DNA of 64,000 nt, from assembly GCA_964353335.1 (NCBI GenBank), contig CAYGVI010000003.1:263085-327084 (forward strand), written 5' to 3'. The position numbers and the translations under genes are program-made. How positions within the stretch are numbered: position 1 is the first letter of the stretch; every line of letters starts with the position of its first letter. Origin of the DNA: an uncultured Methanosarcinales archaeon. GTDB taxonomy: Archaea; Nanobdellota; Nanobdellia; Woesearchaeales; ARS49. Below the pieces are notes generated by a model, which was not told where the DNA came from, did not search any database, and was given only the letters and a program-made list of their open reading frames with translations. Positions 1 to 64,000 of the stretch are shown one piece after another.

Positions 1-159
1 ATTTTTTGCAATATCAGGCTTGCCGGCACTCCCTGCAAAACCTGCTGGTGCATAACCTCTACAAATTCAGGCTGTGACAAGGATGCTAGAAGCTCTGGCT
101 TGACGAGCACTTGCTGGCTTAGGAGATATTTTACAATTTCCTTTTTTTGTGTGTCTGTG

Positions 160-1389
160 TCAGGATTCATTTGGGGATGTCAGCGCGAACTCTTCGGCGA
201 GAGTCTGAAGGATTTGGGGGGTTAGCTCGTCATTTGTTGAAACCGAGATTTCCCTTGTCCTCCCATAGCGTCCCTTTGAGATGACCTTGGCGTTTATGAT
301 GCCAAGCATGTCAAGCTCGCCGATGATGTCCGAGATTCTGCGTTGGGTAAGCGGCCTTAGGCCGACCCTGCTGCAGAGCGACTGGTAAAGGTCATACACC
401 TCCCCGGTGAAGACCTGTTCTTTTTTCTTTGAGCAAATTGAGTAAATTGAGTAGAGTGCAGCCTGATATTGCTGGGGCTGGGTCTTGATAATCTCAAAAA
501 TCCTGTCTGTTTCTATCTTGTGCTCTGCGTGGTCAAGGTGATCTGTTGTGACTTTTGACAAGCCTGCGCGTTCAGAGAGCTCTGCCGCGACCCTGAGAAG
601 CTCTATTGCCCTTCTCGCGTCTCCGTGGTCACGGGCTGCAAAAGCAGCGCATTTTTCTATCAGCCCAGGAGTTATCGCTCCGTGGACAAATGCCTCTTCT
701 GAGCGCTGCTTCAGTATGTCCTGCAGCTGCAGGGCATTATATGGCGGGAAGAAAAGCTCTTCCTGTGACAATGAGCTCTTGACTCTTGGGTCAAGCACGT
801 TTATGAAATTGGTGTTGTTTGAAATTCCGATGATTGAAATCTGGGCTTTCTTGAGCTCTGTGTTGATTCTTGTGAGATTGTAAAGCATGTCGTCGCCCTC
901 TTTGTCCATCAGCTGGTCAATTTCGTCAAGAACAAGGAGGATGATTTGCTTCTTTGTGTCAACAGCCCTTAGGAAGGCCGCATAAATTTCCTCTGTTGGA
1001 AGCCCTGTTATCGGCAGGTTTGCATTGAATTTTTCCCTTGTGATGTGGGCTATGAGCCTGTACTGGGTGTCTGCGACTTTCTTCATCTTGCAGTTTATGT
1101 AAACAGGCACTATTGGGACTTCCCTGCCTGAGGCTACTTTTGCCAGGTTTTCAACAGTGTGCTGTGCAACAAGCGTTTTTCCTGTTCCTGTCTTGCCATA
1201 AATAAAAACATTGGATGGTTTTTCACCGCGCAGGCTCGGAGCCAAAATTGTGGCCAGGCTGTTGATTTGCGCTTCCCTGTGCGGTATTGTGTCAGGATTG
1301 AAATTAGACTGAAGAACTGCCTTGTTCTTGAACATTGATTTTCTGTCCAAGTACTTCTCAAAAAAATCTACCAACCCCTTTTCCTGCAT
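160..1389 (-). CDS. cdc6: Orc1/Cdc6 replication initiator (AAA+ ATPase with C-terminal winged helix)
   Basis: 409 aa; Walker A 'GKTGTGKT', Walker B 'LVLDEIDQL', sensor motifs, C-terminal wH domain; sits next to an AT-rich intergenic region as is typical for archaeal origins. Confidence 0.9.
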   Translation of the reverse strand: MQEKGLVDFFEKYLDRKSMFKNKAVLQSNFNPDTIPHREAQINSLATILAPSLRGEKPSNVFIYGKTGTGKTLVAQHTVENLAKVASGREVPIVPVYINCKMKKVADTQYRLIAHITREKFNANLPITGLPTEEIYAAFLRAVDTKKQIILLVLDEIDQLMDKEGDDMLYNLTRINTELKKAQISIIGISNNTNFINVLDPRVKSSLSQEELFFPPYNALQLQDILKQRSEEAFVHGAITPGLIEKCAAFAARDHGDARRAIELLRVAAELSERAGLSKVTTDHLDHAEHKIETDRIFEIIKTQPQQYQAALYSIYSICSKKKEQVFTGEVYDLYQSLCSRVGLRPLTQRRISDIIGELDMLGIINAKVISKGRYGRTREISVSTNDELTPQILQTLAEEFALTSPNES

Positions 1390-1850
1390 CTCAAAGTTCC
1401 AAGTGAAACGCAGGTATTTATACTTTTCTTTTGGGTAGACTGTATATCACACCCCATCGTTTCTTATGGAGAAATGGAAGTATTGGTTGTGTTGTATGTA
1501 TGTATTGTATAGTAAAATATGTATATTATGTAGTATTTGTTCGTGAAGCGAGGTTTTATATATTATTTATTATCTTTCTATATAATAAATAATAATGTAT
1601 TTAAAAACAACTCAAAAACACATATTTAAAAATAACTACTACAATATACCTATTATAAACAAATAAAACACGCATTCGACGATAAAAATGATGCTTTCCA
1701 AAGGAACTGGTGGGGTCACCCTTCGCCGTCTTAATTGTTGCTACTCCTCGATACTAAAAAATCAAAAGCTTTATATAGCGCACACTCCTACTCAGGAGTA
1801 ACAAATCAAAGAATGGAACCACAAATAATTAACCAAGGGGGCTCTCAAAA
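1390..1850. other. Candidate replication origin (oriC): AT-rich unwinding region flanked by ORB-like boxes
   Basis: Intergenic region adjacent to orc1/cdc6. 'gTTCCAaGTGAAAC' at ~1400 and 'TTTCCAAAGGAACTGGTGGGG' at ~1698 resemble the archaeal ORB core TTCCAGTGGAAAC plus G-string. Between them lies a ~200 bp stretch >80% AT with short TGTAT/TATAT repeats (1490-1680). Confidence 0.5.
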
Positions 1851-2654
1851 ATGATAGTTCAAAGGGATTTTTTGAATAAACTCAAGGATTTCGGACTGAA
1901 CAGTTACGAAGCAAAATTGTGGACCGCACTTCTTTCCCGTGGTGTTGCAACCGCAGGAGAACTTTCTGACATTGCAAACGTGCCAAGATCGCGTTCTTAT
2001 GACGTTTTGGAGAGCCTTGAGAGGAAGGGATTTGTTGTGATGAAGCTCGGCAAGCCAATCAAGTATATTGCGATTCCTCCTGCTGAAGTCCTTGAAAGGG
2101 TCAAGAAAAATGTTTCTGAGGAAGCAGGCAAGCAGGTTCAGTTGATTGAAAGCTTGAAAGGAAGCGAAGTCCTTGGCGACTTGAACACCTTGCACAAGCA
2201 GGGTGTTGAGCTCGTCGACCCGGCTGATTTGACTGGCGCAGTAAAGGGCCGCTCAAACCTTAACAGCCACCTTGCAGCCATGATTAAGGGCGCTGAGAAG
2301 TCTGTATCGATAATTACAACCGAGCAGGGCATGGTCAGGAAGCTCGAGTCATTGGGTAATGTTCTTTCGAAGGCAAAAGAGCGCGGCGTTAGGATACGCA
2401 TTGCCGCGCCTGTCACAAAAGTTTCACAGGCAGCTGCAAAGGCATTGTCTGCGCACGCGCAAATCAGGCACATTGATGATGTCAAGGCAAGGTTTGTTGT
2501 TATTGACGGCAAGAGCGCCACAGTGATGGTCCTTGACGACGCAACCACACACCCAAGCTATGACTTCGGCGTCTGGGTTAACACAGAATTTTTTGCCAAA
2601 TCCTTTGAGAACATCTTCAACACACTCTGGGACAACGGCAAAGCTGTTAAGTAA
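1851..2654 (+). CDS. TrmB-family transcriptional regulator (wHTH N-terminus plus C-terminal effector domain), paralog 1
   Basis: 267 aa; N-terminal 'YEAKLWTALLSRGVATAGELSDIANVPRSRSYDVLESLERKGFV' typical of the TrmB wHTH; strong RBS 'aaggggg' upstream; close paralog at 24769. Confidence 0.75.
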   Translation: MIVQRDFLNKLKDFGLNSYEAKLWTALLSRGVATAGELSDIANVPRSRSYDVLESLERKGFVVMKLGKPIKYIAIPPAEVLERVKKNVSEEAGKQVQLIESLKGSEVLGDLNTLHKQGVELVDPADLTGAVKGRSNLNSHLAAMIKGAEKSVSIITTEQGMVRKLESLGNVLSKAKERGVRIRIAAPVTKVSQAAAKALSAHAQIRHIDDVKARFVVIDGKSATVMVLDDATTHPSYDFGVWVNTEFFAKSFENIFNTLWDNGKAVK

Positions 2655-2716
2655 ACCCAAACCTTTTTATACTCTTTTAAGTCAGTTTTCTGTATTATTA
2701 TCAATAAACGAGGTGG

Positions 2717-2920
2717 ATGATTATGGCTGTCGATGATATGGTTTTGAGGATTACTCTTGCTGTTATTGTGGGAACGCTTGCGGCGATTGTTTACTGTATC
2801 CGTGTGCTTATCCTGATGGAGCGACGTGTCGCAAGGATTGAAGAGCACATTGACAACATTGCCCACAAGATTCTTGTTGAAGAGCAAACCATAGAAAAAT
2901 CAATGCGCAGGAAGCGCTGA
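2717..2920 (+). CDS. Small single-TM membrane protein (hypothetical)
   Basis: 67 aa; one hydrophobic helix 'ITLAVIVGTLAAIVYCIRVLIL' followed by a charged tail; RBS-like 'gaggtgg' upstream. Confidence 0.3.
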   Translation: MIMAVDDMVLRITLAVIVGTLAAIVYCIRVLILMERRVARIEEHIDNIAHKILVEEQTIEKSMRRKR

Positions 2921-2928
2921 GGATTTTC

Positions 2929-3645
2929 ATGGCTCGCAACCCTGTATCGAGCCTCGCACACGCATATTTGGATGCTTTTTCAGAGCTGCTGCACAGCTGC
3001 AAGCCTGAAAGCGCAGTTGCAAAATTCTCAAAGCTTGTTGCCGGCAAAAAGCTTGACGCTATCAGCTCAAATGCGCTTTATTTTGTCACGCACCCGGCTA
3101 GCGGGAAAAACCTGAAAGAAGAGCTTCTCTCGAGGGCAAACCAGGCAAAAAAAGTGCTTGACGAATGCACCGGCCAGATGTCAGACTTTGCAAAGAAAAG
3201 AATGGCTAGCAAGACAGTGGTTGTCCACCCGCTGAGCACATTCAGCGCCCTGCTTTTGCGGGATGCAAAGGAAGTCCGCTTCACAAATGCTGACAATGAG
3301 GCAATAAAATTGCTTCCTGAGACAGACATGGATGTCCACCACCCGCTTACATCTTACACGGCTTTGGAAAACGCAGACCTTTTACTTCTTGAGCCGAGCG
3401 CAATAACAGCCAAGGGGGTGTTTGTGGAGCGCGGCGGAAGGATTCTCGCAGAGCTTGCCAGAGCCCGTGGAATGCCTGTTTATGCGCTGGCAACATCCTG
3501 GCACACCTCGCCGAACTGGAAGCCTGGCCAGACTGATGAGCACGTTCCTCAGGAGTTTTTGACAGGCATTATTTCAGAGCACGGCATTTACGAGCACAAC
3601 GAATTTTTGGCAAAAGTTCAGAAAGCGTTTCCGTGGATGCTTTAA
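2929..3645 (+). CDS. eIF-2B alpha/beta/delta-family-like protein (short form)
   Basis: 238 aa; Rossmann-like core 'KTVVVHPLSTFSALL...LLLLEPSAITAKGVFVERGGRILAELARARGMPVYALATSWH' resembles the IF-2B/MtnA family; shorter than canonical aIF-2B. Confidence 0.4.
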   Translation: MARNPVSSLAHAYLDAFSELLHSCKPESAVAKFSKLVAGKKLDAISSNALYFVTHPASGKNLKEELLSRANQAKKVLDECTGQMSDFAKKRMASKTVVVHPLSTFSALLLRDAKEVRFTNADNEAIKLLPETDMDVHHPLTSYTALENADLLLLEPSAITAKGVFVERGGRILAELARARGMPVYALATSWHTSPNWKPGQTDEHVPQEFLTGIISEHGIYEHNEFLAKVQKAFPWML

Positions 3646-4157
3646 TTCTTTACCTTTAATTCCTTCTCTAATTTTTGGAGCTCCTTTTCAAGCTCTTTTA
3701 TCCTTGGCAGGTTGTCTTCCTGCTGGAGGATTTCGCCGCATTCAGGGCACTTGTACTCGAATTCTGTTGCCTGGTCAAAGTCAAGGCGTATGCACTTGTT
3801 TGCGCAGGCGAAGAAATTGGTTGATTTCTCGCGGTGAAGGCGCTCTTTCAGCCTTTCTGCTTTTGTCTTTTTCAGGTTCCTCGCAATCTCCTTTATCCTC
3901 TTGGGGTTGAAAGTCCAGTAATAGATGTACCAGCCCTTTTTCTTATCCTTCTTGCGTATGAATGTGACAAGGTGGTGGTCATAAAGCCTGTAAAGCATGT
4001 TTCTTGTGAGGTTTATTTCCTTCTTTATCGAGTCAGCCAGCTTAAATTCAGAAATGTTCTTCTTGTTCTTCAGCGACCTGACTAATGGCCACACATCAGG
4101 TCCTGCGACTTCTGCAATGACGTCCTGGAGAAGCTTGTCAGATGCTTTCATCTTCAT
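3642..4157 (-). CDS. tfe: Transcription factor E (TFE, TFIIE-alpha homolog)
   Basis: 171 aa; N-terminal winged helix, C-terminal zinc ribbon 'CANKC...CPECG', Lys/Glu-rich tail. Confidence 0.8.
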   Translation of the reverse strand: MKMKASDKLLQDVIAEVAGPDVWPLVRSLKNKKNISEFKLADSIKKEINLTRNMLYRLYDHHLVTFIRKKDKKKGWYIYYWTFNPKRIKEIARNLKKTKAERLKERLHREKSTNFFACANKCIRLDFDQATEFEYKCPECGEILQQEDNLPRIKELEKELQKLEKELKVKN

Positions 4158-4178
4158 TCAAAAACGTTTGCCTGCTGT

Positions 4179-4580
4179 TTATATACCTTTCGCTGCGCTG
4201 AGCAATGCGTCAAGCAGCCTTCCGCTTTCCAGTGCAAGCTTCTTGCTCACCACGAACTGGGAGACTGTGACGTCAAGCTCGTCAGGATGCAGGAATCTCC
4301 ATTCTTCGCGCGCAAAACGGACAGCGATGTATGGCTCTGCGCCTGTTATTTTGGCATACTCTTTCAGGTCGTCGACTTCCTCTTTTGTCAAATACTGGCT
4401 GTCACTTTTTGTGGTCTTGCATTCTATCGCGAGCATCCTGTTGTTTTTTGAGGCGAGAATGTCAGGGACAGGGTATTTTATGCTTCCTGAGCCGGCAACT
4501 CTTGACGCAGCCCATTCTTTTGCCCAGAACAAGTGCACCAATTCCCTTTCTGCGCCTGTTCCTTTTGTTTTTGCGCCCAT
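4179..4580 (-). CDS. hjc: Holliday junction resolvase Hjc
   Basis: 133 aa; 'GAERELVHLFWAKEWAASRVAGSG...PDILASKNNRMLAIECKTT' matches the Hjc nuclease fold and catalytic E..PD..ExK arrangement. Confidence 0.85.
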   Translation of the reverse strand: MGAKTKGTGAERELVHLFWAKEWAASRVAGSGSIKYPVPDILASKNNRMLAIECKTTKSDSQYLTKEEVDDLKEYAKITGAEPYIAVRFAREEWRFLHPDELDVTVSQFVVSKKLALESGRLLDALLSAAKGI

Positions 4581-4645
4581 ACTATTCTCGTTTGGCGCAA
4601 TGTTTATATATAATTTCCCTTCATTTGCAAAAATGGGGTGATTTT

Positions 4646-4867
4646 ATGGCGCAAACATCAAAAAGACTCATTCCTCTGGCTGCAATGGAGAAAATAATCA
4701 AGACTGCAGGCGCAGAGCGAGTTTCAGACAAGGCAAAGGCGGCTCTTAAGGAGGTTCTTGAGGAATATGCCGAGAAAATGGCCCAGAGCGCAGTCAAGCT
4801 TGCAATGCACGCAGGAAGAAAAACAGTCAAGGCAAGTGATATAAAACTGGCGGCAAAGCCTGCATGA
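4646..4867 (+). CDS. Archaeal histone (HMf-like histone fold)
   Basis: 73 aa from the internal ATG at 4646 (in frame with ORF 4331..4867); 'LPLAAMEKIIKTAGAERVSDKAKAALKEVLEEYAEKMAQSAVKLAMHAGRKTVKASDIKLAA' is a typical archaeal histone fold. Confidence 0.8.
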   Translation: MAQTSKRLIPLAAMEKIIKTAGAERVSDKAKAALKEVLEEYAEKMAQSAVKLAMHAGRKTVKASDIKLAAKPA

Positions 4868-4923
4868 GACCGCAGTTGAATGCAGGCCAGCCAACATCAG
4901 TTGGCGCTGCCGGCGTGAATCAA

Positions 4924-5532
4924 ATGAAAACTTTCCTCACTTTTATTTGCATACTTTTGCTTGTTTTTTCCATAGGCTGTTCAAAGCAGGAGGCAACAGC
5001 GCCTATTGTTGCGCCGGCAGAGCCGACAGCACCAGTAGAGCCTGCAGTGCCAGTTGCTCCTGTTCAAGAACCACAGCCAGCGGCACAACCCGCTGCGCCT
5101 GAGCCACAGCCGGCAGCGCAGCCAGCGCCAATCGCGACAAGTACTGCCGCCCTGATAAGCAACTGGTCTCTTGAAGAACAGTATATTTGGGATATAGTCA
5201 CAAACCAATGGGCTCCTGGAATATTCCTTGAAGATGGCACTGTAACCGCAATACCCCCTGAGCCGATTATAATGGAAATCCTGGGCGGAGCTAACACTGA
5301 CTGGTGTCCTGATGCAAAGCCGGAAAGCGGGGTAGAATATGTAACACTTGTCCCTGGCGGCTGCTGGAAAGTTGCAGGAAACACAATGACAGAAATTGAC
5401 CTGCCTCCTGAAGCAGGCACTGGCTCAATGAACTGGCAGATAAAGGACTCAAAGCTTGAAATGGACATCACTTTCAAGGAACCCGACGGCGCAGTAAACC
5501 GCAACAAGGCAGTCCTTTTGGCGTTGCGATAA
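4924..5532 (+). CDS. Secreted lipoprotein with Pro/Ala-rich linker (hypothetical)
   Basis: Start at internal ATG 4924 'MKTFLTFICILLLVFSIGC' (signal peptide plus lipobox-like Cys), then an (AP/EP/QP)n linker and a globular C-terminal domain. Confidence 0.5.
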   Translation: MKTFLTFICILLLVFSIGCSKQEATAPIVAPAEPTAPVEPAVPVAPVQEPQPAAQPAAPEPQPAAQPAPIATSTAALISNWSLEEQYIWDIVTNQWAPGIFLEDGTVTAIPPEPIIMEILGGANTDWCPDAKPESGVEYVTLVPGGCWKVAGNTMTEIDLPPEAGTGSMNWQIKDSKLEMDITFKEPDGAVNRNKAVLLALR

Positions 5533-5679
5533 TATCACGCAACGTTTTGGTCAGTTTCAACAGGCTCTTCAGAAACAGGGGGCTGTGGAAAATTATCCTC
5601 TTTAGGCTTCCTGAGAGATATCCGCATTTCAACAATGATAAAGCGCTCAGGCTATTTAAAATTTGTTATATAAATTCAA

Positions 5680-6465
5680 TTATCCGCCTGCGCTGGTGTA
5701 TTTTCTTATCGTGCTGTGCCAGGCCCACAAAGCAAGGACAAACAGCACAACAACAGGCATAATGACTCCTGCCATGCCAAGCGGCGTCATTCCGCGCAGC
5801 AATGCCTCGACAGGGTAAAACGAGCTTACTGCAACCGGAAACAGGAATGTGAGCGCGAACTGCAGTCCAACTCCGTAAACTGTCAAAGGATACCTTGCAA
5901 AGTCAGCCAGCTTCATGTAAAGTATGACAAGAGACTCATTCTTGACTGCGATGAAGCTTCCTGCAGTGATTAATGTTATGACTGCGAACTGGAAAAGCAC
6001 TCCTGCGCCCATCAGCACCAAATACATTGCAAATCCAAGGCTTAGCGCGCTTATGTGCAGCTTTGTCATCGTGTAGATTATTATGCCTACTCCAAGAATT
6101 GCCTCAAAAAAGCCATTCCAGTCAATGCCCATTGCCATCAGGTAGAGCCAGGAATTGTACGGCTTGAGCAAATACTTGTCAAACTCCCCGCGGTTGATTG
6201 CTTCAAATGCCTTCCAGAAAAAATCACCTGTTAAAGCCCTTCCAACGCCGTAAACAAAGATGAGCGTCCCCTGGAACAGCAAAAACTGGTCAAAAGTCCA
6301 GCCTGGAATGCCGACTGTTGTGCCGTAAATTATAAGCGCGAGCATTGGTCCGATAAGGTCGTTTATCACCATTCCGCACATCATGATAATGAAGTTTGCT
6401 TTGTATGCAAGTTCCTTGTTCAGGTAAATCTGCGCTGTTTTTGCCGCGAGTGTGAAGTATTTCAT
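5680..6465 (-). CDS. ABC-2 type transporter permease
   Basis: Likely start 'MKYFTLAAKT' (ATGA overlap with the upstream permease); ~6 TM helices; follows the ABC ATPase and a first permease in the same operon. Confidence 0.6.
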   Translation of the reverse strand: MKYFTLAAKTAQIYLNKELAYKANFIIMMCGMVINDLIGPMLALIIYGTTVGIPGWTFDQFLLFQGTLIFVYGVGRALTGDFFWKAFEAINRGEFDKYLLKPYNSWLYLMAMGIDWNGFFEAILGVGIIIYTMTKLHISALSLGFAMYLVLMGAGVLFQFAVITLITAGSFIAVKNESLVILYMKLADFARYPLTVYGVGLQFALTFLFPVAVSSFYPVEALLRGMTPLGMAGVIMPVVVLFVLALWAWHSTIRKYTSAGG

Positions 6466-7253
6466 AGTCCCACGCTCACAAAACGCCTTACTGCCTGCTT
6501 TGTGACAAAGTGTATGATTGTGTAAAGCACCACAACCCATGCAAGCTGAATGAGCAATGACTGCACAAGAGGCGCCCTTTGCAGGTAAATCAGGATTGGC
6601 ACTGACCTTGCGTATTCAAACGGCAAAAACTTTGAGACTGCCTGCACTCCTGCTGGGAAAAACGCAAGAGGAATAAAGCTTCCTCCAAGGAATGCGATTA
6701 GTGTCCTTCTGACGCGCCTTAATCCTGTAATGCGCCTCATCCAGAACGCGCCAAGCCCGAGCAGGTATGCCATTCCAAAGTAAATCAGGAAAGCAAGCAC
6801 AAGTGAAGCTACAAATGCCGCAAGGTTTGCTATCGGAGCCATTGGCAGTCCGAAGAACAAAAGCCCGATCAGGAACACAGGAATCATCTGGCTCACAATA
6901 TTGTACGCGTTTATCCCCATTTCAAAGCTTAAATACCAGGGAGTGAGCCCTATTGGTTTCAGCATTCCCCTCGCCATCCAGCCATTAATCAGGTCGCTTT
7001 CCATCCACTTGTCAACCTCAGACCATGTTACAAATCCAACTATCATGGAGAGTACGTAATAGCTTACCATGTCAGGAAAAGTGAATCCGCGAATCATAGG
7101 CGCGCCTGTGTAAGCAAAAACAGATTTCCACAAAAAGTAATAGATGACCAGCGAGATTGGAGTTGTGATTACCGAAGCTATTGCCTCCCAGCGGTAGCGC
7201 GTGGCTATCTTGATTCCGCTGTTCGCCAGTCCGATATGGTGGTGTATGTTCAT
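6462..7253 (-). CDS. ABC-2 type transporter permease
   Basis: 263 aa polytopic membrane protein; start overlaps the ATPase stop. Confidence 0.6.
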   Translation of the reverse strand: MNIHHHIGLANSGIKIATRYRWEAIASVITTPISLVIYYFLWKSVFAYTGAPMIRGFTFPDMVSYYVLSMIVGFVTWSEVDKWMESDLINGWMARGMLKPIGLTPWYLSFEMGINAYNIVSQMIPVFLIGLLFFGLPMAPIANLAAFVASLVLAFLIYFGMAYLLGLGAFWMRRITGLRRVRRTLIAFLGGSFIPLAFFPAGVQAVSKFLPFEYARSVPILIYLQRAPLVQSLLIQLAWVVVLYTIIHFVTKQAVRRFVSVGL

Positions 7254-8227
7254 GTTTTGTAAATCTTGGTGATTATTTCCTCAATTGGCGGGTCAGCAAC
7301 TATTATGTCTGCAACTTCAAAGTTCTTCAGCAGGTAGGTGATAAGGTCCTGGATTTTTGCCTTGCGCGTGTCCAGCTCAAGCATCAGGTCATAGTCGCGC
7401 TGTTCTATCACTTTGCAGCCCTTGAACTTGAACTGCTTTGCTTTTTCCGCGAGCTTTACCTCTATGTGCTTGTCAGTGAAGTACTTCTTCCTGATTTCCT
7501 CCAGGGGGCCGTCATAAATGATTTTGCCGTGGTTGATTATTATGACCCTGTCGCACAGGCGCTCAATATCCTGCATATCATGAGTCGTGACTATGAATGT
7601 TGTTTTTTGTTCCTTGTTCAGGCTCAGGATGAAGTCCCTGAGCTTTTCCTTTGCGATGATGTCAAGCCCGATTGATGGCTCGTCAAGGAATACAAGGCGC
7701 GGGTTGTGGAGCAGTGCCTGGATTATTTCGCATCTCATTCGTTCTCCAAGGCTTAAGTCCCTCACAGGTGTCTTTGCTATTTGTTCTGCCTCGAGCAGTT
7801 TGGTTAGCTTGTGCATCCTTTTTTCAAATTCCTTTGGTGGAACATCATAAAGGTCCCTGTGCAGGTAAAATGTGTCAACAGGAGGAAGGTCCCAGAACAG
7901 GCTTGTTTTCTGCCCAAAGACAGCGCCGATGTTCTTAACATACTTTACCCTGTCTTTCCAGGGCTGCATGCCCATTACATTTGCGTCTCCGCTGTCAGGC
8001 CAGAGGAGCCCGCAGAGTATCTTGAGCGCTGTGCTCTTTCCTGCGCCGTTTGGGCCTATGAGTCCGACTATTTCGCCTTCCTTGATGTCAAAGCTGATTC
8101 CTTTCAGGGCCTGCTTGTACTCTATTTTGGGCTTCAGGAAGCTCTTGAAAGCCGCGACAAGCCCCTGCCCTCGTTTGACTGTCTTGAACTGCTTCTTCAG
8201 GTCCTTTACTTGGATTATGTTTGTCAT
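7250..8227 (-). CDS. ABC transporter ATP-binding protein
   Basis: 325 aa; Walker A 'GPNGAGKST', signature 'LSLGERMR', Walker B 'LVFLDEPS', H-loop 'TTHDM'. Confidence 0.85.
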   Translation of the reverse strand: MTNIIQVKDLKKQFKTVKRGQGLVAAFKSFLKPKIEYKQALKGISFDIKEGEIVGLIGPNGAGKSTALKILCGLLWPDSGDANVMGMQPWKDRVKYVKNIGAVFGQKTSLFWDLPPVDTFYLHRDLYDVPPKEFEKRMHKLTKLLEAEQIAKTPVRDLSLGERMRCEIIQALLHNPRLVFLDEPSIGLDIIAKEKLRDFILSLNKEQKTTFIVTTHDMQDIERLCDRVIIINHGKIIYDGPLEEIRKKYFTDKHIEVKLAEKAKQFKFKGCKVIEQRDYDLMLELDTRKAKIQDLITYLLKNFEVADIIVADPPIEEIITKIYKT

Positions 8228-8391
8228 TTTGTGTGTGCCTCGCGCTTGTGTGCTGTTAAACTTTTAGTACTCCCAGCCAGGTATCACTGGAAGACTAGCG
8301 ATGTAAATAGAAAAACACAGAGCCAATGCAACTATTGGTTTGAGCTCATAATGAACAGAAATAGGGCGTTATTTTTATGTTTTTCGGTTTT

Positions 8392-9288
8392 TCACAGCTT
8401 TATCTTCATCAAGTCCTTTGCTGCCTGCGTGTTATCAAAGATGTCCCTTGCATCCTGTTCGAGTTCTGTGATATCTTTGTACCTTGCTGAGAAGTGGATT
8501 AGTATGAGCTTTTTTGCGTTTGCCTGCGATGCGAGCTGTGCTGCTTCTTTTGCAGTCATGTGCGCGTACTGGTGCGCTTCGTCTGTGCGCTCGCTTGTGT
8601 AAGTTGATTCGCACATAACAATGTCAGCGTTTTCAGCGAGCTTTTGCGCCCCTGAGCACATTACTGAATCTGTTATGTATGCCACTTTCTTTCCTGGAAC
8701 TACCTCGCTGACCATATCAGGAGTAATCTTCTTTCCATTGACTGTCACAACATTGCCTTCCTGCAGTTTTCCAACCAGCGGCCCAAGAGGCACGCCGTGT
8801 TTCTTGAGCAGCTTGACATCCATTTTGCGCGTGTCATTCTCAATAAATGCGTATCCGACTGTGGGAACGCTGTGCTTTAATGGCGCGCACTCTACGCGGA
8901 AGTCATCTGTTTCAAGGATTGTTCCTGACTTGACCTCATGTACGCGGATGTCAATGTTTTTTGCGTACTCATACGCGCTGAAAATGTGCCCAAGGCGTTC
9001 TTTTGTGCCTGCAGGACCGTAAATTTCCATGGTTCCTGAATAATTGTAAAGTGTGAGCCCAAGGCTGAAAAGCAAACCAGGCAGTCCGATGACATGGTCT
9101 CCGTGCCAGTGAGTTATGAATATCCTTGTGACCTTTGACAGCGGTATTCCTGCTATTTTCATCTGCCTTTGCGTGCCTTCTCCGCAGTCAAACAGCAATC
9201 CCTCTGCCTTGTACTTCAAAAACACTGAAAGGACATTTCTCTCCTTGGTCGGCATTGAGCCTGCTGTTCCCAAAATTGTTATTTCCAT
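8392..9288 (-). CDS. rnz: Ribonuclease Z (tRNA 3' endonuclease, metallo-beta-lactamase fold)
   Basis: 298 aa; 'ITHWHGDH' zinc motif; 'MEITILGTAGSMPT' N-terminus typical of RNase Z. Confidence 0.85.
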   Translation of the reverse strand: MEITILGTAGSMPTKERNVLSVFLKYKAEGLLFDCGEGTQRQMKIAGIPLSKVTRIFITHWHGDHVIGLPGLLFSLGLTLYNYSGTMEIYGPAGTKERLGHIFSAYEYAKNIDIRVHEVKSGTILETDDFRVECAPLKHSVPTVGYAFIENDTRKMDVKLLKKHGVPLGPLVGKLQEGNVVTVNGKKITPDMVSEVVPGKKVAYITDSVMCSGAQKLAENADIVMCESTYTSERTDEAHQYAHMTAKEAAQLASQANAKKLILIHFSARYKDITELEQDARDIFDNTQAAKDLMKIKL

Positions 9289-9354
9289 ACGCGCAATTAC
9301 TGGGCAGACGATATTTAAACCTTTGCAAGAGCAAGGTTTTTAAACTGCCCGTCG

Positions 9355-9897
9355 ATGGTTTGTTTTATGGCAGCAACAGTAAAAGCATTGCTTGAGGGCG
9401 ATGTTGTTAGGACAGAGAATAATGATGAGGCAAGGGAGCTGTTCAGCAGGAGCCAGTTTGGCGGCTTGCTTGATGACGGAAGAGTCCAGCTCTCTCCCAT
9501 TGAGGCTGTTTATCTTACTGCCAAGAAGCGTTTGCAGGTTTATGACGGAAGGAACAAGCAGGTAAAGCTTGACAAGCTTGTCGCAAAGGTGCGCAGGAAA
9601 GACAGGAACTTCTGGGTGAGGTATTCAACCTTCAAGGACTTGCGCGACAGGGGATACATTGTAAAGACCGCCCTAAAATTTGGCGCTGATTTCAGGGTTT
9701 ATGACCGCGGTATAAAACCTGGTGAAGGCCACGCAAAGTGGATTGCATACCCTGTGAGTGAGCACGAGCGCCTTACCTGGCAGGAATTCGCGGCAAAGAA
9801 CCGGGTTGCGCACAGCACAAAGAAGAATCTGCTTGTCTGCGTTGTTGATGATGAAGGTGATGTGAGCTACTGGGTAGTCCACTGGACAAAGCCCTGA
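9355..9897 (+). CDS. endA: tRNA-splicing endonuclease EndA
   Basis: 180 aa; C-terminal catalytic domain 'KFGADFRVYDRG...HAKWIAYPVSEHERLTWQEFAAKNRVAHSTKKNLLVCVVDDEGDVSYWVVHW'. Confidence 0.8.
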   Translation: MVCFMAATVKALLEGDVVRTENNDEARELFSRSQFGGLLDDGRVQLSPIEAVYLTAKKRLQVYDGRNKQVKLDKLVAKVRRKDRNFWVRYSTFKDLRDRGYIVKTALKFGADFRVYDRGIKPGEGHAKWIAYPVSEHERLTWQEFAAKNRVAHSTKKNLLVCVVDDEGDVSYWVVHWTKP

Positions 9898-9928
9898 ACT
9901 TGCATAATCTATTTATACCACGTTCTAA

Positions 9929-10990
9929 TTGGTTTTTGATATGGCCGCTTTGGATTATCGCGACAAGATTCGCGCAATGGCAGAGCAGAAGCCAGTCCAG
10001 CCCACTGCTGTCGCAAAAGAGCTGATGACAAATTCAATGCTCTCAAGCGCAATGCTTTCTGAGATGACTGAGAAAGGACTTCTGAAAGTCTCTTCCCTGA
10101 AAGTTGGCAGTTCGCCGATTTACTATCACCCAGACCATCCAGAGCACCTGCTTGACTATGTCCAGAACCTGAATGAGAAAGACAGGAGGACAGTTGTATT
10201 GCTTAAGGAGCAAGGGGTGCTTAGCGACACTTCACAAGACCCATTGACAAGGGTTTCTTTGAGGAATGTGAAGGATTTTGCAAAGCCATTGGATGTCACA
10301 GTTGATGGCAGCAAGTCAATGTTCTGGAAGTTTTACGCGCTCACAGATGAGGAGGCAGCAGAGAAGATAAAACAAATGCTTCAGCCTGCAGAACAGCCAA
10401 AGGCTCCAAAGGCAAGAAAGCCAAGGGTAAAAAAGCCAAAGGTTGCGATTGAGCCTCAGACACAATTGCAGGCAGCGCAGGCTCCTGTTGCCGCTCAGAA
10501 AGCGCCGGTTGCTGCGCAGATTGCAGCGCCGGTGGCTGCCAAAGCGTCTGTTGCTTCAGCTCCTGTTGTTTCTGCTTCTGTAAGGGAAGAGCCTGCACTA
10601 AAGCCCGCAGCAATTGAAGCGCCTTCAGATGAACAAAAGCCAATTGCACCAGCAGAGGCAGCGAGCCAGGCATTGACAGGAGATGACCCGTTCCTGCAGA
10701 AGCTGATGGCATTCTTCGCCTCAAACAACATCACAATCCTTGAACAGATTGCACTTAAGAAGAAAAGCGAGTATGACTTTGTTCTCCAGCTTGCCTCTCC
10801 TGTTGGCCAGCTGCATTATTACTGCAAGGCAAAGAACAAGGCAAAAGTTGGCGAGGCTGACCTTAGCCACGCTTTTGTGCAGGGTCAGCTGAAAAAACTG
10901 CCTGTGCTTTTCCTTGCGCCTGGAATTCTGACAAAGCCAGCCCAGGACCTGATGAAAGAGCTTAAGGGGCTCACTGTCAAGCAGGTGTAA
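9929..10990 (+). CDS. Hypothetical protein with Ala/Pro/Gln/Lys-rich central linker
   Basis: 353 aa; N-terminal globular domain, low-complexity 'KAPKARKPRVKKPKVAIEPQTQLQAAQAPVAAQKAPVAAQIAAPVAAKASVASAPVVSASV', C-terminal ~100 aa domain; no recognisable motif. Confidence 0.4.
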   Translation: MVFDMAALDYRDKIRAMAEQKPVQPTAVAKELMTNSMLSSAMLSEMTEKGLLKVSSLKVGSSPIYYHPDHPEHLLDYVQNLNEKDRRTVVLLKEQGVLSDTSQDPLTRVSLRNVKDFAKPLDVTVDGSKSMFWKFYALTDEEAAEKIKQMLQPAEQPKAPKARKPRVKKPKVAIEPQTQLQAAQAPVAAQKAPVAAQIAAPVAAKASVASAPVVSASVREEPALKPAAIEAPSDEQKPIAPAEAASQALTGDDPFLQKLMAFFASNNITILEQIALKKKSEYDFVLQLASPVGQLHYYCKAKNKAKVGEADLSHAFVQGQLKKLPVLFLAPGILTKPAQDLMKELKGLTVKQV

Positions 10991-10993
10991 GCA

Positions 10994-12025
10994 ATGGGAG
11001 TAAATCTCAAGGAAATTGTTGCGAAAAAGCCGATTACCTTTGAGGAATTATCAGGAAAAATTCTTGCTGTTGACGGCTACAACATCCTTTACCAGTTCCT
11101 GACAACTATTCGCACACCTGACGGAAGGCCTTTGACAGACAGCAAGGGCAATGTTACATCGCACTTGATTGGCTTGTTCTCAAGGACTTCAAGCTTTCTC
11201 AAGCAGGGGCTGAAGCCAGTGTTTGTTTTTGACGGCAAGGTTCCTGAGCTTAAGCACCGCGAGCTGGAAAAGCGCGCTGAAATAAAGATGGAAGCGCAGA
11301 AAAAGTTTGAGGAGGCAGTTAAGGAAAAAGATGTTGAGGCAATGCAGAAATATGGCGGCCGCACAGCCCGCCTGACCAAGGAAATGGTTGAGGACGCGAA
11401 AACACTTCTTACTTTAATGGGTGTTCCTGTGATTCAGTCTCCGAGCGAGGGCGATGCGCAGGCTGCTTTCCTTGTCAAGAACGGAGATGCCTGGGCTGTT
11501 GTGAGCCAGGACTATGATGCCCTGCTCCACGGCGCTGACAGGCTGATACAAAATTTGTCAATTGCCGGCAGGAGAAAAAAGACAAAAGCCCTTGCCACTG
11601 TAATCGTAAAGCCTGAGATGATTGTCCTGAAGGAACTTCTGAAAGAGCTTGGCATCAATCACGACCAGCTTATTGCGCTTTCAATGCTTGTGGGAACTGA
11701 CTATCATCCTGGCGGAATAAAAGGCCTTGGCCCTAAGAAATCTTTGGCGCTTGTAAAAGAGCACAAGACTCCTGAGAAAATCTTTGAAGCTGCAAAATGG
11801 TCAGAGAACTGCAGTGTTCCCTGGCAGGACATATTCAAATTGTTCAGGGAAATGCCTGTTACAAGGGATTACAAGCTCGTTTTCAAGGCGCCTGACAAGG
11901 AAGGGATAAAGAAATTCCTTGTTGAAGGCCATGATTTCGGCATTGAGCGCGTTGAAAATACTCTTGAAGAGCTGAAAGAACAGCACAGCAAAAGGCAGCA
12001 AAAAGGACTGGGTGATTTCCAATGA
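10994..12025 (+). CDS. fen: Flap endonuclease FEN-1
   Basis: 343 aa; 'ILAVDGYNILYQFLTTIRTPDGRPLTDSKGNVTSHLIGLF...KPVFVFDG' (XPG-N), XPG-I and H3TH regions, C-terminal PCNA-interacting tail. Confidence 0.9.
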   Translation: MGVNLKEIVAKKPITFEELSGKILAVDGYNILYQFLTTIRTPDGRPLTDSKGNVTSHLIGLFSRTSSFLKQGLKPVFVFDGKVPELKHRELEKRAEIKMEAQKKFEEAVKEKDVEAMQKYGGRTARLTKEMVEDAKTLLTLMGVPVIQSPSEGDAQAAFLVKNGDAWAVVSQDYDALLHGADRLIQNLSIAGRRKKTKALATVIVKPEMIVLKELLKELGINHDQLIALSMLVGTDYHPGGIKGLGPKKSLALVKEHKTPEKIFEAAKWSENCSVPWQDIFKLFREMPVTRDYKLVFKAPDKEGIKKFLVEGHDFGIERVENTLEELKEQHSKRQQKGLGDFQ

Positions 12026-12840
12026 AGCTAAAAGAAGCATTGAAAGGAAAATTAACAGACAAAGAATGTGATTTGCTCCGCGGTTTTGACACCATCGGCG
12101 ATATTGCAGTCCTTGAAATTCCGCGCGAGCTTGAAAAGAAAAAGAAAATCATTGCAAAAACACTGCTCGGGCTTTTGCCTTACATCAAGGTTGCTGTGAA
12201 AAAGAAAGGCGGGCACAAAGGAGTTTACAGGAAGCAGCCTGTTGAGGTTCTTGCCGGCGAAAAGAGAAAAGACACTGTTCACAAGGAATTTGGTGTTGAG
12301 ATGGCAATGAATATTGAAACCTGTTATTTCTCTCCAAGGCTTGCGAATGAGCGCGAGAGGATTGCAAAGCAAATCCGGCCAGGTGAAAATGTCCTTGTGA
12401 TGTTCTCTGGCGTTGCGCCTTATCCGCTTATCATTGCAAAGCTCTCGCAGGCTTACAAAGTGTATGGAATTGAGGCAAATCCTGCAGCTCACAAGTATGC
12501 AGTTGAGAATGTTGCGAGGAACAAGCTTGGCCACAAGGTCATCCTGATTAAGGGCGATGCGAAAAAAGCAATTCCAAAGGTAAAGTTTGACAGAATTGTA
12601 ATGCCTTGGCCTCAAAGGGCAGACGAATTCCTTGGCGTAGCATTAAAGGCTGCAAACAAAGGCACTTTCATGCACTTTTATGACTTCCAGCCAGAAGGAA
12701 AATGGGATGATGCAGCAGAAATTGTAAAGCAGGCCTGCAGGAAAGCAAAGAAGAAGTGCAAGATACTCAAAGTTGTCGAATGCGGCCAGGTTGGAGTCAG
12801 GCAGAACCGTGTTTGCGTTGATTTTGTCGTGCAGAACTAG
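12022..12840 (+). CDS. tRNA (guanine37-N1)-methyltransferase, Trm5/Taw2 family (class I SAM MTase)
   Basis: 272 aa; '[13 protein letters not shown]' N-terminus typical of Trm5/TYW2, SAM-binding '[13 protein letters not shown]'; start overlaps the fen stop (ATGA). Confidence 0.7.
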
Positions 12841-13976
12841 CCAAACATCGCGACATAATCAGTGTCATCAGCAGGACCGCCTGCCCTGATTTTCTCTATT
12901 GCCAGAAGGAAGTCTGCTTCCTCTACTTTTGTCCTGCTGTCTCGGATTGCAAAGTAGCCTGCCTCTGTGACAACTGCGTTGATTTCTGCGCCTGAGAATC
13001 CTTCCATTGCGCCGATAATGTCAGGCATGTTGATCTTTGCAGTGTTGACATTCTTGATGTGTATCTTGAAAATTTCCTTGCGCGCGTCTGCGTCAGGGAT
13101 TGGGACATAAATTCTCCTGTCAAGCCTTCCTGGGCGGATGATTGCAGTGTCAAGTATGTCCCTTCTGTTTGTACAGCCGATTATCTTGACATTGCCCAAT
13201 GGCTTGAAGCCGTCAATCTCTGCCAGTAATTGCATGAATGTCCTTTGCACTTCGCGTTCTCCAGAGGTGCCGATGTCAATCCTTGTCGCCGCGATTGCGT
13301 CAAGCTCGTCAATGAATATGATGCTCGGCGCCTTCTCGCGTGCCAGCTGGAAAATCTCCTTGACAAGCTTTGCCCCTTCGCCGATGAACTTCTGAACTAA
13401 TTCCGACCCAACCACCTGTATGAATGTGCTGTTTGTGCTTGCCGCGACTGCCTTTGCAAGCAATGTCTTTCCTGTTCCTGGCGGTCCGAAAAGCAAAATT
13501 CCTTTTGGCGGGGTTATTCCGATCTGCTTGAACAGTTCAGGCTTTTTCAATGGAAGCTCTATGACTTCCTTTATTTCCTGCACCTGATCTGCAAGCCCGC
13601 CGACTTCGCTCCACTTCATGTCTGGCTTTTCAAGTATTACAAATTTTTCAACATCAAACTTCTTGTTCGCGCCGACCTTGCGCAGTATTGTGAGGTTTTT
13701 CTGCTCTGCAAGCACGCTGTCGCCGGGCAGGAGCCCTTCGCAGTTCGTGGCAATCTCAACAAGGAACTCGTTTCCGTTCGGCAGCCTTATCAGCGCCTTG
13801 CCTTCAAGAATGTCGCGTATTTCGCACGCAATCAGGGGCACCTTGCGGAATTTTTCAACCTCTTTCTCAAGGCTGTCAACGCTTTCGCGCAAAAACCTGT
13901 TTTCTTCCTCAAGCCCGTTTACGTTTGTTGCGTAGGAATAGCTGACGTCATCAACTTTTGTATTGTTGTTCGTCAT
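12837..13976 (-). CDS. pan: Proteasome-activating nucleotidase PAN (AAA+ ATPase)
   Basis: 379 aa; N-terminal coiled coil, OB region, Walker A 'GPPGTGKTLLAKAVA', Walker B 'IIFIDELDAI', second region of homology. Confidence 0.9.
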   Translation of the reverse strand: MTNNNTKVDDVSYSYATNVNGLEEENRFLRESVDSLEKEVEKFRKVPLIACEIRDILEGKALIRLPNGNEFLVEIATNCEGLLPGDSVLAEQKNLTILRKVGANKKFDVEKFVILEKPDMKWSEVGGLADQVQEIKEVIELPLKKPELFKQIGITPPKGILLFGPPGTGKTLLAKAVAASTNSTFIQVVGSELVQKFIGEGAKLVKEIFQLAREKAPSIIFIDELDAIAATRIDIGTSGEREVQRTFMQLLAEIDGFKPLGNVKIIGCTNRRDILDTAIIRPGRLDRRIYVPIPDADARKEIFKIHIKNVNTAKINMPDIIGAMEGFSGAEINAVVTEAGYFAIRDSRTKVEEADFLLAIEKIRAGGPADDTDYVAMFG

Positions 13977-14048
13977 TGGAATTGTTTTTACCCCAAGATT
14001 GTTTATAAGCTTTGTGGTGAAGCTTTTTATTGGCGAAATCAGCGTTTT

Positions 14049-15125
14049 TTACCGCGTGACGTCAAAGCTTTTCACTTTTTCAAGCAGTTCTTTTGGCTTT
14101 CCCCTGCTGAAATGCTTCCTGACAGGCTCAAGATAGCTGTCAATTGCTGCAGCAACCGCCTTTTTCAGGTCCATTGGGTGCAGTTTGCCTGTTGCATATG
14201 CCTTTTCAAGCTCTTCAAAGCTCTTTAAGTTGATATCCCCGCCAAACTTTTCAGGCCTTGGTATCATGAGTTCATTTTGTTTTTCAAAAACAATGTATTT
14301 GCAGTACTCCAGTATCGGGTTTTCGTGCAATTGCTTTGCAGGGCAGTAGGCGTTTCCTATTTTGCGCTCCACATCCTTTGATGTGTCATCCATGAAGATT
14401 GCGCTGTCAGGGTTGCTCTTGCTCATTTTCATTGCTATTGCGCGCTCAACAGCGTCTTTTTCTTCTGATGCAGGCGGCTGCTGGAGCCCCATGAGCATGT
14501 GGTGGTGGACTGCAACAGGCGTTTTGTATCCGAGCTTGGGTGCCATCTCCCTTACAAGCACGTTTACCTTGCGCTGGTCCATTCCCAATTGGCAGATGTC
14601 TATGTTGAGCTGGAATACGTCTGCTGCCTGCATTACAGGATAGAAAATCTGGGATGCATTAAGTGATTCGCTTTCCTTTCTGCCCATTATCTGCGAGCAG
14701 CGCACAATCCTGTTTACAGTGTTGTGTCTTGCTATCTGCATTACTGTTTTCCAGTATTCGCTTTTGCCTGCATAATCAGAGCACCATACAAACTTGACCT
14801 TGTTTACATCCATTCCGCAGGCTTTCCAGACTTCAACAAAGTATTTGCCTGCTGTCTGAATTTTGTCAAGGTCTCCGCCAAACTTGTTGTTTGCCCAGGC
14901 ATGCCAGTCTGCAACCCACATTATGAATTCGCAGCCTGCATTGAGCATCTTGTTGACATTGATTGCCCTTAACAGCCCCTGGCCGATATGAAGCCTTCCA
15001 GAGGGCTCAAAGCCGTCATAAGCTACTGGATTTTTCTTTTTCTCAAGAAGCTCCCTGAGTTCCTTCTCTGTGAGAATTTCCTCCCCAACCTGCTTTATTA
15101 GTGCAAGGCGCTCATCAATGTTCAT
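14049..15125 (-). CDS. tyrS: Tyrosyl-tRNA synthetase (archaeal type)
   Basis: 358 aa; 'AYDGFEPSGRLHIGQG' (HIGH region), 'KMSKS', and a C-terminal segment 'RPEKFGGDINLKSFEELEKAYATGKLHPMDLKKAVAAAI' that matches archaeal TyrRS closely. Confidence 0.85.
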   Translation of the reverse strand: MNIDERLALIKQVGEEILTEKELRELLEKKKNPVAYDGFEPSGRLHIGQGLLRAINVNKMLNAGCEFIMWVADWHAWANNKFGGDLDKIQTAGKYFVEVWKACGMDVNKVKFVWCSDYAGKSEYWKTVMQIARHNTVNRIVRCSQIMGRKESESLNASQIFYPVMQAADVFQLNIDICQLGMDQRKVNVLVREMAPKLGYKTPVAVHHHMLMGLQQPPASEEKDAVERAIAMKMSKSNPDSAIFMDDTSKDVERKIGNAYCPAKQLHENPILEYCKYIVFEKQNELMIPRPEKFGGDINLKSFEELEKAYATGKLHPMDLKKAVAAAIDSYLEPVRKHFSRGKPKELLEKVKSFDVTR

Positions 15126-15232
15126 GTCCTGTTCCCTTTCTCCGTCGTTATTTAAACTTTTCCCCTGATTTCAAAAGAAAACATTTAAATACAACCTACA
15201 CTCATTCGGGAGGAGTAAATAAGGTGTAACTA

Positions 15233-15499
15233 ATGGCAACAACTGATGAAAAGAAATTCTCAAAGCAATTGATGGGCAAAACCGTAGTAAGCAAGTCTGG
15301 AAAGCGGTTTGGTGAGGTTGGCGACATTGTTTTCGAGACCAAGTCCGGTGAGCTTATTCACTTGGTTCTCACAAACCCGACAGCATACACTGAAAAGCTT
15401 GAGCTTGAAAAGGACAAGGAAGGGCGCATGCTTATACCGTACAGCGCGGTCATAGCATCAGGCGACTTCATGGTTGTGTCAGAAGAAGACATTGTCTGA
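15233..15499 (+). CDS. PRC-barrel domain protein
   Basis: 88 aa; 'LMGKTVVSKSGKRFGEVGDIVFETKSGELIHLVL' PRC-barrel signature; TATA-like 'tttaaata' ~40 nt upstream. Confidence 0.5.
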   Translation: MATTDEKKFSKQLMGKTVVSKSGKRFGEVGDIVFETKSGELIHLVLTNPTAYTEKLELEKDKEGRMLIPYSAVIASGDFMVVSEEDIV

Positions 15500-15551
15500 T
15501 TTCCCTAAATCTTTTTAAACTGGCGGCTGTTCGTGCTATTCAGGGGGATGC

Positions 15552-16514
15552 ATGGCTGAAGAAAGTTCTATAATCTGGACAGAGAAATACCGCCCAAAGA
15601 AGTTCTCAGAAGTCAAGGGCCAGGACGCTGTTGTCAGCAAGATACAGTCATTTGTCAGCCAGAAAAACCTGCCCCACCTGCTTTTTGCAGGACCGCCGGG
15701 TGTTGGCAAGAGCACTCTGGCTTTGGTCGCTGCCCGCGAGCTTTTTGGGGAGAACTGGCGCCAGAATTTCCTTGAGCTGAACGCATCTGATGAGCGCGGC
15801 ATTGACGTTGTCAGGGTAAAGGTCAAGGACTTTGCAAGGACAAAGGCAATGGGCAATGTGCCTTTCAAGATTATCTTCCTTGACGAATGCGATGCGCTCA
15901 CAAAAGAAGCACAGCAGGCATTGAGGAGGACAATGGAGAACTACACCTCAACGTGCCGTTTCATACTCGCAGCAAACTATTCAAGCAAAATCCTTGACCC
16001 GATACAGTCGCGTTGCGCAGTATTCCGCTTCAGGCCGCTGCCAAAGGAGGAGGTCTTTGGAATAATTGAGGCAGTGGCAAAGCAGGAAGGGCTTACTCTC
16101 ACGCAGGAAGGCAAGAGTGCGCTTTTCGAGGTTTCTGAGGGTGACTGCCGCCGTCTTGAGAACATAATGCAGAGCTGTGCTGCAATGCAGGACAAAATCA
16201 CTCCAGAGCTTGTTTTCTCGCTCGCGAGCATGGCCCAGCCAAAGGAAATCGCGCAATTGCTCCAGACCGCTCTCACAGGAGATTTTGTCAAGGCAAGGAA
16301 CTCTTTGCTTGACACAATGCTGAAGTACGGGCTGTCAGGGCTTGACGTAATCAGGCAGATTCAGAAGGAAGTCTGGAATCTTGGCATTGACAACCGCGAA
16401 AAAGTAAAGCTCATTGACAAGTGCGGAGAAATAGAGTTCAGGATGGTCGAAGGCTCTGATGAGTACATACAGCTCGAAGCTCTTCTTGCGCATGTTTCTG
16501 CTGTAGCAAAGTGA
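15552..16514 (+). CDS. rfcS: Replication factor C small subunit
   Basis: 320 aa; 'IWTEKYRPKKFSEVKGQ', Walker A 'GPPGVGKST', 'DECDAL', SRC motif 'SRC'. Confidence 0.9.
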   Translation: MAEESSIIWTEKYRPKKFSEVKGQDAVVSKIQSFVSQKNLPHLLFAGPPGVGKSTLALVAARELFGENWRQNFLELNASDERGIDVVRVKVKDFARTKAMGNVPFKIIFLDECDALTKEAQQALRRTMENYTSTCRFILAANYSSKILDPIQSRCAVFRFRPLPKEEVFGIIEAVAKQEGLTLTQEGKSALFEVSEGDCRRLENIMQSCAAMQDKITPELVFSLASMAQPKEIAQLLQTALTGDFVKARNSLLDTMLKYGLSGLDVIRQIQKEVWNLGIDNREKVKLIDKCGEIEFRMVEGSDEYIQLEALLAHVSAVAK

Positions 16515-16546
16515 TTTAATTTTCTGATAAGAACTTTTATGGTTGG

Positions 16547-16617
16547 TCACTTGTGGACGGAGTCCACAAGTTCGTCGACAATCTGTGGATTGTCGAGATC
16601 TGTGCCGTAGGCACCCA
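16547..16617. repeat. Conserved multi-hairpin intergenic element, copy A (candidate structured ncRNA or mini-repeat)
   Basis: Perfect palindrome ACTTGTGGAC-GG-AGTCCACAAGT, then 'TCGTCGACAATC-TGTG-GATTGTCGAGA', then a 'GTGCC-GTAG-GCAC' hairpin. The core 'CAAGTTCrTCGACAATC...GATTGTCGAGA' recurs at 33345-33378. Confidence 0.35.
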
Positions 16618-16645
16618 ATATGCAGAATTCGTTTTATTATTGTGT

Positions 16646-17608
16646 TCAGCTAGTTGCAGGCGTCTCTGCTGGCGCTTCCCCTGAGTTCTTGACTGTCAGT
16701 TGTGTCTGCTTGTATTCTTCGTAGTCATATGTGACATCTATGCTTATCTGCTGTTCAAAGTCTGTCCTTGAGGTTACTGTCTGCGTGCAGGTAACAATCT
16801 TCTTTCCTTCGTAGAGTGTCACAAATCCTGCTGCCTTTGTCCCTGTTGTTGTGAGCGGGGTGCAAACCAGCCCTGGCATTCCTGTGTCAACACTAACATA
16901 AACCTTGTTTTCCTTTGCCCTGGTGCTCCTGTCGCATACAGAGCCCTGCTCAAATATCTGTCCTGTTCCTGCGTTGGAGATTTCAAAGCTGAAGCTGAGC
17001 TTGTCCTTTCCGCGCGCTGTCTCTTTTACAGCTCCGACCTGCACTGGCGCCCCTGAGTTCTTGGCGTCTTTGTCCTCGTTGATTTCGCAGATTCCGCCTG
17101 CCTCTGGCGCGAGCAGGTTTGAACGTATGCAAATCTTGCTGGCTGCCTGCGTCAGGTATGTGTAGCAGATGTCTGCGCGCAATGGGAATGTGACCTGTGA
17201 GCCTGATATTGGCGAGAAGTGGTTGAGCCCTGTGAATTCAATTGTTGACTGGCTTCCGGGGAGCACGTTTCCCTGGGCATCCTTTTTAACACCCATGAGC
17301 TCTTCTGAACTTGCCTTTGTCAGCTCTTCCTCGTGCTTGCTGAATTCCGCAGGGTTGATTCCTGAAATCTTCACCCTTACCCTGCCTGTTGCAACAGTTG
17401 CCTCTCCCTTGTTTTCAATCTTGACAACAACATCAAATGGGTCCCTTCCGCCGTCAAACACAGCGCTGCGGAAATCAAGGAAGTCAGCAACAAGACCTGC
17501 TGTGCCGCCAACAAAAGGCGATCCGAGGTCAACAGTCTCTCCTGTTTTCCCTCCAGTGCACGCAGTAAGCATTGCAAAAAGAACCATTATCGCTATAATC
17601 TTTCGCAT
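16646..17608 (-). CDS. Secreted lipoprotein, paralog family member 1 (hypothetical)
   Basis: Start at 'MRKIIAIMVLFAMLTAC' (lipobox LTAC); ~320 aa; third of three tandem paralogs in the operon. Confidence 0.55.
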   Translation of the reverse strand: MRKIIAIMVLFAMLTACTGGKTGETVDLGSPFVGGTAGLVADFLDFRSAVFDGGRDPFDVVVKIENKGEATVATGRVRVKISGINPAEFSKHEEELTKASSEELMGVKKDAQGNVLPGSQSTIEFTGLNHFSPISGSQVTFPLRADICYTYLTQAASKICIRSNLLAPEAGGICEINEDKDAKNSGAPVQVGAVKETARGKDKLSFSFEISNAGTGQIFEQGSVCDRSTRAKENKVYVSVDTGMPGLVCTPLTTTGTKAAGFVTLYEGKKIVTCTQTVTSRTDFEQQISIDVTYDYEEYKQTQLTVKNSGEAPAETPATS

Positions 17609-17665
17609 AGGCATTTCCGAGGATAATTGGTATATAAACATTTCTATGGCGTATTTGTTTTCGGC

Positions 17666-18595
17666 TTATACGCCAGGCAGAATGGTAAGGTCCTGGAACA
17701 GCGAGTCCTTGTATCCATAGCGCAGGTGTACTGTTATCGGGCTCACATATGTTGCCTCTCCGCGCGGCCTGTCAAACTCGCAGTACACAACTCCCTGCCT
17801 GTTTGTCAGCCTTATGTGGCCTGAGTCAAGCGGCCTGCAGCTTCCCCTTATGGAAACTCCGCTTACGCTCACATCCCCGAGTTCAACATAGTCCACCTCG
17901 TCAAAGCCGAGCTGGCCTCCTGGTGCGCATTTGTTGAGCATAGACCCGCCTGACCTGAAGACTTGTCCTCCTCCGACATTCTGGACATGTATCTTGAACC
18001 TTGTCTTGCCTGGGCTTGCGTCAACCTCTATTGTGTTTACCGAGATTGGCGCTCCCTGTCCGCCTCCAAGCCCCACATTCTGGGGTATGCAGACCTTTTG
18101 CATTACTGCAGCAGCATATGGCTCAGGGTCAATGCAGACATTTGCAGAGGCAACTGTTTCGTATTCATAGCACGCTGTTGCAAGAAGCCTTACAGGATAC
18201 CTGTCTGTCAGAATCCGCGTCATTGCCTTGAATGAGACAGTGTCAAAGCCTCCCTGGCTGATGAACTGTGTCCTTCCCTCAAGCAGTGGTATCTGTTCGC
18301 CTGCTGGTGAAATTCCGCTGATTATTGACGGGTCAAAACCTGAGACATAAACGCGGTCTCCTGGCCCGCCAACAGTATAAGTGCCCCTGTTTTCAAGTTC
18401 AAGGACAACAGCGAGCTGTTCTCCTGAGAAAAGCCTTGTCGGCGGCATGTTCTGGCTGAACCTCATCGCGAGCCCTTGCGAGCCTGTCCTGAATTCCTGG
18501 ACAAATGTTTGCTGTGTCTTGGATACTGTTCCAGACTTGCAGCCTGCGAGCAATAGTATGAGCATGATTCCTAAAACCAGGATTGCCTTTCGCAT
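17666..18595 (-). CDS. Secreted lipoprotein, paralog family member 2 (hypothetical)
   Basis: Start at 'MRKAILVLGIMLILLLAGC' (lipobox LAGC); shares 'NxGxGQ', 'ICI', 'xVxxxYxY' features with its neighbours. Confidence 0.55.
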   Translation of the reverse strand: MRKAILVLGIMLILLLAGCKSGTVSKTQQTFVQEFRTGSQGLAMRFSQNMPPTRLFSGEQLAVVLELENRGTYTVGGPGDRVYVSGFDPSIISGISPAGEQIPLLEGRTQFISQGGFDTVSFKAMTRILTDRYPVRLLATACYEYETVASANVCIDPEPYAAAVMQKVCIPQNVGLGGGQGAPISVNTIEVDASPGKTRFKIHVQNVGGGQVFRSGGSMLNKCAPGGQLGFDEVDYVELGDVSVSGVSIRGSCRPLDSGHIRLTNRQGVVYCEFDRPRGEATYVSPITVHLRYGYKDSLFQDLTILPGV

Positions 18596-18633
18596 TGTGT
18601 TCAAGCCCGATTTTGAATTATATAAATGTTTGG

Positions 18634-19557
18634 TCATTGTTGAAGTGCAGGCAGTAGTTTCACCTGCGTTGTTTTGCTTGCAATGTAGCCGTAATCAAGC
18701 GCGACTGAGAGCGGGGCAGTGTATGTTCCAAGCCTTGAGTCAATCCCCTCTTCCACCCGGCAGATGACTTTTGTCTCGCCCTGCGGCTTTATCTTGACTG
18801 TCTGGGGCGCGCAGGTCATTGGGCTGTCAGAGAGAACTGCGCCTACAGAAACAACATTCCATCCTCCTTCTCCAAGGGACCGTCCTGAGCACGCGTCGCG
18901 GTAGAGCGGGGATGATACAATCTGTCCGCTTCCCTGGTTCTTGAGAGTGAGTGTGAATTCAGGTATTACCCTGCCTGGCATTTCATGCGGCATCATCCTC
19001 TGGTCAACTGTTGCGACAGCGACAGGTGCGCCCTGCCCCTGCGGGAATGACTGCGCTTTTGCCGTGCAGACCTTGTCTGTTTTCTTTCCTGTTAGGTCTG
19101 TGTCTATGCATACTATTATTGCAGCGTTGGTAACATAGGGATAGCAGGCATTGAATGTGATTGTGGTCGTGTAGCCCTGCAGTTGCGGCCCAAGCGCCTT
19201 TGTGGTGAATGGCAGGTTGACCTGCGTCTCCATTCCCTGCGGTATGAATTCTGACTTGCCCCTGACAATAAACCTGCCCTGCTGCTTGGGGGTGTAAAGG
19301 TATTGGGGCTCATAGCTGATTGAGAAAACCCCTTCGTCAACATCTGTTGCGCCGAGGTTTGAGAGTGTTGTGAGCATTGTGAACTTGCTGTTCTCATAAA
19401 CTTCAGGCGGAGGGGAATAAGGGGTGAAATAAATTTCAACTCCCTGGTTTCCCACTTTCACTTCAGGCAGCGACATTGTGCTTTTGCTCTGGAAAAGCCC
19501 GTACTGGCAGCCTGCGAGCAGGAGCATAATCATTGCCAGAGTGAGTGTTTTTTTCAT
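18634..19557 (-). CDS. Secreted lipoprotein, paralog family member 3 (hypothetical)
   Basis: 'MKKTLTLAMIMLLLAGC' lipobox; 307 aa; stop overlaps the downstream paralog start. Confidence 0.55.
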   Translation of the reverse strand: MKKTLTLAMIMLLLAGCQYGLFQSKSTMSLPEVKVGNQGVEIYFTPYSPPPEVYENSKFTMLTTLSNLGATDVDEGVFSISYEPQYLYTPKQQGRFIVRGKSEFIPQGMETQVNLPFTTKALGPQLQGYTTTITFNACYPYVTNAAIIVCIDTDLTGKKTDKVCTAKAQSFPQGQGAPVAVATVDQRMMPHEMPGRVIPEFTLTLKNQGSGQIVSSPLYRDACSGRSLGEGGWNVVSVGAVLSDSPMTCAPQTVKIKPQGETKVICRVEEGIDSRLGTYTAPLSVALDYGYIASKTTQVKLLPALQQ

Positions 19558-21107
19558 ACCGTTGCCTGCGGTTGTGATTCCCGCACTGTTGCGCTTGTTG
19601 TGCGCTCAAGCCTGTAGCGGTATTGCACGCTTGCCTTGAAGTTCTGCACTCCAAGAGGCGCCTTGCCAAGCACTTTTTCAGAGTTTTCAATATCAATCGG
19701 GATGCGGAATGTCTTCATTGTGAGGTTTTTGTAAATTGCCTTTGAAAGCTCTTCTGTTGTTAGCGCGTAAACCTTTACAAGGGTGTCATCGCATGTTGCG
19801 CGCTCTTCTTCAGCCATGGCATCGCAGCTTGACTCAGTTATGCCAACACCTTCAATATTGGCAATCTTCAGCCCTGCAGGAATTATTATGAACACATTTG
19901 TTAGGTCAAGCACTTTTCCTTCCCACGCATTCTCAATTGTGAGCCCAAGGCTTGACAGCGGGTCTCCTGATGCTCCAATTGCAACAGGCTGCTGGCCGAT
20001 TGACATTCCAATGCGCACAGGCCCTGATGTGTAAATTGCAATGGGGCTCTTATCAGGGATGTTTGCAAGAGGGTCAACATTCTGCCGCCTGTACTCCTTC
20101 AGCCTTTCCATGTCAATCATGTATGCCTTGAGGTATGCTCTTGTTGTGAATTCAAATTCAGACCTTAGCCTCAAGGTGTGGCTGCCTTTTGGAAGTACTC
20201 CCTTGTTCCATACACAGTCAATGTCATACTGGTCTGAAGTCAGGACTGAGAATGACTCTTTTGGGCGCACCATGCTTGCAGTGGTGTTTGAGTCTGCGTC
20301 GCACAGGATGTTTATGTTGAGCTCTTTGTCAATTGTTTCTGCTTTCATCGTGGCATATGCCATTACCGGAGTGTTGTCGTAAAATATTGGCTCAGAAGTC
20401 CTGAAGTTTTCAAGATAAACCCCAAGCCTTTTCTTTGCTGCAGTGTCAACCTGGCCTGTGTAATAATCCCCTGTTGCCATTCTGTAAGAGCGGGTTGCTT
20501 CCTCTGCAAACATTGATGTTGTTTTTTGACCGTAGGTTATCAGGTTTGTCCAGCCTTCCTGCGCTTTTTCCCAGGAATAGCTTAACACCATGCTCGGGCT
20601 CAGGCTGTTTGGCATTGGATAGCCGCTTTCCTGTGCGTATTGCTGGATGTTTGGGAAAAGCATGAACATGACTATGAAAAACCAGAGGATTGTGTAGCTG
20701 AGTGAGAACCAGGTTGGCGCTGCCTGGGTTGCGAATACGACTGCGAGCAGCCAGAATGGCGCGATTATCATCATTATTGCCGCGAGGTATTTTATTGCAG
20801 GGAAATAATTCGGGGCTATTGACCAAAGAGGGCCCCAGACATAGGCAATGAGCGCGATGATTACAAGGCTTTTTGTGCCGACATCCTTGAATGCCTCTAG
20901 CTTGTTTGCGATTAAAAAGACAACGCCATAAAAGAAAGCGAACCCGAGCCACAGCCCAGGGCTTCCAGAGTTTCCTCCAATCGGGAAAGGCAGTGTGCCA
21001 TAGCGTACGAAACAGTCAAAAAAATGCAAAAGAATAACCAATCCCAGGAAACCTGTCAGTGACTTTCCTCCTGACAAAGGAGTTCCTGCGGGGGCAGGCA
21101 TTTTCAC
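19554..21107 (-). CDS. Large polytopic membrane protein (hypothetical) with extracytoplasmic C-terminal domain
   Basis: 517 aa; ~6-8 TM helices in the N-terminal half, soluble C-terminal domain; translationally coupled with flanking genes. Confidence 0.55.
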   Translation of the reverse strand: MKMPAPAGTPLSGGKSLTGFLGLVILLHFFDCFVRYGTLPFPIGGNSGSPGLWLGFAFFYGVVFLIANKLEAFKDVGTKSLVIIALIAYVWGPLWSIAPNYFPAIKYLAAIMMIIAPFWLLAVVFATQAAPTWFSLSYTILWFFIVMFMLFPNIQQYAQESGYPMPNSLSPSMVLSYSWEKAQEGWTNLITYGQKTTSMFAEEATRSYRMATGDYYTGQVDTAAKKRLGVYLENFRTSEPIFYDNTPVMAYATMKAETIDKELNINILCDADSNTTASMVRPKESFSVLTSDQYDIDCVWNKGVLPKGSHTLRLRSEFEFTTRAYLKAYMIDMERLKEYRRQNVDPLANIPDKSPIAIYTSGPVRIGMSIGQQPVAIGASGDPLSSLGLTIENAWEGKVLDLTNVFIIIPAGLKIANIEGVGITESSCDAMAEEERATCDDTLVKVYALTTEELSKAIYKNLTMKTFRIPIDIENSEKVLGKAPLGVQNFKASVQYRYRLERTTSATVRESQPQATV

Positions 21108-22303
21108 TCCACCCGCACATCAACGCTGATTATGTTGAGGTCAGCCATTGGTTCTATTCCGATGAAGTTGTTTCCGTCCCTGACCACTTCTGAGATGTCG
21201 CGCCCGAACTTGGGCGCTTTCTGCGAGAGCACATCAAGCCTTCCATTCACATTGGTCTGGGCTTCCTTCAGCTGCCCGTCATCCACAAACTCAATCTCAA
21301 GTATTGCGTGCGCCTTTCCTGTTACGATTGCGTTGAAGACTTCTGGCTTGATAAAGAAGAAATCAGAATATCCCTTTGTGGGCTTGACAAATGTCTTTAT
21401 CTTTATCTGCTCTATGCGCGCATTGCCTGAAGCGAGCCTGAAGCCGAGAGTGTTCTTTCCTGCTGCAAAGTCCTCCTTGAAGAGGTCCTCGCGCCCTGGG
21501 TTTTCGCATACAGGGACTGCAGAGTAAATCACTTTTCCATTAAGTGTTATGTCAAGCACTCCGACAGTGTTCTGGTCGCAAATAGGGTAGAATCCAAGGT
21601 ATGCTGTCTCAATGTTCTGGTGCTCTGCTTCAGGGATGCTGAACGCGTTTGCCGCCTGCTGTTTCTTGAGGTCGGTTATTTCGCCGATTATCTTCACGTC
21701 CTCCATATTGTACTGGCGCTTGAATATGAGCCCAAAGCCCCACACCTGGAATTCAACAGAGTTTTCTGTCTTCAGCAATCCCCTTGGTATTGGTATTGGG
21801 TTTGGATTCTGCACATTGATTGTATTCTCAAATACAGGAACACCATTGAATATTATTTTCAGCCTTCCACGCCTTATTGGCGTCTGGAATATGAGGAAGA
21901 CATTGTCAACGCTTTCAAGGTCAGATATGTAGAAGCTGACATTCCTGAACTGCCTGCTGAACCATCCTTTCTTAATGATAAATGGCGGAGCGTCTGCCAT
22001 TACTTTTGCCTGGCGTTCCTCTGAAAGCAAAATGTTTGGGATGACGTGCTGGAATTCTGTCTGGCCGACAAATGCCAGCCTGCCTGGCGCTCCCTTGAAG
22101 ATTGTTTCGCCGCCTTCAGGAATTACCCCGGGCACGACTCCTTCCTGGTCTTCCTGCAGTAATTCCTTGCGCTCTGCCGGAGGGAGGAAAAGGATATAGA
22201 ATATTATCAGGAGGGTGATAATGCCAACCAGTGTCGATGCTGCTGAACCGCTTGCCTGTCCGCGTTTTCTCACTTTATTCACCTTCTTTTTGTAAACAAG
22301 CAA
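21104..22303 (-). CDS. N-terminally membrane-anchored extracellular protein (hypothetical)
   Basis: 399 aa; basic N-terminus then TM 'LVGIITLLIIFYILFL'; first gene of the 5-gene minus-strand operon. Confidence 0.5.
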   Translation of the reverse strand: MLVYKKKVNKVRKRGQASGSAASTLVGIITLLIIFYILFLPPAERKELLQEDQEGVVPGVIPEGGETIFKGAPGRLAFVGQTEFQHVIPNILLSEERQAKVMADAPPFIIKKGWFSRQFRNVSFYISDLESVDNVFLIFQTPIRRGRLKIIFNGVPVFENTINVQNPNPIPIPRGLLKTENSVEFQVWGFGLIFKRQYNMEDVKIIGEITDLKKQQAANAFSIPEAEHQNIETAYLGFYPICDQNTVGVLDITLNGKVIYSAVPVCENPGREDLFKEDFAAGKNTLGFRLASGNARIEQIKIKTFVKPTKGYSDFFFIKPEVFNAIVTGKAHAILEIEFVDDGQLKEAQTNVNGRLDVLSQKAPKFGRDISEVVRDGNNFIGIEPMADLNIISVDVRVE

Positions 22304-22395
22304 ATTCGTACATATATAAATGTATTGCCCTGTTTTACCGCAACCTTTTTAAGCACCGTTCACTACTTTTTAGTTAGAATACAGGGGGATTTGGT

Positions 22396-22899
22396 ATGAA
22401 ACCGCTTCGACTGCTTGCACTTGCAATTGTGATGGTTCTTTCAGCTTTCAGTGTTTCTGCGTATTATTATGCAGACGACTATTATGACAATTATTATCCT
22501 GCTTATGGCAATGATTACAGCAGCTCATATTCGCGCTCCTCTAATTCAGAGAGTGTGAGCGTCCGCGAGTCAGAGAGTGAAAGGTCCTCAAGCTCCAGCT
22601 CAAGGTATTATCCAAGGCAGAGCACAAGTTATTCGCGCTCAAGGGATTTTTCATTCTCAAGAAGCTCTGAGTCAGAAAGCGAGAGCGCGAGTTATGATTC
22701 TGGCTACAATTATCCTTCAAGCCGTTATTATTATGATGGCATTGATTACCGCTATCCGTATTATGATGCAGGCACAAATTACGGCTATGATTACCGGCCG
22801 TTCTCAGACTATTATGAGTATGGGTACACAAGCCCATACTACAACAGGTACTCAGGTGTGGGCTCGTATTCAAAATATCCGCCATATGGCTATTACTGA
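22396..22899 (+). CDS. Secreted Tyr/Ser/Asp-rich low-complexity protein
   Basis: 167 aa; Sec signal 'MKPLRLLALAIVMVLSAFSVSA', then YY/DY dipeptide repeats, SESESES acidic poly-Ser, ~26% Tyr. Confidence 0.5.
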   Translation: MKPLRLLALAIVMVLSAFSVSAYYYADDYYDNYYPAYGNDYSSSYSRSSNSESVSVRESESERSSSSSSRYYPRQSTSYSRSRDFSFSRSSESESESASYDSGYNYPSSRYYYDGIDYRYPYYDAGTNYGYDYRPFSDYYEYGYTSPYYNRYSGVGSYSKYPPYGYY

Positions 22900-22901
22900 A
22901 A

Positions 22902-23534
22902 ATGAAAAAGCTCGCATTGTTAGTACTTGTAGCAGTCCTGTCTATTGAGCTAGCATCAGCAAAAGTTTTCTTTTATGATGACGAAGTTGATTACAGGAGC
23001 AATGTCGGCTATGCATTAAGCAATCCTTGGAAAGGCATTGACCTTGATGTTGTTGGCGACTTTGACAACTATAACTGCATCTCTGCTGATGACTACAACA
23101 GGCGTGCAAACTCAAACTCCTATGATGCCAATGATGAGCTTAACGCGAGGACTGCATCATCAAGCGACCTGAAAAAAATTCGAAGAGCAGACCAGCTTGC
23201 AATCGCAGACGAAAATCCTTATGATGGCATTGACCGAGATGACTTTGACAATTATAATGACTGGAACTGCTACACTCTCAAGGACTATAATTCTCTTGCA
23301 AGGCAAAATCCTTATGACAGCAAGCGCGTTGTTGACTTCACTCACTTTGATGACATTTACGAAGTCCAGGAAATCGGCAAGTACAGGTATAACAATTTCT
23401 TCCAGCCAGACGACTTCAACAAGTTCAACCTGCAGTACACGCAGGCAAGGCAGCCATACTACGAGCCATATGATTACAGGGATTCTCCATACCCATTGTA
23501 CGGTTATGGCATTGTGCGCCGTGAAGATTATTAA
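22902..23534 (+). CDS. Secreted Asp/Asn/Tyr-rich repeat protein
   Basis: 210 aa; Sec signal 'MKKLALLVLVAVLSIELASA'; internal ~36-aa repeats 'NPxxGIDxDxxxDFDNYNxxxCxxxDYN'. Confidence 0.5.
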   Translation: MKKLALLVLVAVLSIELASAKVFFYDDEVDYRSNVGYALSNPWKGIDLDVVGDFDNYNCISADDYNRRANSNSYDANDELNARTASSSDLKKIRRADQLAIADENPYDGIDRDDFDNYNDWNCYTLKDYNSLARQNPYDSKRVVDFTHFDDIYEVQEIGKYRYNNFFQPDDFNKFNLQYTQARQPYYEPYDYRDSPYPLYGYGIVRREDY

Positions 23535-23542
23535 ACCACCTT

Positions 23543-24607
23543 GTGTTCTTGCGTTTTATGAAGCAGCTTGCATTAAAGCTCAAGCAGGGAGAGGCAAAAG
23601 TATTAGTTGAAAACCCAGATGACTTGTGGTTTCTCAACAATATTATTGACAAGGGAGACCAGATTAAGGGAAAGACACTGCGCAAGCTTAAGGTGAATGA
23701 AGAGGCTTCTGCTGAGAGAAAGAAAGTTTTTCTCGCCATACAGGTTGAGAAAGTTGAGTTCACAGCAACAGAGCTGAGGGTTGCAGGAAAAGTCACAGAA
23801 GGTCCTGAGGATGTTCCGAAAGGCAGCTATCACACTTTCTCAGTCGAGGTTGGAAGCACAATCACAATAATCAAGACTGAATGGCTCGGCTACCAGCTTG
23901 ATTATCTCAAGGAAGCAACAACAGCAAAGGTGCCGAAGATTGTTCTTTGCGTTTTTGACCGCGAGGAGGCATTGTTTGCAAAGCTCACGCGCGACGGCTA
24001 TGAGATGCTGACAACAATCAAGGGCAAGGTCGCGAAGAAATCAGTTCCTGAAAAAGTAAAGGAAACATTTTACGAGAGCATTATTGAACAGCTTGAGCAG
24101 TATGACAAGCGGTTTGAGCTTGACAAAATAATAGTCGCGAGCCCTGCATTTTGGAAAGAGGACTTGTACAAGGTTCTTGGCAACCAGAAATTAAAGGAAA
24201 AAATAATCCAGGCAACGTGCTCTGGTGTTGACGAAACAGCAATCGCAGAAGTCCTGAAAAGAAAAGAAACACAGGAAGCACTGCGACAGGAGCGTGTCAG
24301 CAGGGAAATGTCAATTGTTGAGGAATTGTTCAGCAAAATCGCAAAACAGGGTCCAGCAGCTTACGGCATGAAAGAAACAGCAATTGCCGCAGAAGCAGGC
24401 GCAGTGGAGCACTTGTTAGTCACAGACAAGATTATCCAAAAAGCGCGCGAAGCAGACAGGTTTGCAGCGCTTGACAAAATAATGAAGCAGGTTGACCGCG
24501 CCAAGGGAAAGGTGTGGATTGTCTCGACAGAGCACGAGGGCGGCAAGCGCCTGGAAGGGCTTGGCGGCATTGGAGCAATACTGAGATACAAGATGTCATG
24601 GGAATAG
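23543..24607 (+). CDS. pelA: Pelota/Dom34 mRNA surveillance factor (aPelota)
   Basis: 354 aa; N-terminal 'VLVENPDDLWFLNNIIDKGDQIKGKTLRK' Sm-like domain, eRF1-like central and C-terminal domains. Confidence 0.85.
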   Translation: MFLRFMKQLALKLKQGEAKVLVENPDDLWFLNNIIDKGDQIKGKTLRKLKVNEEASAERKKVFLAIQVEKVEFTATELRVAGKVTEGPEDVPKGSYHTFSVEVGSTITIIKTEWLGYQLDYLKEATTAKVPKIVLCVFDREEALFAKLTRDGYEMLTTIKGKVAKKSVPEKVKETFYESIIEQLEQYDKRFELDKIIVASPAFWKEDLYKVLGNQKLKEKIIQATCSGVDETAIAEVLKRKETQEALRQERVSREMSIVEELFSKIAKQGPAAYGMKETAIAAEAGAVEHLLVTDKIIQKAREADRFAALDKIMKQVDRAKGKVWIVSTEHEGGKRLEGLGGIGAILRYKMSWE

Positions 24608-24768
24608 TGCATAATCTGATTCTCGACCACAACAATCATTATATACAAGCACCCCAAATTGAGTACTAGGGAGTAAATATCCCCCTTGTGCGGTGGTTAA
24701 AATCGTAACATTTTAATACCCGCCTTGATTTACCCCAGTCACATAACAACAAAAGGGGGGAGGTAAGT

Positions 24769-25572
24769 ATGATTGTCAAAGAAGAATTTTTGAGCAAGCT
24801 CCGTCGATATTTCTCATTGAACCTCTATGAGGTCAAGATTTGGACGGCGCTTCTTTCCCGTGGTGTTGCAACCGCAGGGGAGCTTTCTGACATTGCAAAC
24901 GTTCCAAGGTCAAGGAGCTATGACGTCCTTGAGAGCCTTGAGCGCAAGGGATTTGTTATAATGAAGCTCGGCAAGCCAATCAAGTACATTGCGGTTCCAC
25001 CGCAGGAAGTGCTTGAGCGTGTCAAGAAGAACATGAAAGAAGAGGCAGACGAAAAAGTCAAGCGCCTCGAGCAGCTCAAAACAACAGATGTCCTCAACGA
25101 GCTTAACCTGCTCCACACGCAGGGAATCGAGCTTATCGAGCCTGCAGACCTTTCAGGTTCGCTGCGCGGACGGCACAACCTCTACTCGCACCTCGAGCTT
25201 ACCATCAGGAACGCCGAGAAGAGCGTGACCATAATGACAACCTCACAGGGCTTCCTCAGGAAAGTTGAAGGCCTGAAGCCGGTCTTTGAGAAGCTGAAGC
25301 GAAAGGGAGTCAAGGTCCGCATCGCAGCCCCGCTGACAAAGGAGACAAAGGATGCATTGAAGGACGTCTCTGAAGTCGCAGAGGTCAGGCACACTGATTC
25401 CAAGGCAAGGTTTGTCGTTGTTGACGGCAAAGACATCGTGTTCATGATTCTGGACGACAAGGAAGTCCACCCGACGTATGACGTCGGAATATGGGTCAAC
25501 ACGCCGTTCTTCGCGTCCGCAGTAGAGAACCTGTTCGACACTGCCTGGAAGAACATGAAGCCAGGCAAGTAA
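24769..25572 (+). CDS. TrmB-family transcriptional regulator, paralog 2
   Basis: 267 aa; a 38-aa stretch identical to the 1851..2654 protein in the wHTH; conserved C-terminal 'ARFVV(I/V)DGK...HP(S/T)YD.G.WVNT.FFA'; RBS 'aagggggg aggt'. Confidence 0.75.
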   Translation: MIVKEEFLSKLRRYFSLNLYEVKIWTALLSRGVATAGELSDIANVPRSRSYDVLESLERKGFVIMKLGKPIKYIAVPPQEVLERVKKNMKEEADEKVKRLEQLKTTDVLNELNLLHTQGIELIEPADLSGSLRGRHNLYSHLELTIRNAEKSVTIMTTSQGFLRKVEGLKPVFEKLKRKGVKVRIAAPLTKETKDALKDVSEVAEVRHTDSKARFVVVDGKDIVFMILDDKEVHPTYDVGIWVNTPFFASAVENLFDTAWKNMKPGK

Positions 25573-25617
25573 ATGGGCGTGTTTTCTTTTTTTTTCTTGC
25601 AATTTTCCAGGTAGCAC

Positions 25618-27150
25618 ATGAACCTAGACAAGCTCGCACAAAGCTTGCACCCGCTGGAACGCAAGGTGCTTCCGGTACTGGATAAGCACACAACGGTTCC
25701 TGCGATATGCACGGCCACAGGATTGAAAGATGTTGAGGTAGTCAGGGCTTTGCAGTGGCTTGAGAACCGCAAGGCAGTCAAGGTTGACATTTCTTCAAAT
25801 GAGGTTGTTGTTCTGGACAAGAATGGCGAGCTGTACAAAAAGCAGGGATTGCCAGAGCGCAGGTTCCTGCAGGCGCTTGGCGACAAGGAGCTTGGCGTTG
25901 ACAAAATCTGCGACAAGGCAAAGCTTTCCCGCGACGAGCTTAACATCTGCCTCGGGCTGCTCAGGAGAAAGGCGCTTATCAACATTTCCCAGGACAAGGG
26001 GCTGAAGATAAAGCTCACAGACCAGGGAAAGGCTGCGCTGAAAAAAGAATTCCTTGAGGAAGCATTCCTGATAAAGGATTTTCCGCTTCACGTGAACTCC
26101 CTTGCAGCAGAGGAAAAGGCAACACTGCAGGCATTGCGCCAGAGAAAGGCGATTGTGCGCGTTGACCAGCAGAAAACAAAGGCAGTCACCCTGCTTCCAA
26201 TGGGCAGGCAGCTGCTCGAGCTTGGTGTCCGCGATGAAAAAATCATTGATTCACTTTCTCCGCAGATAATTTTGTCAGGCGAATGGAAGAAAAAGCCGAT
26301 AAGGCGTTACGATGTAGCAATACAGGTTCCGAAGATTGCAGGCGGAAGAAGGCATTTTGTCAGCGACGCAATCAACAACATGAAGCAGATATGGCGGGAA
26401 ATGGGATTCAGCGAGATGACTGGCTCGATTGTTCAGTCAGCATTCTGGAACATGGATGCACTGTATATCCCGCAGGACCATCCCGCAAGGGAAATGCAGG
26501 ACACTTTCTACTTGAAGAAGCCGAACAAGGCATTGCTGCCAAAGGAGTTTGTAAATGACATCAAGGCAGTGCACGAATACGGCGGAAAAACAGGAAGCAC
26601 AGGCTGGCAGCAGCCCTGGAGCGAGGAAAAGGCAAAAGACCTCCTCCTGAGGACGCACAGCACAGTCCTCAGCGCTCAGGCAATCTCGCGCCTTACAGAG
26701 GCAGACCTTCCTGCAAAATTCTTCAGCGTTGTCAAAGTCTTCCGAAATGAAACCCTTGACTGGAAGCACTTATTTGAGTTCTACCAGGTTGAGGGAATTG
26801 TTATTGACCCAAAGGCAAACCTTTCAAATCTGCAGGGTTATCTTAAGGAATTTTTTGCAAAGCTCGGATTCAAGAACATCAGGCTCAGGCCGTCATATTT
26901 CCCATACACAGAGCCCTCAATGGAAGTTGATGTCTGGCATCCTGTAAGGAATGAGTGGGTTGAGCTTGGCGGCTCAGGAATTTTCCGCCCTGAAGTTGTT
27001 GAGCCATTGCTTGGAAAGGCAGTGCCTGTGCTTGCGTGGGGCTTGGGAATGGAGCGCATAATCACGGATTATTACAAAATCACAGACCTTCGCGATGTTT
27101 ACAAGAATGATGTCCAGCAATTGCGCGAAGCAAAGCTCTTGGTGAAATAA
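25618..27150 (+). CDS. pheS: Phenylalanyl-tRNA synthetase alpha subunit (archaeal type)
   Basis: 510 aa; N-terminal wH repeats, class II catalytic core with 'FRNETLDWKHLFEFYQVEG' (motif 2) and 'GSGIFRPEVVEPLLG...AWGLGMERI' (motif 3). Confidence 0.9.
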   Translation: MNLDKLAQSLHPLERKVLPVLDKHTTVPAICTATGLKDVEVVRALQWLENRKAVKVDISSNEVVVLDKNGELYKKQGLPERRFLQALGDKELGVDKICDKAKLSRDELNICLGLLRRKALINISQDKGLKIKLTDQGKAALKKEFLEEAFLIKDFPLHVNSLAAEEKATLQALRQRKAIVRVDQQKTKAVTLLPMGRQLLELGVRDEKIIDSLSPQIILSGEWKKKPIRRYDVAIQVPKIAGGRRHFVSDAINNMKQIWREMGFSEMTGSIVQSAFWNMDALYIPQDHPAREMQDTFYLKKPNKALLPKEFVNDIKAVHEYGGKTGSTGWQQPWSEEKAKDLLLRTHSTVLSAQAISRLTEADLPAKFFSVVKVFRNETLDWKHLFEFYQVEGIVIDPKANLSNLQGYLKEFFAKLGFKNIRLRPSYFPYTEPSMEVDVWHPVRNEWVELGGSGIFRPEVVEPLLGKAVPVLAWGLGMERIITDYYKITDLRDVYKNDVQQLREAKLLVK

Positions 27151-28803
27151 ATGTCAGCAATAACAGTCAACAAAAAGGAACTTTTGCACCTTGTTGGGAA
27201 AAAGTTGAGCGACAAGGAGATAGAAGACAGGCTTTCAATGATGGGCGCCCCTGTTGACGCAGTGCTTGAGACAGAACTTGAGGTTGATGTTTCTCCAAAC
27301 AGGCCTGACTGGCTCAGCGAACAGGGATTGGCAAGGTCATTAAGCTCTTTTGTCGGTGCAAAGACCGGGCTGAAGCAGTACAAGGTGGCAAAAGAGCGCT
27401 TCCAGGTTGTTGTTGACAAGGCAGTGCACTCTGTCCGCCCTTACACTGCCTGCGCTGTTGTCAGGGGATTGAAGCTTGATGATGAAAAAATCAGGGAAAT
27501 AATTCAGGTGCAGGAAAAACTGCACATGACTTTCTGCAGGAACCGCAAGAAAGCGGCAATTGGAATTTATCCGCTTGAAAAAATCCAGTTCCCAATCACT
27601 TACACTGCGAAAAAGCCGCAGGAAATTGTTTTTATCCCGCTTGAAAGCACCAGGGAAATGAATGCCAGCCAAATGCTTGCCCAGCACCCGACAGGAAGGG
27701 CTTATGCGCATTTGCTTGAAGGCCAGTCAAAGTTCCCTGTTTTTATTGACGGAAAAGGGCAGGTGCTCAGCGTTCCTCCGATTATCAATTCGCAGCTTAC
27801 TGGCAAGGTTGAGGCTACAACAAAGGATGTTTTCATTGAATGCTCTGGATTTGACCTGCGCATACTGAAGATTTTGCTTAACATCATTGTGACAATGCTT
27901 GCTGACATGGGCGGAAGGATTGTTTCTGTTGACGTGAAGTACGCAAAGAAAATTACCACCCCTGATTTGTCTCCAAGAAAGATGAAAATCGACATTGACG
28001 CAATTAGCAGCCTTATCGGAATTGAATTGAAAGAAGCTGAGCTCAAGAAACTGCTTGAGAGGATGGGCTTTGGCTACCAGAACAAGCAGGTTTTGATTCC
28101 TGCCTGGCGCGCAGACATAATGCACATTGTTGACATTGCAGAGGATGTTGCGATTGCGTACGGCTACAATAACATAAAGCCTGAAATTCCGCAGGTCGCG
28201 ACAATCGGCTCGCTTGACGCATTCAATGATTTCAAGGAAATTGTTGCCAACTTCCTTGTCGGGCTTGGAATGCTTGAGGCGCACACTTATCACATCACAA
28301 ATGTTCCTGTGCAGACAAAGGCAATGAACTGCAATGCAGAAGTGATTGAGCTTGCGAATGCCCTGACTCCTGATTACAATGCATTGCGCGCATGGATGCT
28401 TCCTTCCCTAATGGAAGTGCTCAAGGTCAACAAGATGAAGGATTATCCGCAGAAATTATTCACCATGGGAACAGTGTTCTCCCCAAATCCAAAGACTCCG
28501 ACACAGGTTGAGGAAATCACAAAAATGGCAGTTGTTTCTGCGCAGCCAAAGGCAGACTACACCGACATAAGGCAGATTCTTGAATATCTTTTCAGGGCTC
28601 TCGGGCTGAATGTTTCTTTTGAGGAAACAGAGCACTCAAGTTTTGTTTCGGGCAGGGCTGCTCAGGTAAAGCTTGACAACCACGCGATTGCAACAATCGG
28701 CGAAGTCCATCCGCAGGTCATAACTAACTTCGGATTGGAAATGCCTGTTGCTGCAGCAGAGATAAACCTGACAGAATTATTTTTTCACCTGAAAAAAGTT
28801 TAG
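27151..28803 (+). CDS. pheT: Phenylalanyl-tRNA synthetase beta subunit (archaeal type)
   Basis: 550 aa; B3/4 and B5 domains; starts 1 nt after the pheS stop; archaeal two-gene pheST arrangement. Confidence 0.9.
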   Translation: MSAITVNKKELLHLVGKKLSDKEIEDRLSMMGAPVDAVLETELEVDVSPNRPDWLSEQGLARSLSSFVGAKTGLKQYKVAKERFQVVVDKAVHSVRPYTACAVVRGLKLDDEKIREIIQVQEKLHMTFCRNRKKAAIGIYPLEKIQFPITYTAKKPQEIVFIPLESTREMNASQMLAQHPTGRAYAHLLEGQSKFPVFIDGKGQVLSVPPIINSQLTGKVEATTKDVFIECSGFDLRILKILLNIIVTMLADMGGRIVSVDVKYAKKITTPDLSPRKMKIDIDAISSLIGIELKEAELKKLLERMGFGYQNKQVLIPAWRADIMHIVDIAEDVAIAYGYNNIKPEIPQVATIGSLDAFNDFKEIVANFLVGLGMLEAHTYHITNVPVQTKAMNCNAEVIELANALTPDYNALRAWMLPSLMEVLKVNKMKDYPQKLFTMGTVFSPNPKTPTQVEEITKMAVVSAQPKADYTDIRQILEYLFRALGLNVSFEETEHSSFVSGRAAQVKLDNHAIATIGEVHPQVITNFGLEMPVAAAEINLTELFFHLKKV

Positions 28804-28859
28804 CTTTTTTCAGACCAGCTGACTTCAGTCAGCGCTGCATGAAAAAGGTTTAATCCTTC

Positions 28860-29339
28860 TTACGCGAGCTTCTTTTGCACTGCCGGCTTTGGCGCAGATG
28901 GTTTTGCCGCTGGCTTATTTTCTGCAGGTGCTTTTACTGCAGCAGTATTTGCGGGTGCTGCGGCCGGTGCCTTAGGAGCTGCTGCGTTGGCAGGAGCCTT
29001 TGCAGCCGCTGGCTTTGCTGCTGCTTTTGGAGCAGCAGTTTTTCCTGCGAGCTTGCTCTTCCTTGCCTTTCTTGGGCGCAGTGCCTTCTTTGGCTTTGTC
29101 TTGGGCGCGAACACGCCATAGCCTGCTGCCTCAAATGCCTTGGCAACCTGCTCGTGGCTTGCCCCTTTTTTTATGTCAAGAACTTTGTCAAGCGGCTCGA
29201 TGTGGAGTATGTTGCACTTTCTCCTCCTTGTCTCGCCGTCTATGAGCACGAAATTGTCATCAATGATATCAACTACAACGCATTTCAGCCCTGCGTCTCT
29301 TCCTGCTATTTTTACGCACAATCTTCCGATTTCAATCAT
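28860..29339 (-). CDS. rpl14e: Ribosomal protein L14e (KOW fold) with Lys/Ala/Pro-rich C-terminal extension
   Basis: 159 aa; 'MIEIGRLCVKIAGRDAGLKCVVVDIIDDNFVLIDG' is the L14e core, followed by a ~75-aa 'KPKKALRPRKARK...AAPKAAAKPAAAKAP...' histone-H1-like tail. Confidence 0.75.
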   Translation of the reverse strand: MIEIGRLCVKIAGRDAGLKCVVVDIIDDNFVLIDGETRRRKCNILHIEPLDKVLDIKKGASHEQVAKAFEAAGYGVFAPKTKPKKALRPRKARKSKLAGKTAAPKAAAKPAAAKAPANAAAPKAPAAAPANTAAVKAPAENKPAAKPSAPKPAVQKKLA

Positions 29340-29389
29340 TTTGTTCCTCCGCTCTCCTCAAGGGAATTCGTCACCGAGATTCCAAGAGC

Positions 29390-29656
29390 TTACATTCTTG
29401 CTTGTTCGATTATTTTGCGGCGCATGCATTGAGAACACAGCACGCCGCCATAAGGCCTTTCAGGCCTCTTCTGGCTTTTGGGCATTGAGTGCAAAGCGCG
29501 CGGAATAACAGCCTTTGAACCGTGCAGCACATTGCCGCAGCTGGCGCAGTGTGGCCTGCTTTTCTTGCGCACCTTGTAATGTATGACGTTCCTTCCGCCA
29601 GGTGTGCGTACGAATACGCGCCTGAACGTCCTTGAACGCTTCTTGCCTTCAACCAT
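29390..29656 (-). CDS. rpl34e: Ribosomal protein L34e
   Basis: 88 aa; 'RRVFVRTPGGRNVIHYKVRKKSRPHCASCGNVLHG...GGVLCSQCMRR' zinc-ribbon L34e. Confidence 0.85.
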   Translation of the reverse strand: MVEGKKRSRTFRRVFVRTPGGRNVIHYKVRKKSRPHCASCGNVLHGSKAVIPRALHSMPKSQKRPERPYGGVLCSQCMRRKIIEQARM

Positions 29657-29714
29657 AAGCTGGAACTTCCAGAGGGGTATTTAAAAAGGTTTCGGAGTAT
29701 ATTTAATAGGTCTG

Positions 29715-30572
29715 GTGCGTCCTGGGTTTTCTATGGTTGTACTTGTGAGATATGCTGAAATCGGGATAAAGGGCAAAAACCGTGATAAGTTTGAGCACGC
29801 CCTTGTCGCATGCATAGAGCGCAGCCTGCGCAAGCATGATGTAAAATTCTCAAAAGTCCGCAGGATGTACGGCAGGATTTGCATCGAGACAGATGACCCC
29901 TGCCCGTGCCTGAAGCATGTTTTCGGAATTGCCTCTTTCTCATTCGCAATTCCAACTGGAAAAACCATTGAGGAGGCATTTGCAGCCTCAAAGCAGCTTG
30001 TCGCAAAGCTGTCTGAAAACGATTCTTTCCGTGTTTCCTGCCAGCGGCTTGACAAAAAATTTGCACTTAAGTCACAGGAGGTCTGTTCCAAGCTGGGTGA
30101 AATGCTAAGGGCTGTGACAAAGGCAAAAGTAAAAATGGAAAAGCAGACGGTTGATGTCGCCCTTGAAATAATTGAGGGCACAATTTATCTGCTCACCGGC
30201 AGGACAGAAGGCCCTGGCGGAATGCCCATCGGCTCTGAAGGCAAAGTCATTGCGCTTATCGAGGATGATTCTTCAGTCCTTGCAGCCCTGCTGATTATGA
30301 AGCGCGGCTGTGAAATTATTCCTGCAATGCTCAAGGAAACTGATTTGTCCCTGCTGAAAGAGTTTGCCTGCGGCCAGGAGATAAAGCCATGGCACATAAG
30401 CGCAATTAATGAGATTGATGAAATCGCTGAAAAGCGCAAGGCATTGGCAGTTGTGATTAATGACACGTTTGAAAAAATACGCAGCATTGACCTGAAGTTG
30501 CTTGTGCTCAGGCCGCTTTCAGGATTAACAGGAGATGAAATTGCAAATGAGAGAAATGCAATGCAGTGTTGA
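29715..30572 (+). CDS. ThiI-like THUMP-domain protein with degenerate PP-loop (truncated ThiI paralog)
   Basis: 285 aa; the N-terminus 'VVLVRYAEIGIKGKNRDKFE' matches the ThiI N-terminal ferredoxin-like/THUMP region. 'GKVIALIEDDSSVLAALLIMKRGCEI' aligns with the ThiI PP-loop 'SLLSGGxDSPVA..LMMKRGVEV', but SGGxDS is replaced by EDDSSV; the protein ends ~100 aa later. Confidence 0.6.
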   Translation: MRPGFSMVVLVRYAEIGIKGKNRDKFEHALVACIERSLRKHDVKFSKVRRMYGRICIETDDPCPCLKHVFGIASFSFAIPTGKTIEEAFAASKQLVAKLSENDSFRVSCQRLDKKFALKSQEVCSKLGEMLRAVTKAKVKMEKQTVDVALEIIEGTIYLLTGRTEGPGGMPIGSEGKVIALIEDDSSVLAALLIMKRGCEIIPAMLKETDLSLLKEFACGQEIKPWHISAINEIDEIAEKRKALAVVINDTFEKIRSIDLKLLVLRPLSGLTGDEIANERNAMQC

Positions 30573-31536
30573 AGCGCCTGAAAAGGCTGCCTGGACACGG
30601 GACGATGCAAAGTTTGCCAATGACTTTGAGAAAAAAGTCAGCAAGACCATAACGCAGTACGGGCTCCTGTCAAAAAATGAGAAAATAATTGTTGCAGTCA
30701 GCGGCGGAAAAGACAGCACTGCAATCCTGCACATCCTGAAAAAGCTCGGCTATCCTGTTGAGGCAGTAACTGTTGACGCCCACATCGGCTGTTACACAGA
30801 GGAGAACCTGAAAAATCTTCGGGCGACGTGCAAAAAGCTCAATGTGAAGCTGCACGAGGTGCCTTTCAGGAAAGTTTTTGGCGCCTCATTGTGCTACATC
30901 CGGGATTATTTGAAGGAAAAAGGCCACAATTTCAAGTCCTGCACTGTCTGCGGCGTCCTGAGGCGGTATTTGCTGAACAAAAAGGCAAAAGAACTCAGGG
31001 CAGACAAGCTTGTCCTCGGCCACAATCTTGATGATGAAGCCCAGTCTGTTATGATGAATCTGCTAAAGAACCGCCCGGAGCTAAACGCAAGGCTTGGGCC
31101 CAAGGTTGACATGTCGGAAACCGCGAAGGTTTCCGAGCATGCTCAAGAACACGCCGCGGGCTTCAGCCCGGCGGTTCTTGACAGTGTCAAGGACAAAAAA
31201 TTTGTGCCGCGGGTAAAGCCTTTTTACAATATCCGCGAGGATGAGATTGTCCGTTACTCAAGGCTTATGGAGTTTCCTGTCAAGTACACGCGGTGCCCGT
31301 GCTCTGTTGAGGGCTTCAGGAGCGCTGTGAGGAATTTCCTGACTGATTTTGAGCAGGTTCAGCCGGGAATCAAGGAGAATGTTGTCAAAAGATTCCTTTT
31401 ACAGAGGGAAAAACTGCAGAAGCGCTATGCAAAAGGAAAGCATGCATTTTGCGCCCAATGCGGTGAATTCTCAAGCGGAAATGTCTGCAAGGCGTGCACT
31501 TTACTCGGGCTGCTGCACAAGCCTTTGAAGTCCTAG
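30535..31536 (+). CDS. PP-loop ATPase of the TtcA/TtuA (Ncs6) tRNA 2-thiolation family
   Basis: 333 aa; intact PP-loop 'VAVSGGKDSTAIL', Fe-S-type cysteines 'CTVCG...RCPCS', C-terminal zinc finger 'CAQCG...CKAC'; overlaps the upstream ThiI-like gene by ~38 nt. Confidence 0.7.
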   Translation: MKLQMREMQCSVEAPEKAAWTRDDAKFANDFEKKVSKTITQYGLLSKNEKIIVAVSGGKDSTAILHILKKLGYPVEAVTVDAHIGCYTEENLKNLRATCKKLNVKLHEVPFRKVFGASLCYIRDYLKEKGHNFKSCTVCGVLRRYLLNKKAKELRADKLVLGHNLDDEAQSVMMNLLKNRPELNARLGPKVDMSETAKVSEHAQEHAAGFSPAVLDSVKDKKFVPRVKPFYNIREDEIVRYSRLMEFPVKYTRCPCSVEGFRSAVRNFLTDFEQVQPGIKENVVKRFLLQREKLQKRYAKGKHAFCAQCGEFSSGNVCKACTLLGLLHKPLKS

Positions 31537-32259
31537 AAGCTCAGCGCGGGTTAGTTCCCTGTACCCTCCTGATGGCAAATCCCTGAGGGAAATGTTTGCA
31601 ATCTGGGTCCTCTTCAAACGCGCGACAGTGTAGCCGAGCTTTTTGAAAATAATCTTGACAATGTGCTTCATTCCCTCGTGCAGCGCAATCTCAATGTGTG
31701 ACGGCGTGTGCAAAACCACTTTGTCAGTTATCACCAGGTGCCTTCCCAAGCGTATTCCCTTTTTCAGCCTGCGCACGTCCTTGCGGTCAATCTCCCCTGT
31801 CAATGTGATGTGATAAGTTTTTTCTGTCTCATACCGCGGGTGCATAAGCCTGTTCGCGAGCTCGCCGTCATTTGTCATCAGGATTAACCCTTCTGCATCG
31901 CGGTCAAGCCTTCCGACAGGATACACGCGCGCGCCAGGCGGCACAAGCTGCATCACAGTTGGCCTTCCCTCAGGGTCAGAAACAGTGCTGACGACTCCGC
32001 GTGGCTTGTTGATGACAAAATATTTTTTTACCTCAGGCTTCCTGATTCTCGCGCCATCTACGCGTATATCGTCAAGCTCTATGTCTGCCTGGTCGCCCAG
32101 CTTGATAGTCTTGCCATTGACAATGACCTTTCCTGCAGCGATAATCTCCTCGCATTTTCTTCGCGAGGCAATCCCCGCCCTTGCCATTATTTTCTGCAAT
32201 CTTTCTCGCATAAGTGCTGATTTAATGCGAATGTTTATATAATTATGGTCGGTAAACAA
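31501..32259 (-). CDS. Pseudouridine synthase, RsuA/RluB family (S4 domain plus catalytic domain)
   Basis: 252 aa as tracked (true start may be the internal 'MRERLQKIMARAG'); S4 domain 'RLQKIMARAGIASRRKCEEIIAAGKVIVNG', catalytic 'YFVINKPRGVVSTVSD' and 'GRLDRDAEGLILMTNDG'. Confidence 0.75.
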   Translation of the reverse strand: MFTDHNYINIRIKSALMRERLQKIMARAGIASRRKCEEIIAAGKVIVNGKTIKLGDQADIELDDIRVDGARIRKPEVKKYFVINKPRGVVSTVSDPEGRPTVMQLVPPGARVYPVGRLDRDAEGLILMTNDGELANRLMHPRYETEKTYHITLTGEIDRKDVRRLKKGIRLGRHLVITDKVVLHTPSHIEIALHEGMKHIVKIIFKKLGYTVARLKRTQIANISLRDLPSGGYRELTRAELLGLQRLVQQPE

Positions 32260-32264
32260 AATTC

Positions 32265-32852
32265 ATGATTGACATTGTGTTTCCTGAGAAAAACGAGCAG
32301 GAATTTTTTGAAATGGCAAAAAAGCTCGGCTACAAGGGGCTTGTGCTTGTTTATCCCTCGCCTGCTGCTGCGAAAAGCGCGCCGAAGGCGCCTGCAGGGC
32401 TGAGTGTCAGGGCTGCTGTTCTTGCTGAGCCAAAAAAAGCATTTCAGCTGAGAAGCCAGGGCATACTGACTTTTGTGCAGTGCTCTGACCAGGACCGCGC
32501 TGTGCTCGAAAGGGGTTCTGCAGATGTGCTTTTCGGGGCAGAGAGCACAATGCCAAAGGATTACATGCACCAGCGCGGCTCAGGATTAAACCACGTGATG
32601 TGTGAGCTCGCGAAAAAGAATAATGTCACGATTGGATTCAGCTTTGCAGGCATACTCGCCTCAAGCCAGCGCTCGCAATTGCTCGGCAGGATATCGCAGA
32701 ACATAGTCCTCTGCAGGAAATATAAGGTCAGCACAGTCATTGCTTCATTTGCAAAAGACCCGTGGAAAATGCGCTCTCCGCATGACCTTGCCTCTTTTTT
32801 CACAGTACTTGGAATGCATCCCTCTGAGGCAAAAAGCGCATTAAAATTCTAG
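32265..32852 (+). CDS. rnp3: RNase P protein component 3 (Rpp30/Rnp3, TIM-barrel)
   Basis: 195 aa; 'GLNHVMCELAKKNNVTIGFSF...KYKVSTVIASFAKDPWKMRSPHDLASFFTVLGM' aligns closely with archaeal Rpp30 (PhoRpp30 '[21 protein letters not shown]...[33 protein letters not shown]'). Confidence 0.75.
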   Translation: MIDIVFPEKNEQEFFEMAKKLGYKGLVLVYPSPAAAKSAPKAPAGLSVRAAVLAEPKKAFQLRSQGILTFVQCSDQDRAVLERGSADVLFGAESTMPKDYMHQRGSGLNHVMCELAKKNNVTIGFSFAGILASSQRSQLLGRISQNIVLCRKYKVSTVIASFAKDPWKMRSPHDLASFFTVLGMHPSEAKSALKF

Positions 32853-33235
32853 CTAGAGGTCTCAAAAACTACAGATACTTTTCCAATCTCTGCCTGTTTG
32901 AGGCATTCCTCAGTATTTGTGGAATTGCTGCACTCAGAGATTGTCTTGCATTCTGGAAGGTCTGGCTGTTCACTGCACGGGATTAGCTCTTCTCTGGGGC
33001 CTGTTACTGCTTCAAAGCATTTCTGCAAATCCGCAATGCCTTCTTCGCCCGGTGCAATATTTTGCTCGCATTTCAGGAGTTGTTTTTCTTCCCTTATGCA
33101 CGCACTTTTGTCAGGGGTGGTTTCACATTCCTTGATTCTGGCTTCGTCAAGCTTTGGCTGGCTTTGCCAATATAGAATTGCTACTGCAGCAACCACCACA
33201 AGAAGGATTACCGCGATTAAAATGCCTCTTTTCAT
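32849..33235 (-). CDS. Small membrane-anchored/secreted Cys-rich protein (hypothetical)
   Basis: 128 aa; N-terminal TM/signal 'ILIAVILLVVVAAVAILYW', then 8 Cys in a Glu/Lys-rich domain. Confidence 0.4.
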   Translation of the reverse strand: MKRGILIAVILLVVVAAVAILYWQSQPKLDEARIKECETTPDKSACIREEKQLLKCEQNIAPGEEGIADLQKCFEAVTGPREELIPCSEQPDLPECKTISECSNSTNTEECLKQAEIGKVSVVFETSS

Positions 33236-33278
33236 GGCTTAAAAAAACGCCCTTTGGTTTATAAGCCTTTTCATCATG

Positions 33279-33405
33279 TCGGAAACCGCTTGTCAAGCAT
33301 TTTAGAGGATAGAGGCGGTTTCCGAGACTTGGGAATTGAAGATTCCCAAGTTCATCGACAATCCGAGATTGTCGAGACGTGCTCAAGAACCAGCGGGTTC
33401 TTGAC
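33279..33405. repeat. Conserved multi-hairpin intergenic element, copy B
   Basis: Hairpins GTCGGAAACCGC...GCGGTTTCCGAG and ACTTGGGAAT-TGAAG-ATTCCCAAGT, then 'TCATCGACAATC-CGA-GATTGTCGAGA', then AAGAACC-AGCGG-GTTCTT. The core is shared with copy A (16547-16617), with compensatory changes in the first stem. Confidence 0.35.
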
Positions 33406-33442
33406 ATAAAGTTTAAATACTCTCGTCTGTAAAATCCTCTGC

Positions 33443-35512
33443 ATGGGAAAAAAGAGGTTGTTGGCGCTAATTACATTTCTGGCTCTCCTAGGCGCATCTG
33501 CAGCAGCAGGCGCTACTATTGCGGGATACGCTGAAGAATATGTCTATACAAACCCCGGCTGCATCCCTTTTTGTTTTGGGAATAACAAAACATATGACCT
33601 TGGCGGAACATTTCAGGTTTTTGAAGCGACCAAAGTGGGTGGCCACCAGAATCATGAGGCAGAGTGGTTTGACGGCGGGCTTGCGCTCTTTGTTGGCAAC
33701 ACCCAGACCACGAGCTGGTACTTTTTGGGGGCTGCAAACCGCCCTCTGCAGACATTTTACCATGATTTTAACGGCTCATATGCAGACCGCGTTGTTGCCT
33801 GTGGCTGCAGTTATGACTACCACCAGAGCACCCACCCTTTTTCAATAGAATACAACAGGAATTTCTTTGTCAGAAGGACCAGTGTATTAGACGACCCAAA
33901 CGAGCCGCTCGGTGAGGCTGGAAGCTTCTTTACCAAGTTTTCAAACCTGACAAATGACTCAGGATGGAGGATAAGAGTGAATGCTGCCAGCCCCAACTCA
34001 ATGGTTTGGCTTGGTGACGAGGAAAGCTACACCACGCATGAAACCTCTGATTTGACTGCTAAAGTGTATGGCTGCGCAGACACAAACAAAAACCAAATCT
34101 GCGATGTTAGAGAGCCGAGCTTTATGTTATGCAATGATGTAGGCGGCGACTGGTACGATGACTTGTGTTGCGGAACAAACTATACAGAAGGATATGTCAA
34201 GTCAGAACCCATAAATATCACCCAGATTTGTGTTCAAAGCACTTATGCAGGATCCTGCACTCGTTATGCCGATGTTGTGCACAACAAGAGCATTAATGCC
34301 ATTTGCGGAAAGACTGCTGAAGGAAAATGGAAATGGGCTCCGCTTGATGAGGTTGGTGAAGTTTTTGACCTTCTCGGCTGGCCAAATGCATCTGTTGTTT
34401 CTGACGGAACAAACCTTTACAGCTGTGGAAACCAGATTGAAAACTACTCAGTACCGTCTGATGTTTACTCGGTGTGCTTAAAAACAGAAAGGCAACGGAC
34501 TGCAAAGGGATATGAGGATGTTTGCGTCAAGTACCAGTATTTGTGGAGACACACACAAATCATCAACAGCCCTGCAACAACCCTGTTTGGGCAATTCATC
34601 AGTGTCGCTGTCGGCAGTGCAACTCACATGTATTCCTGCAAGGACAAGGTTGTTTACGAATGCTCTGGCAAGACAGGGCCTTTCTCAACAAACAATGGCG
34701 CTGAGATGGGCACAACAAACCCGAGCTTTACTAATGAAACATTTTACTGCGCCTCTGACGCTGACTGGACATCTGACCTTGACATAAAGGACGATGAGAG
34801 CTGTGAGGCAGCAGGATTTTCATGGACAGGCTCGCGCTGCTGCAGCGAGGCAGATGACACTTCAGAATACTACAATGACCCCAAGTTCCCGAATGCAACA
34901 GGCGGCTGCTGGAACAAGATGTTTGTCAGGTCAGGCGATTATGCAGTAACTGACAGGATTCTCAACTACAAGGGCAAATTCTTCGGCTGCAGACTCAGCC
35001 TGATAAATGATGCCATCCTGCTTAATATCAAGGATTATCACCTGGATAACCTGCTTATTGACAACAGCATAACCCCTTGCGGCGCGGTGCTTATGGATGC
35101 CCAGCCAGGCGGAATGCCGCACGCAAAATGCCAGCCGAACGGCGAGTGGATGTTTACTGACGAGCCTGGCGGAGTAATCAACAAGAGCATAAAGTGGGCA
35201 GGCCTTGTCGGTCCGGGAATAGCATTGTCAGGCTGCTGCGCTCCAGACCAGTGCTGGAATGGCACAAAATGCCAGAAGCTCGGGACTTATTACAGGCTTG
35301 GCGAAGAGGGTTTCATTTGCAAGATGCTGCCGCCAACTTCAACGCCAGAACCGCCTACATCAGAAATATGTCACCACAACAATGATTGTCCCACGGGGCA
35401 ATACTGCGCAGATCAGGAGTGCATCAGTGGCTCGCTTCCAGATACCTGCGCTAACAATAATGCGTGTCCTTCGGGATATCACTGCCAACAACACGAATGT
35501 GTTGAAGAGTAA
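33443..35512 (+). CDS. Large secreted Cys-rich protein (hypothetical surface protein)
   Basis: 689 aa; Sec signal 'MGKKRLLALITFLALLGASAAAG'; >50 Cys; C-terminus carries two 'NxCPxGxxCxxxxC' knots. Confidence 0.6.
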   Translation: MGKKRLLALITFLALLGASAAAGATIAGYAEEYVYTNPGCIPFCFGNNKTYDLGGTFQVFEATKVGGHQNHEAEWFDGGLALFVGNTQTTSWYFLGAANRPLQTFYHDFNGSYADRVVACGCSYDYHQSTHPFSIEYNRNFFVRRTSVLDDPNEPLGEAGSFFTKFSNLTNDSGWRIRVNAASPNSMVWLGDEESYTTHETSDLTAKVYGCADTNKNQICDVREPSFMLCNDVGGDWYDDLCCGTNYTEGYVKSEPINITQICVQSTYAGSCTRYADVVHNKSINAICGKTAEGKWKWAPLDEVGEVFDLLGWPNASVVSDGTNLYSCGNQIENYSVPSDVYSVCLKTERQRTAKGYEDVCVKYQYLWRHTQIINSPATTLFGQFISVAVGSATHMYSCKDKVVYECSGKTGPFSTNNGAEMGTTNPSFTNETFYCASDADWTSDLDIKDDESCEAAGFSWTGSRCCSEADDTSEYYNDPKFPNATGGCWNKMFVRSGDYAVTDRILNYKGKFFGCRLSLINDAILLNIKDYHLDNLLIDNSITPCGAVLMDAQPGGMPHAKCQPNGEWMFTDEPGGVINKSIKWAGLVGPGIALSGCCAPDQCWNGTKCQKLGTYYRLGEEGFICKMLPPTSTPEPPTSEICHHNNDCPTGQYCADQECISGSLPDTCANNNACPSGYHCQQHECVEE

Positions 35513-35527
35513 GCATAAAAAAGAGGA

Positions 35528-36727
35528 ATGATGGGAATGAAATGGGTTTGGGCATTGGTATTTTTGATACTTGCAGTTCTGCCATTTGTTGCCGCAGAAG
35601 ACCAGGCTGACTGGTTCGCAATTCCGATACGCTACTCTTGGGACCTGTCAATGGGAGGCTCTTGCACAAACAGCACCCAGTGCCTCATACACCTGCTTGG
35701 AAACGACACTTATGACGGCGACATACAAAGATACTTCAAGCAGTTGGACACCCCTGGGCTCGGTCCGAGGTGCGCAAACAATTCGCAGTACATACTTGAT
35801 TATTCCTGCGATGCAGGAAACTGGACAACCCGCACAAAATACCTTGCGCTTTACCTCCTGAAATATGCCGAGGCAAATTCAGCAGGCGCATTCACGCTTT
35901 ACTGTGACACTTATGAGCGCGTGCTGAACCAGTTCAGTTATTATGTGAAGAACGTGCTTGTGTCTGATTATTTCCAAAATGCCTGTGTCATTCAGGGAAA
36001 GACTGTTCCCTGCATTAACAAAATCTGCGTGCTGAGAACACCCCAGGTTGTCGCAATCGGAACCACAATCAATGGGCCAATCAATGACCCTGCCCGCTCA
36101 TTCCTGATTGCGCTGAATGAAAGCCCTTCATTGTGCGACGGCCACGATGCTGAGCACGGAACTGATTTCACAAAATGCGAAGCTGAAAAGCCTGTTTGGT
36201 ATAACCCCTCATTGCAGGCTGTTGTCTGGCTTTCTGCAGGCTCTCTTGCACCGCCAACAGCAGACACCAGGACAAAAATCACAACGCCAATGAGCAGCAT
36301 GAGCTCTTATGTGATGAATGTCCTGCACAATGAGGCAAAGTCTGGGATGAATTTCATTTATTTCCCGCGCACAAGATTGTTCAACCACATTTATGTTGCG
36401 CAGAACGGCCCAAGGGGGATATTTGGCTTCCTTGAGGCAGGCTTGCGCCCAGAGTACACGCTCCTGCCTGATAATGAGTCAGAGCCAATCCCGCTTGACT
36501 ACATCGGCGTGCGTTACACAGGAATAGAGCTGTATGAAACCAGCAACCTCACCTGCCTGAATCTCATAAAGAAGTATGACACCAATGCATTCTGCGAAAA
36601 CCAGACAGCAACAGGATTCAATGTAATCGCAAGGCACCGCTGCGAGCCGGGCTATGAGGATAAATGCAAGGGCGCAAGCCCGATTGTGGGAGTATGGCCT
36701 GCCTTGGCAGGAAAGCTGAGGCCATGA
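35528..36727 (+). CDS. Secreted Cys-containing protein (hypothetical)
   Basis: 399 aa; signal 'MKWVWALVFLILAVLPFVAAE'; multiple N-x-S/T sequons. Confidence 0.5.
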   Translation: MMGMKWVWALVFLILAVLPFVAAEDQADWFAIPIRYSWDLSMGGSCTNSTQCLIHLLGNDTYDGDIQRYFKQLDTPGLGPRCANNSQYILDYSCDAGNWTTRTKYLALYLLKYAEANSAGAFTLYCDTYERVLNQFSYYVKNVLVSDYFQNACVIQGKTVPCINKICVLRTPQVVAIGTTINGPINDPARSFLIALNESPSLCDGHDAEHGTDFTKCEAEKPVWYNPSLQAVVWLSAGSLAPPTADTRTKITTPMSSMSSYVMNVLHNEAKSGMNFIYFPRTRLFNHIYVAQNGPRGIFGFLEAGLRPEYTLLPDNESEPIPLDYIGVRYTGIELYETSNLTCLNLIKKYDTNAFCENQTATGFNVIARHRCEPGYEDKCKGASPIVGVWPALAGKLRP

Positions 36728-38043
36728 AAATGAAAGCGCAGCTTACGCTGATGATGCTAATGGGGCTTGTAATGCTTATCGCGGTTGGAATTGTTTTGTA
36801 CATCGGCGGGTCTTCAATGACAAAAAGCACAGAGCGGGGAAGTGAGCAGCAGCGTTTGAGCCAGTCTGCAATCCAGACAATCAGGGATTATGTCCACTCG
36901 TGCCTTGACGCAACCACAACAGCTGCATTGGACCTTATCGGAAAGCAGGGCGGAGTGCTTTACAGGGCGCAGGGCGGCTTGACTCCTGACATCCTGCCTT
37001 CAGACCCGCAGGGCGGGCGCTATGTTATTTATGATGGGCTTAATGTCAGCTACCTCATCCACAGGCCCAGCCAGAATGTTGGCAGGCTTTATTTTGCAGA
37101 GCCTCCGGATTATCCATGGGTTACATTCCCGTATGTCCTTAACAAGTCAGACATGTCAGTCATGAGGACAACATACACCGGCTACTTTGGCATATCGCTT
37201 TTGCCCCCGCTTTTCAAGCCAGGCAAGGACTCCATCCAGGAACAGATTGAGTCATACATCAGCTTCAACCTTCCGCGCTGCACAGACTGGAGCTCATTCA
37301 AGGGGCTTTCAATCACTGCTGACAAGCCAAATGTCTCTGTAATAATCGCAGAGAACAAGACGCAGATTGAAACAGAGCAGTATTTCTCAGTGGTCGCGAA
37401 CTGGCAGGTGAACATCACTGACAGTTCCACAGGTTCCAACACCACACTTGACATGTTCTCGCGCGGTTATCCTGTCCACCTCGCAAAATTCTATGTTTTC
37501 GTGCAGAGCCTGATTTACAGCGAGATAAATGATTCATCATTTGACCCGCTCTCGCAAAGCTCGCCTGCAAGCCCTGTTTTTGTTTTCAGGGACATTTTCA
37601 AAAATCCAGAGGATGAAGGCGCTGATGACCTGATTATTGTAAAGGATGCAGAGTCAGAATTGCGCGGCAAGCCATTGGAGTTCAGGATACTGAGGCAGAA
37701 CCGCTATCCTGCGCTTGTCTGGATAAACCAGTCTGACATCAACAGCTATGCGTTTTACAGGATGGGCATGTGCCCAGCGAAAGCGCAGTCAATATTCCTC
37801 GAAGGCAACCAGCTCAAAATAACTTATGCAACAGACTCTCCGTATGAATGGTCTGGCACGCTTTCAGCAATTGACCCTGATGAGGACAATGTCAGCTTCA
37901 GCATCAAGCCTGAGGACGGGATAATAGATGACGTCCCGCTAAATGACGCCCTGTTCAGGCTGTTTGTTTATGCCTCTGACGGCGGAAACACAAAGGATTA
38001 CCAGATTGTCAACCTGACACTTGCGGGTTGCCCTGAAGAATGA
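36724..38043 (+). CDS. Class III signal peptide (type-IV-pilin-like) protein, 440 aa
   Basis: Start 'MKMKAQLTLMMLMGLVMLIAVGIVLYIGG' (basic residues, A, then Q+1 and a hydrophobic helix) overlaps the upstream stop (ATGA); large extracellular domain. Confidence 0.5.
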   Translation: MKMKAQLTLMMLMGLVMLIAVGIVLYIGGSSMTKSTERGSEQQRLSQSAIQTIRDYVHSCLDATTTAALDLIGKQGGVLYRAQGGLTPDILPSDPQGGRYVIYDGLNVSYLIHRPSQNVGRLYFAEPPDYPWVTFPYVLNKSDMSVMRTTYTGYFGISLLPPLFKPGKDSIQEQIESYISFNLPRCTDWSSFKGLSITADKPNVSVIIAENKTQIETEQYFSVVANWQVNITDSSTGSNTTLDMFSRGYPVHLAKFYVFVQSLIYSEINDSSFDPLSQSSPASPVFVFRDIFKNPEDEGADDLIIVKDAESELRGKPLEFRILRQNRYPALVWINQSDINSYAFYRMGMCPAKAQSIFLEGNQLKITYATDSPYEWSGTLSAIDPDEDNVSFSIKPEDGIIDDVPLNDALFRLFVYASDGGNTKDYQIVNLTLAGCPEE

Positions 38044-41000
38044 GAAAACTTTTGCTTATCGCGGTGGTTGCGGCATTTTTCTACATGGCACTCTTTTCCC
38101 AACAGGCATCCGGCCAGGAGCAGGGATGCTGCTGCGAGCCGATTTATCACCGCGGAATCATTGAGGAGCGCTCTGCGTGCGAGGAAAAAGGATATAACTT
38201 CACGTCAGAGCTTCCTGCCGAGGTCGGAGAAAGCTGCGACCCCATCTGCAATTCAACATTCGGCATTCCAATCATCATAACCCCGCCTGCTGACTGCGAG
38301 TCCCCGTTTTTCAACCCTGCTCCAATGAGCGTGGTTGCAAAGGCAGTCAAGGGAAAGAAGCAGATCAGGCTAATCTACACTGTTCCGTGCCCGATGCAGG
38401 CAATTGCTGTTAACATCTCGCGCTGTGCAGGTGATGATTGCGAGGACTTTTCCCAGATTGCCCAGATGTCGCCCACAGGGGTTTACACTGACGCGTCACC
38501 TGACCTTCTCTGGAACACCCCTTACACTTACATGGTGGTCATTACCTCGCGGATTTCAGGCGCTTCAGAGCCTGGCTTCGCAATAGGCAATGCAGGTGAC
38601 ATTGAATGCTGGAATCAGGGATTTGACAAGTTTTGCATTTCAGATTACTACTACACCCGCTTCCAGGAATATTTGTCAATGTATGGCTACAAGGATACCA
38701 GTGCAGATGCATTTGCAGGCGATTTACAGTCTTCTGTTGAGCTGACATTTGCTGACAAGTTTAATACCGGGAGATACTGCAATGATATCAACCTGCTCAG
38801 CGACACTGGCTTAAGCTGCCCTGAAGGAAAGAAGTGTGTCTCAGGAAAGCTCGGGCTTGCTTGCATCACTCCAACGTCCTGCGAAGGCGGCGGATTGTTC
38901 GGGCTTTACTCATCACTTGAAACCTGCGAGGGAACCGCGTCCGCGAAGAAGTACTGCTTCTTTGACCGCTCGCACAGTTCTGTTGACCGGTGCTACTCCT
39001 GCAGTCCGCAGATGAGCTGCGCTGACTACAGGTCAGAGGGCACGTGCAACCGCGACAACTGCTTTGCAGGCAACTGCTCATGGAAGCCTGTTTTCCCTGA
39101 CATCGGAATCGGTGTTTGTGTTGACAGCAGGTTCCCAAACTGCGCGTGGTGCACAAAGCAGGGCACAGAAGGGCTTGAAAACACTGATGCCTACAATGAA
39201 GTGTTTGACCAGTGCACTACAAGGAAATCAATAGCGCTCACTGTTCCAAATTATCTTTGCACATTTGACAAGAATGCCCAGGAAAGCAATGGCTGTGACG
39301 CCACTGCCTGCATGGATTACAATGACACTGACTGCGGCTCGCCTGCAGGAGGCATTCAGCTCAATCCTGACAACTCGCTTGAGGTTGGAAGCACTGACCC
39401 GTGCAGCATAAAGGTCTGCCAGCTTCAGTCCGGCATAGGCTGCCTGAAGAATGCTGACGGAAACGGTCTCTTTGACTGCGGCATAAAATCTGATGACCGA
39501 AGGCAGTGCGAGCTTGACCATTATCCGCCGAACACAACTTTTGTCGCTACCTCTTACAAGCCAAACCGCATGGACTGGCTCGAGGCAAGGATGCTTGACC
39601 AGGTGAACGGCACTGCAGACGCAGATTACATGCAGGGCAAACAGGGCTACAGGCTGAGGGTTTGCGTTGACAGCGAAGAAACACCCTGCGCTGAAGCCAC
39701 AACATTTGCCGAGACAAACCTTTCCTTGCTGAACTTCAATGACCTTTACCTGCAGGCAGGCAGGGATGTGGTTGCCACGATGTCCGACGGCGAGAACACG
39801 CTGAAATATTATGGAGTTGACCGCAGCAACAACCCTGAAGTTATCAAGGAAATGACAATACTTGCCTGCGACAAATGCCAGGGGCCCAAAGTGCTTGGCA
39901 TCAATGTCACCCCAAGCCGGAGCTACGAAGGAAAGTTTTACACAATATCCGAAATTCCAGTAATAACTGTCGCGTTCAATGAGCTTTCAACCCTGACAAC
40001 TGCCACGCTTTCAATCGGCAACAAGGTGATGCCTGTAAACGTCATGCCTCTTGGAGGGGCGAATTATGATTACACTTTTATCCCGATAAACACGCTGGAG
40101 GATGGCGAATACCTGCTGGCGTTCAATGCAAAGGACAGCAATGGGCTGCTTATGGACTTGCCTGGCTTGGCAATTATTGTTGTTGACACCACCCCTGGGG
40201 ATGTCACAATACTTCCTCCTGACGGAACTGTCATCAATGACACGTCAGTTGCAATCTCTTTCACCTTCAATCAGCCTCCTGTCAGCCTGCTTGGTGCTTA
40301 CCTTGACAATGAAGTCTGGATTAGCAAGTATGCCACGAAGAAAAAAATAATGAACCTGACATCAAGCCTTGTGGAAACAGAGCCCAATAAGGTCTATGAC
40401 ACCACTGTCGATGAGCTTTACGGCGGAAAGAAGAACATCAGGGTTTATGCAGAGGACTTCGCAGGCAATCCTGTAATAGGAAAGTCAAGCTTCTGGATTA
40501 ACAGCGGCCCATTGCAGATGAGGATGCGCGAGCCGAGCTGGGGTGTAAGCGCAACATATGTGTTTGACATCGCGATTGATACATCAATAGCCGCCACGTG
40601 CAAGTATGCGTATGACCTGCCTGCGCCTGTTCCTGTTGCGGCGTTTAATGACTTCCTTGCCCCATTCCCAGAGGAAAAAGAGGTTGTCCACAAGATTCCC
40701 GGATTTAACAAGATTTCTTTCGGTGATATGAAAGCGCACAAGCTTAGTGTTTATTGCAAGGCAGGGGCTAACATCACGATGGAGACATTTGAGCTACGCG
40801 TTGACCCAAGCCCGCCAACAATCAAGTCTGCTTACGCAGACCCTGCGGTAATAATTGAGCGCAGGACTCCAAGCGTGGACATATTCACAACATACCTGAA
40901 GGCTCAGACAGATGATGACGGCTTCTGCAGGTACAGCACCGAGAGCAAGCCGTTCATACTTATGGACGGGCTGTTCTCAGGCTTTGACGAATACCCCAAG

Positions 41001-43118
41001 AAATCCCACAGCGCTGAAATAAACGTAACTAAGGACATGACGTCATACACTTACTATGTTGCCTGCAAGAACACAGCAGAGCTGCCTTCTGCAACAGTGC
41101 CTGTCAAATTCAGCGTTGACACAACCATACCATTCGCGATAACAAGCCTCACCCCGCCATACTCCAACTCAACAGAATTCAGCATCGCCCTGCAGACAAA
41201 CAAGCGCGCATTATGCTACATTGCAGAAGACCCTGAAGTCACGCCCACTTTCATGGGATTGATGGGCCATTCGCACGTCTACCCTGTTGAAGTCAATAAG
41301 TCAGGCAATTATTCCTGGTATGTGAAGTGCAGCACAGGCGCAGGAAGCGAGGTTGCTGATATGTGGATCAATGTGCTTGTTGACACAACCCCGCCTGTAA
41401 TGCTGTATGTGAATGACAGTTCCAACCTGGCTGAGACTCCTGATGTCTCTTACTTCCTTGACCAGTTGATGGTAAAATTCCTTGGAGTTGACAATGAGAC
41501 CGCTGTTAATGCGTATTATTACCGCCTGCAGACTTTCTTCGCGAACGCCACAATCCTCAACTGGACTCTCAGCACAAACACAAACGGCACAGCATTTTAC
41601 GTGACAGGGTTGAACCTCACCGACGGCAACAAGTACAGGTTCGAGGCCTATCCTGTGAACATTATCGGGCTGCAGGGCGAGGCAAAGCAGAGCGATGGTG
41701 TGACGATTGATTCAACCAAGAAGCCTGCTGACTGCGTTAATGACATTCAGGATGGAAATGAAACAGACCTTGACTGCGGTGGCTTATGCCCTGGCTGCAA
41801 TGATGGCGGCAAGTGCAATGCTGATACAGACTGCCTGTCAGGATTCTGCGACAATGGACTCTGCGCACTGGTCGGCTGCGATGATGTTGCAAAGAATGGC
41901 AATGAAACAGATGTTGACTGCGGCGGAGGAGTGTGCCTGCCGTGCGGAATGAACAAGAGCTGCGTGCAGGATGCTGACTGCGCGAGCGGCAGCTGCAATT
42001 ATGGCACGTGCGGCGACCCGATACCATGCTCAGACGGCTTGCTCACAGGAACAGAATCAGACATTGACTGCGGAGGCTCATGCCCGAACAAGTGCGGCGA
42101 GGGAAAGAACTGCCAGGTGCCTTCTGACTGCGCAGGCGCACTGCTTTGCATTGACGAAACCTGCCAGGGATTGCTCGACAGCGACAATGACGGCGTTGAG
42201 GACGCAAAAGACAAGTGCCCGAACACGCCTGTCGGTGAAGCAGTTGATGAAAACGGCTGCTCTGCCTCGCAAAGGTTCACCTGTGGCGATGAGATATCTG
42301 ACGGCTGGAGGATAAAGTACTTTGGCAGCGTGCTTTGCGACGGAGACGGCGCCCCTGGTGCAGACCCTGACAAGGACGGCCTTACAAATGTTGAGGAATA
42401 CAGGGCGCGCACTGACCCGGCAAACGCAGACACTGATGGCGATGGATGGAATGACAAGGTTGAGCTTGACAAGGGCTATGACCCTCTTGACCCTGCTTCG
42501 CACCCGCCAAGCAAGGTGCGTATTTTGCTCTGGACTCTGCTCATACTTCTTTTGCTTGCAGTTCTGGGTGTCGGCGGATGGCTCGGCTACCAGTATTACA
42601 TGGAGAAGAGGCTTGAAGCCCTTCCGCCTTCAATACCTGCAAAGGCAGAAGCCCCTGAGCGCAAGTACAGGAAGTGGCCTTCAATAATTGAAAAGCTGCG
42701 CAGGATAGCGCGCAAGGAAGAGCCTGGTGTCATTGACCGCGACTGGGTATCGCTCGCAGAGCTTTCAGAGCGCCTGAAGGAAGGGAAAGTGCACGTGCAC
42801 AAGGATGTCTTTGAACGCCTTGAGGGCCTGATAAGCGGAAAGATTCCAAAGGAGGAGACAGAAAGCATCCTTGAGGCAATCCAGAAGGAGCCAAAGGCAT
42901 TCAAGCTTTTGCGCAGGATTTCATTTGAGAAGCTCTCTCCTGCTGAAAAGGAGTTTGTGCGCAAGCGCCTTGCATTCCTAAAGTCAGGAAAGCTCACATC
43001 AGCAGAGCTTGAGCAGGTGCTCACAAAGCTGCGCATAACCGCAGCATATTATAGGACTCACAGGGAAGAGCTTGAGCGCGAGCTTGAGGAATGGCTTGAT
43101 GAGCGGAGGCACAAATGA
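38040..43118 (+). CDS. Giant (1,692 aa) Cys-rich surface protein with thrombospondin-type-3-like Ca-binding repeats, C-terminal TM anchor and cytoplasmic coiled-coil tail
   Basis: Signal 'MRKLLLIAVVAAFFYMALFS'. Three ~40-aa tandem repeats '(N)ETDxDCGGxCxxCxxGxxCxxxxDCxSGxCxxGxC' (nt ~41730-42170). TSP3-like 'DSDNDGVEDAKDKCPNTP' and 'DPDKDGLTNVEEY...DTDGDGWNDKVELD' motifs. TM 'ILLWTLLILLLLAVLGVGGWLGY', then a Lys/Glu-rich tail. Confidence 0.7.
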   Translation: MRKLLLIAVVAAFFYMALFSQQASGQEQGCCCEPIYHRGIIEERSACEEKGYNFTSELPAEVGESCDPICNSTFGIPIIITPPADCESPFFNPAPMSVVAKAVKGKKQIRLIYTVPCPMQAIAVNISRCAGDDCEDFSQIAQMSPTGVYTDASPDLLWNTPYTYMVVITSRISGASEPGFAIGNAGDIECWNQGFDKFCISDYYYTRFQEYLSMYGYKDTSADAFAGDLQSSVELTFADKFNTGRYCNDINLLSDTGLSCPEGKKCVSGKLGLACITPTSCEGGGLFGLYSSLETCEGTASAKKYCFFDRSHSSVDRCYSCSPQMSCADYRSEGTCNRDNCFAGNCSWKPVFPDIGIGVCVDSRFPNCAWCTKQGTEGLENTDAYNEVFDQCTTRKSIALTVPNYLCTFDKNAQESNGCDATACMDYNDTDCGSPAGGIQLNPDNSLEVGSTDPCSIKVCQLQSGIGCLKNADGNGLFDCGIKSDDRRQCELDHYPPNTTFVATSYKPNRMDWLEARMLDQVNGTADADYMQGKQGYRLRVCVDSEETPCAEATTFAETNLSLLNFNDLYLQAGRDVVATMSDGENTLKYYGVDRSNNPEVIKEMTILACDKCQGPKVLGINVTPSRSYEGKFYTISEIPVITVAFNELSTLTTATLSIGNKVMPVNVMPLGGANYDYTFIPINTLEDGEYLLAFNAKDSNGLLMDLPGLAIIVVDTTPGDVTILPPDGTVINDTSVAISFTFNQPPVSLLGAYLDNEVWISKYATKKKIMNLTSSLVETEPNKVYDTTVDELYGGKKNIRVYAEDFAGNPVIGKSSFWINSGPLQMRMREPSWGVSATYVFDIAIDTSIAATCKYAYDLPAPVPVAAFNDFLAPFPEEKEVVHKIPGFNKISFGDMKAHKLSVYCKAGANITMETFELRVDPSPPTIKSAYADPAVIIERRTPSVDIFTTYLKAQTDDDGFCRYSTESKPFILMDGLFSGFDEYPKKSHSAEINVTKDMTSYTYYVACKNTAELPSATVPVKFSVDTTIPFAITSLTPPYSNSTEFSIALQTNKRALCYIAEDPEVTPTFMGLMGHSHVYPVEVNKSGNYSWYVKCSTGAGSEVADMWINVLVDTTPPVMLYVNDSSNLAETPDVSYFLDQLMVKFLGVDNETAVNAYYYRLQTFFANATILNWTLSTNTNGTAFYVTGLNLTDGNKYRFEAYPVNIIGLQGEAKQSDGVTIDSTKKPADCVNDIQDGNETDLDCGGLCPGCNDGGKCNADTDCLSGFCDNGLCALVGCDDVAKNGNETDVDCGGGVCLPCGMNKSCVQDADCASGSCNYGTCGDPIPCSDGLLTGTESDIDCGGSCPNKCGEGKNCQVPSDCAGALLCIDETCQGLLDSDNDGVEDAKDKCPNTPVGEAVDENGCSASQRFTCGDEISDGWRIKYFGSVLCDGDGAPGADPDKDGLTNVEEYRARTDPANADTDGDGWNDKVELDKGYDPLDPASHPPSKVRILLWTLLILLLLAVLGVGGWLGYQYYMEKRLEALPPSIPAKAEAPERKYRKWPSIIEKLRRIARKEEPGVIDRDWVSLAELSERLKEGKVHVHKDVFERLEGLISGKIPKEETESILEAIQKEPKAFKLLRRISFEKLSPAEKEFVRKRLAFLKSGKLTSAELEQVLTKLRITAAYYRTHREELERELEEWLDERRHK

Positions 43119-43633
43119 ATAATCGTGCGCAAATGATAGGCCAGGTTTTCATCTTTGTCATAGCGGGGCTTGTCTTCGTGCTTATCCTGGGCTATGGCTA
43201 CAAGGCAATAATGGGCTTAATGGAAAAAGGCGAGAAGGTCCAGCTGATTGACTTCCGCAACAAGCTTGACTCCTCAATCAACATCATAAAAAGGGATTAT
43301 GGGAGCGTGCAGCGCGTTGACCTTATTGTGCCTTCAAATACAGATGAAGTCTGCTTTGCGACTTCTGACAAGAATGATGTGCGTTCGGGCGAATGGGAAA
43401 AGAATTTCCAGGAAGAGCGCCCATTGTTTTACGGCGCTTGGGTAACCGGCACTGAGAATGTGTTCTTTGTGCCAAAACAGTCCACTCCAATACCTGAGAA
43501 GGATATTGTTGTTGACCCTGAAGGCAAGGGCTATCTCTGCGTCAATGCTGCAGGCGGCAGGATAAGCCTGCGCATGGAGGGCATTGGAAGCAAGGTGCTG
43601 ATAACAGAATGGCCTGTGCAGGGGGCAGAATGA
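43115..43633 (+). CDS. Pilin-like protein with class III signal peptide
   Basis: 172 aa; 'MNNRAQMIGQVFIFVIAGLVFVLILGYGY'; start overlaps the upstream stop. Confidence 0.5.
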   Translation: MNNRAQMIGQVFIFVIAGLVFVLILGYGYKAIMGLMEKGEKVQLIDFRNKLDSSINIIKRDYGSVQRVDLIVPSNTDEVCFATSDKNDVRSGEWEKNFQEERPLFYGAWVTGTENVFFVPKQSTPIPEKDIVVDPEGKGYLCVNAAGGRISLRMEGIGSKVLITEWPVQGAE

Positions 43634-44712
43634 GCAAGCGCGCGGTTGAAATGCAGTTCAACTGGATTTTCATCCTGATAGCAGGCGCTGTCATCCTTGC
43701 TTTCTTTTTCAACGTTGTGCAAAAGCAGCGCGCGCTCAGCGAGGAAAAGCTTTCAATAAAGCTTGCATCGCAGATGGATGCTATTTTTTCAGGAGCTATA
43801 GAAAGCAAGGGCACAATCCAGCCGCTCGCAACCCCCAAGCCAGGGATTGCGTTTTCCTGCAGTGATACCTGCGTCTGCAAATACCACGTAGGCAAAAGCG
43901 GAATAGAGTTTAATGACAAACTGATTTTCGCGCCTCCCTTAATCAAGGAACAGGATGCAAGGGCATGGGCTGTTGAGTGGAAGCTGCCGTTCCGCATTGC
44001 AAACTTCTTGATGCTCACAAATCCCGCAATAAAGTATTACCTTGTTTATGACTCTGCAAACCCGCTGTCAGCGCAGGCTTTCCAGCGCATCAGCAAGGGG
44101 CTGCCAAAGGAAATCAACAGGGAAACAATCTCATCCCCTTCAGGAGCAGGGGATGTTTCACCAGAGGGGTATGTGCAGACGCGCTTTGTTTTCATCGGCA
44201 CATCAGAGCCTGACCTTAGCAATCTCAGGATGGAATTCCAGAGCGAGGATGTTTCAGGCGTTTGGATTGATGACACTCTTGAGAAAGTTGTGTTTTACGA
44301 GAAATCAGACCCTGACAGGCTTGAATTCAACCAGTACCCTTCGTCCCTTGCCGGCGAGGAGACTGCTTATGCGACAATATTTGCCGCAGACCACATGATG
44401 TACAACTGCATGATGCAGCGCGCATTTGACAAGCTCGGCGCAATAGCAGGCGTGCACGAAGCCCGCGCCCGCGCTTTGCAGGAAACTATGGGCGCGCTTG
44501 ACACTCCGCGGCTTGACTGTGTTGGCGCTTATGACCCGATTATCACCTCGCTTGCGAATATGAGGCAGAAGGCAGTATTGCTTGGCACTTCATTTTCCCA
44601 GGAAGCCGATGCGCAGGGCGCAGGAGCCCTTGCTGGAATACTCGGAGTCCAGACAGAGCTTAACACCCAGAATACAAACCTGATAAAGCAGAACTGCCCG
44701 GAGATTTACTGA
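43609..44712 (+). CDS. Pilin-like protein with class III-like signal peptide
   Basis: 367 aa; 'MSKRAVEMQFNWIFILIAGAVILAFFF'; overlaps upstream gene. Confidence 0.45.
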   Translation: MACAGGRMSKRAVEMQFNWIFILIAGAVILAFFFNVVQKQRALSEEKLSIKLASQMDAIFSGAIESKGTIQPLATPKPGIAFSCSDTCVCKYHVGKSGIEFNDKLIFAPPLIKEQDARAWAVEWKLPFRIANFLMLTNPAIKYYLVYDSANPLSAQAFQRISKGLPKEINRETISSPSGAGDVSPEGYVQTRFVFIGTSEPDLSNLRMEFQSEDVSGVWIDDTLEKVVFYEKSDPDRLEFNQYPSSLAGEETAYATIFAADHMMYNCMMQRAFDKLGAIAGVHEARARALQETMGALDTPRLDCVGAYDPIITSLANMRQKAVLLGTSFSQEADAQGAGALAGILGVQTELNTQNTNLIKQNCPEIY

Positions 44713-45194
44713 TGAAAAAAGCGCAGATACAGATGTTTGAGACTGTTGGCGTGCTTGTGGTATTCTTCTTCCTGCTTGTTGCCGGCGCAGTGTTTTATTT
44801 TAACATCCAGAAGTCATCTATGCAGAAGGAGCTTGTCCAGCAGGCTCAGCTCAGAAGCCTGCAGTCAGCCCAGCGCGCTGTCTTTTTGCCAGAGCTTGAC
44901 TGCAGCTTTGCACGCGTGACGCGCGACAACTGCTTTGACCGCTTCAAGATCGCGGCATTGCATGAAATTATCGCAAATGATGACCACACGCGCCAGGTTT
45001 ATACCCGCTCTTTCGGATATGCAAACATCTCTGTAACAGAGGTCTTTCCAGGCTCTGGGATGACTGTGATTTATGACTATCCGCCTGAGGAATACCGCGG
45101 CATACTGAAGTCGCAGCTGCCTGTCCTGCTTTATGACCCTGTGACATGGGATGCTGCATTTGGAATAATGGAGGTCACAACATATGCGTCGTGA
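44712..45194 (+). CDS. Pilin-like protein with class III signal peptide
   Basis: 160 aa; 'MKKAQIQMFETVGVLVVFFFLLVAGAVFYF'. Confidence 0.5.
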   Translation: MKKAQIQMFETVGVLVVFFFLLVAGAVFYFNIQKSSMQKELVQQAQLRSLQSAQRAVFLPELDCSFARVTRDNCFDRFKIAALHEIIANDDHTRQVYTRSFGYANISVTEVFPGSGMTVIYDYPPEEYRGILKSQLPVLLYDPVTWDAAFGIMEVTTYAS

Positions 45195-45675
45195 TAAGCG
45201 CGGCCAGATGGAGATAATGGGCCTGGCAATAATAGTGATACTTGTTTCCCTTGCGATGCTCTTTGCAGTGCAGTGGATGCTTAAGCCTTCAACAGCAACT
45301 GTCCAGAAGACAAAGCAGTCTGTTCTCGCCACAAGTATGCTCACCACAATGGTCGGCACAACAACAGACTGCAACAAGCGCACAGTTGGTGATTTGCTTG
45401 GCGACTGCGCGCTCACGCAGGGTGCGACAAAATGCGCTGACATGACATCCTGCGATTATGTGCGCGGGGTAATGGGCAGCATCTTTAACGCGACAATGAA
45501 AAAATGGAAGCTTAATTATTATTTCCACATCACCGGAGCGAGTTCTGTTGAGGATATGAAGTTCGGAAGCGGCTCCACGCCCCAGCCGTGCAAAGGCGCA
45601 AAGCAGGGCAAGGAATACCCCCTTGTCGTCACCCAGACATATGAGCTCAAGCTCTATCTTGATATCTGCGGGTGA
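45184..45675 (+). CDS. Pilin-like protein with class III signal peptide
   Basis: 163 aa; 'MRRDKRGQMEIMGLAIIVILVSLAMLFAV' (KRG|Q plus hydrophobic helix); 8 Cys in the mature part. Confidence 0.5.
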   Translation: MRRDKRGQMEIMGLAIIVILVSLAMLFAVQWMLKPSTATVQKTKQSVLATSMLTTMVGTTTDCNKRTVGDLLGDCALTQGATKCADMTSCDYVRGVMGSIFNATMKKWKLNYYFHITGASSVEDMKFGSGSTPQPCKGAKQGKEYPLVVTQTYELKLYLDICG

Positions 45676-45723
45676 GAATATCGTCGGCGAAGATTTAAAA
45701 GCGCCTGGGGTTTAGATTCCCAT

Positions 45724-47622
45724 ATGGGGCTGTGGGACAGGATAAAGCGGCTTATTCCAATAGCGCTTTTGGCAGGAGGAGCCACATACATGATAGCCAA
45801 CCGCCCGCAGGCAGTTCCCCCGAGTCCTGCATATTCTGTTAATGAGCAGGCAGAGAGGTCAAGAAGGGGTGATGAGAGATTTTGGAAATTTGTTTTGTGT
45901 GGCACAGCGCTTTCCGTTGGTGCGCTTGGCGCCGCGCATGTTGCCCAAAGAATGAAAGGGAAAACGCCATCATTTTTACAGCCTGCTGTTGAAAAACCAG
46001 GCTTGACAGGCATTGCCGCAGGGGCATCATACGGTCTTGCTTACTATTCCCAGCTGCCAAAGCAGGAGGATGCGCCTTATGCGCTCGGCATTGCAGCAAT
46101 GTCAGGCATTCTCGGATACCTTGTGCCATCGCTTCTCAAGCAGTACCGCCCGCCGTATGTGATAAATTATGCGAAATGCCTGCCTGGAATAATACATTCC
46201 GTTTTTACCCGTGACCCTGTAAAAAAGCAAAAGATTCTGGAGGGATTGAGAAATAGTTTGGCAGTTCCTGAAAGGGCAGACATCGAACTTGTTGATGTAT
46301 TGTTTGCGCAGGGCAAAGTTGATGAGGCATGCAACCTTCTCAAGGACACAGCAAGGACTGCTGCAAAGGCACTTCCATCAACAGATTTTGAGCGTTATTT
46401 TACCCTGCCGCTTTCATCTGAAATAGTCAGGGGGAGGGCTGGCTCAAAGAGCCCGTTTAGCCTGATGTGCGAATACCTGCGCCAGGGCGACCTTGAAGAG
46501 GCGCTTTCAGCAGCAGACAACTTCGCGGCTCAGGAAAAAACACCAAGCAGGCTGGCTGCGCGGGCTTATGCAGTCCAGTCAGTGGCTGAAATGCTTCCTT
46601 CGCTGAAAGGGATTTTTCCGCATTTGTTGCTCAGGGAGACTGAGCTTGACGAACGCACCAGCCGCGCATGGAATGATGCCATCGGTGCAATCCTGTCAGA
46701 CCCGTCGCGCGAGCAGAAATTCCGCGTGATGGGCGAATCGCGCAATGAGGTGCTTGAGTATGCCGCAAGCGAATTCCTGAAGGGTCTGCTCGTGTTTAAG
46801 CGCTGTGACGTAAGGCTTGGCTCAAGGCTGGTGCAGGAGCGCGTGAATGTTATTTCCCTGAAAAACTCATTGGGGGACAGGATTGTGCAGTCAATCGCGT
46901 ATGTTGAGCGCGATGGCAAGGCGTATCATGTGCTGAAGCACGGCACTTCCCGCACTCTTGAGGATGTTATGCGCGCAGGCTCTCCTGAGGAAAAGCTAAA
47001 GTGCATGGACCAAGCTGCCCGTTTGCTCGCGAAAATACACCAGAGCAGGATTCCTGAGCCACAGGTTGCTGCCTGCGAGTCTTATTATCAAAACAGGCTT
47101 TCATCCTGCTTTTATGACCAGCTTGCGAACAGCCCGCTGTGCAAAGAAATTCCTTCATCAATAAAGGATGAGTTTCAATTTTTGGGCGAAAGGGTCAAGG
47201 ACGAGCTTTCTGACGCGCCGACAGGCTGGTACAAGGACGCAAACCCGAGGAATTGGCTTGTTGAGGACAATGGAAAGGTTGTGGCGATTGATTTTGAGCA
47301 CCGCATAAGGCTTCCTGTTCTTTTTGACCTTGTCAGCCTGCTTGAGTTCAGCCCTGTGCCTGCGCCAACTGAGATTAAGAGCAGGGTAATTGAGTATTAT
47401 CTTGGTGAATTCTACTCCACCAGCAAGCTGCCCATGGCAAAATTCATGCGGCACTACAGGATTTCCGCTCTCCAGCGTCACATTGAGCTTGCAGGCTACA
47501 GGGCAAGGGACAAGGATGCAAAGGCAGCAGCATTCCACATTGACCGCGCACAGTCATATGCCTATGAGCTTGGCGAGGATGTTTTTGCAGAAAAGCTTAG
47601 CAAGATAATCATAAGTGCATAA
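45724..47622 (+). CDS. Membrane-anchored protein-kinase-like (APH/choline-kinase fold) protein
   Basis: 632 aa; 4 predicted TM helices in the first ~140 aa; C-terminal domain with 'WYKDANPRNWLVEDNGKVVAIDFE', which resembles the APH/ChoK catalytic 'H.D..p.N.l...liDwE' brace. Confidence 0.45.
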   Translation: MGLWDRIKRLIPIALLAGGATYMIANRPQAVPPSPAYSVNEQAERSRRGDERFWKFVLCGTALSVGALGAAHVAQRMKGKTPSFLQPAVEKPGLTGIAAGASYGLAYYSQLPKQEDAPYALGIAAMSGILGYLVPSLLKQYRPPYVINYAKCLPGIIHSVFTRDPVKKQKILEGLRNSLAVPERADIELVDVLFAQGKVDEACNLLKDTARTAAKALPSTDFERYFTLPLSSEIVRGRAGSKSPFSLMCEYLRQGDLEEALSAADNFAAQEKTPSRLAARAYAVQSVAEMLPSLKGIFPHLLLRETELDERTSRAWNDAIGAILSDPSREQKFRVMGESRNEVLEYAASEFLKGLLVFKRCDVRLGSRLVQERVNVISLKNSLGDRIVQSIAYVERDGKAYHVLKHGTSRTLEDVMRAGSPEEKLKCMDQAARLLAKIHQSRIPEPQVAACESYYQNRLSSCFYDQLANSPLCKEIPSSIKDEFQFLGERVKDELSDAPTGWYKDANPRNWLVEDNGKVVAIDFEHRIRLPVLFDLVSLLEFSPVPAPTEIKSRVIEYYLGEFYSTSKLPMAKFMRHYRISALQRHIELAGYRARDKDAKAAAFHIDRAQSYAYELGEDVFAEKLSKIIISA

Positions 47623-48508
47623 TCATCAGGGCGCCATTAAGGTCAAATGTTTTCTCAACTATGTCTTCCAGCCAGAATAAGAGCCTTTGCTCAGCTGGTT
47701 TTGCCTTGTTATGCGCTTTATCCAGATCGGAAAGTATTTCTTTTCTCATCGCCACGAATTTTTTAAGTTCTGGCAGGCTGAACTTGTAGAAGCATTCGTA
47801 AAACCTGTTGAGATAGTCTGCGGTTTGCGCGTAAAGCCCGATGAACTGCCTGCTTGGCGCGAGCTTTTGCCCTGCAGCTGCCGCGCTAATGTCCCTGTAC
47901 CTGTCGCTTATTTTCTCCAGCTGCTCAACAATAAGGTAAAGCACAGGCGAATTTGAGGATTGCTGCTTGTTTATCAGCCTCCTGCAGAAGTCAGCGAGCT
48001 TGTTGACATCCTTGTCCCTCAGAACAAGGCGCTTCAGCCAGCCAAAATCCCGATTCTGCAGCGCAGTTGATATTTCTGATGCATAATCTTTTATCACAAG
48101 GAACTGGCGCCTGAGGACTGCATCAAACTGCTCAGGGTTTGGCAGGGATATTTCACGCACAACAATGTGGTTTTTTCCATGCTGGACAACCTCAAAGCCT
48201 GTGAATTCCTCGCGGACAACTTCATAAGCGGTTTCAAGCTCGTCGTGTTTGCCAAAATGGACTGTGAATTCATCATATCCTTTCTTGTAAAGTGCGCCAA
48301 GTGCGCGCTTTATCGCGGGATTGAGCCCTGTTATGTCTATTGCCGCCTTGTTTCCTGCAGGCATGCTTGTGCTTTGCAGGACAAGCTTTCCCTCCTTTTC
48401 CTCAACAGAAATCTCATCACCCTTTCTTATGCCGTGCTGCTGCACCCACTTGCTTGGAAGGCTGACAAGAAGCGAGTTCTCCCCCAGCTTTATGACCTTG
48501 CGCCGCAT
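47609..48508 (-). CDS. AbrB/SpoVT-type DNA-binding domain protein with PhoU-like C-terminal domain
   Basis: 299 aa; N-terminal 'MRRKVIKLGENSLLVSLPSKWVQQHGIRKGDEISVEEKEGKLVLQ' swapped-hairpin AbrB/MazE fold; helical C-terminus as in archaeal PhoU-type regulators. Confidence 0.5.
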   Translation of the reverse strand: MRRKVIKLGENSLLVSLPSKWVQQHGIRKGDEISVEEKEGKLVLQSTSMPAGNKAAIDITGLNPAIKRALGALYKKGYDEFTVHFGKHDELETAYEVVREEFTGFEVVQHGKNHIVVREISLPNPEQFDAVLRRQFLVIKDYASEISTALQNRDFGWLKRLVLRDKDVNKLADFCRRLINKQQSSNSPVLYLIVEQLEKISDRYRDISAAAAGQKLAPSRQFIGLYAQTADYLNRFYECFYKFSLPELKKFVAMRKEILSDLDKAHNKAKPAEQRLLFWLEDIVEKTFDLNGALMIMHL

Positions 48509-48635
48509 GGATGGACTTAGCTGTTCTTCGTATATAAAACTTGCGGCGTATAAGCGTATAAGGGAATATATATGGTATATGGAAAAAGTATATACCCTTT
48601 CCGGATATATTACGGTCTATTGCGAGGTGATTCCG

Positions 48636-49112
48636 ATGGTTTCGAAAAAAGAACTGTTGATTGTGGCGAATTTGCGGAAGAATGCGCGGGTGAAGCTCAC
48701 AGAGCTGTCGCGCAGGACAGGCCTGCCGGTGAGCACGCTGTTTGACCGCGTCCATAATCTCTGCGATTTGGGCATAACAAGGCTCAGCGCGCTGCTTGAC
48801 TTTCCCGCGATGGGCTTTGGGACCTGCGCCACGATTCTTTTGAAGGTCGCAAAGGAAAAGCGCGATGAGCTCAGGGAGCACCTGATTGTTGCCCATTCCG
48901 TGAACTCCCTGATGCGCGTCAATAATGGCTATGACTTCATGGCAGAGTGTGTTTTCAGGGACATGCGCGAGCTTGAGGAGTTCTGCGAAAATCTCGAGCA
49001 GGCTTACGGCGTCAGGGGAAAGGAGCTGCATTTTGTGATTGAGGAGCTGAAGCGCGAGGGATTTCTTTCAGAGCCTTCGCTTGTCAGGCAGGTGGTAAAG
49101 GATGGGAAGTGA
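48636..49112 (+). CDS. Lrp/AsnC-family transcriptional regulator
   Basis: Start at the internal ATG 48636, in frame with ORF 48321..49112; 'KKELLIVANLRKNARVKLTELSRRTGLPVSTLFDRVHNL' HTH, then a RAM domain. Confidence 0.75.
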   Translation: MVSKKELLIVANLRKNARVKLTELSRRTGLPVSTLFDRVHNLCDLGITRLSALLDFPAMGFGTCATILLKVAKEKRDELREHLIVAHSVNSLMRVNNGYDFMAECVFRDMRELEEFCENLEQAYGVRGKELHFVIEELKREGFLSEPSLVRQVVKDGK

Positions 49113-49413
49113 GCGGCTTGGTCCTGCAGGGTTTGCGCTTGCCCTCACTATTGCAACTCTTGGCTCTGGGCTGATGATGTACCGCGGCTACTGCCACCTT
49201 GTCGCAACAGGTGTTTTTCCTCCTGTTGTGCGCAGGGAGGAGAAGCGCACCTTGTCTTACGAATCAAAAGAGGTTGAGCAGCTTGTGGAGAGCACGCTGT
49301 ACAGGCGGGCTGTTCCTCTTGACGCAAGGGAAAGGGAGCTCTACAGGATGGACAAGGACAGGGACTGCAAAATCACAGAGAAGGAAGTCATGTTTTATGT
49401 CAGGAACAAATAG
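49102..49413 (+). CDS. Small membrane protein with C-terminal EF-hand-like loop (variant)
   Basis: 103 aa; TM 'FALALTIATLGSGLMMY'; 'DKDRDCKITEKE' fits the EF-hand loop except Gly6 is Cys. Confidence 0.4.
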   Translation: MGSERLGPAGFALALTIATLGSGLMMYRGYCHLVATGVFPPVVRREEKRTLSYESKEVEQLVESTLYRRAVPLDARERELYRMDKDRDCKITEKEVMFYVRNK

Positions 49414-49416
49414 GAG

Positions 49417-49773
49417 GTGTTTGAAATGGATGAAACAATTGATTCAAAGGTGGAGGGTGCAAAAACTCCTTCAAAGATTGGAAGGTTTTTTGGCAATGCG
49501 GTTATGTACTTGGTTGTAATCGGCGCTGCAGGAGGAATTGGCGCAATCGGCAAGCAGGTGTATTATGACATCAAGGGAATCAGGCCTGTTGTGATGACTA
49601 ATGATGAGTATAATCAGTTTTCAGAGATTATGTCTGACTTGAGCAAAGCAAGGCATGAATACCTCTGCGAGCAGGCAAGGTATATCCGCGAAACTGTTAT
49701 GCCCACTATTGACAAGAATGGCGATGGCCATATCACCCGCGAGGAAGTGGGTTTGCCTCCAAAACAGCACTAA
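49417..49773 (+). CDS. Small membrane protein with canonical EF-hand Ca-binding loop
   Basis: 118 aa; TM 'AVMYLVVIGAAGGIGAIG'; 'DKNGDGHITREE' is a 12-residue EF-hand loop (D1,N3,D5,G6,I8,E12). Confidence 0.45.
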   Translation: MFEMDETIDSKVEGAKTPSKIGRFFGNAVMYLVVIGAAGGIGAIGKQVYYDIKGIRPVVMTNDEYNQFSEIMSDLSKARHEYLCEQARYIRETVMPTIDKNGDGHITREEVGLPPKQH

Positions 49774-49779
49774 CCAAGG

Positions 49780-49800
49780 AGTAAAGCTTATATACCTAAA
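49780..49800 (+). promoter_or_regulatory. Candidate BRE/TATA promoter for the small pilin gene
   Basis: 'gtaaagCTTATATAcc' ~35-45 nt upstream of the ATG at 49837; SD-like 'agaggtg' 7 nt upstream of the start. Confidence 0.35.
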
Positions 49801-49836
49801 TATTTCCCGAAGCAACATTGTAAGAGGTGTTCAAAT

Positions 49837-50142
49837 ATGGATAAGAAAGCTCAGGGGCTACCAATAACAACAATTATCATAGCTATCCTTGGACTGGTTG
49901 TTCTGGTCATTTTGTTCGCAATCACTACAGGCAGGCTTGCCATATTTGGAAGGGCTACTGCAGAATGCCAGGGCATTTGTGTCGGTGAATACACTGGCGC
50001 AACCCCTGACCAAAATGCCCGCGAATGCACAGCTGGTTTTGAGAAAGAAGTTGGCGGCAATTATGTTAAGCCAGGACAGCCGCAGAGTATCAAGGCAGAG
50101 GAAATACTCAAGTGCTCGCGCTGCTGCCTGCCAATTGCCTGA
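49837..50142 (+). CDS. Small pilin (class III signal peptide), paralog 1; candidate major pilin
   Basis: 101 aa; 'MDKKAQGLPITTIIIAILGLVVLVILFAI'; mature part has 6 Cys including a C-terminal 'CSRCC'. Confidence 0.55.
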   Translation: MDKKAQGLPITTIIIAILGLVVLVILFAITTGRLAIFGRATAECQGICVGEYTGATPDQNARECTAGFEKEVGGNYVKPGQPQSIKAEEILKCSRCCLPIA

Positions 50143-50272
50143 TGGCGCTTATCACAGAAGCAACGCCCGGAAAAATTGTTGTTTTGATTTTCCTCGCGCT
50201 GCTGCTAATATACCTTGTCACCACATTGTTTGTGCTTGACAAGCAGCTTGTAATACCAATAATACCCGTACC

Positions 50273-50551
50273 ATGAAGAAAGCACAAGGTCTTCCAATAA
50301 CAACAATCATTATTGCAGTTCTTGGGCTGGTTGTTCTGATTGTTATTATGGGAATATTCGGGGTCCGCAGCCAGAAGTTCGGCAAGGGCGTAAGCGAGGT
50401 AGCTGAGCCCGTCTGCCAGGCGCAGTATGTTACTTCCATGACTGACTGCGATGCACGTGGCGGCGAAGCCCAGGTTGGCAGCTTTGTTAAGGAAGACAAG
50501 AGCCGCCTTGGCTTTACAGAAGTCTGTTGCTCTAAGGCACAATCACCCTAA
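50273..50551 (+). CDS. Small pilin (class III signal peptide), paralog 2
   Basis: 92 aa; 'MKKAQGLPITTIIIAVLGLVVLIVIMGIFG', near-identical N-terminus to paralog 1; C-terminal 'VCCSK'. Confidence 0.55.
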   Translation: MKKAQGLPITTIIIAVLGLVVLIVIMGIFGVRSQKFGKGVSEVAEPVCQAQYVTSMTDCDARGGEAQVGSFVKEDKSRLGFTEVCCSKAQSP

Positions 50552-50715
50552 ACCCCTTCTTTTTTCACCGAAAGCCTTATATAAATAGTATTCTCGGAAT
50601 TGCTTATGAAAAAAGAGGCTGTGACATACACCCTACTTTTGTGGCTCGCAATGCTTCTTATACTGTTCTTAATCATAATTTCTGTCATGAGGCGCATGAC
50701 CGCAGGCGGTGCACC

Positions 50716-51642
50716 TTGAGGCGCGGCGCAATCGGTGTTAACACCCTTGTCAGTCTGGCAGTGCTGCTTATCGTGGTTTTTGTGATGCTGGGGTTGATTC
50801 CTGGGTTTACGCAAAAGCTTCAGGCAGCTGAAAGCGCGAGCACGTGCTCGTGGTCTATCCTTCTTGCTTCTGTGCAAAAGCTCGGCTCAGCAGGAATTGC
50901 ACAGGGAATTCCAGAGGGCTGCAAGGCAATAATGGTCAATGTCTCAATGAAAGACCTTGAGAAAAACCAGAGGCTCGCAAGCAACCGCATATCAGAGTTC
51001 ATGAACAAGCCTGACATTTACAAATCACAGTATTTCACAAACACAAACAAGGAAACACTTAACGAATTCGCGCTCGACAAGATACTTGCAGATGAGCTCG
51101 TTGACTGCTGGGAAAAAGTCTTCAAGGGAAAAATGCCCTTGTTTGATGAATGGTGGCGGCTTTACTCATGGAAAGAAGGCAACCCTGGCAGTGGTCCGGT
51201 TGCTCTGCAAGTCTGGAATGTGCAAGTGCATGGTCCGCCTGTCAACTGCGTTATTTGCTCGCGAATAACATTTTCAGATGAAGTTATTTCACAATTTAAG
51301 CAAAAGCAAATAATCTCACTTGAAGAATGGATGTCCCTGAATCCAGTTCCTCGGACAAATACTCCGTATCTTCAGTATATTTATGAAGGCCAGACCGGCA
51401 CAGACCTGTTCAAGCCAAAATACAGGCCAAAATACAGCTTTGTTGCTGATGAGCGTGGATTAGCGGTTCTTTATCAGCGCGTGAATGTCCATGGACTCGA
51501 AAGCGCTGTCACAACACCCTTGAAATGGATTGGAGCAATTCCTGAAAAAACTCCAGACCTGAACTATCTGAAGCTTGTTCCTTACTCGCAGGAAGCCATA
51601 ATTTCACAGGATGGCGAGGGCTGCACGCTTATAATTGACTAA
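50716..51642 (+). CDS. Pilin/archaellin-like protein with class III signal peptide (probable TTG start)
   Basis: ORF track gives an ATG at 50641, but that adds 25 residues with no function. A TTG at 50716 preceded by 'ggcggtg' yields 'MRRGAIGVNTLVSLAVLLIVVFVMLGL', a textbook archaeal class III signal; ~308 aa. Confidence 0.45.
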   Translation: MRRGAIGVNTLVSLAVLLIVVFVMLGLIPGFTQKLQAAESASTCSWSILLASVQKLGSAGIAQGIPEGCKAIMVNVSMKDLEKNQRLASNRISEFMNKPDIYKSQYFTNTNKETLNEFALDKILADELVDCWEKVFKGKMPLFDEWWRLYSWKEGNPGSGPVALQVWNVQVHGPPVNCVICSRITFSDEVISQFKQKQIISLEEWMSLNPVPRTNTPYLQYIYEGQTGTDLFKPKYRPKYSFVADERGLAVLYQRVNVHGLESAVTTPLKWIGAIPEKTPDLNYLKLVPYSQEAIISQDGEGCTLIID

Positions 51643-51809
51643 AATGATAAAAACACTTTATTCGTTGTGGAAAAACAGGAAGGCAATGGATATTCCCGGA
51701 TGGGCTTATGTCATCGCTTTGATTATCGGTCTGTTTGTGATACTGTTTGCAATCTGGATTGCTGCAAAGTCAGGTTCCAAGCAGTCCGGCTTCCTGGAGC
51801 AAATATAAG

Positions 51810-54800
51810 ATGCACAAGAAAGGCCAATTCGCGGGCATTCCTATCCCAATAATACTTGGGATTGTCGTGATTCTGATAGTTTCAGGAGGGCTTCTCTGGA
51901 GCATGGGCGGTGGAATTGCGCAAAAAATATTCGGAGAGCGCGGCATCCTTCCGCTTGGCCAGAAAGAAGGGGCATTTGTGCCTTATACAGGTCCCCCGCT
52001 TACAGAAGATGAACGCAAGGTTTTGAACTCAGCGAATGCCCTTCGCTGTGCTCTAAACAGCGTTGCAGTGGGCGAATTCAGGCCAGACGACCCTAAAGTC
52101 TGCCCTCCGCCTCTTGAATCAGTGCCGCAAAATATTGTTCAATCCCCCACAGGTCAGGCATGGGTTGTTGTTACTGGAATGGCTGCAACACCAAAGGCAT
52201 ATGACGCCTCTGCTGTGCAGTGCACAGGGATGGCTCCTAACCGCATTGTTGCCCCTGCAACAGAGGATGAAACACTCGTGGCGATTACAAAGGAAATACT
52301 CGATTGCAAGGCAAGAGCTTCAGTCACTTACTCTTCGCAAGACCTGCGTTGTGCATACATTGATTACAAAAGGAAGGCGGACAGCTTTTCAATCGATGAG
52401 GACAAGCTGATCGCATTCATGGAAAAAAACAAGGCAAAATTCCCCGGTCAGGAGAAAACAATTGATGAACTGCTTTCAAGCGCGAATTATGCTTGGCAGA
52501 ACCTCATTGAGATACAAACAACTTTCAATAAGGGGAAAATCAGCAGCAATCCTGATGAAGTGTTCTGCGTCGACTTCAGGCACGGGACCGTACTGAATTA
52601 TTACATCAGCATAAATGACTGCGACCTTGACGCCTCAGAAACATTCTCCTGCTCTGTGAAAGACTTTGAACTGCCGCAGGATGTTGGCGGAACCACGGCG
52701 AAATTGTTCCTCTCGGCATACGGCGACCCGCGATGGCTTGTCTATTACGAGTCATTCCCGTCTGAGGCTGCCGAATACTGGCACAAGGAATGGAGCGACA
52801 TGTTCAACGTGTGGACCATCGCCACCGTAACCGCCTCAGGGATGCTTAACCTGGCTGGCGGAGCAGGAAAAGGGGCAAAGGCAGTGAAGGCTGTTGCTGA
52901 AAAGGAAGCCAAGGAGCTCGCAAAGGAGACTGGTGAGGCATTGGCAAAGCGCGGGATTGCCGAAGCAGAAAAAGTGATTATTAACCGGCTTGCCAAGAAC
53001 GGTGTTGAAAACACGATGAAAGCAGCAGTGATGAAAGAATCATTCCAGGGAATAAAAGGGGTTGGCGAGGAAGCTGCTGACGAGATAACAGAGGTTATTT
53101 TGAAATCTGTCGGAACAAGGTCAGGTCCTCGCGCATGGGAAAAAGCAATGGAGCAGGGTGTTGCAAAGCAGATTGATGATGTTGTTGAGAAGAGGATTAA
53201 GGATGTTCCTGATGCATTTGTCAAGACTTGGAGGGAAACGGTGCCAATAACCGAATTGACCGGCCCTGGAATGACTGGGCTGCCTGACGCAGAAATCCGC
53301 GCAAAGGCATTGCAGGCGTACAAGGAGTCTGTAAAGAAGTTTGTTATTGAGGGCAAGGAACTGCCTGAAGAAGCCATAGAGGCAGGTGCAAAGAGGACAA
53401 TGTCATTTGCAGGCACAGAAGTCAAGGGCGGGCTAAAAGAACTGATTGAAAGGGACTTGACTAAGGAAATGTCAGCCAATATTATCAAGAAGCGCGCTTA
53501 TGAAAATCTTCTTTCCAAGATGATTACAAAAGAGGGAACGCTGGATACTGCGCTGTTCACAAAGAATGCAGAGTCAGCAATCAACAGCCTTAATGCTATA
53601 GGACAAATAAACCCCACTGGGCTTGGAAAGGCACTGGGCGGGTCTAGAGAAATACTTGACATTTTGCTGTCAAACTCATTAGGCGGATTCTCCACAAAGA
53701 ATTTCCCAAAAATATGGAATCCAAAAGAGCTTTTTGCATTTATCACTGCGCAATCGCCGATTAAGCTTTCAGGCAGGGGTTTTGTAGTTGGAGGAACCGC
53801 AGTTAAAACCGTTGCTAACATGCCTAGCTGGGTTGCCACTCACTCCTATCCTGCAATGCTGCTAATTTCCTGGTTTATCGCAGCACAGGATTCTACTAAT
53901 CAAAAATTCAGGCCTGTTGGCGGAAATACCATTGCCATCAACCAGCCGACCCTGCTTGGTCCGACGCTGCCGCTTGACCTGACTGGTACCGCGTATGACT
54001 TTTTTATCCAAAACAAGGACAAGTACGGCCAAAGGATGTATTATGTCAGCCCGTGCAAGGCAGACCTTACGGTTTACAAGCGCAAGTGCACATGCTACAA
54101 GAACCCGCAGCTGCATAAGTTCACTTATCCCACAGGAACAATCAATGTTGAGCCCGGCTCTGTTAAACCTTTGTCAGGCTCAGTCCTTGAGGCAAAGTTC
54201 AAGACAAAATGGGAGCAGACTGCCAAAGCAGTAAAGTTTGAGAACTGGCGCGCGCAATGGAATGCTCTTGATGCAAAGACAAAATCAGATGTATACGGTG
54301 ATTCGTATGATAAGTATGCGCTCGCTGAGTACATTGATGAGGAAATGGACAAGTATGATGCCAATTTCTTCCAGGAAGTGGTGTCTCCTGTAGGTGGGCT
54401 TGTAAAGGGAAGGAGTGGAATAATAACCTGGCTTGCCGGGACACAAAATGTGCAAACCGGGCTTTCTGCGCAATTGTATGGTGAGAGGATGAAGGAGTGG
54501 TATGATGCCTCGCACGCAATCAAGCGCTGTGACCAACCAGGGTTTGTAAAGGACGTTATGAATTTCGGAGGCACGCTTTATTACAGCTATATGGCAGGAG
54601 GAAACCTGTTCGACACAACAATGGACGCTGAAGCCAAGAAGAATCTCGAGAATAGCCTGCTCCAGGACGAGTACTTCAAGCCAGACTGCCTTGAAATAGA
54701 AACAAAGGTTCTTGATGGCACTTATTGTTATGACTCCTTCCCAAAACTGGAATGGGTGAGGAATGCAGTCACGATTGCTTCGCTTGCCGCTGATGCTATT

Positions 54801-54908
54801 ATAATTGGAGGGTCCGGCGGGTTTGCCACACCGCTTGCTCTGCTTGGAACAGGGATTTTGTCAGCAGGGACTGATGTTGTGCTGGAGGCTTGGGAGAAAT
54901 GGCCATGA
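51810..54908 (+). CDS. Giant (~1,032 aa) protein with class III signal peptide (pilus-associated adhesin candidate)
   Basis: Internal ATG 51810 gives 'MHKKGQFAGIPIPIILGIVVILIVSGG'; large extracellular region, central Ala/Lys/Glu-rich helical segment, C-terminal hydrophobic Gly-rich tail. Confidence 0.55.
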   Translation: MHKKGQFAGIPIPIILGIVVILIVSGGLLWSMGGGIAQKIFGERGILPLGQKEGAFVPYTGPPLTEDERKVLNSANALRCALNSVAVGEFRPDDPKVCPPPLESVPQNIVQSPTGQAWVVVTGMAATPKAYDASAVQCTGMAPNRIVAPATEDETLVAITKEILDCKARASVTYSSQDLRCAYIDYKRKADSFSIDEDKLIAFMEKNKAKFPGQEKTIDELLSSANYAWQNLIEIQTTFNKGKISSNPDEVFCVDFRHGTVLNYYISINDCDLDASETFSCSVKDFELPQDVGGTTAKLFLSAYGDPRWLVYYESFPSEAAEYWHKEWSDMFNVWTIATVTASGMLNLAGGAGKGAKAVKAVAEKEAKELAKETGEALAKRGIAEAEKVIINRLAKNGVENTMKAAVMKESFQGIKGVGEEAADEITEVILKSVGTRSGPRAWEKAMEQGVAKQIDDVVEKRIKDVPDAFVKTWRETVPITELTGPGMTGLPDAEIRAKALQAYKESVKKFVIEGKELPEEAIEAGAKRTMSFAGTEVKGGLKELIERDLTKEMSANIIKKRAYENLLSKMITKEGTLDTALFTKNAESAINSLNAIGQINPTGLGKALGGSREILDILLSNSLGGFSTKNFPKIWNPKELFAFITAQSPIKLSGRGFVVGGTAVKTVANMPSWVATHSYPAMLLISWFIAAQDSTNQKFRPVGGNTIAINQPTLLGPTLPLDLTGTAYDFFIQNKDKYGQRMYYVSPCKADLTVYKRKCTCYKNPQLHKFTYPTGTINVEPGSVKPLSGSVLEAKFKTKWEQTAKAVKFENWRAQWNALDAKTKSDVYGDSYDKYALAEYIDEEMDKYDANFFQEVVSPVGGLVKGRSGIITWLAGTQNVQTGLSAQLYGERMKEWYDASHAIKRCDQPGFVKDVMNFGGTLYYSYMAGGNLFDTTMDAEAKKNLENSLLQDEYFKPDCLEIETKVLDGTYCYDSFPKLEWVRNAVTIASLAADAIIIGGSGGFATPLALLGTGILSAGTDVVLEAWEKWP

Positions 54909-55549
54909 AAAAGCTGTTTGCCATACTTTTGGCAATAATCATTGTAATCCTGATTATTCTCGGAACGCGGTGGATTATGCAGCCAAAAATTCACGTGTAC
55001 AGCAACAATCCTGCTGACTGGCTTTCCACTGTTCCAGGCGGCGTAAGTGTTGACGTAAAAGAGGCAACTCGCGGAAAAGGGTCATACAATGACGTTAATG
55101 AGCAGATTTTGGTTCCGGGAATGGGCTTTACTGCATTTGCGTATGAGGGAATTTACAAGAGTAATTTCTTTGGCACTAAGTACATTGATGAAAACGGAAA
55201 GACAATAATGGAAGTGACTCCAAACATGAATCCAAATGATGGAATCCTGCAGGGATTTATGGTTGAGCGGGCTGTTAATGGCACGTTGGAAACCTATATT
55301 TTCATTGATGAGGACTGGCGCAGGGCTCTTGGCAATGACATCAGGATTGTTTGGGGCTCTGATTATTCAAAGAGCAGGCCATTTTCTTTCAGGCAGTTAA
55401 GGACAGGAATTTATCATGATTTTGTGCAGGACGACAGCGGAAGGCTTCAGGCTGAAATAAGCGTTGGCGGGGTCCAAGTTGGAAACATGCAGACAGGCGG
55501 GGTTGACCCTATGCAGGCAGGGAACATAATAATGATGGCAATACATTAG
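54905..55549 (+). CDS. Membrane-anchored protein (pilin-like N-terminus)
   Basis: 'MKKLFAILLAIIIVILIILG'; ATGA overlap with the upstream stop; ~214 aa. Confidence 0.45.
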   Translation: MKKLFAILLAIIIVILIILGTRWIMQPKIHVYSNNPADWLSTVPGGVSVDVKEATRGKGSYNDVNEQILVPGMGFTAFAYEGIYKSNFFGTKYIDENGKTIMEVTPNMNPNDGILQGFMVERAVNGTLETYIFIDEDWRRALGNDIRIVWGSDYSKSRPFSFRQLRTGIYHDFVQDDSGRLQAEISVGGVQVGNMQTGGVDPMQAGNIIMMAIH

Positions 55550-55575
55550 AAAAAGTTAAATACGGGGAAGCAAAA

Positions 55576-55881
55576 ATGATGCTTATGAAGAAGCGCGGAC
55601 AGGGTTTGCCAATCAACACTATCATTCTTGCAGTGCTTGGGCTGGCTGTTCTTGTCATCCTTCTTTTCCTTGTGAGCGGCAAGCTGAGTGAGGGCTCCAA
55701 GAAGTATGGCAATATCACCCAGAGCGCAGAACAGCAGGCAAAGTCACAGGATGTTTGCGAGAGTGTCTTTGCCTATCCGCAGAGAAAGTGCCTTTCTTCA
55801 TCCGAGTGTACCCAAAGGAACGGCTTTGACAGGCCAGGGTACAAGGGCTGTGGTTCTAATGTTTGCTGCGAGCTTGGATAG
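55576..55881 (+). CDS. Small pilin (class III signal peptide), paralog 3
   Basis: 101 aa; 'MMLMKKRGQGLPINTIILAVLGLAVLVILLFLV'; C-terminal 'CGSNVCCELG'; same architecture as 49837/50273. Confidence 0.55.
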   Translation: MMLMKKRGQGLPINTIILAVLGLAVLVILLFLVSGKLSEGSKKYGNITQSAEQQAKSQDVCESVFAYPQRKCLSSSECTQRNGFDRPGYKGCGSNVCCELG

Positions 55882-55917
55882 AAACATTTATATTCTCTTT
55901 TTAACGGCTTTTCCGTC

Positions 55918-56382
55918 ATGGACAAAAGAGGGGAAGTAGAGACTGCGCCGCTGATAGAACTTGTCAATATAGTGCGCTACGTAATCATTTTTCTCATCCT
56001 GCTCTCGATTTTTTACGGCACTTATGCATTGTTTTTCAAGGAAAAATCATCACCACAGCAGCTGGACTGGGACCGTGTTATCAGGGAAATCACTGCCCTT
56101 CCTGAAGGCAGGTCAGTGAATGTCATAACGTCTTCAGAGGGCTACCAGCTTTTCCTTTACGGTGGAAACAATGATGAGCAGCTTTGCGCAAAAAAGCCCT
56201 GCCTGTGCATTGAGCAGCCAGAAAAGCCAAGGAAATGCGCACTGCTTTCAGGTTTCCAGGACAACTGCGCAAACGGGCTTTGCGCCAGGCCGTCAATGTT
56301 CCCTGAGTCAGGAATACTGCCAAAAGGCACCCCTGTCCCAATCTGCAGGCAAAAAAACCAAATAACACTGGGCACGTGCTAA
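55918..56382 (+). CDS. Pilin-like protein (class III-like signal)
   Basis: 154 aa; 'MDKRGEVETAPLIELVNIVRYVIIFLILLSIFYG'; Cys-rich C-terminus. Confidence 0.4.
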   Translation: MDKRGEVETAPLIELVNIVRYVIIFLILLSIFYGTYALFFKEKSSPQQLDWDRVIREITALPEGRSVNVITSSEGYQLFLYGGNNDEQLCAKKPCLCIEQPEKPRKCALLSGFQDNCANGLCARPSMFPESGILPKGTPVPICRQKNQITLGTC

Positions 56383-56383
56383 G

Positions 56384-57298
56384 ATGTTCTCAAAAAAAGC
56401 ATCCTGGGTCGGTCTTGTATTGCATCCGTTATTTGAGACTGCCATCGCCCTGGGCATTGTGCTTCTTTACCTTCTCTGGTTCATACACGGAATAGGCGAA
56501 ACAGCCACGTATGAGAAAAGGTTTTTGTCAACAGACATTCCTTTGCTGATGGACTCAATACTTGCAATGCCGCAGAAAGGAAACCTGTACGCGCTTTACA
56601 ACCCACAGCGCTCGACAGATTTCAGCACAAATTACAGCTTTAGCTTCTTAAAAAACCAGGTAATAATAATGGCAGGACCTGCAGACAAAAAGCAGGTCAC
56701 TGGATATTATACTTCAAAGCCAGGAATATATGTGCAGGAAAAACAGTTTATTGCAAAAGACGCCATGATTGTTCCGCTGTTTATACTGCAGGGAAATGAC
56801 CTGTTGATTGACAATGCGAACAAGCGCGAACTCACATACAACCGCAACATAATGCCCTGCTCAGGCCCAAGATTCCCAGGAACACTGAGCATACAGGGGG
56901 AAAATGCTGCAGCACAGCTTCTTTTGGGCCAGCGCTGGGCTGTAAAGTCAGGCGGAAGCGGTGCTTTCAGCATGCAAATCAAGCAAGGGCAGGAAACTGT
57001 TGTCAAGGCATACTTTAACGCAGAACAGCCTGCAGACCAGCTTGCCCAGAGCAGGCGCATTGCCTGCGAGGTTGCAAATGCAGCAGTGCGCGGGCTTGAC
57101 AAGATAGGCATTGATGTTGCCGGCTCTGCATTCATCCCGATAAATCCCAAGCACACAGGCAGCACTGATGATGACTTCCTGCAGGGGCTTGGTGTTTTGC
57201 TTGAGATTGATACTCCTGAAAAGCTTGACAATGTTCAGACACAGGTAACGCCGCTTGCGCTTGCGGTCGGAGAAGGGGTGCAGAATGCGAAATCGTAA
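56384..57298 (+). CDS. Pilin-like/membrane-anchored protein
   Basis: 304 aa; 'MFSKKASWVGLVLHPLFETAIALGIVLLYLLWF'. Confidence 0.4.
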   Translation: MFSKKASWVGLVLHPLFETAIALGIVLLYLLWFIHGIGETATYEKRFLSTDIPLLMDSILAMPQKGNLYALYNPQRSTDFSTNYSFSFLKNQVIIMAGPADKKQVTGYYTSKPGIYVQEKQFIAKDAMIVPLFILQGNDLLIDNANKRELTYNRNIMPCSGPRFPGTLSIQGENAAAQLLLGQRWAVKSGGSGAFSMQIKQGQETVVKAYFNAEQPADQLAQSRRIACEVANAAVRGLDKIGIDVAGSAFIPINPKHTGSTDDDFLQGLGVLLEIDTPEKLDNVQTQVTPLALAVGEGVQNAKS

Positions 57299-57773
57299 GG
57301 CTGTGCTGGCAGAGGGGGTTATTTTCTGGATGATTTACATCGCTATGACCGGAGTTGTTATTTTCCTGATACGCGCAATCCCATCAACAGTTTACAGCCA
57401 GGCAACAGAGACTTTCGGAATGGAAAACGCAGTGCTCACAGACCGCGTTTACAATGAGGTCGCGTGGGAATCGCCTTTGACGCAGCGCGAATACATTGGC
57501 GAGCTTCCAAAGCTCTCTGACTGGGACACAAAGCGCATCAACAGCGCATTTGACACGCTCGGCGCTCCAAGGCAGCTCAGCTTCAAATTGACTCTTGAGG
57601 GCAAAGAGGCGTATTATGACGAGGCGTTTTACAAGCGCGCAAAGCCATTGTCTCCTGTGCGCTACAAGAGCTTTGTTGAGACGCGCCCTGTCTGGATTGT
57701 GGAAGACAAAAAAATTGCAACACTGGAGATTGACCAGGTGTTTGCGCCAGTGCCTCCTGGAGGGATGGTATGA
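57285..57773 (+). CDS. Pilin-like protein with class III signal peptide
   Basis: Start 'MRNRKAVLAEGVIFWMIYIAMTGVVIFLI' overlaps the upstream gene by 14 nt. Confidence 0.45.
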   Translation: MRNRKAVLAEGVIFWMIYIAMTGVVIFLIRAIPSTVYSQATETFGMENAVLTDRVYNEVAWESPLTQREYIGELPKLSDWDTKRINSAFDTLGAPRQLSFKLTLEGKEAYYDEAFYKRAKPLSPVRYKSFVETRPVWIVEDKKIATLEIDQVFAPVPPGGMV

Positions 57774-58159
57774 ACAGGAAGGCGGCAATGGGAAGGGCAT
57801 TGACAATCCTCATGTCAGCAGGGATTATCGCGCTGTTTTTCTTCATATTCATATTTGTTATTGAAATAGGCACGCCTGGCAAGGCAATGGGTATCAGCGA
57901 AAACCTGAACGGCCTCAGCAGAGAAAGCCAGCTGAGGACAATAATAAGCCATTCTGCAGATGACCTTGCTCAGGCAAAGCCAGGCAGTGTTCCTGAGATG
58001 GTCAAAGAAACATTTGGCAAGGATGCAAAGTTTGCCCTGTATATCAACAACGCAATTGTTTCAGGAGCAAAAGTTGGCAGGGTAACTGCGGCAATTAACA
58101 CAATGCTTCCAAATTATGAGGGCAGCACTGTCAGTGTAAGGCTGGAGGTAGGCTCATGA
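57770..58159 (+). CDS. Pilin-like protein with class III signal peptide
   Basis: 129 aa; 'MNRKAAMGRALTILMSAGIIALFFFIFIFVI'. Confidence 0.45.
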   Translation: MNRKAAMGRALTILMSAGIIALFFFIFIFVIEIGTPGKAMGISENLNGLSRESQLRTIISHSADDLAQAKPGSVPEMVKETFGKDAKFALYINNAIVSGAKVGRVTAAINTMLPNYEGSTVSVRLEVGS

Positions 58160-59022
58160 TTTCCCTTTTGCGCAACAAAAAGGGAATGGACTACGCAGCA
58201 CTTCTTGTCCTTGTGGTTATTATCTGCCTGATGTACCTTTACATCCAGCTGCAGGGCAAGGTAAACACTTTCCAGGTCAGCATTGGCGAATCCCAGATTG
58301 CTGTCCTCAATGCGTATCAGGAAGGGGAAAAGGCATTGCTCTATGTTGACCAGTCTGCAAAATTCTCTGCATACAAAGCACTTGACACCCTTGCCCAGCG
58401 CGCAGGCGTGAAAGAATATGCGTGCGCAGACATAACAGAAGGAGGCAAAAAGATTAATTCTTGGACAAAACAAAATGGAACTATCGATGAATGCCTCGCT
58501 CTTGTCCAGCCGTATGACGCATTTAATGAGCTTATGAACGGCCACATGACAATTTATTCCTCAAAATACACAAATGCATCCCTGCCTGCGAACAATTATG
58601 AGATGCTTGTTCAGAAAGACAGCATCACAGGCACTGCAATCTCTTCTGCTTCGGTTTATCTCAAGCCGCCAACACAATATGCTGCATTCTATGTCTGGTT
58701 CATAAAAGCAGCAGAGGCAGAGCTGAAGAAGGCTGCAATCGGCGAATATGCATTCAAGCCCTCATTCACTGTTCCTGTAAAGGCAGAGCTTGGCATTTAC
58801 GAGAATATGAAAAACGAAGTGAAAGCGTTCTATACGTGCACAAACACAAACTCTATTGATGAATGCGCAAAAGCGCCAAAGCTTTTCACGCTTGCACGCA
58901 GCTCTGAAAACCCTGATTATCTGATTGCAACAGCAAAGAACCCTGTGAGCAACCCGTATGGTGCAATGAGCGACATTGTTTTCGCGATTTCTGCCCCTGT
59001 TGCCCCTGCTGTAACCGCGTAA
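58156..59022 (+). CDS. Pilin-like protein with class III signal peptide
   Basis: 288 aa; 'MISLLRNKKGMDYAALLVLVVIICLMYLY'; last gene of the coupled block. Confidence 0.45.
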   Translation: MISLLRNKKGMDYAALLVLVVIICLMYLYIQLQGKVNTFQVSIGESQIAVLNAYQEGEKALLYVDQSAKFSAYKALDTLAQRAGVKEYACADITEGGKKINSWTKQNGTIDECLALVQPYDAFNELMNGHMTIYSSKYTNASLPANNYEMLVQKDSITGTAISSASVYLKPPTQYAAFYVWFIKAAEAELKKAAIGEYAFKPSFTVPVKAELGIYENMKNEVKAFYTCTNTNSIDECAKAPKLFTLARSSENPDYLIATAKNPVSNPYGAMSDIVFAISAPVAPAVTA

Positions 59023-59070
59023 TACAAAACTATTTATATCCGTTCCTGTTCCTTTGATTTTACAGAGAGG

Positions 59071-60102
59071 GTGGTTAAACTGATAAGGATACCATTTGAT
59101 GAAATGCTCGGCAAGATTGAGCAGAAGACAGGTCTTTCTCCAGCGCAGATTCAGGAAAAGATTGATGCAAAGCTCAACCAGCTCAAAGGATTAATCAGCA
59201 AGGAGGGCGCTGCGCACATCATCGCGAATGAGCTCGGTGTAAAGCTTCTTGAAAACTCAGGCAAGATAAAGGACATTTACGCAGGAATGCACAGTGTTGA
59301 GTTCTCAGGAAAAGTCCAGACAATTTACCCGCTTAACACTTTTGCACGCCAGGACGGCACAGAAGGAAAAGTCTCAAGCTGCATGGTCGCGGATGAGACA
59401 GGAGTCATGCGCGTTGTCGGCTGGGGCGAGCAGGCAGAGCTTGTCAGCAAGCTTGAGCAGGGAAACGTGGTAAAAGTCTCTGGCGGTTTTGCAAAGGACA
59501 ACAACCGCGGATATTCAGAAGTGCACCTTAATGACAAGTCGCACATCATTGTCAATCCTCCGGGAGTAACCCTTGGAGAAGTAAAGACAATCCAGCCAAG
59601 GGCAGCTGCAGTCCGCAAGGAAATCAAGGCTTTGCAGGAAAATGATGAAAACATTGAGCTTCTCGGAACAGTTGTCCAGATTTTTGAGCCAAGATTCTTT
59701 GAAATCTGCCCGACATGCAATGGCAGGGCAAGGGCGCAGGAAGACGGCCAGTTTGTCTGCGAAAAACACAGCGTTGTAAAGCCAGAATATGCTTTTGTGA
59801 TGAATGTTGTCCTTGATGACGGAACAGAAAGCATACGCTGCGTCCTTTTCAGGCAGCAGGCAGAAAGGCTTCTTGGAAAGACAATTGAGCAGATTCTTCC
59901 GATAAGGCAGGCTCCTGAGCAGTTTGAGCCAATAAAGACAGAAATGCTCGGACAGATTGTCAAGCTTGTCGGCAAAGCAAAGAAGAACACTTTCTTTGAC
60001 CGCCTTGAATTCAATGTCCAGATGGTCTTCCCAAACCCAGACGCCAAAGAAGAAATTGCCAGAATGCAGGCAACTGCGCCTGCGCAGTCTCCTTCTCAAT
60101 AG
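59071..60102 (+). CDS. rpa: Replication protein A / archaeal SSB (OB folds plus zinc ribbon)
   Basis: 343 aa; OB-fold regions 'VEFSGKVQTIYPLNTFARQDGTEGKVSSCMVADETGVMRVVGW' and a zinc ribbon 'CPTCNGRARAQEDGQFVCEKH'. Confidence 0.75.
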   Translation: MVKLIRIPFDEMLGKIEQKTGLSPAQIQEKIDAKLNQLKGLISKEGAAHIIANELGVKLLENSGKIKDIYAGMHSVEFSGKVQTIYPLNTFARQDGTEGKVSSCMVADETGVMRVVGWGEQAELVSKLEQGNVVKVSGGFAKDNNRGYSEVHLNDKSHIIVNPPGVTLGEVKTIQPRAAAVRKEIKALQENDENIELLGTVVQIFEPRFFEICPTCNGRARAQEDGQFVCEKHSVVKPEYAFVMNVVLDDGTESIRCVLFRQQAERLLGKTIEQILPIRQAPEQFEPIKTEMLGQIVKLVGKAKKNTFFDRLEFNVQMVFPNPDAKEEIARMQATAPAQSPSQ

Positions 60103-60180
60103 TTCTCGAGGCAGTAGCCGAGAGTCTCTGTGCCTCAGCACCCGAATAAGTATATATAATAGTGTTCCAACCAGGCATTT

Positions 60181-60636
60181 ATGCTTGCGAAGACTCATAT
60201 AGCGTTTGGAATTCTTGCAGGGCTTGTTGCGCTGAAGTATGTCCCGATTTCAAACCAGCTTCTTTTCATCGCGCTTGTGATTGTCGGAGTTTTTCTTCCT
60301 GACATTGACCATTATGACAGCAAGGTAAACAGGTCATTGAAAGTCACAAGAATAATCCCATTGTTTTTCGGCCACAGGGGATTTTTTCACAGCATTTTCG
60401 CAGCCCTGCTTGTGTTTGCGGGATTGTGGTGGTGGCAGGGCTTTATTTACGGCGCAGGAATCTTTGTCGGCTATGTCTCGCACCTAATCAGCGATGCACT
60501 TACAGTTTCAGGAGTCGGCTTTCTCAACCCGATAGCGCACTACAAAGTCCGCGGAGTTGTCCAGACAGGAACAATAACAGAAACATTTGTCTTCTTTCTC
60601 GTCATCGCGCTTGATGCCTGGCTTCTCGTCCACTAA
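60181..60636 (+). CDS. Membrane-bound metal-dependent hydrolase (YdjM/DUF457-like)
   Basis: 151 aa; 'THIAFGILAGL...LPDIDHYDS...GHRGFFHS...HLISD' His/Asp metal ligands within 4 TM helices. Confidence 0.55.
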   Translation: MLAKTHIAFGILAGLVALKYVPISNQLLFIALVIVGVFLPDIDHYDSKVNRSLKVTRIIPLFFGHRGFFHSIFAALLVFAGLWWWQGFIYGAGIFVGYVSHLISDALTVSGVGFLNPIAHYKVRGVVQTGTITETFVFFLVIALDAWLLVH

Positions 60637-61228
60637 ATATCCATACCAAGAACCAGTTTGTCACAAAGAACATTAGTATTCCAATAAATGGCCAGACGTG
60701 GACATAGCCTGGCAGCCATCGCATGCTAATGCAGGCTTGGTGAACGCAGTTAATATTGTAATCAGGCGTGATTATGTAGTAAGATATTATCCAGAGGATT
60801 GCTGCGTGGATTGTTGTGCCAAGCCACGCCCATCTCGCAGGCTTTCCAAGCAAATACATTGCGTAAAGCATCAATGGCACTGTGAAAAGGTGCTGGAGGC
60901 TGATTATGTGCGCCAGAAGAGTGCCGTCAAACATGTATTCTGTGATTCTGAAAATGTAAACGCCAAAGAAAACCTTGCCAATGAAGTCAATCACCCACAG
61001 GCTAAGGGGTATTAATGACCAGTTCAGCATTGCAGTGAGCCAGAACCTGTTCCTGAAAAGCACTGCAAGTCCTGATATTATCATTGCGTGATTGCAGAAC
61101 CAGACAGAATACTGCCATCTTCCAAATACTGAATGCTCAACAAGCACAGTGATGCCCATTAATAGCAAAACCACGCCGATTATGTTCAAAATTCTCTCTT
61201 TTTTGCTATTTTTCAGGTATTTTGCCAT
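60602..61228 (-). CDS. Polytopic membrane protein (hypothetical)
   Basis: Likely start 'MAKYLKNSKKERILNIIGVVLLL'; ~6 TM helices; TATA-like 'tttatata' (minus strand) ~27 nt upstream. Confidence 0.4.
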   Translation of the reverse strand: MAKYLKNSKKERILNIIGVVLLLMGITVLVEHSVFGRWQYSVWFCNHAMIISGLAVLFRNRFWLTAMLNWSLIPLSLWVIDFIGKVFFGVYIFRITEYMFDGTLLAHIISLQHLFTVPLMLYAMYLLGKPARWAWLGTTIHAAILWIISYYIITPDYNINCVHQACISMRWLPGYVHVWPFIGILMFFVTNWFLVWIFSGREARHQAR

Positions 61229-61265
61229 ACACTGGTCACTGGACACGGTCAGATAGCGTATATAA

Positions 61266-61718
61266 ATGAATCGGTCATCTGAGAGTGTGTTGCCAATGCG
61301 CAACTACCCCTCGTCAAAGGTTGGCGAGGGGGACCTCCTCTCCATTTCCAAGGGAGAGATGAAACAAAAGGCGAATAGCAAGAGGTGCTTTATGCAAGCA
61401 ATACCAATGGGCCAACAAACGGCCACAAATACAGGACTGCCCCACATACCGAGTGAGTCAAAGGGGCCTGAGAAAAAGTTCAGGGCAGGAGCTGTCTGCG
61501 CGACAATCTGGAAAAATGACCGCCAGCGCGCAACAGGAGAGAGCTTCTCCTACCACACTATTTCCCTTGAGCGCAGCTACAAGGACAAGGAAGGAAACTG
61601 GAAATCCGCAGGCTCAATGAGGCTGCAGGACCTTCCAAAAGCGGCTTTGGTGCTGCAGGAATCCTACCGCTACCTTGTGCTTAACGGAGCTCAGGCAGAA
61701 GAGGTGGTTGTGGAGTAA
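61266..61718 (+). CDS. Hypothetical protein
   Basis: 150 aa ORF with several candidate starts; no recognisable motifs; followed by a hairpin plus T-tract. Confidence 0.3.
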   Translation: MNRSSESVLPMRNYPSSKVGEGDLLSISKGEMKQKANSKRCFMQAIPMGQQTATNTGLPHIPSESKGPEKKFRAGAVCATIWKNDRQRATGESFSYHTISLERSYKDKEGNWKSAGSMRLQDLPKAALVLQESYRYLVLNGAQAEEVVVE

Positions 61719-61765
61719 TTCCTCGAAGCACGCAAGTGCGAGAGGTGCTCAGCAACAACAGTTGC
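61719..61765 (+). terminator. Hairpin plus T-tract transcription terminator candidate
   Basis: 'gctCAGCAACaacaGTTGCTGac' followed by 'attttttatttttttc'. Confidence 0.35.
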
Positions 61766-61890
61766 TGACATTTTTTATTTTTTTCATTATTTTCGGAAAG
61801 TTTCCGAATCCAAACAAAAATCATTTAAAACGAGGCAGCGTCGATTGATATCGACGGGTCTCATTTTTGAAACAAAAATGAGGTGTAAAA

Positions 61891-62892
61891 ATGACACAAG
61901 TGGTTGAAATCGAAATGGATGAGAACGGGCCAAAGGTTACTTCAAAAAAAGTCCAGTCAGTCGCAGACCTGCCTGGAATAGGTCCTGCAACAATTGAGAA
62001 GCTTGAGGCAGCAGGATTTAGTGACCTTATGAGCATTGCTGTCGCGACTCCTGGAGAACTGGTCGGCGCAACAGAGATGAGCGAGGCAACTGCAAAGAAA
62101 GTTATCGCGATAGCGCGAGCCAATCTTGAAATGGAATTCCTGTCAGGAGAGGAAGTCCTGAAAAAGCGCGAGCAGTGCATCAAGATTACAACAGGAAGCA
62201 AGGAGCTTGACAAGTTAATGGGCGGCGGATTTGAGACTGGCGGAATTTCAGAGGCATATGGCCAGTACGGGGCCGGGAAATCCCAGATTGCCCATGTCCT
62301 TGCAGTTCGCTGCCAATTGCCTGTTGAAAAAGGCGGCGCTGGAGGCGCCTGTGTATTTATTGACACAGAAAGCACTTTCCGCCCTGAAAGAATTGTGCAG
62401 TTTGCAAAAGGGCTTGACCTTGATCCAGAGGAAGTCCTGAAAAACATCAAGGTTGCAAGGGCTTTTAACAGTGACCACCAGGCTTTGCTCGCTGAAAAGG
62501 TTGAGGACCTTATCAAGAAGCACAATGTCCCTGTGAAACTATTGATTGTTGACTCGCTGACAGCCCACTTCCGCGCTGAATTCATCGGCAGGGGGACGCT
62601 CGCTGACAGGCAGCAGAAAATCAACAAACACATGCACGCACTGATGAAGCTCGCTGACAAGTACAACCTTTGCGTTTACGTCACCAATCAGGTCATGGCA
62701 AGGCCAGACACCTTTTTCGGAGACCCGACAGAAGCGATTGGCGGCCACATTGTCGCGCACAACTCAACTTACCGCATCTATCTCAGGCGCGGAAAGAAAG
62801 GAACCCGTGTCGCGAAGATGGTTGACGCGCCAAACCTTCCAGAGTCAGAGGCGACTTTCATGGTTGAAGAGACCGGCATCAAGGACGCGTAA
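61891..62892 (+). CDS. radA: DNA repair and recombination protein RadA
   Basis: 333 aa; N-terminal HhH '[17 protein letters not shown]', Walker A '[12 protein letters not shown]', Walker B '[12 protein letters not shown]'. Confidence 0.9.
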
Positions 62893-62915
62893 TTCTTTTT
62901 TATTTTTAATATACA
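62893..62915 (+). terminator. T-rich archaeal terminator candidate
   Basis: 'ttcttttttatttttaat' immediately after the radA stop. Confidence 0.35.
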
Positions 62916-63014
62916 CATAATCTGGTCGTCAAATACATAACTTTTAAAAACTCAGCGCTATAAAACACGGCTATTGCAGTGCCGAGGCATTGCAAGAAAG
63001 CATTTAATTGGTAG

Positions 63015-63467
63015 GTGAAATGGAACATGTATGGAACTCGAGGACGTGGAGGAGATAGAGGCGGCTATGGCAGCGGAGACGGCGGCTATGGCGGCGGCGG
63101 AGGAGGAGGATATGGCGGAGGCTACAGTCGTGGCCCAAGCACTGCGCCAGTCAAGGTCGGCGACGAGCTCGAGGTAACAATCGAGGCAGTCGGCGAGAAG
63201 GGAGACGGTATTGCCAAGAAGGACGGATTCGTGCTGTTCATTCCCGGCGTAAAGCAGGGCGACAAGGTTCGCATCCGCATCACCAAGGTTCTGCGTAAGG
63301 TAGGATTTGCAGAAGTCGCCGGAAGCGGCGGTTCAGCAGCTCCGGCAGCAGAAGGGGAATCAGCAGAAGAGGCGCCTGCAGAGGCAGCCGCGGCAGCTCC
63401 TGCAGAGGCAGCTGAGGAATCTGCTGAGGACTCAGAAAGCTTTGGCGAGGAAAAAAGCGAGCAATAA
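63015..63467 (+). CDS. TRAM-domain protein with Gly/Tyr/Arg-rich (RGG-like) N-terminus and acidic Ala-rich C-terminal tail
   Basis: 150 aa; 'GTRGRGGDRGGYGSGDGGYGGGGGGGYGGGYSRG', then a TRAM core 'VKVGDELEVTIEAVGEKGDGIAKKDGFVLFIPGVKQGDKVRIRITKVLRKVGFAEV', then 'AEGESAEEAPAEAAAAAPAEAAEESAEDSE'. Confidence 0.65.
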   Translation: MKWNMYGTRGRGGDRGGYGSGDGGYGGGGGGGYGGGYSRGPSTAPVKVGDELEVTIEAVGEKGDGIAKKDGFVLFIPGVKQGDKVRIRITKVLRKVGFAEVAGSGGSAAPAAEGESAEEAPAEAAAAAPAEAAEESAEDSESFGEEKSEQ

Positions 63468-63573
63468 GCTCGTTTTTTTATTTTATTTTTTATTTTTATG
63501 TCGGAAATACGCAGTCTGAATTGGAGATTGTGCGTATTTCCGATCATGCTCGTAAATCTGGAGGATTGACGAC

Positions 63574-64000
63574 ATGCGCTTGTTCCTATCGTGCGAAATA
63601 CCAAAGGCGATTTCTGATTACATTAACGAATTGTCCAAGCAATTGCCCGAGGCAAAGCTTGTTGTTCCGCACAACATTGATTTGACAATAAAGTTCCTGG
63701 GCGAAGTGCCTGACGCAAAGCTTGATGAAATTAAGCAAAAGCTCTCGGAGATAAAGTTCAAGCCTTTCAAAGCCATGCTTAACGGCACTGGTGTTTTCAC
63801 AGAGGATTTTATCAGGGTTGCCTGGGTTGGCTTGACTCCTTCTGAGAAGTTTGAAGAGCTGCACGTAATCGCTGACAATGCCCTGAAAGGATTGTTCCCT
63901 GAGGAAAAGCGCTTCCAGGCGCATTTGACAATCGCCCGGGTGAAATACGTTGAGGACAAGCAGAAATTCCTCGGCGTCCTCAAGCTGATAAAGGTTGAGC
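63574..64000 (+). CDS. thpR: RNA 2',3'-cyclic phosphodiesterase / 2'-5' RNA ligase (ThpR/LigT, 2H family), 3'-truncated by the window end
   Basis: 'MRLFLSCEIP...PHNIDLTIKFLGEV' and 'AHLTIARV' give the two H-x-T-x motifs of 2H phosphoesterases; the ORF runs off the window. Confidence 0.6.
   Translation, partial: MRLFLSCEIPKAISDYINELSKQLPEAKLVVPHNIDLTIKFLGEVPDAKLDEIKQKLSEIKFKPFKAMLNGTGVFTEDFIRVAWVGLTPSEKFEELHVIADNALKGLFPEEKRFQAHLTIARVKYVEDKQKFLGVLKLIKVE

Follow-up and report, generated by a model that had tools for sequence, protein, structure and literature searches.

A Probable Orc1-1/ORB-Type Replication Origin Adjoining orc1/cdc6 in a DPANN Archaeon

Results

The Spacer between orc1/cdc6 and a trmB-Like Gene

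The window analyzed here is a 64-kb stretch of DNA from a DPANN archaeon (Woesearchaeota/Nanobdellota) that is known from metagenomes only. Near its left end, a spacer at 1390–1850 separates two divergent genes, orc1/cdc6 on the minus strand and a trmB-like gene on the plus strand. An earlier note on this DNA had proposed the spacer as a candidate origin of replication (oriC), in which two boxes resembling the archaeal origin recognition box (ORB), near 1400 and 1698, flank an AT-rich duplex unwinding element (DUE). The features considered below are listed by position, strand, and assignment; A1 denotes an alignment of the window spacer with those of six relatives (Orc1 identity 81–99%).

160–1389, minus strand: orc1/cdc6, encoding 409 aa (Pfam Cdc6_C, 9e-29; Cdc6_lid, 9e-23; AAA domains)
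1396–1409, plus strand: probable mini-ORB, GTTCCAAGTGAAAC, lacking a G-string, between the orc1 TATA box and start codon
1415–1431, minus strand: orc1 core promoter, with the TATA box TATAAATA at 1415–1422 and the BRE-like AAAGAAAAG at 1423–1431
1449–1471, minus strand: proximal full ORB, CTCCATAAGAAACGATGGGGTGT, in inverted repeat I1, dyad end toward the DUE and G-string toward orc1
1472–1695, no strand: DUE, 224 bp between the inverted ORBs, with a core at 1495–1675 (81% AT)
1575–1588, no strand: degenerate palindrome copy, TTTCTATATAATAA, aligning in A1 with the palindrome of three relatives (L006–L008)
1696–1718, plus strand: distal full ORB, TTCCAAAGGAACTGGTGGGGTCA, partner of 1449–1471, dyad end toward the DUE and G-string outward
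1735–1800, plus strand: trmB-like promoter/operator, with the near-invariant block TTGCTACTCCTCGATACTAAAAA, CAAAAG at 1763–1768, TTTATATA at 1770–1777, and the palindrome TACTCAGGAGTA at 1789–1800
1851–2654, plus strand: trmB-like gene for a TrmB-family regulator (PF01978, 7e-21)

The spacer contains the GC minimum of the window. A 100-nt segment at 1558–1657 has a GC content of 0.13, which puts it some 6 sd under the mean of the window (0.483, sd 0.057). The lowest 100-nt value outside 1390–1850 is 0.30, so that the other intergenic regions of the window do not come near it. This minimum falls inside 1472–1695, the least stable duplex of the 64 kb, between the outward-facing ORBs, and the window shows no compositional break apart from the DUE. 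The AT-rich stretch that had been claimed at 1490–1680 is present, at 79.6% AT and rising to 81.2% over 1495–1675. The TGTAT/TATAT/AATAA repeats ascribed to it dissolve into low-complexity AT-rich sequence, in which TRF detects a single, weak 9-nt array (1499–1537, score 32). A scan of 1300–1950 against Rfam matched no family at E ≤ 1, so that known noncoding RNA does not account for the conserved blocks described below.

An Inverted Pair of ORBs Encloses the AT-Rich Tract

A repeat search revealed the 20-nt inverted repeat I1, with arms at 1451–1470 (TCCATAAGAAACGATGGGGT, minus strand) and 1697–1716 (TCCAAAGGAACTGGTGGGGT, plus strand). Dyad end and G-string lie at 1470–1471 and 1451–1455 in the proximal ORB and at 1696 and 1712–1716 in the distal ORB; based on these positions, both full ORBs face outward, with their dyads adjoining the AT-rich tract. 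The two boxes quoted in the earlier note exist, GTTCCAAGTGAAAC at 1396–1409 and TTTCCAAAGGAACTGGTGGGG at 1695–1715, and they share an orientation on the plus strand, as had been stated. ORB-like boxes do flank the DUE, but the flanking pair is inverted and consists of 1449–1471 (minus strand) and 1696–1718 (plus strand). Its proximal member, the strongest ORB and a much better one than either quoted box, had been overlooked. The box near 1400 lacks a G-string and sits inside the orc1 core promoter, and its assignment as a DUE-flanking ORB has to be abandoned.

Matches were scored with a 23-nt ORB matrix for which only five other species (L004–L008) supplied the boxes, proximal and distal, and 200 simulated 64-kb sequences from a first-order Markov model gave the chance level. 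With this matrix the proximal ORB reaches 28.7 bits, compared with a best simulated score of 24.4 and a mean simulated maximum of 13.8. The box near 1698 holds up as a full, extended ORB with a G-string, yet its score by itself, 14.6 bits, is what a 64-kb scan yields by chance; it owes its credibility solely to its placement, inverted and 224 bp away from the strong box, and to its conservation, every relative having an ORB at this position. The same matrix found no further match of at least 15 bits in the 64 kb, which therefore hold no second ORB array, and the two exact matches to TCCANNNGAAAC in the window both lie in the spacer (1398, plus strand; 1459, minus strand).

Both 1449–1471 and 1696–1718 carry the elements of the ORB consensus, a TTCCA-N3-GAAAC dyad core followed by a 3' G-string, with the distal ORB departing from the clade consensus by GAACT in place of GAAAC. 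Published forms of the consensus are CTTCCAGTGGAAACGAAAGGGGT for Archaea and GTTCCAGTGGAAATGG-AGGGGTA for Methanomassiliicoccales (PMC4153887), and GTTCCAGTGGAAAC-AAA----GGGGG for euryarchaea (PMC1868953). Aligned to such published sequences, both ORBs score 14–16 over 22–24 aligned columns, gap penalties included, and match at five of five G-string positions (GGGGT) and likewise in the TCCA/GAA core. The clade consensus derived here, nTCCAnAnGAAACnnnGGGGT, fits the published ones as well.

The Layout Is Conserved at the Orthologous Locus of Related Genomes

A scan of one genome per species yielded 80 loci with Orc1 identities of 50–99%, from Woesearchaeota, Nanoarchaeia, Nanohaloarchaeota, Aenigmatarchaeota, and Pacearchaeota metagenome-assembled genomes. 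A1 reveals discrete conserved islands: the distal ORB, the proximal ORB, the orc1 BRE/TATA pair (AAAGAAAAG-nATAAATAC), and a TTTCAnnTGGAA core before the ATG, together with a 45-nt block by the trmB TATA box and a G-rich element before the trmB start codon. In relatives with 81–86% Orc1 identity the spacer has diverged, with three ORB cores and the promoters kept. The distal ORB is conserved as ACCCCnnnnnTTTCnTnTGGAA (orc1 strand) in all seven relatives aligned. The sequence of the DUE is poorly conserved in relatives, whereas its AT-richness is kept (minimum GC 0.06–0.13).

An independent test set comprised 74 related loci outside the matrix training, with a match cut-off of at least 16 bits. 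These loci contain 149 ORB matches in 74.6 kb upstream of orc1, compared with 7 in 507.6 kb elsewhere, an enrichment of about 145-fold. The same inverted pair, its distal ORB on the minus strand and its proximal ORB on the plus strand, is present in 46 of the 61 loci that extend at least 700 nt upstream, and in 41 of these 46 the GC content between the two boxes is lower than the locus average by 10 points or more. Both the layout and the synteny of orc1 with polD are common to several phyla, and the layout is conserved at the orthologous locus in related genomes. The claim that the site follows a conserved archaeal origin architecture is accordingly borne out in its outline, an ORB–DUE–ORB arrangement shared by relatives, and corrected in its anatomy and in the pairing of the boxes.

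These comparisons bear on a reading in which the resemblance is fortuitous, the spacer being an ordinary AT-rich divergent promoter that happens to contain TTCC...GAAA words. The short core of the mini-ORB and the chance-level score of the distal box taken alone would agree with it. Yet the proximal ORB outscores every simulated sequence, the exact core is confined to the spacer within 64 kb and ORB matches are enriched about 145-fold in independent genomes, and the GC minimum lies some 6 sd below the mean, so that a chance resemblance is exceedingly improbable and, on the sequence comparisons, already effectively refuted.

The Adjacent Gene Encodes an Orc1-1-Type Initiator Linked to polD

The closest solved structures to the window Orc1 are 2qby_A (Sulfolobus solfataricus Orc1-1, 1e-103) and 2v1u_A (Aeropyrum pernix ORC1, 4.5e-100), both of them Orc1 proteins crystallized on ORB DNA, and Orc1-3 is far behind as a structural match (7.5e-46). 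As in the Orc1-1 class, the AAA+ module and the winged-helix DNA-binding domain are intact, and the Walker A (GKTGTGKT) and Walker B (DEID) motifs can be seen in the translation. In Orc1-1, R341 of the HTH, which makes a base contact, and R365 of the wing dominate the affinity and specificity for ORBs (Dueber et al., PMC3089459). R350 (HTH) and R374 (wing) of the window protein align with these S. solfataricus residues, in TQRR and GRYG motifs, when the 11-residue offset of the crystallized chain is used. By its sequence, the window initiator is of the Orc1-1 type.

The earlier note had counted other orc1 paralogs with better ORB arrays as evidence against an origin here. By tblastn there is no second orc1 paralog in the window, and the matrix scans revealed no rival array of ORBs there. 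Among Nanobdellota, 206 complete genomes have ORC1/Cdc6 as a core gene present in one copy (bioRxiv 10.64898/2026.05.13.725050).

Logan contigs that encode the identical Orc1 protein reach 9.8 kb to the left of the window. At L001, orc1 (10001–11230) is followed by a DNA_pol_E_B/Metallophos gene, which is DP1 (11220–12737), and by PolC_DP2 (12774–16307). The three genes are transcribed away from the candidate origin, with the polD genes off the left edge of the window, and the resulting order, oriC–orc1–polD(DP1)–polD(DP2), is that of Thermococcales. The surrounding core genes include, besides polD DP1/DP2, those for TFE-alpha, Hjc, a histone, a tRNA splicing endonuclease, and a FEN1-like XPG protein.

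Captured extrachromosomal elements are the source of many orc1/cdc6-linked origins in archaea, and this general history would allow the site to be the origin of an integrated plasmid or virus with its own orc1 instead of a chromosomal one. Such a descent is scarcely credible here, since the flanking genes are core housekeeping genes, the orc1–polD synteny and the ORB layout recur across phyla, and there is no compositional break other than the DUE.

A Probable Autoregulatory Mini-ORB in the orc1 Promoter

On the orc1 strand the elements follow one another in the order AAAGAAAAG-TATAAATA-CCTGC-GTTTCACTTGGAAC-TTTGAG-ATG, which places the left box of the earlier note between the TATA box (1415–1422) and the start codon (1389). 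The G-string positions of this mini-ORB run into the TATA box. AAGAAAAnnATAAATAC of the core promoter is invariant in A1, and the mini-ORB core TTTCAnnTGGAA is kept in all seven relatives aligned; antisense near the start codon, the core is present at 40 of 69 independent loci, compared with a background of 0.013 per 140 nt. In archaea the TATA box usually lies some 26 nt from the start site of transcription. With this spacing, orc1 transcription is predicted to start about 2–3 nt ahead of the ATG, so that the orc1 mRNA would be leaderless, and the mini-ORB would occupy positions of about −4 to −17. Given its missing G-string and its place between TATA box and start codon, 1396–1409 is probably a mini-ORB and a putative operator, through which Orc1 would repress the orc1 promoter. 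A literature search returned no direct report of such Orc1 autoregulation.

The proximal ORB also has a fixed relation to this promoter. Measured from the orc1 start, it is conserved at −78 to −83 in relatives, and its position is −78 to −84 across many lineages and −81 here, just upstream of the BRE.

The trmB Side of the Spacer

The most conserved block of the spacer in A1 is 1735–1778, a sequence with no second copy in the window. On its 3' side it ends in a BRE/TATA pair directed toward trmB, CAAAAG-CTTTATATA here and CGAAAAG-CTTTAAATA in one relative (L017). TACTCAGGAGTA (1789–1800) follows just downstream of the trmB TATA box, at the predicted transcription start. TACTNRGGAGTA occurs in the window only at 1789 and 24664, each time upstream of a trmB paralog, the second of which (24769–25569) is 63% identical to the first.

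The block at 1735–1778 was considered as an extra origin element and rejected, because its BRE/TATA pair points toward trmB and the TACT-N4-AGTA palindrome recurs only upstream of the paralog at 24769. The most plausible reading of the interval 1735–1800 is as promoter and operator of the regulator itself, adjacent to the origin, and the right-hand 120 bp of the interval originally claimed for the origin (1731–1850) belong to this promoter/operator instead. The trmB-like gene is the divergent neighbor of orc1 in only a subset of Woesearchaeota loci.

With both promoters located, it can be asked whether the boxes might be nothing but Orc1 operators for divergent orc1 and trmB-like promoters, with the AT-rich stretch as a promoter spacer. 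The mini-ORB between TATA box and start codon and the fixed position of the proximal ORB by the BRE point in this direction, and one report describes some Orc1 paralogs, such as Orc1-2, as purely transcription regulators (PMC9738581). But the promoters (orc1, 1415–1431; trmB, 1763–1777) lie outside the inverted pair, which leaves the 224-bp, ~80% AT tract between the ORBs without a promoter role; the layout persists where the upstream neighbor is not trmB; and the protein is of the initiator (Orc1-1) type. A purely regulatory function of the boxes is therefore quite improbable.

Comparison with Known Archaeal Origins

By the definition given in reviews, an archaeal origin adjoins orc1/cdc6 and consists of an AT-rich DUE with ORBs on either side (PMC5333045). 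In oriC1 of Sulfolobus, ORB2 and ORB3 are inverted around the DUE and each is bound by one Orc1-1 monomer with defined polarity; the two ORBs are individually essential and jointly direct MCM onto the intervening DNA (PMC12141716). The active form of Orc1-1 is ATP-bound (PMC3607249). The locus described here resembles oriC1 of Sulfolobus/Saccharolobus and A. pernix in that inverted full ORBs, each with a dyad core and G-string, flank an AT-rich DUE beside orc1-1, and its initiator is nearest to the S. solfataricus Orc1-1 and A. pernix ORC1. It differs in dimensions and accessories. The whole ORB3–DUE–ORB2 unit of S. islandicus spans ~130 bp, compared with an inter-ORB distance of 224 bp here; GAAAC and GGGGT are separated by 3 nt, in contrast to 4 nt in the "Archaea consensus"; and, unlike in Sulfolobus, the window contains neither C2/C3 sites nor an extra Orc1 paralog.

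The order of origin, orc1/cdc6, and small then large PolD subunit is shared with the oriC of Pyrococcus and other Thermococcales. In Pyrococcus, a single 5-kb region contains cdc6/orc1 with ORB clusters on either side, in oriC and in dp1 (PMC1904270). Long ORBs arranged as an inverted repeat, accompanied by mini-ORBs, are a further likeness. The Pyrococcus ORBs are longer, however (34 bp, with GAAATGAAACTCT ahead of the G-string), and that origin comprises numerous 13-bp mini-ORBs along with a second ORB cluster lying in dp1, compared with one mini-ORB and no dp1 cluster here. No ORB or mini-ORB cluster of the Thermococcales type was found in dp1 in a scan extending 6 kb leftward from the start of the window, in which the sole match was the degenerate, non-TCCA TTCATCAGAAA at −2024.

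The predicted origins of Methanomassiliicoccales have paired inverted ORBs by orc1/cdc6.1 with near-identical length and spacing (PMC4153887). The distal box matches their consensus, GTTCCAGTGGAAATGG-AGGGGTA, at 16 of 22 positions, and the clade consensus nTCCAnAnGAAACnnnGGGGT has the Methanomassiliicoccales spacing. Those origins, which are computational predictions only, differ in lying downstream as well as upstream of orc1 and in having short spacings of 39–256 bp.

A Model for Initiation at the orc1 Locus

The proposal of a candidate oriC beside orc1/cdc6 finds support in the Orc1-1-type initiator, the matches to the ORB consensus, the extreme DUE, and dozens of conserved loci. Based on its structure and descent, 1396–1718 is very probably the chromosomal oriC, of the Orc1-1/ORB type, of this DPANN (Woesearchaeota/Nanobdellota) archaeon, and we infer origin activity, Orc1 binding, and melting at this site.

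By analogy with the ORB3–DUE–ORB2 unit of Sulfolobus oriC1, a simple model would place one ATP-bound Orc1 monomer on each ORB with fixed polarity. The two monomers would recruit MCM hexamers onto the intervening DUE, with the MCM N-terminal tiers facing, the DUE would melt, and bidirectional replication would follow. At the promoter, Orc1 would bind the mini-ORB, which separates the TATA box from the transcription start, and would occlude the transcription machinery, and this occlusion would make initiator synthesis self-limiting. The proximal ORB, at its fixed −81 position by the BRE, may in addition couple origin occupancy to orc1 transcription.

The gene orientation on either side of the site lends weak support to an origin, in that it diverges from the site: to the right, the plus strand carries 44 of the 64 genes and 72% of the coding bases, and to the left, over 10 kb, the minus strand carries 76% of the coding bases. 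The cumulative GC skew rises over 62 kb rightward and shows no fall over the 10 kb leftward, where 9.8 kb are covered. In these 74 kb, of which 10 kb are on the left side, there is neither a sign change at the site nor a V, and the residual skew after separation of the genes by strand is close to zero, about +0.009 to the right and +0.047 over the left 10 kb. With so short a left side, the profile speaks neither for nor against an origin.

A true origin by descent could nevertheless be silent or dispensable in this organism, with replication starting elsewhere or by recombination, as in Thermococcus kodakarensis. An ORB-bearing origin can be dispensable or unused in that archaeon according to one report (PMC5663688), and this and a second report (PMC11005403) indicate that ORB-bearing oriC regions are not always used; that no local skew switch is visible, with 10 kb on the left side, would be in keeping with this. 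The skew test is without power here, though, and the ORBs are conserved across DPANN lineages together with their spacing and orientation, a sign of continued selection. ORC1 is kept as a single-copy core gene in Nanobdellota. A silent origin is on these grounds an unlikely explanation.

By its structure, 1396–1718 would be a canonical Orc1-1/ORB origin in a lineage without characterized origins. To our knowledge, no DPANN origin has been mapped experimentally, and the literature searched contained no paper that joins Woesearchaeota with origin or ORB analysis. Nanobdellota genomes have been rotated to orc1 by convention, without ORB analysis (bioRxiv 10.64898/2026.05.13.725050). The locus and its 80 relatives show that the ORB–DUE–ORB design of crenarchaea and euryarchaea, its polarity, and the orc1–polD linkage extend into reduced, host-dependent lineages, leaving the current picture of archaeal replication initiation unchanged. 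In practical terms, the locus would provide a precise anchor for coverage-based growth estimates and genome rotation, and its ORBs are defined oligonucleotides for Orc1 binding tests.

A Palindrome in the DUE of Woesearchaeota-Like Relatives

The DUE of many Woesearchaeota-like relatives contains a 14-bp perfect palindrome, TTTCWATATWGAAA. In its strict form it is present upstream of orc1, once per locus, in 21 of 36 loci, compared with a mean of 0.02 loci in local shuffles, and it occurs four times in 278 kb elsewhere. It was not found in the nanohaloarchaeal and aenigmatarchaeal loci. Binding by the neighboring TrmB-like protein was considered and is unlikely, given that the palindrome is present at loci without an adjacent trmB and that the motifs differ.

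Its position parallels that of ucm, an element that Sulfolobus oriC1 requires for firing and to which the nucleoid protein UBP binds (PMC12141716). The 12-bp ucm probe ATTATACAAAAG, the sole ucm sequence compared, is not palindromic and shows no convincing similarity to the palindrome, so that the analogy is one of position only. Nor does the window DUE contain a convincing match to this probe, by which ucm is not recognizable here; in contrast to crenarchaeal origins, the relatives have the palindromic DUE motif instead.

One could tentatively suppose that Woesearchaeota-type origins carry a third conserved cis element, the mid-DUE palindrome, as the binding site of a dimeric origin factor, although we regard this as doubtful. 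Accessory origin factors would then be a general, lineage-specific feature of archaeal origins and not a crenarchaeal peculiarity. The window copy at 1575–1588, which has two mismatches and is at chance level when taken alone, would on that supposition be partly decayed.

A Conserved Palindrome within the Unwinding Element

Upstream of orc1, 21 of the 36 Woesearchaeota-like loci collected from related genomes (L008-L044) carry the 14-bp palindrome TTTCWATATWGAAA in the AT-rich duplex unwinding element (DUE) that separates the inverted origin recognition boxes (ORBs). Local shuffles of the sequence upstream of orc1 predict its occurrence in 0.02 loci, and regions outside these upstream segments yielded four matches in 278 kb. 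An accessory origin factor may bind the palindrome, in which case the palindrome would be a positional analogue of ucm, the motif bound by UBP in the DUE of Sulfolobus oriC1. In the window, the centre of the DUE also contains an inverted repeat.

Palindromic features of the DUE in the window
1575-1588, degenerate copy of the TTTCWATATWGAAA palindrome
1561-1594, perfect 13-nt AT-only inverted repeat at the DUE centre, arms TATTATTTATTAT and ATAATAAATAATA, 8-nt loop

Conservation of the 1561-1594 repeat was not obvious in the relatives, and low sequence complexity plausibly accounts for it.

ORB Arrangements in Other Loci

In nanohaloarchaeal loci (L048, L051, L052, L054-L058, L061, L064, L065, L068, L072, L078, and L080), three full ORBs are found upstream of orc1 in the order +,-,+, at approximately -130, -250, and -480 to -590; the regions between them have a GC content of 0.25-0.40, and AT-richness there is much lower. 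Two related MAGs labelled 'uncultured archaeon' carry extra matches on the downstream side, approximately 5.0 kb from the orc1 start, with two strong ORB matches each on the same strand, 61 nt apart and scoring up to 30.7 bits (L075, ~9000-9070; L079, ~5120-5210). These matches could represent a second ORB cluster past the polD genes.

The TrmB-Like Neighbour

Next to orc1 and the origin, a divergently oriented gene for a TrmB-like regulator (1851-2654 in the window) is conserved in a subset of Woesearchaeota (L003-L009, L013, L015-L017, L025, and L032), at Orc1 identities down to ~58%. A nearly invariant 45-nt block precedes the gene (window region 1735-1800). The palindrome TACTNRGGAGTA occurs just twice in the 64 kb, within 1735-1800 and at 24664-24675, and each copy precedes a different member of a pair of trmB paralogs with 63% identity (1851-2654 and 24769-25569); it is probably an autoregulatory operator of the TrmB family. 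Closer to the gene, a conserved AAGGGGGCT element (1837-1841, and columns ~101-109 of the alignment of the orc1-trmB spacer with its relatives) is located 9-10 nt upstream of the trmB start codon and looks like a ribosome-binding site of an unusual, G-run kind. In contrast, orc1 appears to be leaderless.

Gene Neighbourhood and Taxonomic Labels

Many genes around the origin (2717-5532, and L001, a contig with the exact Orc1 protein) serve information processing.

Information-processing genes near the origin
3642-4157, TFE-alpha
4179-4580, Hjc resolvase
~4640-4867, histone-fold protein
L001, past window position 6540, tRNA splicing endonuclease
L001, past window position 6540, FEN1-like XPG nuclease

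DPANN-type orc1 loci were also encountered in bins named Saccharibacteria, Colwellia polaris, or Methanosarcinales (L074, L078, and many titled 'uncultured Methanosarcinales archaeon'); probably, either these contigs were mis-binned or the public MAG taxonomy is wrong.

Follow-up and report, generated by a model that had tools for sequence, protein, structure and literature searches.

A small, probably mobile two-hairpin DNA repeat in a Woesearchaeota-like archaeal lineage

Core units, shells and their neighbours

The window, i.e., the whole 64,000-nt stretch of archaeal DNA that was analysed, contained a recurrent unit, two abutting hairpins (H2 and H3), at positions 16549-16598 and 33327-33377. 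Copy A lay between the stops of convergent genes and copy B in a divergent promoter region. In both copies of this core, H2 was built as ACTTG..CAAGT and H3 as TC-R-TCGACAATC..GATTGTCGA-GA. The foot of H3 reached the TC/GA with a bulged purine, and therefore no linker separated the two hairpins. The limits of the core were fixed at the outer feet of H2 and H3; across the family, H2 was 23-28 nt, H3 was 27 nt and the whole core was 50-55 nt long. In the sequence of both copies the ends, ACTTG.. and ..CGAGA, were not inverted copies of each other, i.e., the core carried no terminal inverted repeats. The core features and their surroundings at site A were as follows:

16537-16620, + strand: A-type composite around core A, left flank TTATGGTTGGTC, right flank TCTGTGCC-GTAG-GCACCC
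16549-16598, + strand: core unit copy A, 50 nt, covariance-model score 69.5 bits
16549-16571, + strand: H2 of copy A, ACTTGTGGAC-GGA-GTCCACAAGT
16572-16598, + strand: H3 of copy A, TC-G-TCGACAATC-TGTG-GATTGTCGA-GA
33327-33377, + strand: core unit copy B, 51 nt, covariance-model score 70.7 bits
within 33327-33377, + strand: hairpins of copy B, H2 ACTTGGGAAT-TGAAG-ATTCCCAAGT and H3 TC-A-TCGACAATC-CGA-GATTGTCGA-GA

Within the window, TCGACAATC-N(2-8)-GATTGTCGA occurred twice against 0.00 expected and CAAGTTCRTCGACAATC twice against 0.26 expected. RNA folds of the two copy regions had z-scores of -4.3 and -7.9 relative to shuffles, and ssDNA folds of both regions had z-scores of about -7 to -8 on either strand. 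Six of the ten perfect hairpins in the window with a stem of at least 9 bp fell in these elements. The two look-alike hairpin copies of the original prediction read as it had described them, recurred far above chance and folded far better than shuffles. It had placed them at 16547-16617 and 33279-33405; the recurrence stood and the limits did not, as the unit itself is confined to the two core intervals. Its description of the first stem as entirely different was not borne out, since seven of the ten H2 pairs were identical in copies A and B and the other three (positions 6, 8 and 10) differed by compensated double changes. A hairpin at 16602-16614 (GTGCC-GTAG-GCAC) had also been counted into the element, as the third one of copy A. 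This hairpin lies outside the unit and remains in the allele that lacks it, and it does recur beside related copies elsewhere. Flanks resembling the A-type composite enclosed related cores at three other loci (L068, L060 and L022). The A-type flanks were kept where the core was missing (L002), and this empty version was not significantly structured (z = -1.6).

The core at site B sits inside a second two-hairpin repeat family, the 'shell' (TGTCGGAAAC..GTTCTTGACA), of which the window held three copies; ATGTCGGAAA occurred three times against 0.13 expected. Two hairpins that had been assigned to copy B, the extra one on its 5' side and its last one, belong to this different host element at 33276-33406. 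The shells of the window were as follows:

31112-31183, + strand: shell copy, 72 nt, in frame in a TtuA/TIGR00269-type tRNA thiolase gene (30535-31536)
33276-33406, + strand: shell hosting core B, H1 (CA)TGTCGGAAACCGC..GCGGTTTCCGAG, after the core CGTGC and H4 TCAAGAACC-AGCG-GGTTCTTGA-CA
63499-63574, + strand: shell copy, H1 TGTCGGAAATACGCA..TGCGTATTTCCGA, T-CATGC, H4-like TCGTAAATC-TGGAG-GATTGACGA-CA

A TATA box, TTTAAATA, lies 5 nt downstream of the shell that hosts core B. The final base of the shell at 63499-63574 is the A of the start codon of a ligT-like gene (called LigT_PEase); this shell had an ssDNA fold z-score of -6.3 and was fixed in two loci of 98.5% identity (L168 and L169). When one of the two shell ends was inverted, TGTCGGAAAC and GTTCTTGACA matched at only 7/10 positions. 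The left flanks of the shells formed a loose motif in a small sample: TTGACA (twice), TTGAAA, GTGAAA, TTTACA, TTCACA, CCACA, ATCA and TTTTA. Extra lineage-specific hairpin pairs were present in further intergenic regions of L166 and L170.

The shell in the TtuA-like gene encodes 24 aa, DMSETAKVSEHAQEHAAGFSPAVL. This insert was absent from all homologues compared (10 aligned, plus the PH0300 structure), and the DNA of L135 and L137 had the empty site, GG-TTGACA-GTGTCAAGG. In this one empty-site comparison the shell directly followed a TTGACA hexamer identical to the conserved 3' end of the shell itself. The AF2 model of the product had a pLDDT <50 at residues 181-220. Other assemblies contributed 329-aa members to a cluster of at least 90% identity, equal to the insert-bearing protein (P0001) in a comparison by length alone. 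A 70-aa query concatenating three forward frames, used for other in-frame shell inserts, gave one weak match (P0121), an AbrB-like ORF whose called N-terminus is a shell; this match does not amount to widespread in-gene insertion.

Presence, absence and covariation in related archaea

Close relatives gained or lost the core as one discrete piece. At site A, strain L002 (98.2% identical) lacked exactly 16549-16598, and its empty site joined GGTTGGTC to TCTGTGCC. At site B, L135 and L137 (about 94% identical) lacked exactly 33327-33377, with TTTCCGAG joined to CATGCTC, while the core was kept with 51/51 identical positions in L127 (97.8%) and L163 (about 85%). The site-B pattern (+,+,-,+) needs two events, whether by insertion or by precise loss. 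Comparison of the filled and empty alleles revealed no target-site duplication at site A or site B and no direct repeats flanking either indel. Loss at site B by CGAG(A) slippage was rejected because it predicts TTTCCGAGACATGC, with an extra A, against the observed TTTCCGAGCATGC. An archaeal bulge-helix-bulge intron was likewise rejected: there was no pairing around CCGAG/ACTTG and CGAGA/CGTGC, and the copies occupy positions that the sequence indicates are untranscribed.

In the core-less shell of L135, the insertion point folded as a 1-nt bulge in an extended H1 stem. Most cores lay within or next to other hairpins. The identical junction CCGAG^CATGC held a core in each of four shells that differed from one another (those of window B, L010, L024/L132 and L060), and at L024/L132 it was the identical 51-nt core B that had been placed in a different shell. 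Between the window and L135, the shells differed at several positions of the H1 loop and of H4 despite flanks about 98% identical, and L127 and L163 had mosaic combinations of these variants. The site-B intergenic region was 94-98% identical between the window and L163, against about 75-88% for the flanking genes. This high conservation could reflect functional constraint, in place of or alongside recent spread.

In total, 13 distinct core versions were obtained from related archaea (MAG JBGPSD01, MAG CAYYLN01 and three JGI metagenomes), and core copies occupied unrelated loci in several genomes. Their settings included the rpoB''/rpoB' junction, rsmB-NIP7 and an RT pseudogene, and both orientations relative to adjacent genes were seen. 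A covariance-model search of relatives, suggested along with the original prediction, recovered all 13 versions at 61-71 bits, so that the unit is not limited to two copies; the model also scored an inverted copy in L055 with a compensated H3 variant (51.6 bits). The compensatory stem changes first claimed from two copies held with 13. In an alignment hand-built from the hairpins, and hence biased toward the structure, H2 had compensatory Watson-Crick changes at five pairs (20 cells, against 5.7 cells in shuffles; 0/500 shuffles reached the observed value), 98.6% of cells across the core were paired (29-45% in slid controls), G.U pairs numbered 0 among 282 paired cells and one-sided changes numbered 0. 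The invariance of H3 among the collected cores was a consequence of the search patterns. Loop lengths varied, from 3-4 nt in H3 and 3-7 nt in H2 to between 4 and about 65 nt in H4.

Mosaic chains of hairpins were found in L055, L060 and the Ga0209542 composite; the chain in L055 had five hairpins in succession, among them two cores head to head. The countable copy number was low: two cores and three shells per 64 kb, and three to four exact-H3 cores per MAG. The right flank of the core was YRTGC in five of nine contexts, a loose motif in a small sample. No viral carriers were found in IMG/VR, where the 25 matches to the 17-mer were all chance matches, none with the right arm of H3, and the shell junction had 0 matches. 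An AUGAUGA box preceded the L014-type copies. As this box came without a D box, and nothing alike was present in the window, a C/D-box sRNA was rejected.

Competing readings of the hairpins

One alternative holds that the core, or the shell-plus-core composite, is a structured ncRNA or cis-regulatory RNA with hairpins under selection for RNA folding. Strong stem covariation and very stable folds agree with it, as do the co-orientation of the window shells (3/3) with the gene that they precede or occupy and the unusual conservation of the site-B region between the window and L163. Some shells (63499-63574 in the window and one in L170) lie between a TATA-like box and a start codon and would be transcribed as 5' leaders. 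Nevertheless, an RNA is improbable. Rfam gave no matches for the whole window at gathering thresholds and none at E<=1 over 29300-33500; a conserved block at 29340-29660, tried as an RNA, was the L34e gene. The absence of G.U pairs and of one-sided changes counts against RNA, both strands fold equally well, the H1 stem in L163 carries uncompensated changes, and strains 94-98% identical do without the unit. Its position speaks against RNA too: copy A lies between convergent gene ends, copy B is upstream of both divergent TATA boxes and outside both predicted transcripts, and copies point either way with respect to the adjacent genes. The small ncRNA that had been offered as an option accordingly lost ground, and the attenuator or terminator offered beside it fared worse. 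Location between convergent stops would suit a terminator at copy A, but copy B occupies a divergent promoter region, so that the two contexts are opposite (convergent 3' and divergent 5'). Neither copy had a T-run after H3, and the nearest T-rich stretch (16633-16642) is outside the unit and also present in the unit-less allele. In archaea, termination is driven chiefly by oligo-T tracts, and hairpins are not required. Termination or attenuation is thus hardly credible as the role of these hairpins. The palindromes could instead be double-stranded sites for a dimeric protein (a transcription factor, partition protein or architectural protein), with the sites duplicated close to promoters. The arms of H3 form a perfect 9+9 palindrome, and three independent shells, those of window B, L024/L132 and L166:11621-11672, end where a TFB-recognition element would lie, 2-6 nt before a TTTAAATA box. 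We find such sites very unlikely, since the spacing of the half-sites varies with the loops of H2, H3 and H4, one copy is within coding sequence and the unit is missing in close relatives. In addition, the inner H2 sequence shifts with complementarity kept, which a dimer reading the duplex would not require.

The alternative with the best prospects, though still on the unlikely side, does without a dedicated transposase. Palindrome replication errors (template switching, or polymerase skipping across the foot of the double hairpin) would be combined with gene conversion between shells through short flanks (..CCGAG / CATGCTCAAGAA..). The boundaries of the core are the exact feet of two abutting hairpins, where hairpin-skipping deletions end, and the mosaics of shell variants (window, L135, L127 and L163) look like conversion tracts. 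Conversion would also fit the one identical 51-nt core in two otherwise different shells. In L166, GGTTTCG occurs three times in direct and once in inverted orientation around a hairpin pair, which suggests local genesis of palindromes. The replication-error model leaves unexplained the cores in unrelated flanks (rpoB''/rpoB', rsmB-NIP7 and the RT pseudogene), and neither errors nor conversion explain the shell in the TtuA coding sequence, with only the TTGACA hexamer in common. Moreover, the common flanks of 5-12 nt are short for homologous conversion.

A probable mobile repeat and its relatives

We consider both copies to be miniature palindromic mobile repeats of 50-55 nt in a Woesearchaeota-like (DPANN, 'Ca. 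Nanoarchaeia') lineage, with a probability of roughly 0.75. A miniature non-autonomous repeat had been among the options first listed, and it gained from the exact presence or absence of 50-51 nt, the unrelated loci and the nesting in another repeat. The core looks like a tiny selfish DNA element rather than a regulatory RNA. The mobilising or deleting machinery would recognise hairpins formed in single-stranded DNA, which would account for stem mutations being always matched on the opposite arm. The likeliest machinery may be a trans-acting, hairpin-recognising HUH-type single-strand transposase, as for REP/RAYT, IS200/IS605 and IS91. Every exact H3 match in the examined archaeal loci had an H2-like hairpin directly 5', and therefore no gene lay between; no transposase, RAYT, TnpA/TnpB or IS with matching ends was found among the Pfam-called genes of the examined loci. 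An RVT_1 ORF beside the L122 composite was rejected as mobiliser. It is truncated, with its 3' end replaced by the composite, and five other composite copies had unrelated neighbours, and it was therefore read as a victim. The shell itself is also gained and lost, and one copy has inserted in frame into a coding sequence. Effects on neighbours (promoter spacing, structured 5' leaders and the 24-aa TtuA loop) would be a by-product.

By analogy, the repeats can be described as resembling REP/BIME, RPE and IS200/IS605-derived elements. REP, BIME and REPIN elements are bacterial and are mobilised by RAYT (Y1 HUH) transposases (PMC2817692, PMC3116915, PMC3733652). The shared features are palindromic hairpin units of 20-30 nt (20-40 nt as the REP/BIME/REPIN criterion) arranged in mosaics in both orientations, compensated stems, the lack of terminal inverted repeats and target duplications, and copies near gene ends and promoters. 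In contrast, the host here is archaeal, the local copy number looks low and one family member is inside a gene. The replicating unit is made of two different hairpins rather than an inverted doublet of one, and units start with ACTTG or TC-R-TCGA rather than with GTAG/CGTC at the 5' foot (the sole GTAG is the loop of a flanking hairpin, 16607-16610). RAYT genes were also lacking among the Pfam-called genes of the loci examined.

Rickettsia palindromic elements (RPE) are bacterial repeats of about 100-150 bp, with 44 in genes of one genome (PMC10969869). Like them, the elements described here are palindromic, small in size and carried by a host-dependent microbe with a reduced genome, and one forms an in-frame insert in a housekeeping gene that is absent from orthologues, here the shell (not the core) in TtuA, at a predicted low-confidence loop. 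They differ in having one in-gene copy, units of 50-80 nt and no sequence relationship to RPE. We know of no description of RPE in which one family nests inside another.

Elements of the IS200/IS605 family have end hairpins, lack inverted terminal repeats and target duplications, excise cleanly and insert by a short specific motif. The hairpins at both ends, the lack of both kinds of repeat and the clean empty sites correspond to this; TTGACA/TTNACA precedes the shell and YRTGC often comes after the core, both motifs being only loosely conserved here. The hairpins here are terminal rather than subterminal, leaving no room for IS608-type guide sequences, and no tnpA/tnpB partner with the same ends was found among the Pfam-called genes of the examined loci. 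The PATEs of Haloquadratum are an example of miniature IS200/IS605 derivatives (PMC3119063). The elements do not fit a classical MITE (a deletion derivative of a DDE transposon), as the core has no terminal inverted repeats, sites A and B have no target-site duplication and the TTGACA at TtuA is the element's own 3' end. The elements do share with MITEs that they are small (50-55 nt), non-coding and multicopy (13 versions) with insertion polymorphism (two polymorphic sites). Very small double-hairpin mobile units are also known from fungal mitochondria. The GC clusters of yeast mitochondria are very small hairpin mobile units (PMC4478555). Such mitochondrial elements are similar in inserting in each other, occasionally in coding sequence, and in varying in presence between strains. 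They differ in being organellar and GC-rich in an AT-rich genome, unrelated in sequence and in host to the repeats described here, and in the target duplication characteristic of GC clusters.

As a tentative extension, to which we give rather low odds, this DPANN lineage might possess an undescribed REP/RAYT-like system. A trans-acting enzyme that recognises ssDNA hairpins would move the 50-nt double hairpin to places where other hairpin elements have a bulge or a junction, and nested mosaics would build up by promoters and occasionally in genes. If this were true, the 50-nt core would rank among the smallest mobile units whose boundaries are defined. Some composites may also have been recruited for regulation, as structures near a promoter or in a 5' leader; if so, that would be why the site-B intergenic region is conserved above its flanking genes.

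Small palindromic repeats have been well studied in bacteria (REP/REPIN, RPE and Correia) and hardly in archaea. The archaeal MITEs listed in a 2024 review are confined to Sulfolobus, Halobacterium, Haloquadratum, Desulfurococcus and 'several other archaeal genomes' (PMC10969869), and no report of such repeats in DPANN or Woesearchaeota was found in the literature. In these reduced genomes of uncultured symbionts the repeats are actively turning over and differ between strains that are 94-98% identical. They nest in one another and are located at promoters, and through them a tRNA-thiolation enzyme has gained 24 residues. The elements explain some contig breaks in these MAGs, can serve as a strain-level marker, and are a warning on spurious N-terminal extensions and protein 'insertions' in annotation. 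The family is a tractable case for how hairpin repeats move without an evident classical transposase.

The core repeat and its covariation

The two hairpin stretches of the original prediction were confirmed on re-reading. The pattern TCGACAATC-N(2-8)-GATTGTCGA occurred exactly twice in 64 kb and in none of 100 shuffles, and the junction CAAGTTCRTCGACAATC occurred twice in the window (0.26 expected). RNA folding of both regions was much stronger than in shuffled sequence (z = -4.3 and -7.9), as was single-stranded DNA folding of either strand (z = -7.1 to -7.9), and six of the window's 10 perfect hairpins of stem length >=9 bp lay within these elements. The H3 stem continues past a bulged purine with a TC/GA pair, so that the core consists of two abutting hairpins (H2 and H3) without a linker. 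H2 had been called entirely different yet perfectly paired in the two copies; the pairing held, but only three of 10 pairs differed, all compensated. The third hairpin counted with copy A is not part of it, being left in place in the core-less allele L002.

Copies of the core and of the shell, a second hairpin family (H1 and H4), in the window
16549-16598: core copy A, between rfcS and a convergent lipoprotein gene (site A)
33327-33377: core copy B, in a divergent promoter region (site B), inside a shell (shell 10-mer at 33276, + strand)
31112-31183: 72-nt two-hairpin shell, in frame in gene 30535-31536, a TtuA/TIGR00269-type tRNA thiolase (10-mer at 31111, + strand)
63499-63574: third shell, between an AT-rich tract and a ligT-like start codon, its last base being the A of ATG (10-mer at 63498, + strand)

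A scan for the H3 palindrome across one genome per species gave mostly chance, bacterial matches. Each of seven matches from two archaeal MAGs was directly preceded by an H2-like ACTTG..CA(A/C)GT hairpin and followed by GAG(A/T), and a stricter pattern yielded 13 metagenome contigs. Altogether, the core family comprised 13 distinct versions of 50-55 nt in archaeal MAGs and metagenomes, and is thus not confined to copies A and B. A covariance model built from these versions scored every copy at 61-71 bits and detected an inverted core in locus L055 (H3 of TCGCCAAT/ATTGGCGA, a compensated variant); it found no core in the window beyond A and B.

Pairs were counted in a hand-built structural alignment of the 13 versions, which was built from the hairpins and is biased toward structure; 98.6% of its 282 cells were paired, with no one-sided changes and no G.U pairs. 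Five H2 pairs had both sides changed (20 cells versus 5.7 in shuffles; 0 of 500 shuffles as high), and H2 pair 6 showed all four Watson-Crick types. A sliding-partner control lowered pairing to 29-45%. The predicted stem covariation is genuine and extends across the family. H3 was invariant among the collected copies because the search patterns imposed it; variants found by other routes, including TCGACAAGC/GCTTGTCGA and CGCCAATC/GATTGGCG besides that of the inverted core, were all compensated. Since stems changed only by compensation, the hairpin is being maintained, and the lack of wobble pairs together with equal folding of both strands indicates DNA rather than RNA.

This bears on the functions first proposed. 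A small ncRNA is disfavored by these wobble-free, strand-symmetric stems and by the absence of Rfam hits (whole window at gathering scores, 29300-33500 at E<=1). Copy B also lies between the divergent TATA boxes of a minus-strand gene (~33259-33266) and a plus-strand gene (33411-33418), which would place it outside both predicted transcripts. A terminator-like role is very unlikely, as a T-run is absent 3' of either copy.

Filled and empty sites

The window had archaeal gene content (RFC small subunit, TyrRS, tRNA-splicing endonuclease, FEN1), and the nearest named homologues of one gene were from 'Candidatus Woesearchaeota'. A ~94%-identical relative was deposited under 'Candidatus Nanoarchaeia archaeon'. 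Filled and empty sites were compared in several assemblies overlapping the window at graded distances.

Relatives compared, by identity to the window
L001: 100%
L002, L168, L169: about 98%
L127: 97.8%
L135, L137: about 94%
L163: about 85%

At site A, L002 had identical flanks and lacked precisely 50 nt (ACTTG...CGAGA), leaving GGTTGGTC|TCTGTGCC. At site B, L135 and L137 lacked precisely 51 nt, leaving TTTCCGAG|CATGCTC, and the core was present and identical (51/51) in L127 and the more distant L163. Two independent indels with exact edges thus define the same element boundaries, the outer hairpin feet. Neither site had a target-site duplication. With growing distance the site B core was present, present, absent and present, which requires two events, whether gain or loss. 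Had the short CGAG(A) repeats slipped, an extra A would be expected at site B, and none was observed.

Core copies were mainly intergenic, with contexts that included the rpoB''/rpoB' gap, the gap between rsmB and a NIP7-like gene, a position adjoining a tRNA-like sequence (identified by eye), and the inside of a degraded reverse-transcriptase ORF. In L014 (2129-2310) the core and a further hairpin, GCAGCCGAAA-TCAA-TTTCGGCTGC, occupied a 180-nt gap between split rpoB'' and rpoB', and the flanks of this copy (RTGATGAAAATC.. / ..TTTCAGCA) were found again in L123, L130 and L133. L055 (1637-1766) carried five hairpins in series, among them two cores in head-to-head orientation and one additional H3-like hairpin (TCGACAAGC/GCTTGTCGA), resembling a BIME mosaic. 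The reverse-transcriptase-like ORF of L122 (1282-2064, minus strand; RVT_1, E = 1e-16, YVDD motif) was apparently N-terminally truncated, its 3' end overlapped and replaced by a composite hairpin element; it was probably disrupted by that element and is probably not its mobilizer.

Shells and nesting

The shell 10-mer ATGTCGGAAA occurred three times in the window, always on the + strand (0.13 expected). The site B shell read (CA)TGTCGGAAACCGC...GCGGTTTCCGAG | CATGC-TCAAGAACC...GGTTCTTGA-CA, with core B inside. In the core-less L135 shell, the core insertion point fell on the extended H1 stem, at its single-base bulge. The CCGAG^CATGC junction was occupied by a core in three more, otherwise differing shells (L010, L024/L132, L060), and the 51 nt of copy B were identical to the L024/L132 core. 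A ~205-220 nt composite with sharp ends was found on six contigs of one metagenome, five of them full-length. Its long closing stem surrounds the core together with one more hairpin, and H4 comes after it. The flanks of copy A (TTATGGTTGGTC ... TCTGTGCC-GTAG-GCACCC) recurred in L068, L060 and L022; copy A is therefore also composite, and the core dispensable within it.

The TtuA-like gene carried 72 nt (TGTCGG...GTTCTTGACA) immediately 3' of TTGACA, and the empty site in L135 and L137 read GG-TTGACA-GTGTCAAGG. The target was a small palindrome, TTGACA-G-TGTCAA, the left half of which has the same sequence as the 3' end of the element itself. Other shell left flanks were TTGACA, TTGAAA, GTGAAA, TTTACA, TTCACA and CCACA, with three cases less similar. 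The 24 extra residues, DMSETAKVSEHAQEHAAGFSPAVL, were absent from 10 aligned homologues, one of them 95% identical in that alignment, and in the solved structure of PH0300 the flanking positions lie four residues apart. AlphaFold gave pLDDT < 50 for residues 181-220, with confident domains on both sides, a model that fits a tolerated loop. Cluster members of 329 aa in other assemblies had the length of the insert-bearing form.

The third shell was fixed and identical in two 98.5%-identical relatives. L170 (271-379) held the same shell subfamily, with the same H4 stem and a loop differing by 1 nt, 10 nt 3' of a TATA box (TTATAAAA) and ahead of an AbrB-like gene. Gene calling there turned it into residues 1-36 of the 76-aa ORF P0121 (AbrB/SpoVT-like by eye, no Pfam hit on record), an N-terminus that is likely an annotation artefact from the element's ATG.

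In more distant relatives (L166), different intergenic positions carried lineage-specific hairpin pairs. One pair at L166 9085-9150, TCGAAACC..GGTTTCGA and CGCCAATC..GATTGGCG, lay just past the TATA box upstream of a THUMP-domain gene, bracketed by three direct GGTTTCG copies; the matching place in the window (29676-29700) held only GGTTTCGGAG. Three independent two-hairpin elements (window 33406-33418, L024 3196-3210, L166 11621-11680) ended 2-6 nt 5' of a TTTAAATA box, the expected TFB-recognition element site; such elements may preferentially insert into promoter DNA, or they may affect the promoter.

The window also contained a 240-nt direct repeat of 78% identity (1888-2127 and 24809-25048) inside two 267-aa ORFs (1851-2654, 24769-25572), probably paralogous regulators; an orthologue of the latter was called TrmB family. 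An N-terminal KKAQGLPI motif and hydrophobic segment common to three genes (49843-49922, 50276-50355, 55591-55670) suggests, by eye, a cluster of pilin-like surface proteins with archaeal class III (pilin-type) signal peptides. Three tandem ~150-nt repeats at 41732-42076, with a 51-nt conserved block every 144-150 nt, encode a recurring Cys/Asp motif (..ETD.DCGG) inside a 1692-aa ORF (38040-43118) and make up a repeat domain in this giant surface protein.

Proposed mobilization and significance

The repeats have hairpins at both ends and clean empty sites, without inverted terminal repeats or target duplication, and their stems are kept strictly Watson-Crick. They tend to lie where another hairpin has its foot or bulge, and loosely conserved motifs may adjoin them (TTNACA preceding the shell, YRTGC following the core). 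Such features are typical of elements processed single-stranded by HUH endonucleases (REP/RAYT, IS200/IS605, IS91). Because of this match, mobilization in trans by an HUH-type enzyme is tentatively favored, at roughly one chance in three; the loci read showed no candidate gene for it. The main rival is enzyme-free turnover, in which hairpin skipping and template switching occur during replication and shells undergo conversion with one another. In its favor are the mosaic site B shell variants of close relatives, but it accounts poorly for insertions into unrelated flanks. The site B intergenic region (window 33189-33471 versus L163 12600-12830) was 94-98% identical while neighboring genes were about 75-88% identical, which could reflect recent spread or homogenization (conversion) of the composite, or constraint on the promoter region. 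The elements were absent from the viral contigs searched, and a virus-borne origin was rejected.

The closest kinds are bacterial REP/BIME/REPIN sequences and IS200/IS605-derived miniatures, which behave similarly, and the TtuA case behaves like Rickettsia palindromic elements. However, the REP GTAG/CGTC tag was absent, and the core and shell elements have no known partner gene. Archaeal MITEs are named from a handful of genera in a 2024 review (PMC10969869), and no description of repeats like these in DPANN or Woesearchaeota was found in the literature. Of the functions first proposed, the miniature repeat is the one supported. Lacking terminal inverted repeats and target duplication, the elements are not classical MITEs; selfish hairpin DNA is the most economical reading. 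The third shell (63499-63574), if transcribed, would form a structured 5' leader.

Follow-up and report, generated by a model that had tools for sequence, protein, structure and literature searches.

Do the two adjacent open reading frames (ORFs) at positions 22396 to 23534 of the window (the whole stretch of 64,000 nucleotides analyzed here), one of them extraordinarily rich in Tyr, encode proteins, and what might such proteins do at the surface of an archaeal cell? A preliminary description of this DNA had read them as two secreted low-complexity proteins with a composition typical of cross-linked matrix, adhesive, or biomineral-associated proteins. Here, we follow up that description with comparisons of related loci, family and structure searches, and an analysis of allelic variation.

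Coding status of p1 and p2

The two ORFs lie on the same strand and are separated by 2 nucleotides in the window:

22396 to 22899, plus strand: p1, a precursor of 167 residues with a predicted Sec-type signal (residues 1 to 22), followed by a low-complexity Tyr/Ser/Arg/Asp chain of 145 residues
22902 to 23534, plus strand: p2, a precursor of 210 residues (190 in the mature form) with a predicted Sec-type signal (residues 1 to 20), an acidic, predicted all-helical domain of about 160 residues, and a Tyr-rich tail

Both are real genes and not shadow ORFs. The annotated frame is the only one that is free of stops in all 13 orthologous loci, and the other five frames are open sporadically. The ORFs that overlap the pair (22541 to 22885 on the minus strand, 22577 to 22948 and 23197 to 23610 on the plus strand) contain stops in relatives, which bears out the earlier view that they are artifacts. 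Both genes are under purifying selection, with dN/dS values against twelve relatives of 0.11 to 0.25 for p1 and 0.08 to 0.29 for p2, similar to those of the neighboring membrane proteins. Indels in the alignments of p1 and p2 are multiples of three, and the motifs keep their positions. The preliminary description had named a lack of frame conservation in relatives as one finding that would speak against its own reading; homologs were found, and they keep the frame.

That the ORFs are a spurious translation of repetitive or low-complexity DNA is refuted by these conservation data, and we give this idea practically no credence. The several overlapping ORFs in other frames and the preference of one gene caller for an antisense ORF over p1 could be cited in its favor, but the single open frame in 13 of 13 loci, the dN/dS of 0.08 to 0.29, and the codon-multiple indels with positionally conserved motifs argue against it, as does the conservation of the Shine-Dalgarno sequence, the TATA box, and the signal peptide alike. 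Furthermore, no tandem or dispersed repeat of the p1/p2 region was found at the DNA level in the 64-kb window.

Putative promoters of the pair and of a divergent operon

Archaeal promoter elements were found by aligning the intergenic regions of 13 loci:

22345 to 22352, plus strand: TATA-like box CTTTTTAA upstream of p1, the putative promoter of p1 and p2
22384 to 22389, plus strand: Shine-Dalgarno-like GGGGGA, 6 nucleotides upstream of the ATG of p1
22313 to 22320, minus strand: TATA box TTTATATA, the putative promoter of a divergent envelope operon

On the side of the pair, the element AAcCTTTTTAA...TTCACTAC is kept in all 13 aligned intergenic regions, even where insertions part it from the opposite promoter, and the G-rich Shine-Dalgarno block is found at a constant distance in almost all aligned loci, being degenerate in the most distant one (L013). 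The operon side carries GAAGGTGA and a GTG start at 22273 on the minus strand; there, 12 of the 13 aligned loci keep TAyATATATAAATGTATTG, which in L013 is recognizable with shifts. Judged from this conservation, the two back-to-back TATA elements probably function as promoters. Insertions between the promoter elements of p1 and of the operon in L009, L016, and L017 indicate that the two promoters are separable.

p1, a Tyr-rich low-complexity chain

The signal of p1 reads MKPLRLLALAIVMVLSAFSVSA and is followed by YYY, and that of p2 reads MKKLALLVLVAVLSIELASA and is followed by KVF (both by inspection). According to inspection and hydropathy, both have a basic n-region, a hydrophobic core of 12 to 15 residues, and small residues at positions −3 and −1, and the signal is conserved across the p2 alignments and in nearly all upstream p1-like ORFs. 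Sec export and an extracellular location are thus the probable fate of both proteins. The earlier claim of two Sec-type signals stands, but that of AxA sites in both does not, since the site of p1 is VxA by inspection.

Mature p1 consists of 26.2% Tyr, 25.5% Ser, 8.3% Arg, and 7.6% Asp and includes the block SESESESAS. The Tyr background in the long ORFs of the window is about 3%, and p1 is an extreme outlier among the 132 ORFs of at least 120 residues. Mature p2 is rich in Asp (16%), Tyr (12.2%), and Asn (10.1%), and the extreme composition noted before is therefore real for both proteins. Low complexity, also ascribed to both, applies to p1 (2.3 to 3.1 bits of entropy in windows of 40 residues, compared to a background of 3.73 ± 0.18 bits) but not to p2, which is near normal at 3.3 to 4.1 bits.

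Only 4 of the 145 residues of mature p1 are aliphatic (pI 4.6, GRAVY −1.47); together with the low GRAVY and entropy, this argues against a hydrophobic core. p1 may well be an intrinsically disordered chain of Tyr/Arg "stickers" and Ser/Gly/Asp "spacers." The alignment also reveals conserved islands within the chain, SESVSVRESE, YxYGRSRDFSFSR, YPYYDxGTNYGYDYRPFSDYYE, and a C-terminal YxPYGY(Y). For p1, neither the scans of Pfam and NCBIfam nor a search of PDB sequences with the family profile gave anything meaningful; p1 is a new family of Tyr-rich, exported, low-complexity proteins. Similarity between the sequences of p1 and p2 was considered as well and rejected, the score of 70 not being above chance (53 ± 10 for shuffles).

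p2, a new acidic domain family

Mature p2 is strongly acidic (pI 4.35, net charge about −15). Three segments stand out:

23022 to 23129, plus strand: repeat copy 1 of p2, residues 41 to 76, NPWKGIDLDVVGDFDNYNCISADDYNRRANSNSYDA, holding the invariant C59
23214 to 23321, plus strand: repeat copy 2 of p2, residues 105 to 140, NPYDGIDRDDFDNYNDWNCYTLKDYNSLARQNPYDS, holding the invariant C123
23451 to 23531, plus strand: Tyr-rich C-terminal tail of p2, residues 184 to 210, QPYYEPYDYRDSPYPLYGYGIVRREDY, ending in a YGYG motif similar to the C terminus of p1

The internal duplication, two copies of about 36 residues plus a degenerate third start, is significant (local score of 91 versus 33 ± 6 for shuffles). 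The starts of the two copies are 64 residues apart and the copies are not in tandem, so that the picture of a protein built from repeats of about 36 residues has to be abandoned. C59 and C123 occupy equivalent positions of the two repeats and are invariant in 18 of 18 members, including relatives at 27 to 35% identity; D27, D97, D108, D139, and R162 are likewise invariant in all 18 aligned members. AF2, run with 21 sequences, predicts with moderate confidence (pLDDT 71.6, pTM 0.65) an all-helical protein of short helices.

The p2 family has no match in Pfam even at E ≤ 5, the NCBIfam scan of p2 was also empty, and neither a search of PDB sequences with the family profile nor a fold comparison gave a match; p2 is a new domain family without detectable relatives. 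The preliminary description had seen a likeness to Ca- or mineral-binding loops, for which we found no counterpart: the EF-hand pattern PS00018 occurs in 0 of 18 family members with no Pfam EF-hand match at E ≤ 5, and the dockerin and TSP3 loops (D.[DN].[DN]G.[IVL][DNST]..D and DxDxDGxxDxxDxC) occur in 0 of 18 members with no Pfam or structural match.

In three distant relatives of p2 (P0055, P0056, and P0060), the core domain is fused to Tyr-rich N- and C-terminal extensions. P0055 has, in addition, a C-terminal transmembrane anchor, P0056 and P0060 retain YG[FY]G[FY]RR, and a YGYG[FI]RR-like C-terminal motif recurs among distant p2 relatives. The fusions and the anchor of P0055 suggest that the p2 domain is functionally tied to Tyr-rich sequence and placed at the cell surface.

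Distribution of the pair

p2 has 37 homologs with 42 to 100% identity, most of them 209 to 221 residues long and a few of them truncated fragments. For p1, 10 homologs were detected, and more were found on reading the DNA of related loci directly. Most homologs of the two proteins are full length, few are named beyond "hypothetical protein," and their labels are mostly Woesearchaeota or Nanoarchaeia. An exhaustive phmmer search of 1.84 billion representatives yielded 15 clusters at E ≤ 1e-3. At least 7 of 185,579 species genomes match, a lower bound because the scan was pattern based; six of them are labeled Woesearchaeota or Nanoarchaeia and the seventh "uncultured Methanosarcinales archaeon" (L009). 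Metagenomes contributed 14 further matching loci. The pair is confined to a subclade of the Woesearchaeota (DPANN), a small group of ultra-small archaea that have not been cultivated. A viral origin was rejected, the pair being without a relative in IMG/VR.

Pairing is nearly universal: a p1-like ORF ends 1 to 6 nucleotides before p2 in nearly all of the approximately 28 loci with upstream sequence. These ORFs have 144 to 173 residues, 16 to 24% Tyr, a signal peptide, and a C-terminal [LR]PYGY. A secreted Tyr-rich neighbor is also present in L012, and in the more distant genome L020, the site is occupied by a p1-like gene and a p2-like gene that lacks the tail.

In L017, the gene caller annotated an antisense ORF of 147 residues in place of p1. 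Such choices are probably why fewer homologs are on record for p1 than for p2, and they represent a pitfall of annotation: p1 is sometimes missed by gene callers or replaced by an antisense shadow ORF.

Genomic context

The window is archaeal, with the RFC small subunit and TyrRS upstream of the pair and Pelota (eRF1 domains 1 to 3), a TrmB regulator, and the PheRS alpha and beta subunits downstream; tRNA and Rfam scans of the 64-kb window were empty. In every locus with enough flanking sequence, down to about 40% identity, the pair is located between Pelota and the divergent envelope operon:

16646 to 22273, minus strand: five-gene envelope operon, divergent from p1 and p2

Gene 1 of the operon encodes a pilin-like protein with an N-terminal transmembrane segment (about 389 residues from the GTG at 22273), whose likely true N terminus, MRKRGQASGSAASTLVGIITLLIIF, resembles a class III (pilin-type) signal. 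Gene 2 encodes a polytopic membrane protein with an ectodomain (517 residues), and genes 3 to 5 encode three paralogous lipobox lipoproteins (307, 309, and about 320 residues) with a predicted double beta-sandwich fold. None of the five operon proteins had a meaningful hit in Pfam or NCBIfam, and the three that were searched against PDB sequences had no match. In L019, the operon is present without p1 and p2, and Pelota abuts it with a gap of 75 bp. The housekeeping neighbors RFC and Pelota are equally syntenic, and therefore, the adjacency of pair and operon is weak evidence of a functional link.

An allele-swapping mosaic

Alignment of the window with its closest relatives revealed one divergent tract across the gene boundary:

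22601 to 23290, plus strand: mosaic tract of about 0.7 kb, comprising residues ~69 to 167 of p1 and residues 1 to 130 of p2

This tract, the C terminus of p1 and the N terminus of p2, is an allele-swapping mosaic among near-identical genomes, which is described here for the first time. Over 17 kb, the window and L005 share about 97% nucleotide identity outside the tract and 62 to 83% inside; window and L016 share 88 to 91% inside, with flanks at about 76%. Relative to L005, dS is 0.9 to 1.3 in the tract and 0.08 to 0.17 in the rest of the two genes, and dN/dS inside the tract is 0.17 to 0.31 and gives no signal of positive selection. These values point to old functional alleles and not to local hypermutation. 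L018 is a hybrid, 100% identical to the window except at 23101 to 23290, where it shares 71% identity with the window and 88% with L005, and L022 is a recombinant with a window-type allele behind a partly L005-like upstream region.

A DGR target was considered and rejected: no second copy of any part of 22396 to 23534 that could serve as a template repeat is present in the 64-kb window, and the differences within the tract include indels and synonymous saturation, unlike A-directed DGR mutagenesis. As the contigs are metagenome assemblies, some of the tract junctions could be assembly chimeras, but the divergent alleles themselves are real. Selection may be the cause of the mosaic. However, a second replacement tract within the same 17 kb affects TyrRS, a housekeeping gene; recombination is thus not unique to p1 and p2, and mosaicism alone is no proof of surface-driven selection.

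A model for the p1/p2 pair

We propose, with a confidence that falls a little short of even, that p1 and p2 form a secreted, two-component, non-covalent surface coat or adhesive. In our model, the two genes would be cotranscribed and translationally coupled, and their products would be exported by the Sec pathway to act together outside the cytoplasmic membrane. p1 would be a disordered chain, with Tyr and Arg stickers set among spacers of Ser, Gly, and Asp. p2 would contribute a folded, strongly acidic helical domain, presumably born of the internal duplication and probably stabilized by one disulfide between the invariant C59 and C123, and its Tyr-rich tail may be a segment of the p1 kind. 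Self-association of the Tyr-rich segments could then rest on pi-pi and cation-pi contacts, and the p2 domain may dock specifically, perhaps through cation bridges, to the envelope or a partner surface. Exposure at the surface would let divergent alleles of the p1 C terminus and the p2 N terminus persist in the population, to be exchanged by homologous recombination. We infer the disulfide, the disorder of p1, the self-association, and the role as a coat or adhesive; with no homology to any characterized protein and no fold match, the functional reading rests on composition and context. The near-universal pairing of p1 and p2, the adjacency to the envelope operon, and the Tyr-rich fusions of p2 relatives are consistent with a coat, but the operon without the pair in L019, the insertions that part the two promoters in L009, L016, and L017, the replacement tract in TyrRS, and dN/dS values in the tract without positive selection speak against it.

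It is also imaginable, although we consider it unlikely, that the pair is an adhesin for the recognition of a host or partner (or a virus receptor), in which the polymorphic p1 C terminus and p2 N terminus form the contact surface of presumably episymbiotic DPANN cells and allele diversity is kept by frequency-dependent selection. Two old allele classes (dS of about 1) among genomes whose flanks are 96 to 100% identical, the intragenic recombinants L018 and L022, and a window allele with its nearer match in another species (L016) and not in the sister genome would all fit such a role, the pair is dispensable, being absent from L019, and variable surface proteins have a precedent in DPANN (PMC6142677). 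Contrary to this idea, no adhesin-like domain was found, dN/dS in the tract is below 0.31, a similar replacement tract is present in TyrRS, and no viral copies were found in IMG/VR. Extending it further, the pair might be a polymorphic glue used both to attach to and to discriminate host cells, its Tyr-rich chain presented by the acidic helical domain and its alleles maintained by balancing selection and interspecies recombination; the probability of this version is low in our estimation, and if it were true, this host-discriminating glue would represent a new class of system for cell-cell adhesion and recognition in archaea.

The matrix of the preliminary description, covalently cross-linked by di-tyrosine or nucleating a biomineral, has in our opinion a very small chance of being correct. 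Its analogs would be the Tyr-rich proteins of coccidian oocyst walls, the Bacillus coat proteins CotC/CotU, or acidic proteins of biominerals. The 26% Tyr with YY and DY clusters, the acidic Ser/Glu blocks, and the net-negative p2 are what one would look for in such a matrix, and eukaryotic oocysts have Tyr-rich wall proteins for which dityrosine formation is documented (PMC7366593, PMC3261165). However, a Pfam scan of 20 window proteins, a small and partial sample of the genome, revealed no peroxidase, laccase, or tyrosinase. Several of the source genomes bear hot-spring-type isolate names (JZ-2, JZ-4), habitats that we take to be largely anoxic, which would make oxidative coupling unlikely. 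Homology to any protein of such a matrix is lacking, and the positionally conserved non-Tyr motifs of p1 suggest specific interactions over bulk cross-linking. Could p2 chiefly bind or buffer Ca2+ or Mg2+ at novel, non-canonical Asp-rich helix-loop-helix sites, with p1 as an unrelated neighbor? Its 16% Asp and net charge of about −15, the invariant Asp residues at equivalent repeat positions (D47, D49, D53, and D55 in copy 1, D108 and D111 in copy 2), and the short-helix/loop architecture of the model are compatible with this. Since EF-hand, dockerin, and TSP3 patterns are absent from the 18 members, no Pfam Ca-binding family matches at E ≤ 5, no structural match exists, and the tight translational coupling and the Tyr-rich fusions argue that p1 is not unrelated, we regard this explanation as rather improbable, although metal binding by a novel acidic site of p2 as such is possible.

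Significance and comparison with known systems

DPANN archaea are mostly uncultivated, and much of their small genomes consists of surface proteins annotated without a function that presumably mediate the dependence on other cells. The p1/p2 pair offers a compact and experimentally tractable target among them, with 145 and 190 residues in the mature proteins, a new family in p2, an exported chain in p1 that is unusually rich in Tyr for an archaeon, and allele exchange at the strain level. If the pair is a component of a coat or of adhesion, it offers a way into the question of how these cells construct or use their surface; otherwise, it stays a well-defined, lineage-specific pair of "hypothetical" proteins.

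Tyr-rich structural proteins are known from Bacillus subtilis (the coat proteins CotC/CotU) and from the high-Gly/Tyr class of keratin-associated proteins. p1 is like these and like the proteins of oocyst walls in being small, exported or extracellular, Asp/Ser-rich, of low complexity, and composed of 20 to 30% Tyr, and all of those proteins act as a matrix or glue through Tyr-mediated contacts or cross-links. The high Tyr content that marks the exported structural proteins of di-tyrosine walls and coats is also seen in mature p1 (26.2%). Unlike them, p1 belongs to an archaeal lineage, has conserved non-Tyr motifs and an obligate folded partner, and shares no sequence homology with any of them. 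For the coccidian oocyst wall, such Tyr-rich proteins are described (PMC7366593, PMC3261165). Our full-text literature search found Tyr-rich, cross-linked wall proteins in eukaryotes only and no Tyr-rich secreted archaeal protein, so that it was fair to call the composition unusual in archaea.

A second likeness is to the prion-like "sticker-and-spacer" domains of the FUS family. These belong to intracellular RNA-binding proteins of eukaryotes. p1 shares with them Tyr and Arg as stickers, Ser/Gly/Asp spacers, and almost no aliphatic residues, from which multivalent weak self-association would be expected; unlike them, p1 has a signal peptide and is acidic, and the likeness is one of composition only. 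p2, in turn, resembles EF-hand, dockerin, and TSP3 proteins: it is acidic and probably extracellular, short segments rich in Asp and Asn are duplicated between its short helices, and it has one Cys per repeat like TSP3, but the defining loop patterns are found in 0 of 18 members and neither profiles nor folds match.

Hypothetical cell-surface proteins of Nanoarchaeota have an excess of non-synonymous SNPs (PMC6142677). The pair resembles these variable proteins in that both are lineage-specific hypotheticals of DPANN with signal peptides or transmembrane segments and high diversity within populations on a background of purifying selection. It differs from them in that other gene families are involved and in that the variation consists of discrete, old classes of alleles and of tracts of recombination and not of scattered non-synonymous SNPs. 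In sum, exported envelope proteins that are specific to one lineage, biased in composition, and variable between strains are a familiar kind, and it is to this kind that p1 and p2 can be compared.

Other features of the window

14049-15125 (-), TyrRS gene with a replacement tract relative to L005, a closely related locus
33443-44712 (+), five consecutive large genes (689, 399, 459, 1692 and 367 aa)
45724-47622 (+), 632-aa protein with a Pfam APH-type domain
50641-54908 (+), a 333-aa and a 1053-aa protein with class III signal look-alikes

Within the TyrRS block (14065-15064), nucleotide identity between the window and L005 is 65-86%, against 98-99% in the flanks, and the tract looks like a case of allele exchange, the gene concerned being a housekeeping aminoacyl-tRNA synthetase. 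The products of the five large genes are all Cys-rich and begin with either a signal or a TM segment, and none of them had a match in Pfam; the run is probably a further lineage-specific surface module. The APH-type phosphotransferase/kinase domain lies at the C-terminus of its protein (Pfam E 1.8e-6), and hydrophobic segments are present at the N-terminus. The pilin-like look-alikes of the 333- and 1053-aa proteins, for which Pfam also gave no match, read RRGAIGVNTLV... and MHKKGQFAGIPIPIILG...

The p1-p2 locus in related genomes

L016, 4633-5599 (-), extra genes (54 and 253 aa) between p2 and Pelota
L020, 3433-4050 (-), extra gene (205 aa, cytoplasmic-looking product) between p2 and Pelota
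L017, 3489-3998 (+), p1 orthologue
L017, 3541-3984 (-), antisense shadow ORF (147 aa)
L016, about 3340-3495, insertion between the two divergent promoters
L017, about 3285-3489, the same
L009, about 6040-6304, the same

Since additional genes intervene between p2, the acidic partner of the Tyr/Ser-rich p1, and the housekeeping gene Pelota in some relatives (L016 and L020), the p1-p2 unit is separable from Pelota. In L017, the public annotation passed over the p1 orthologue and called the shadow ORF in its place; mis-annotation is a recurring risk for this Tyr-codon-rich gene. The three promoter-region insertions contain hairpin repeats that are rich in GC, one of them being CAACCCAGCGGCTGG...CCAGCCAGGGTT, which is present in duplicate in L017, and the insertions look like MITE-type elements.
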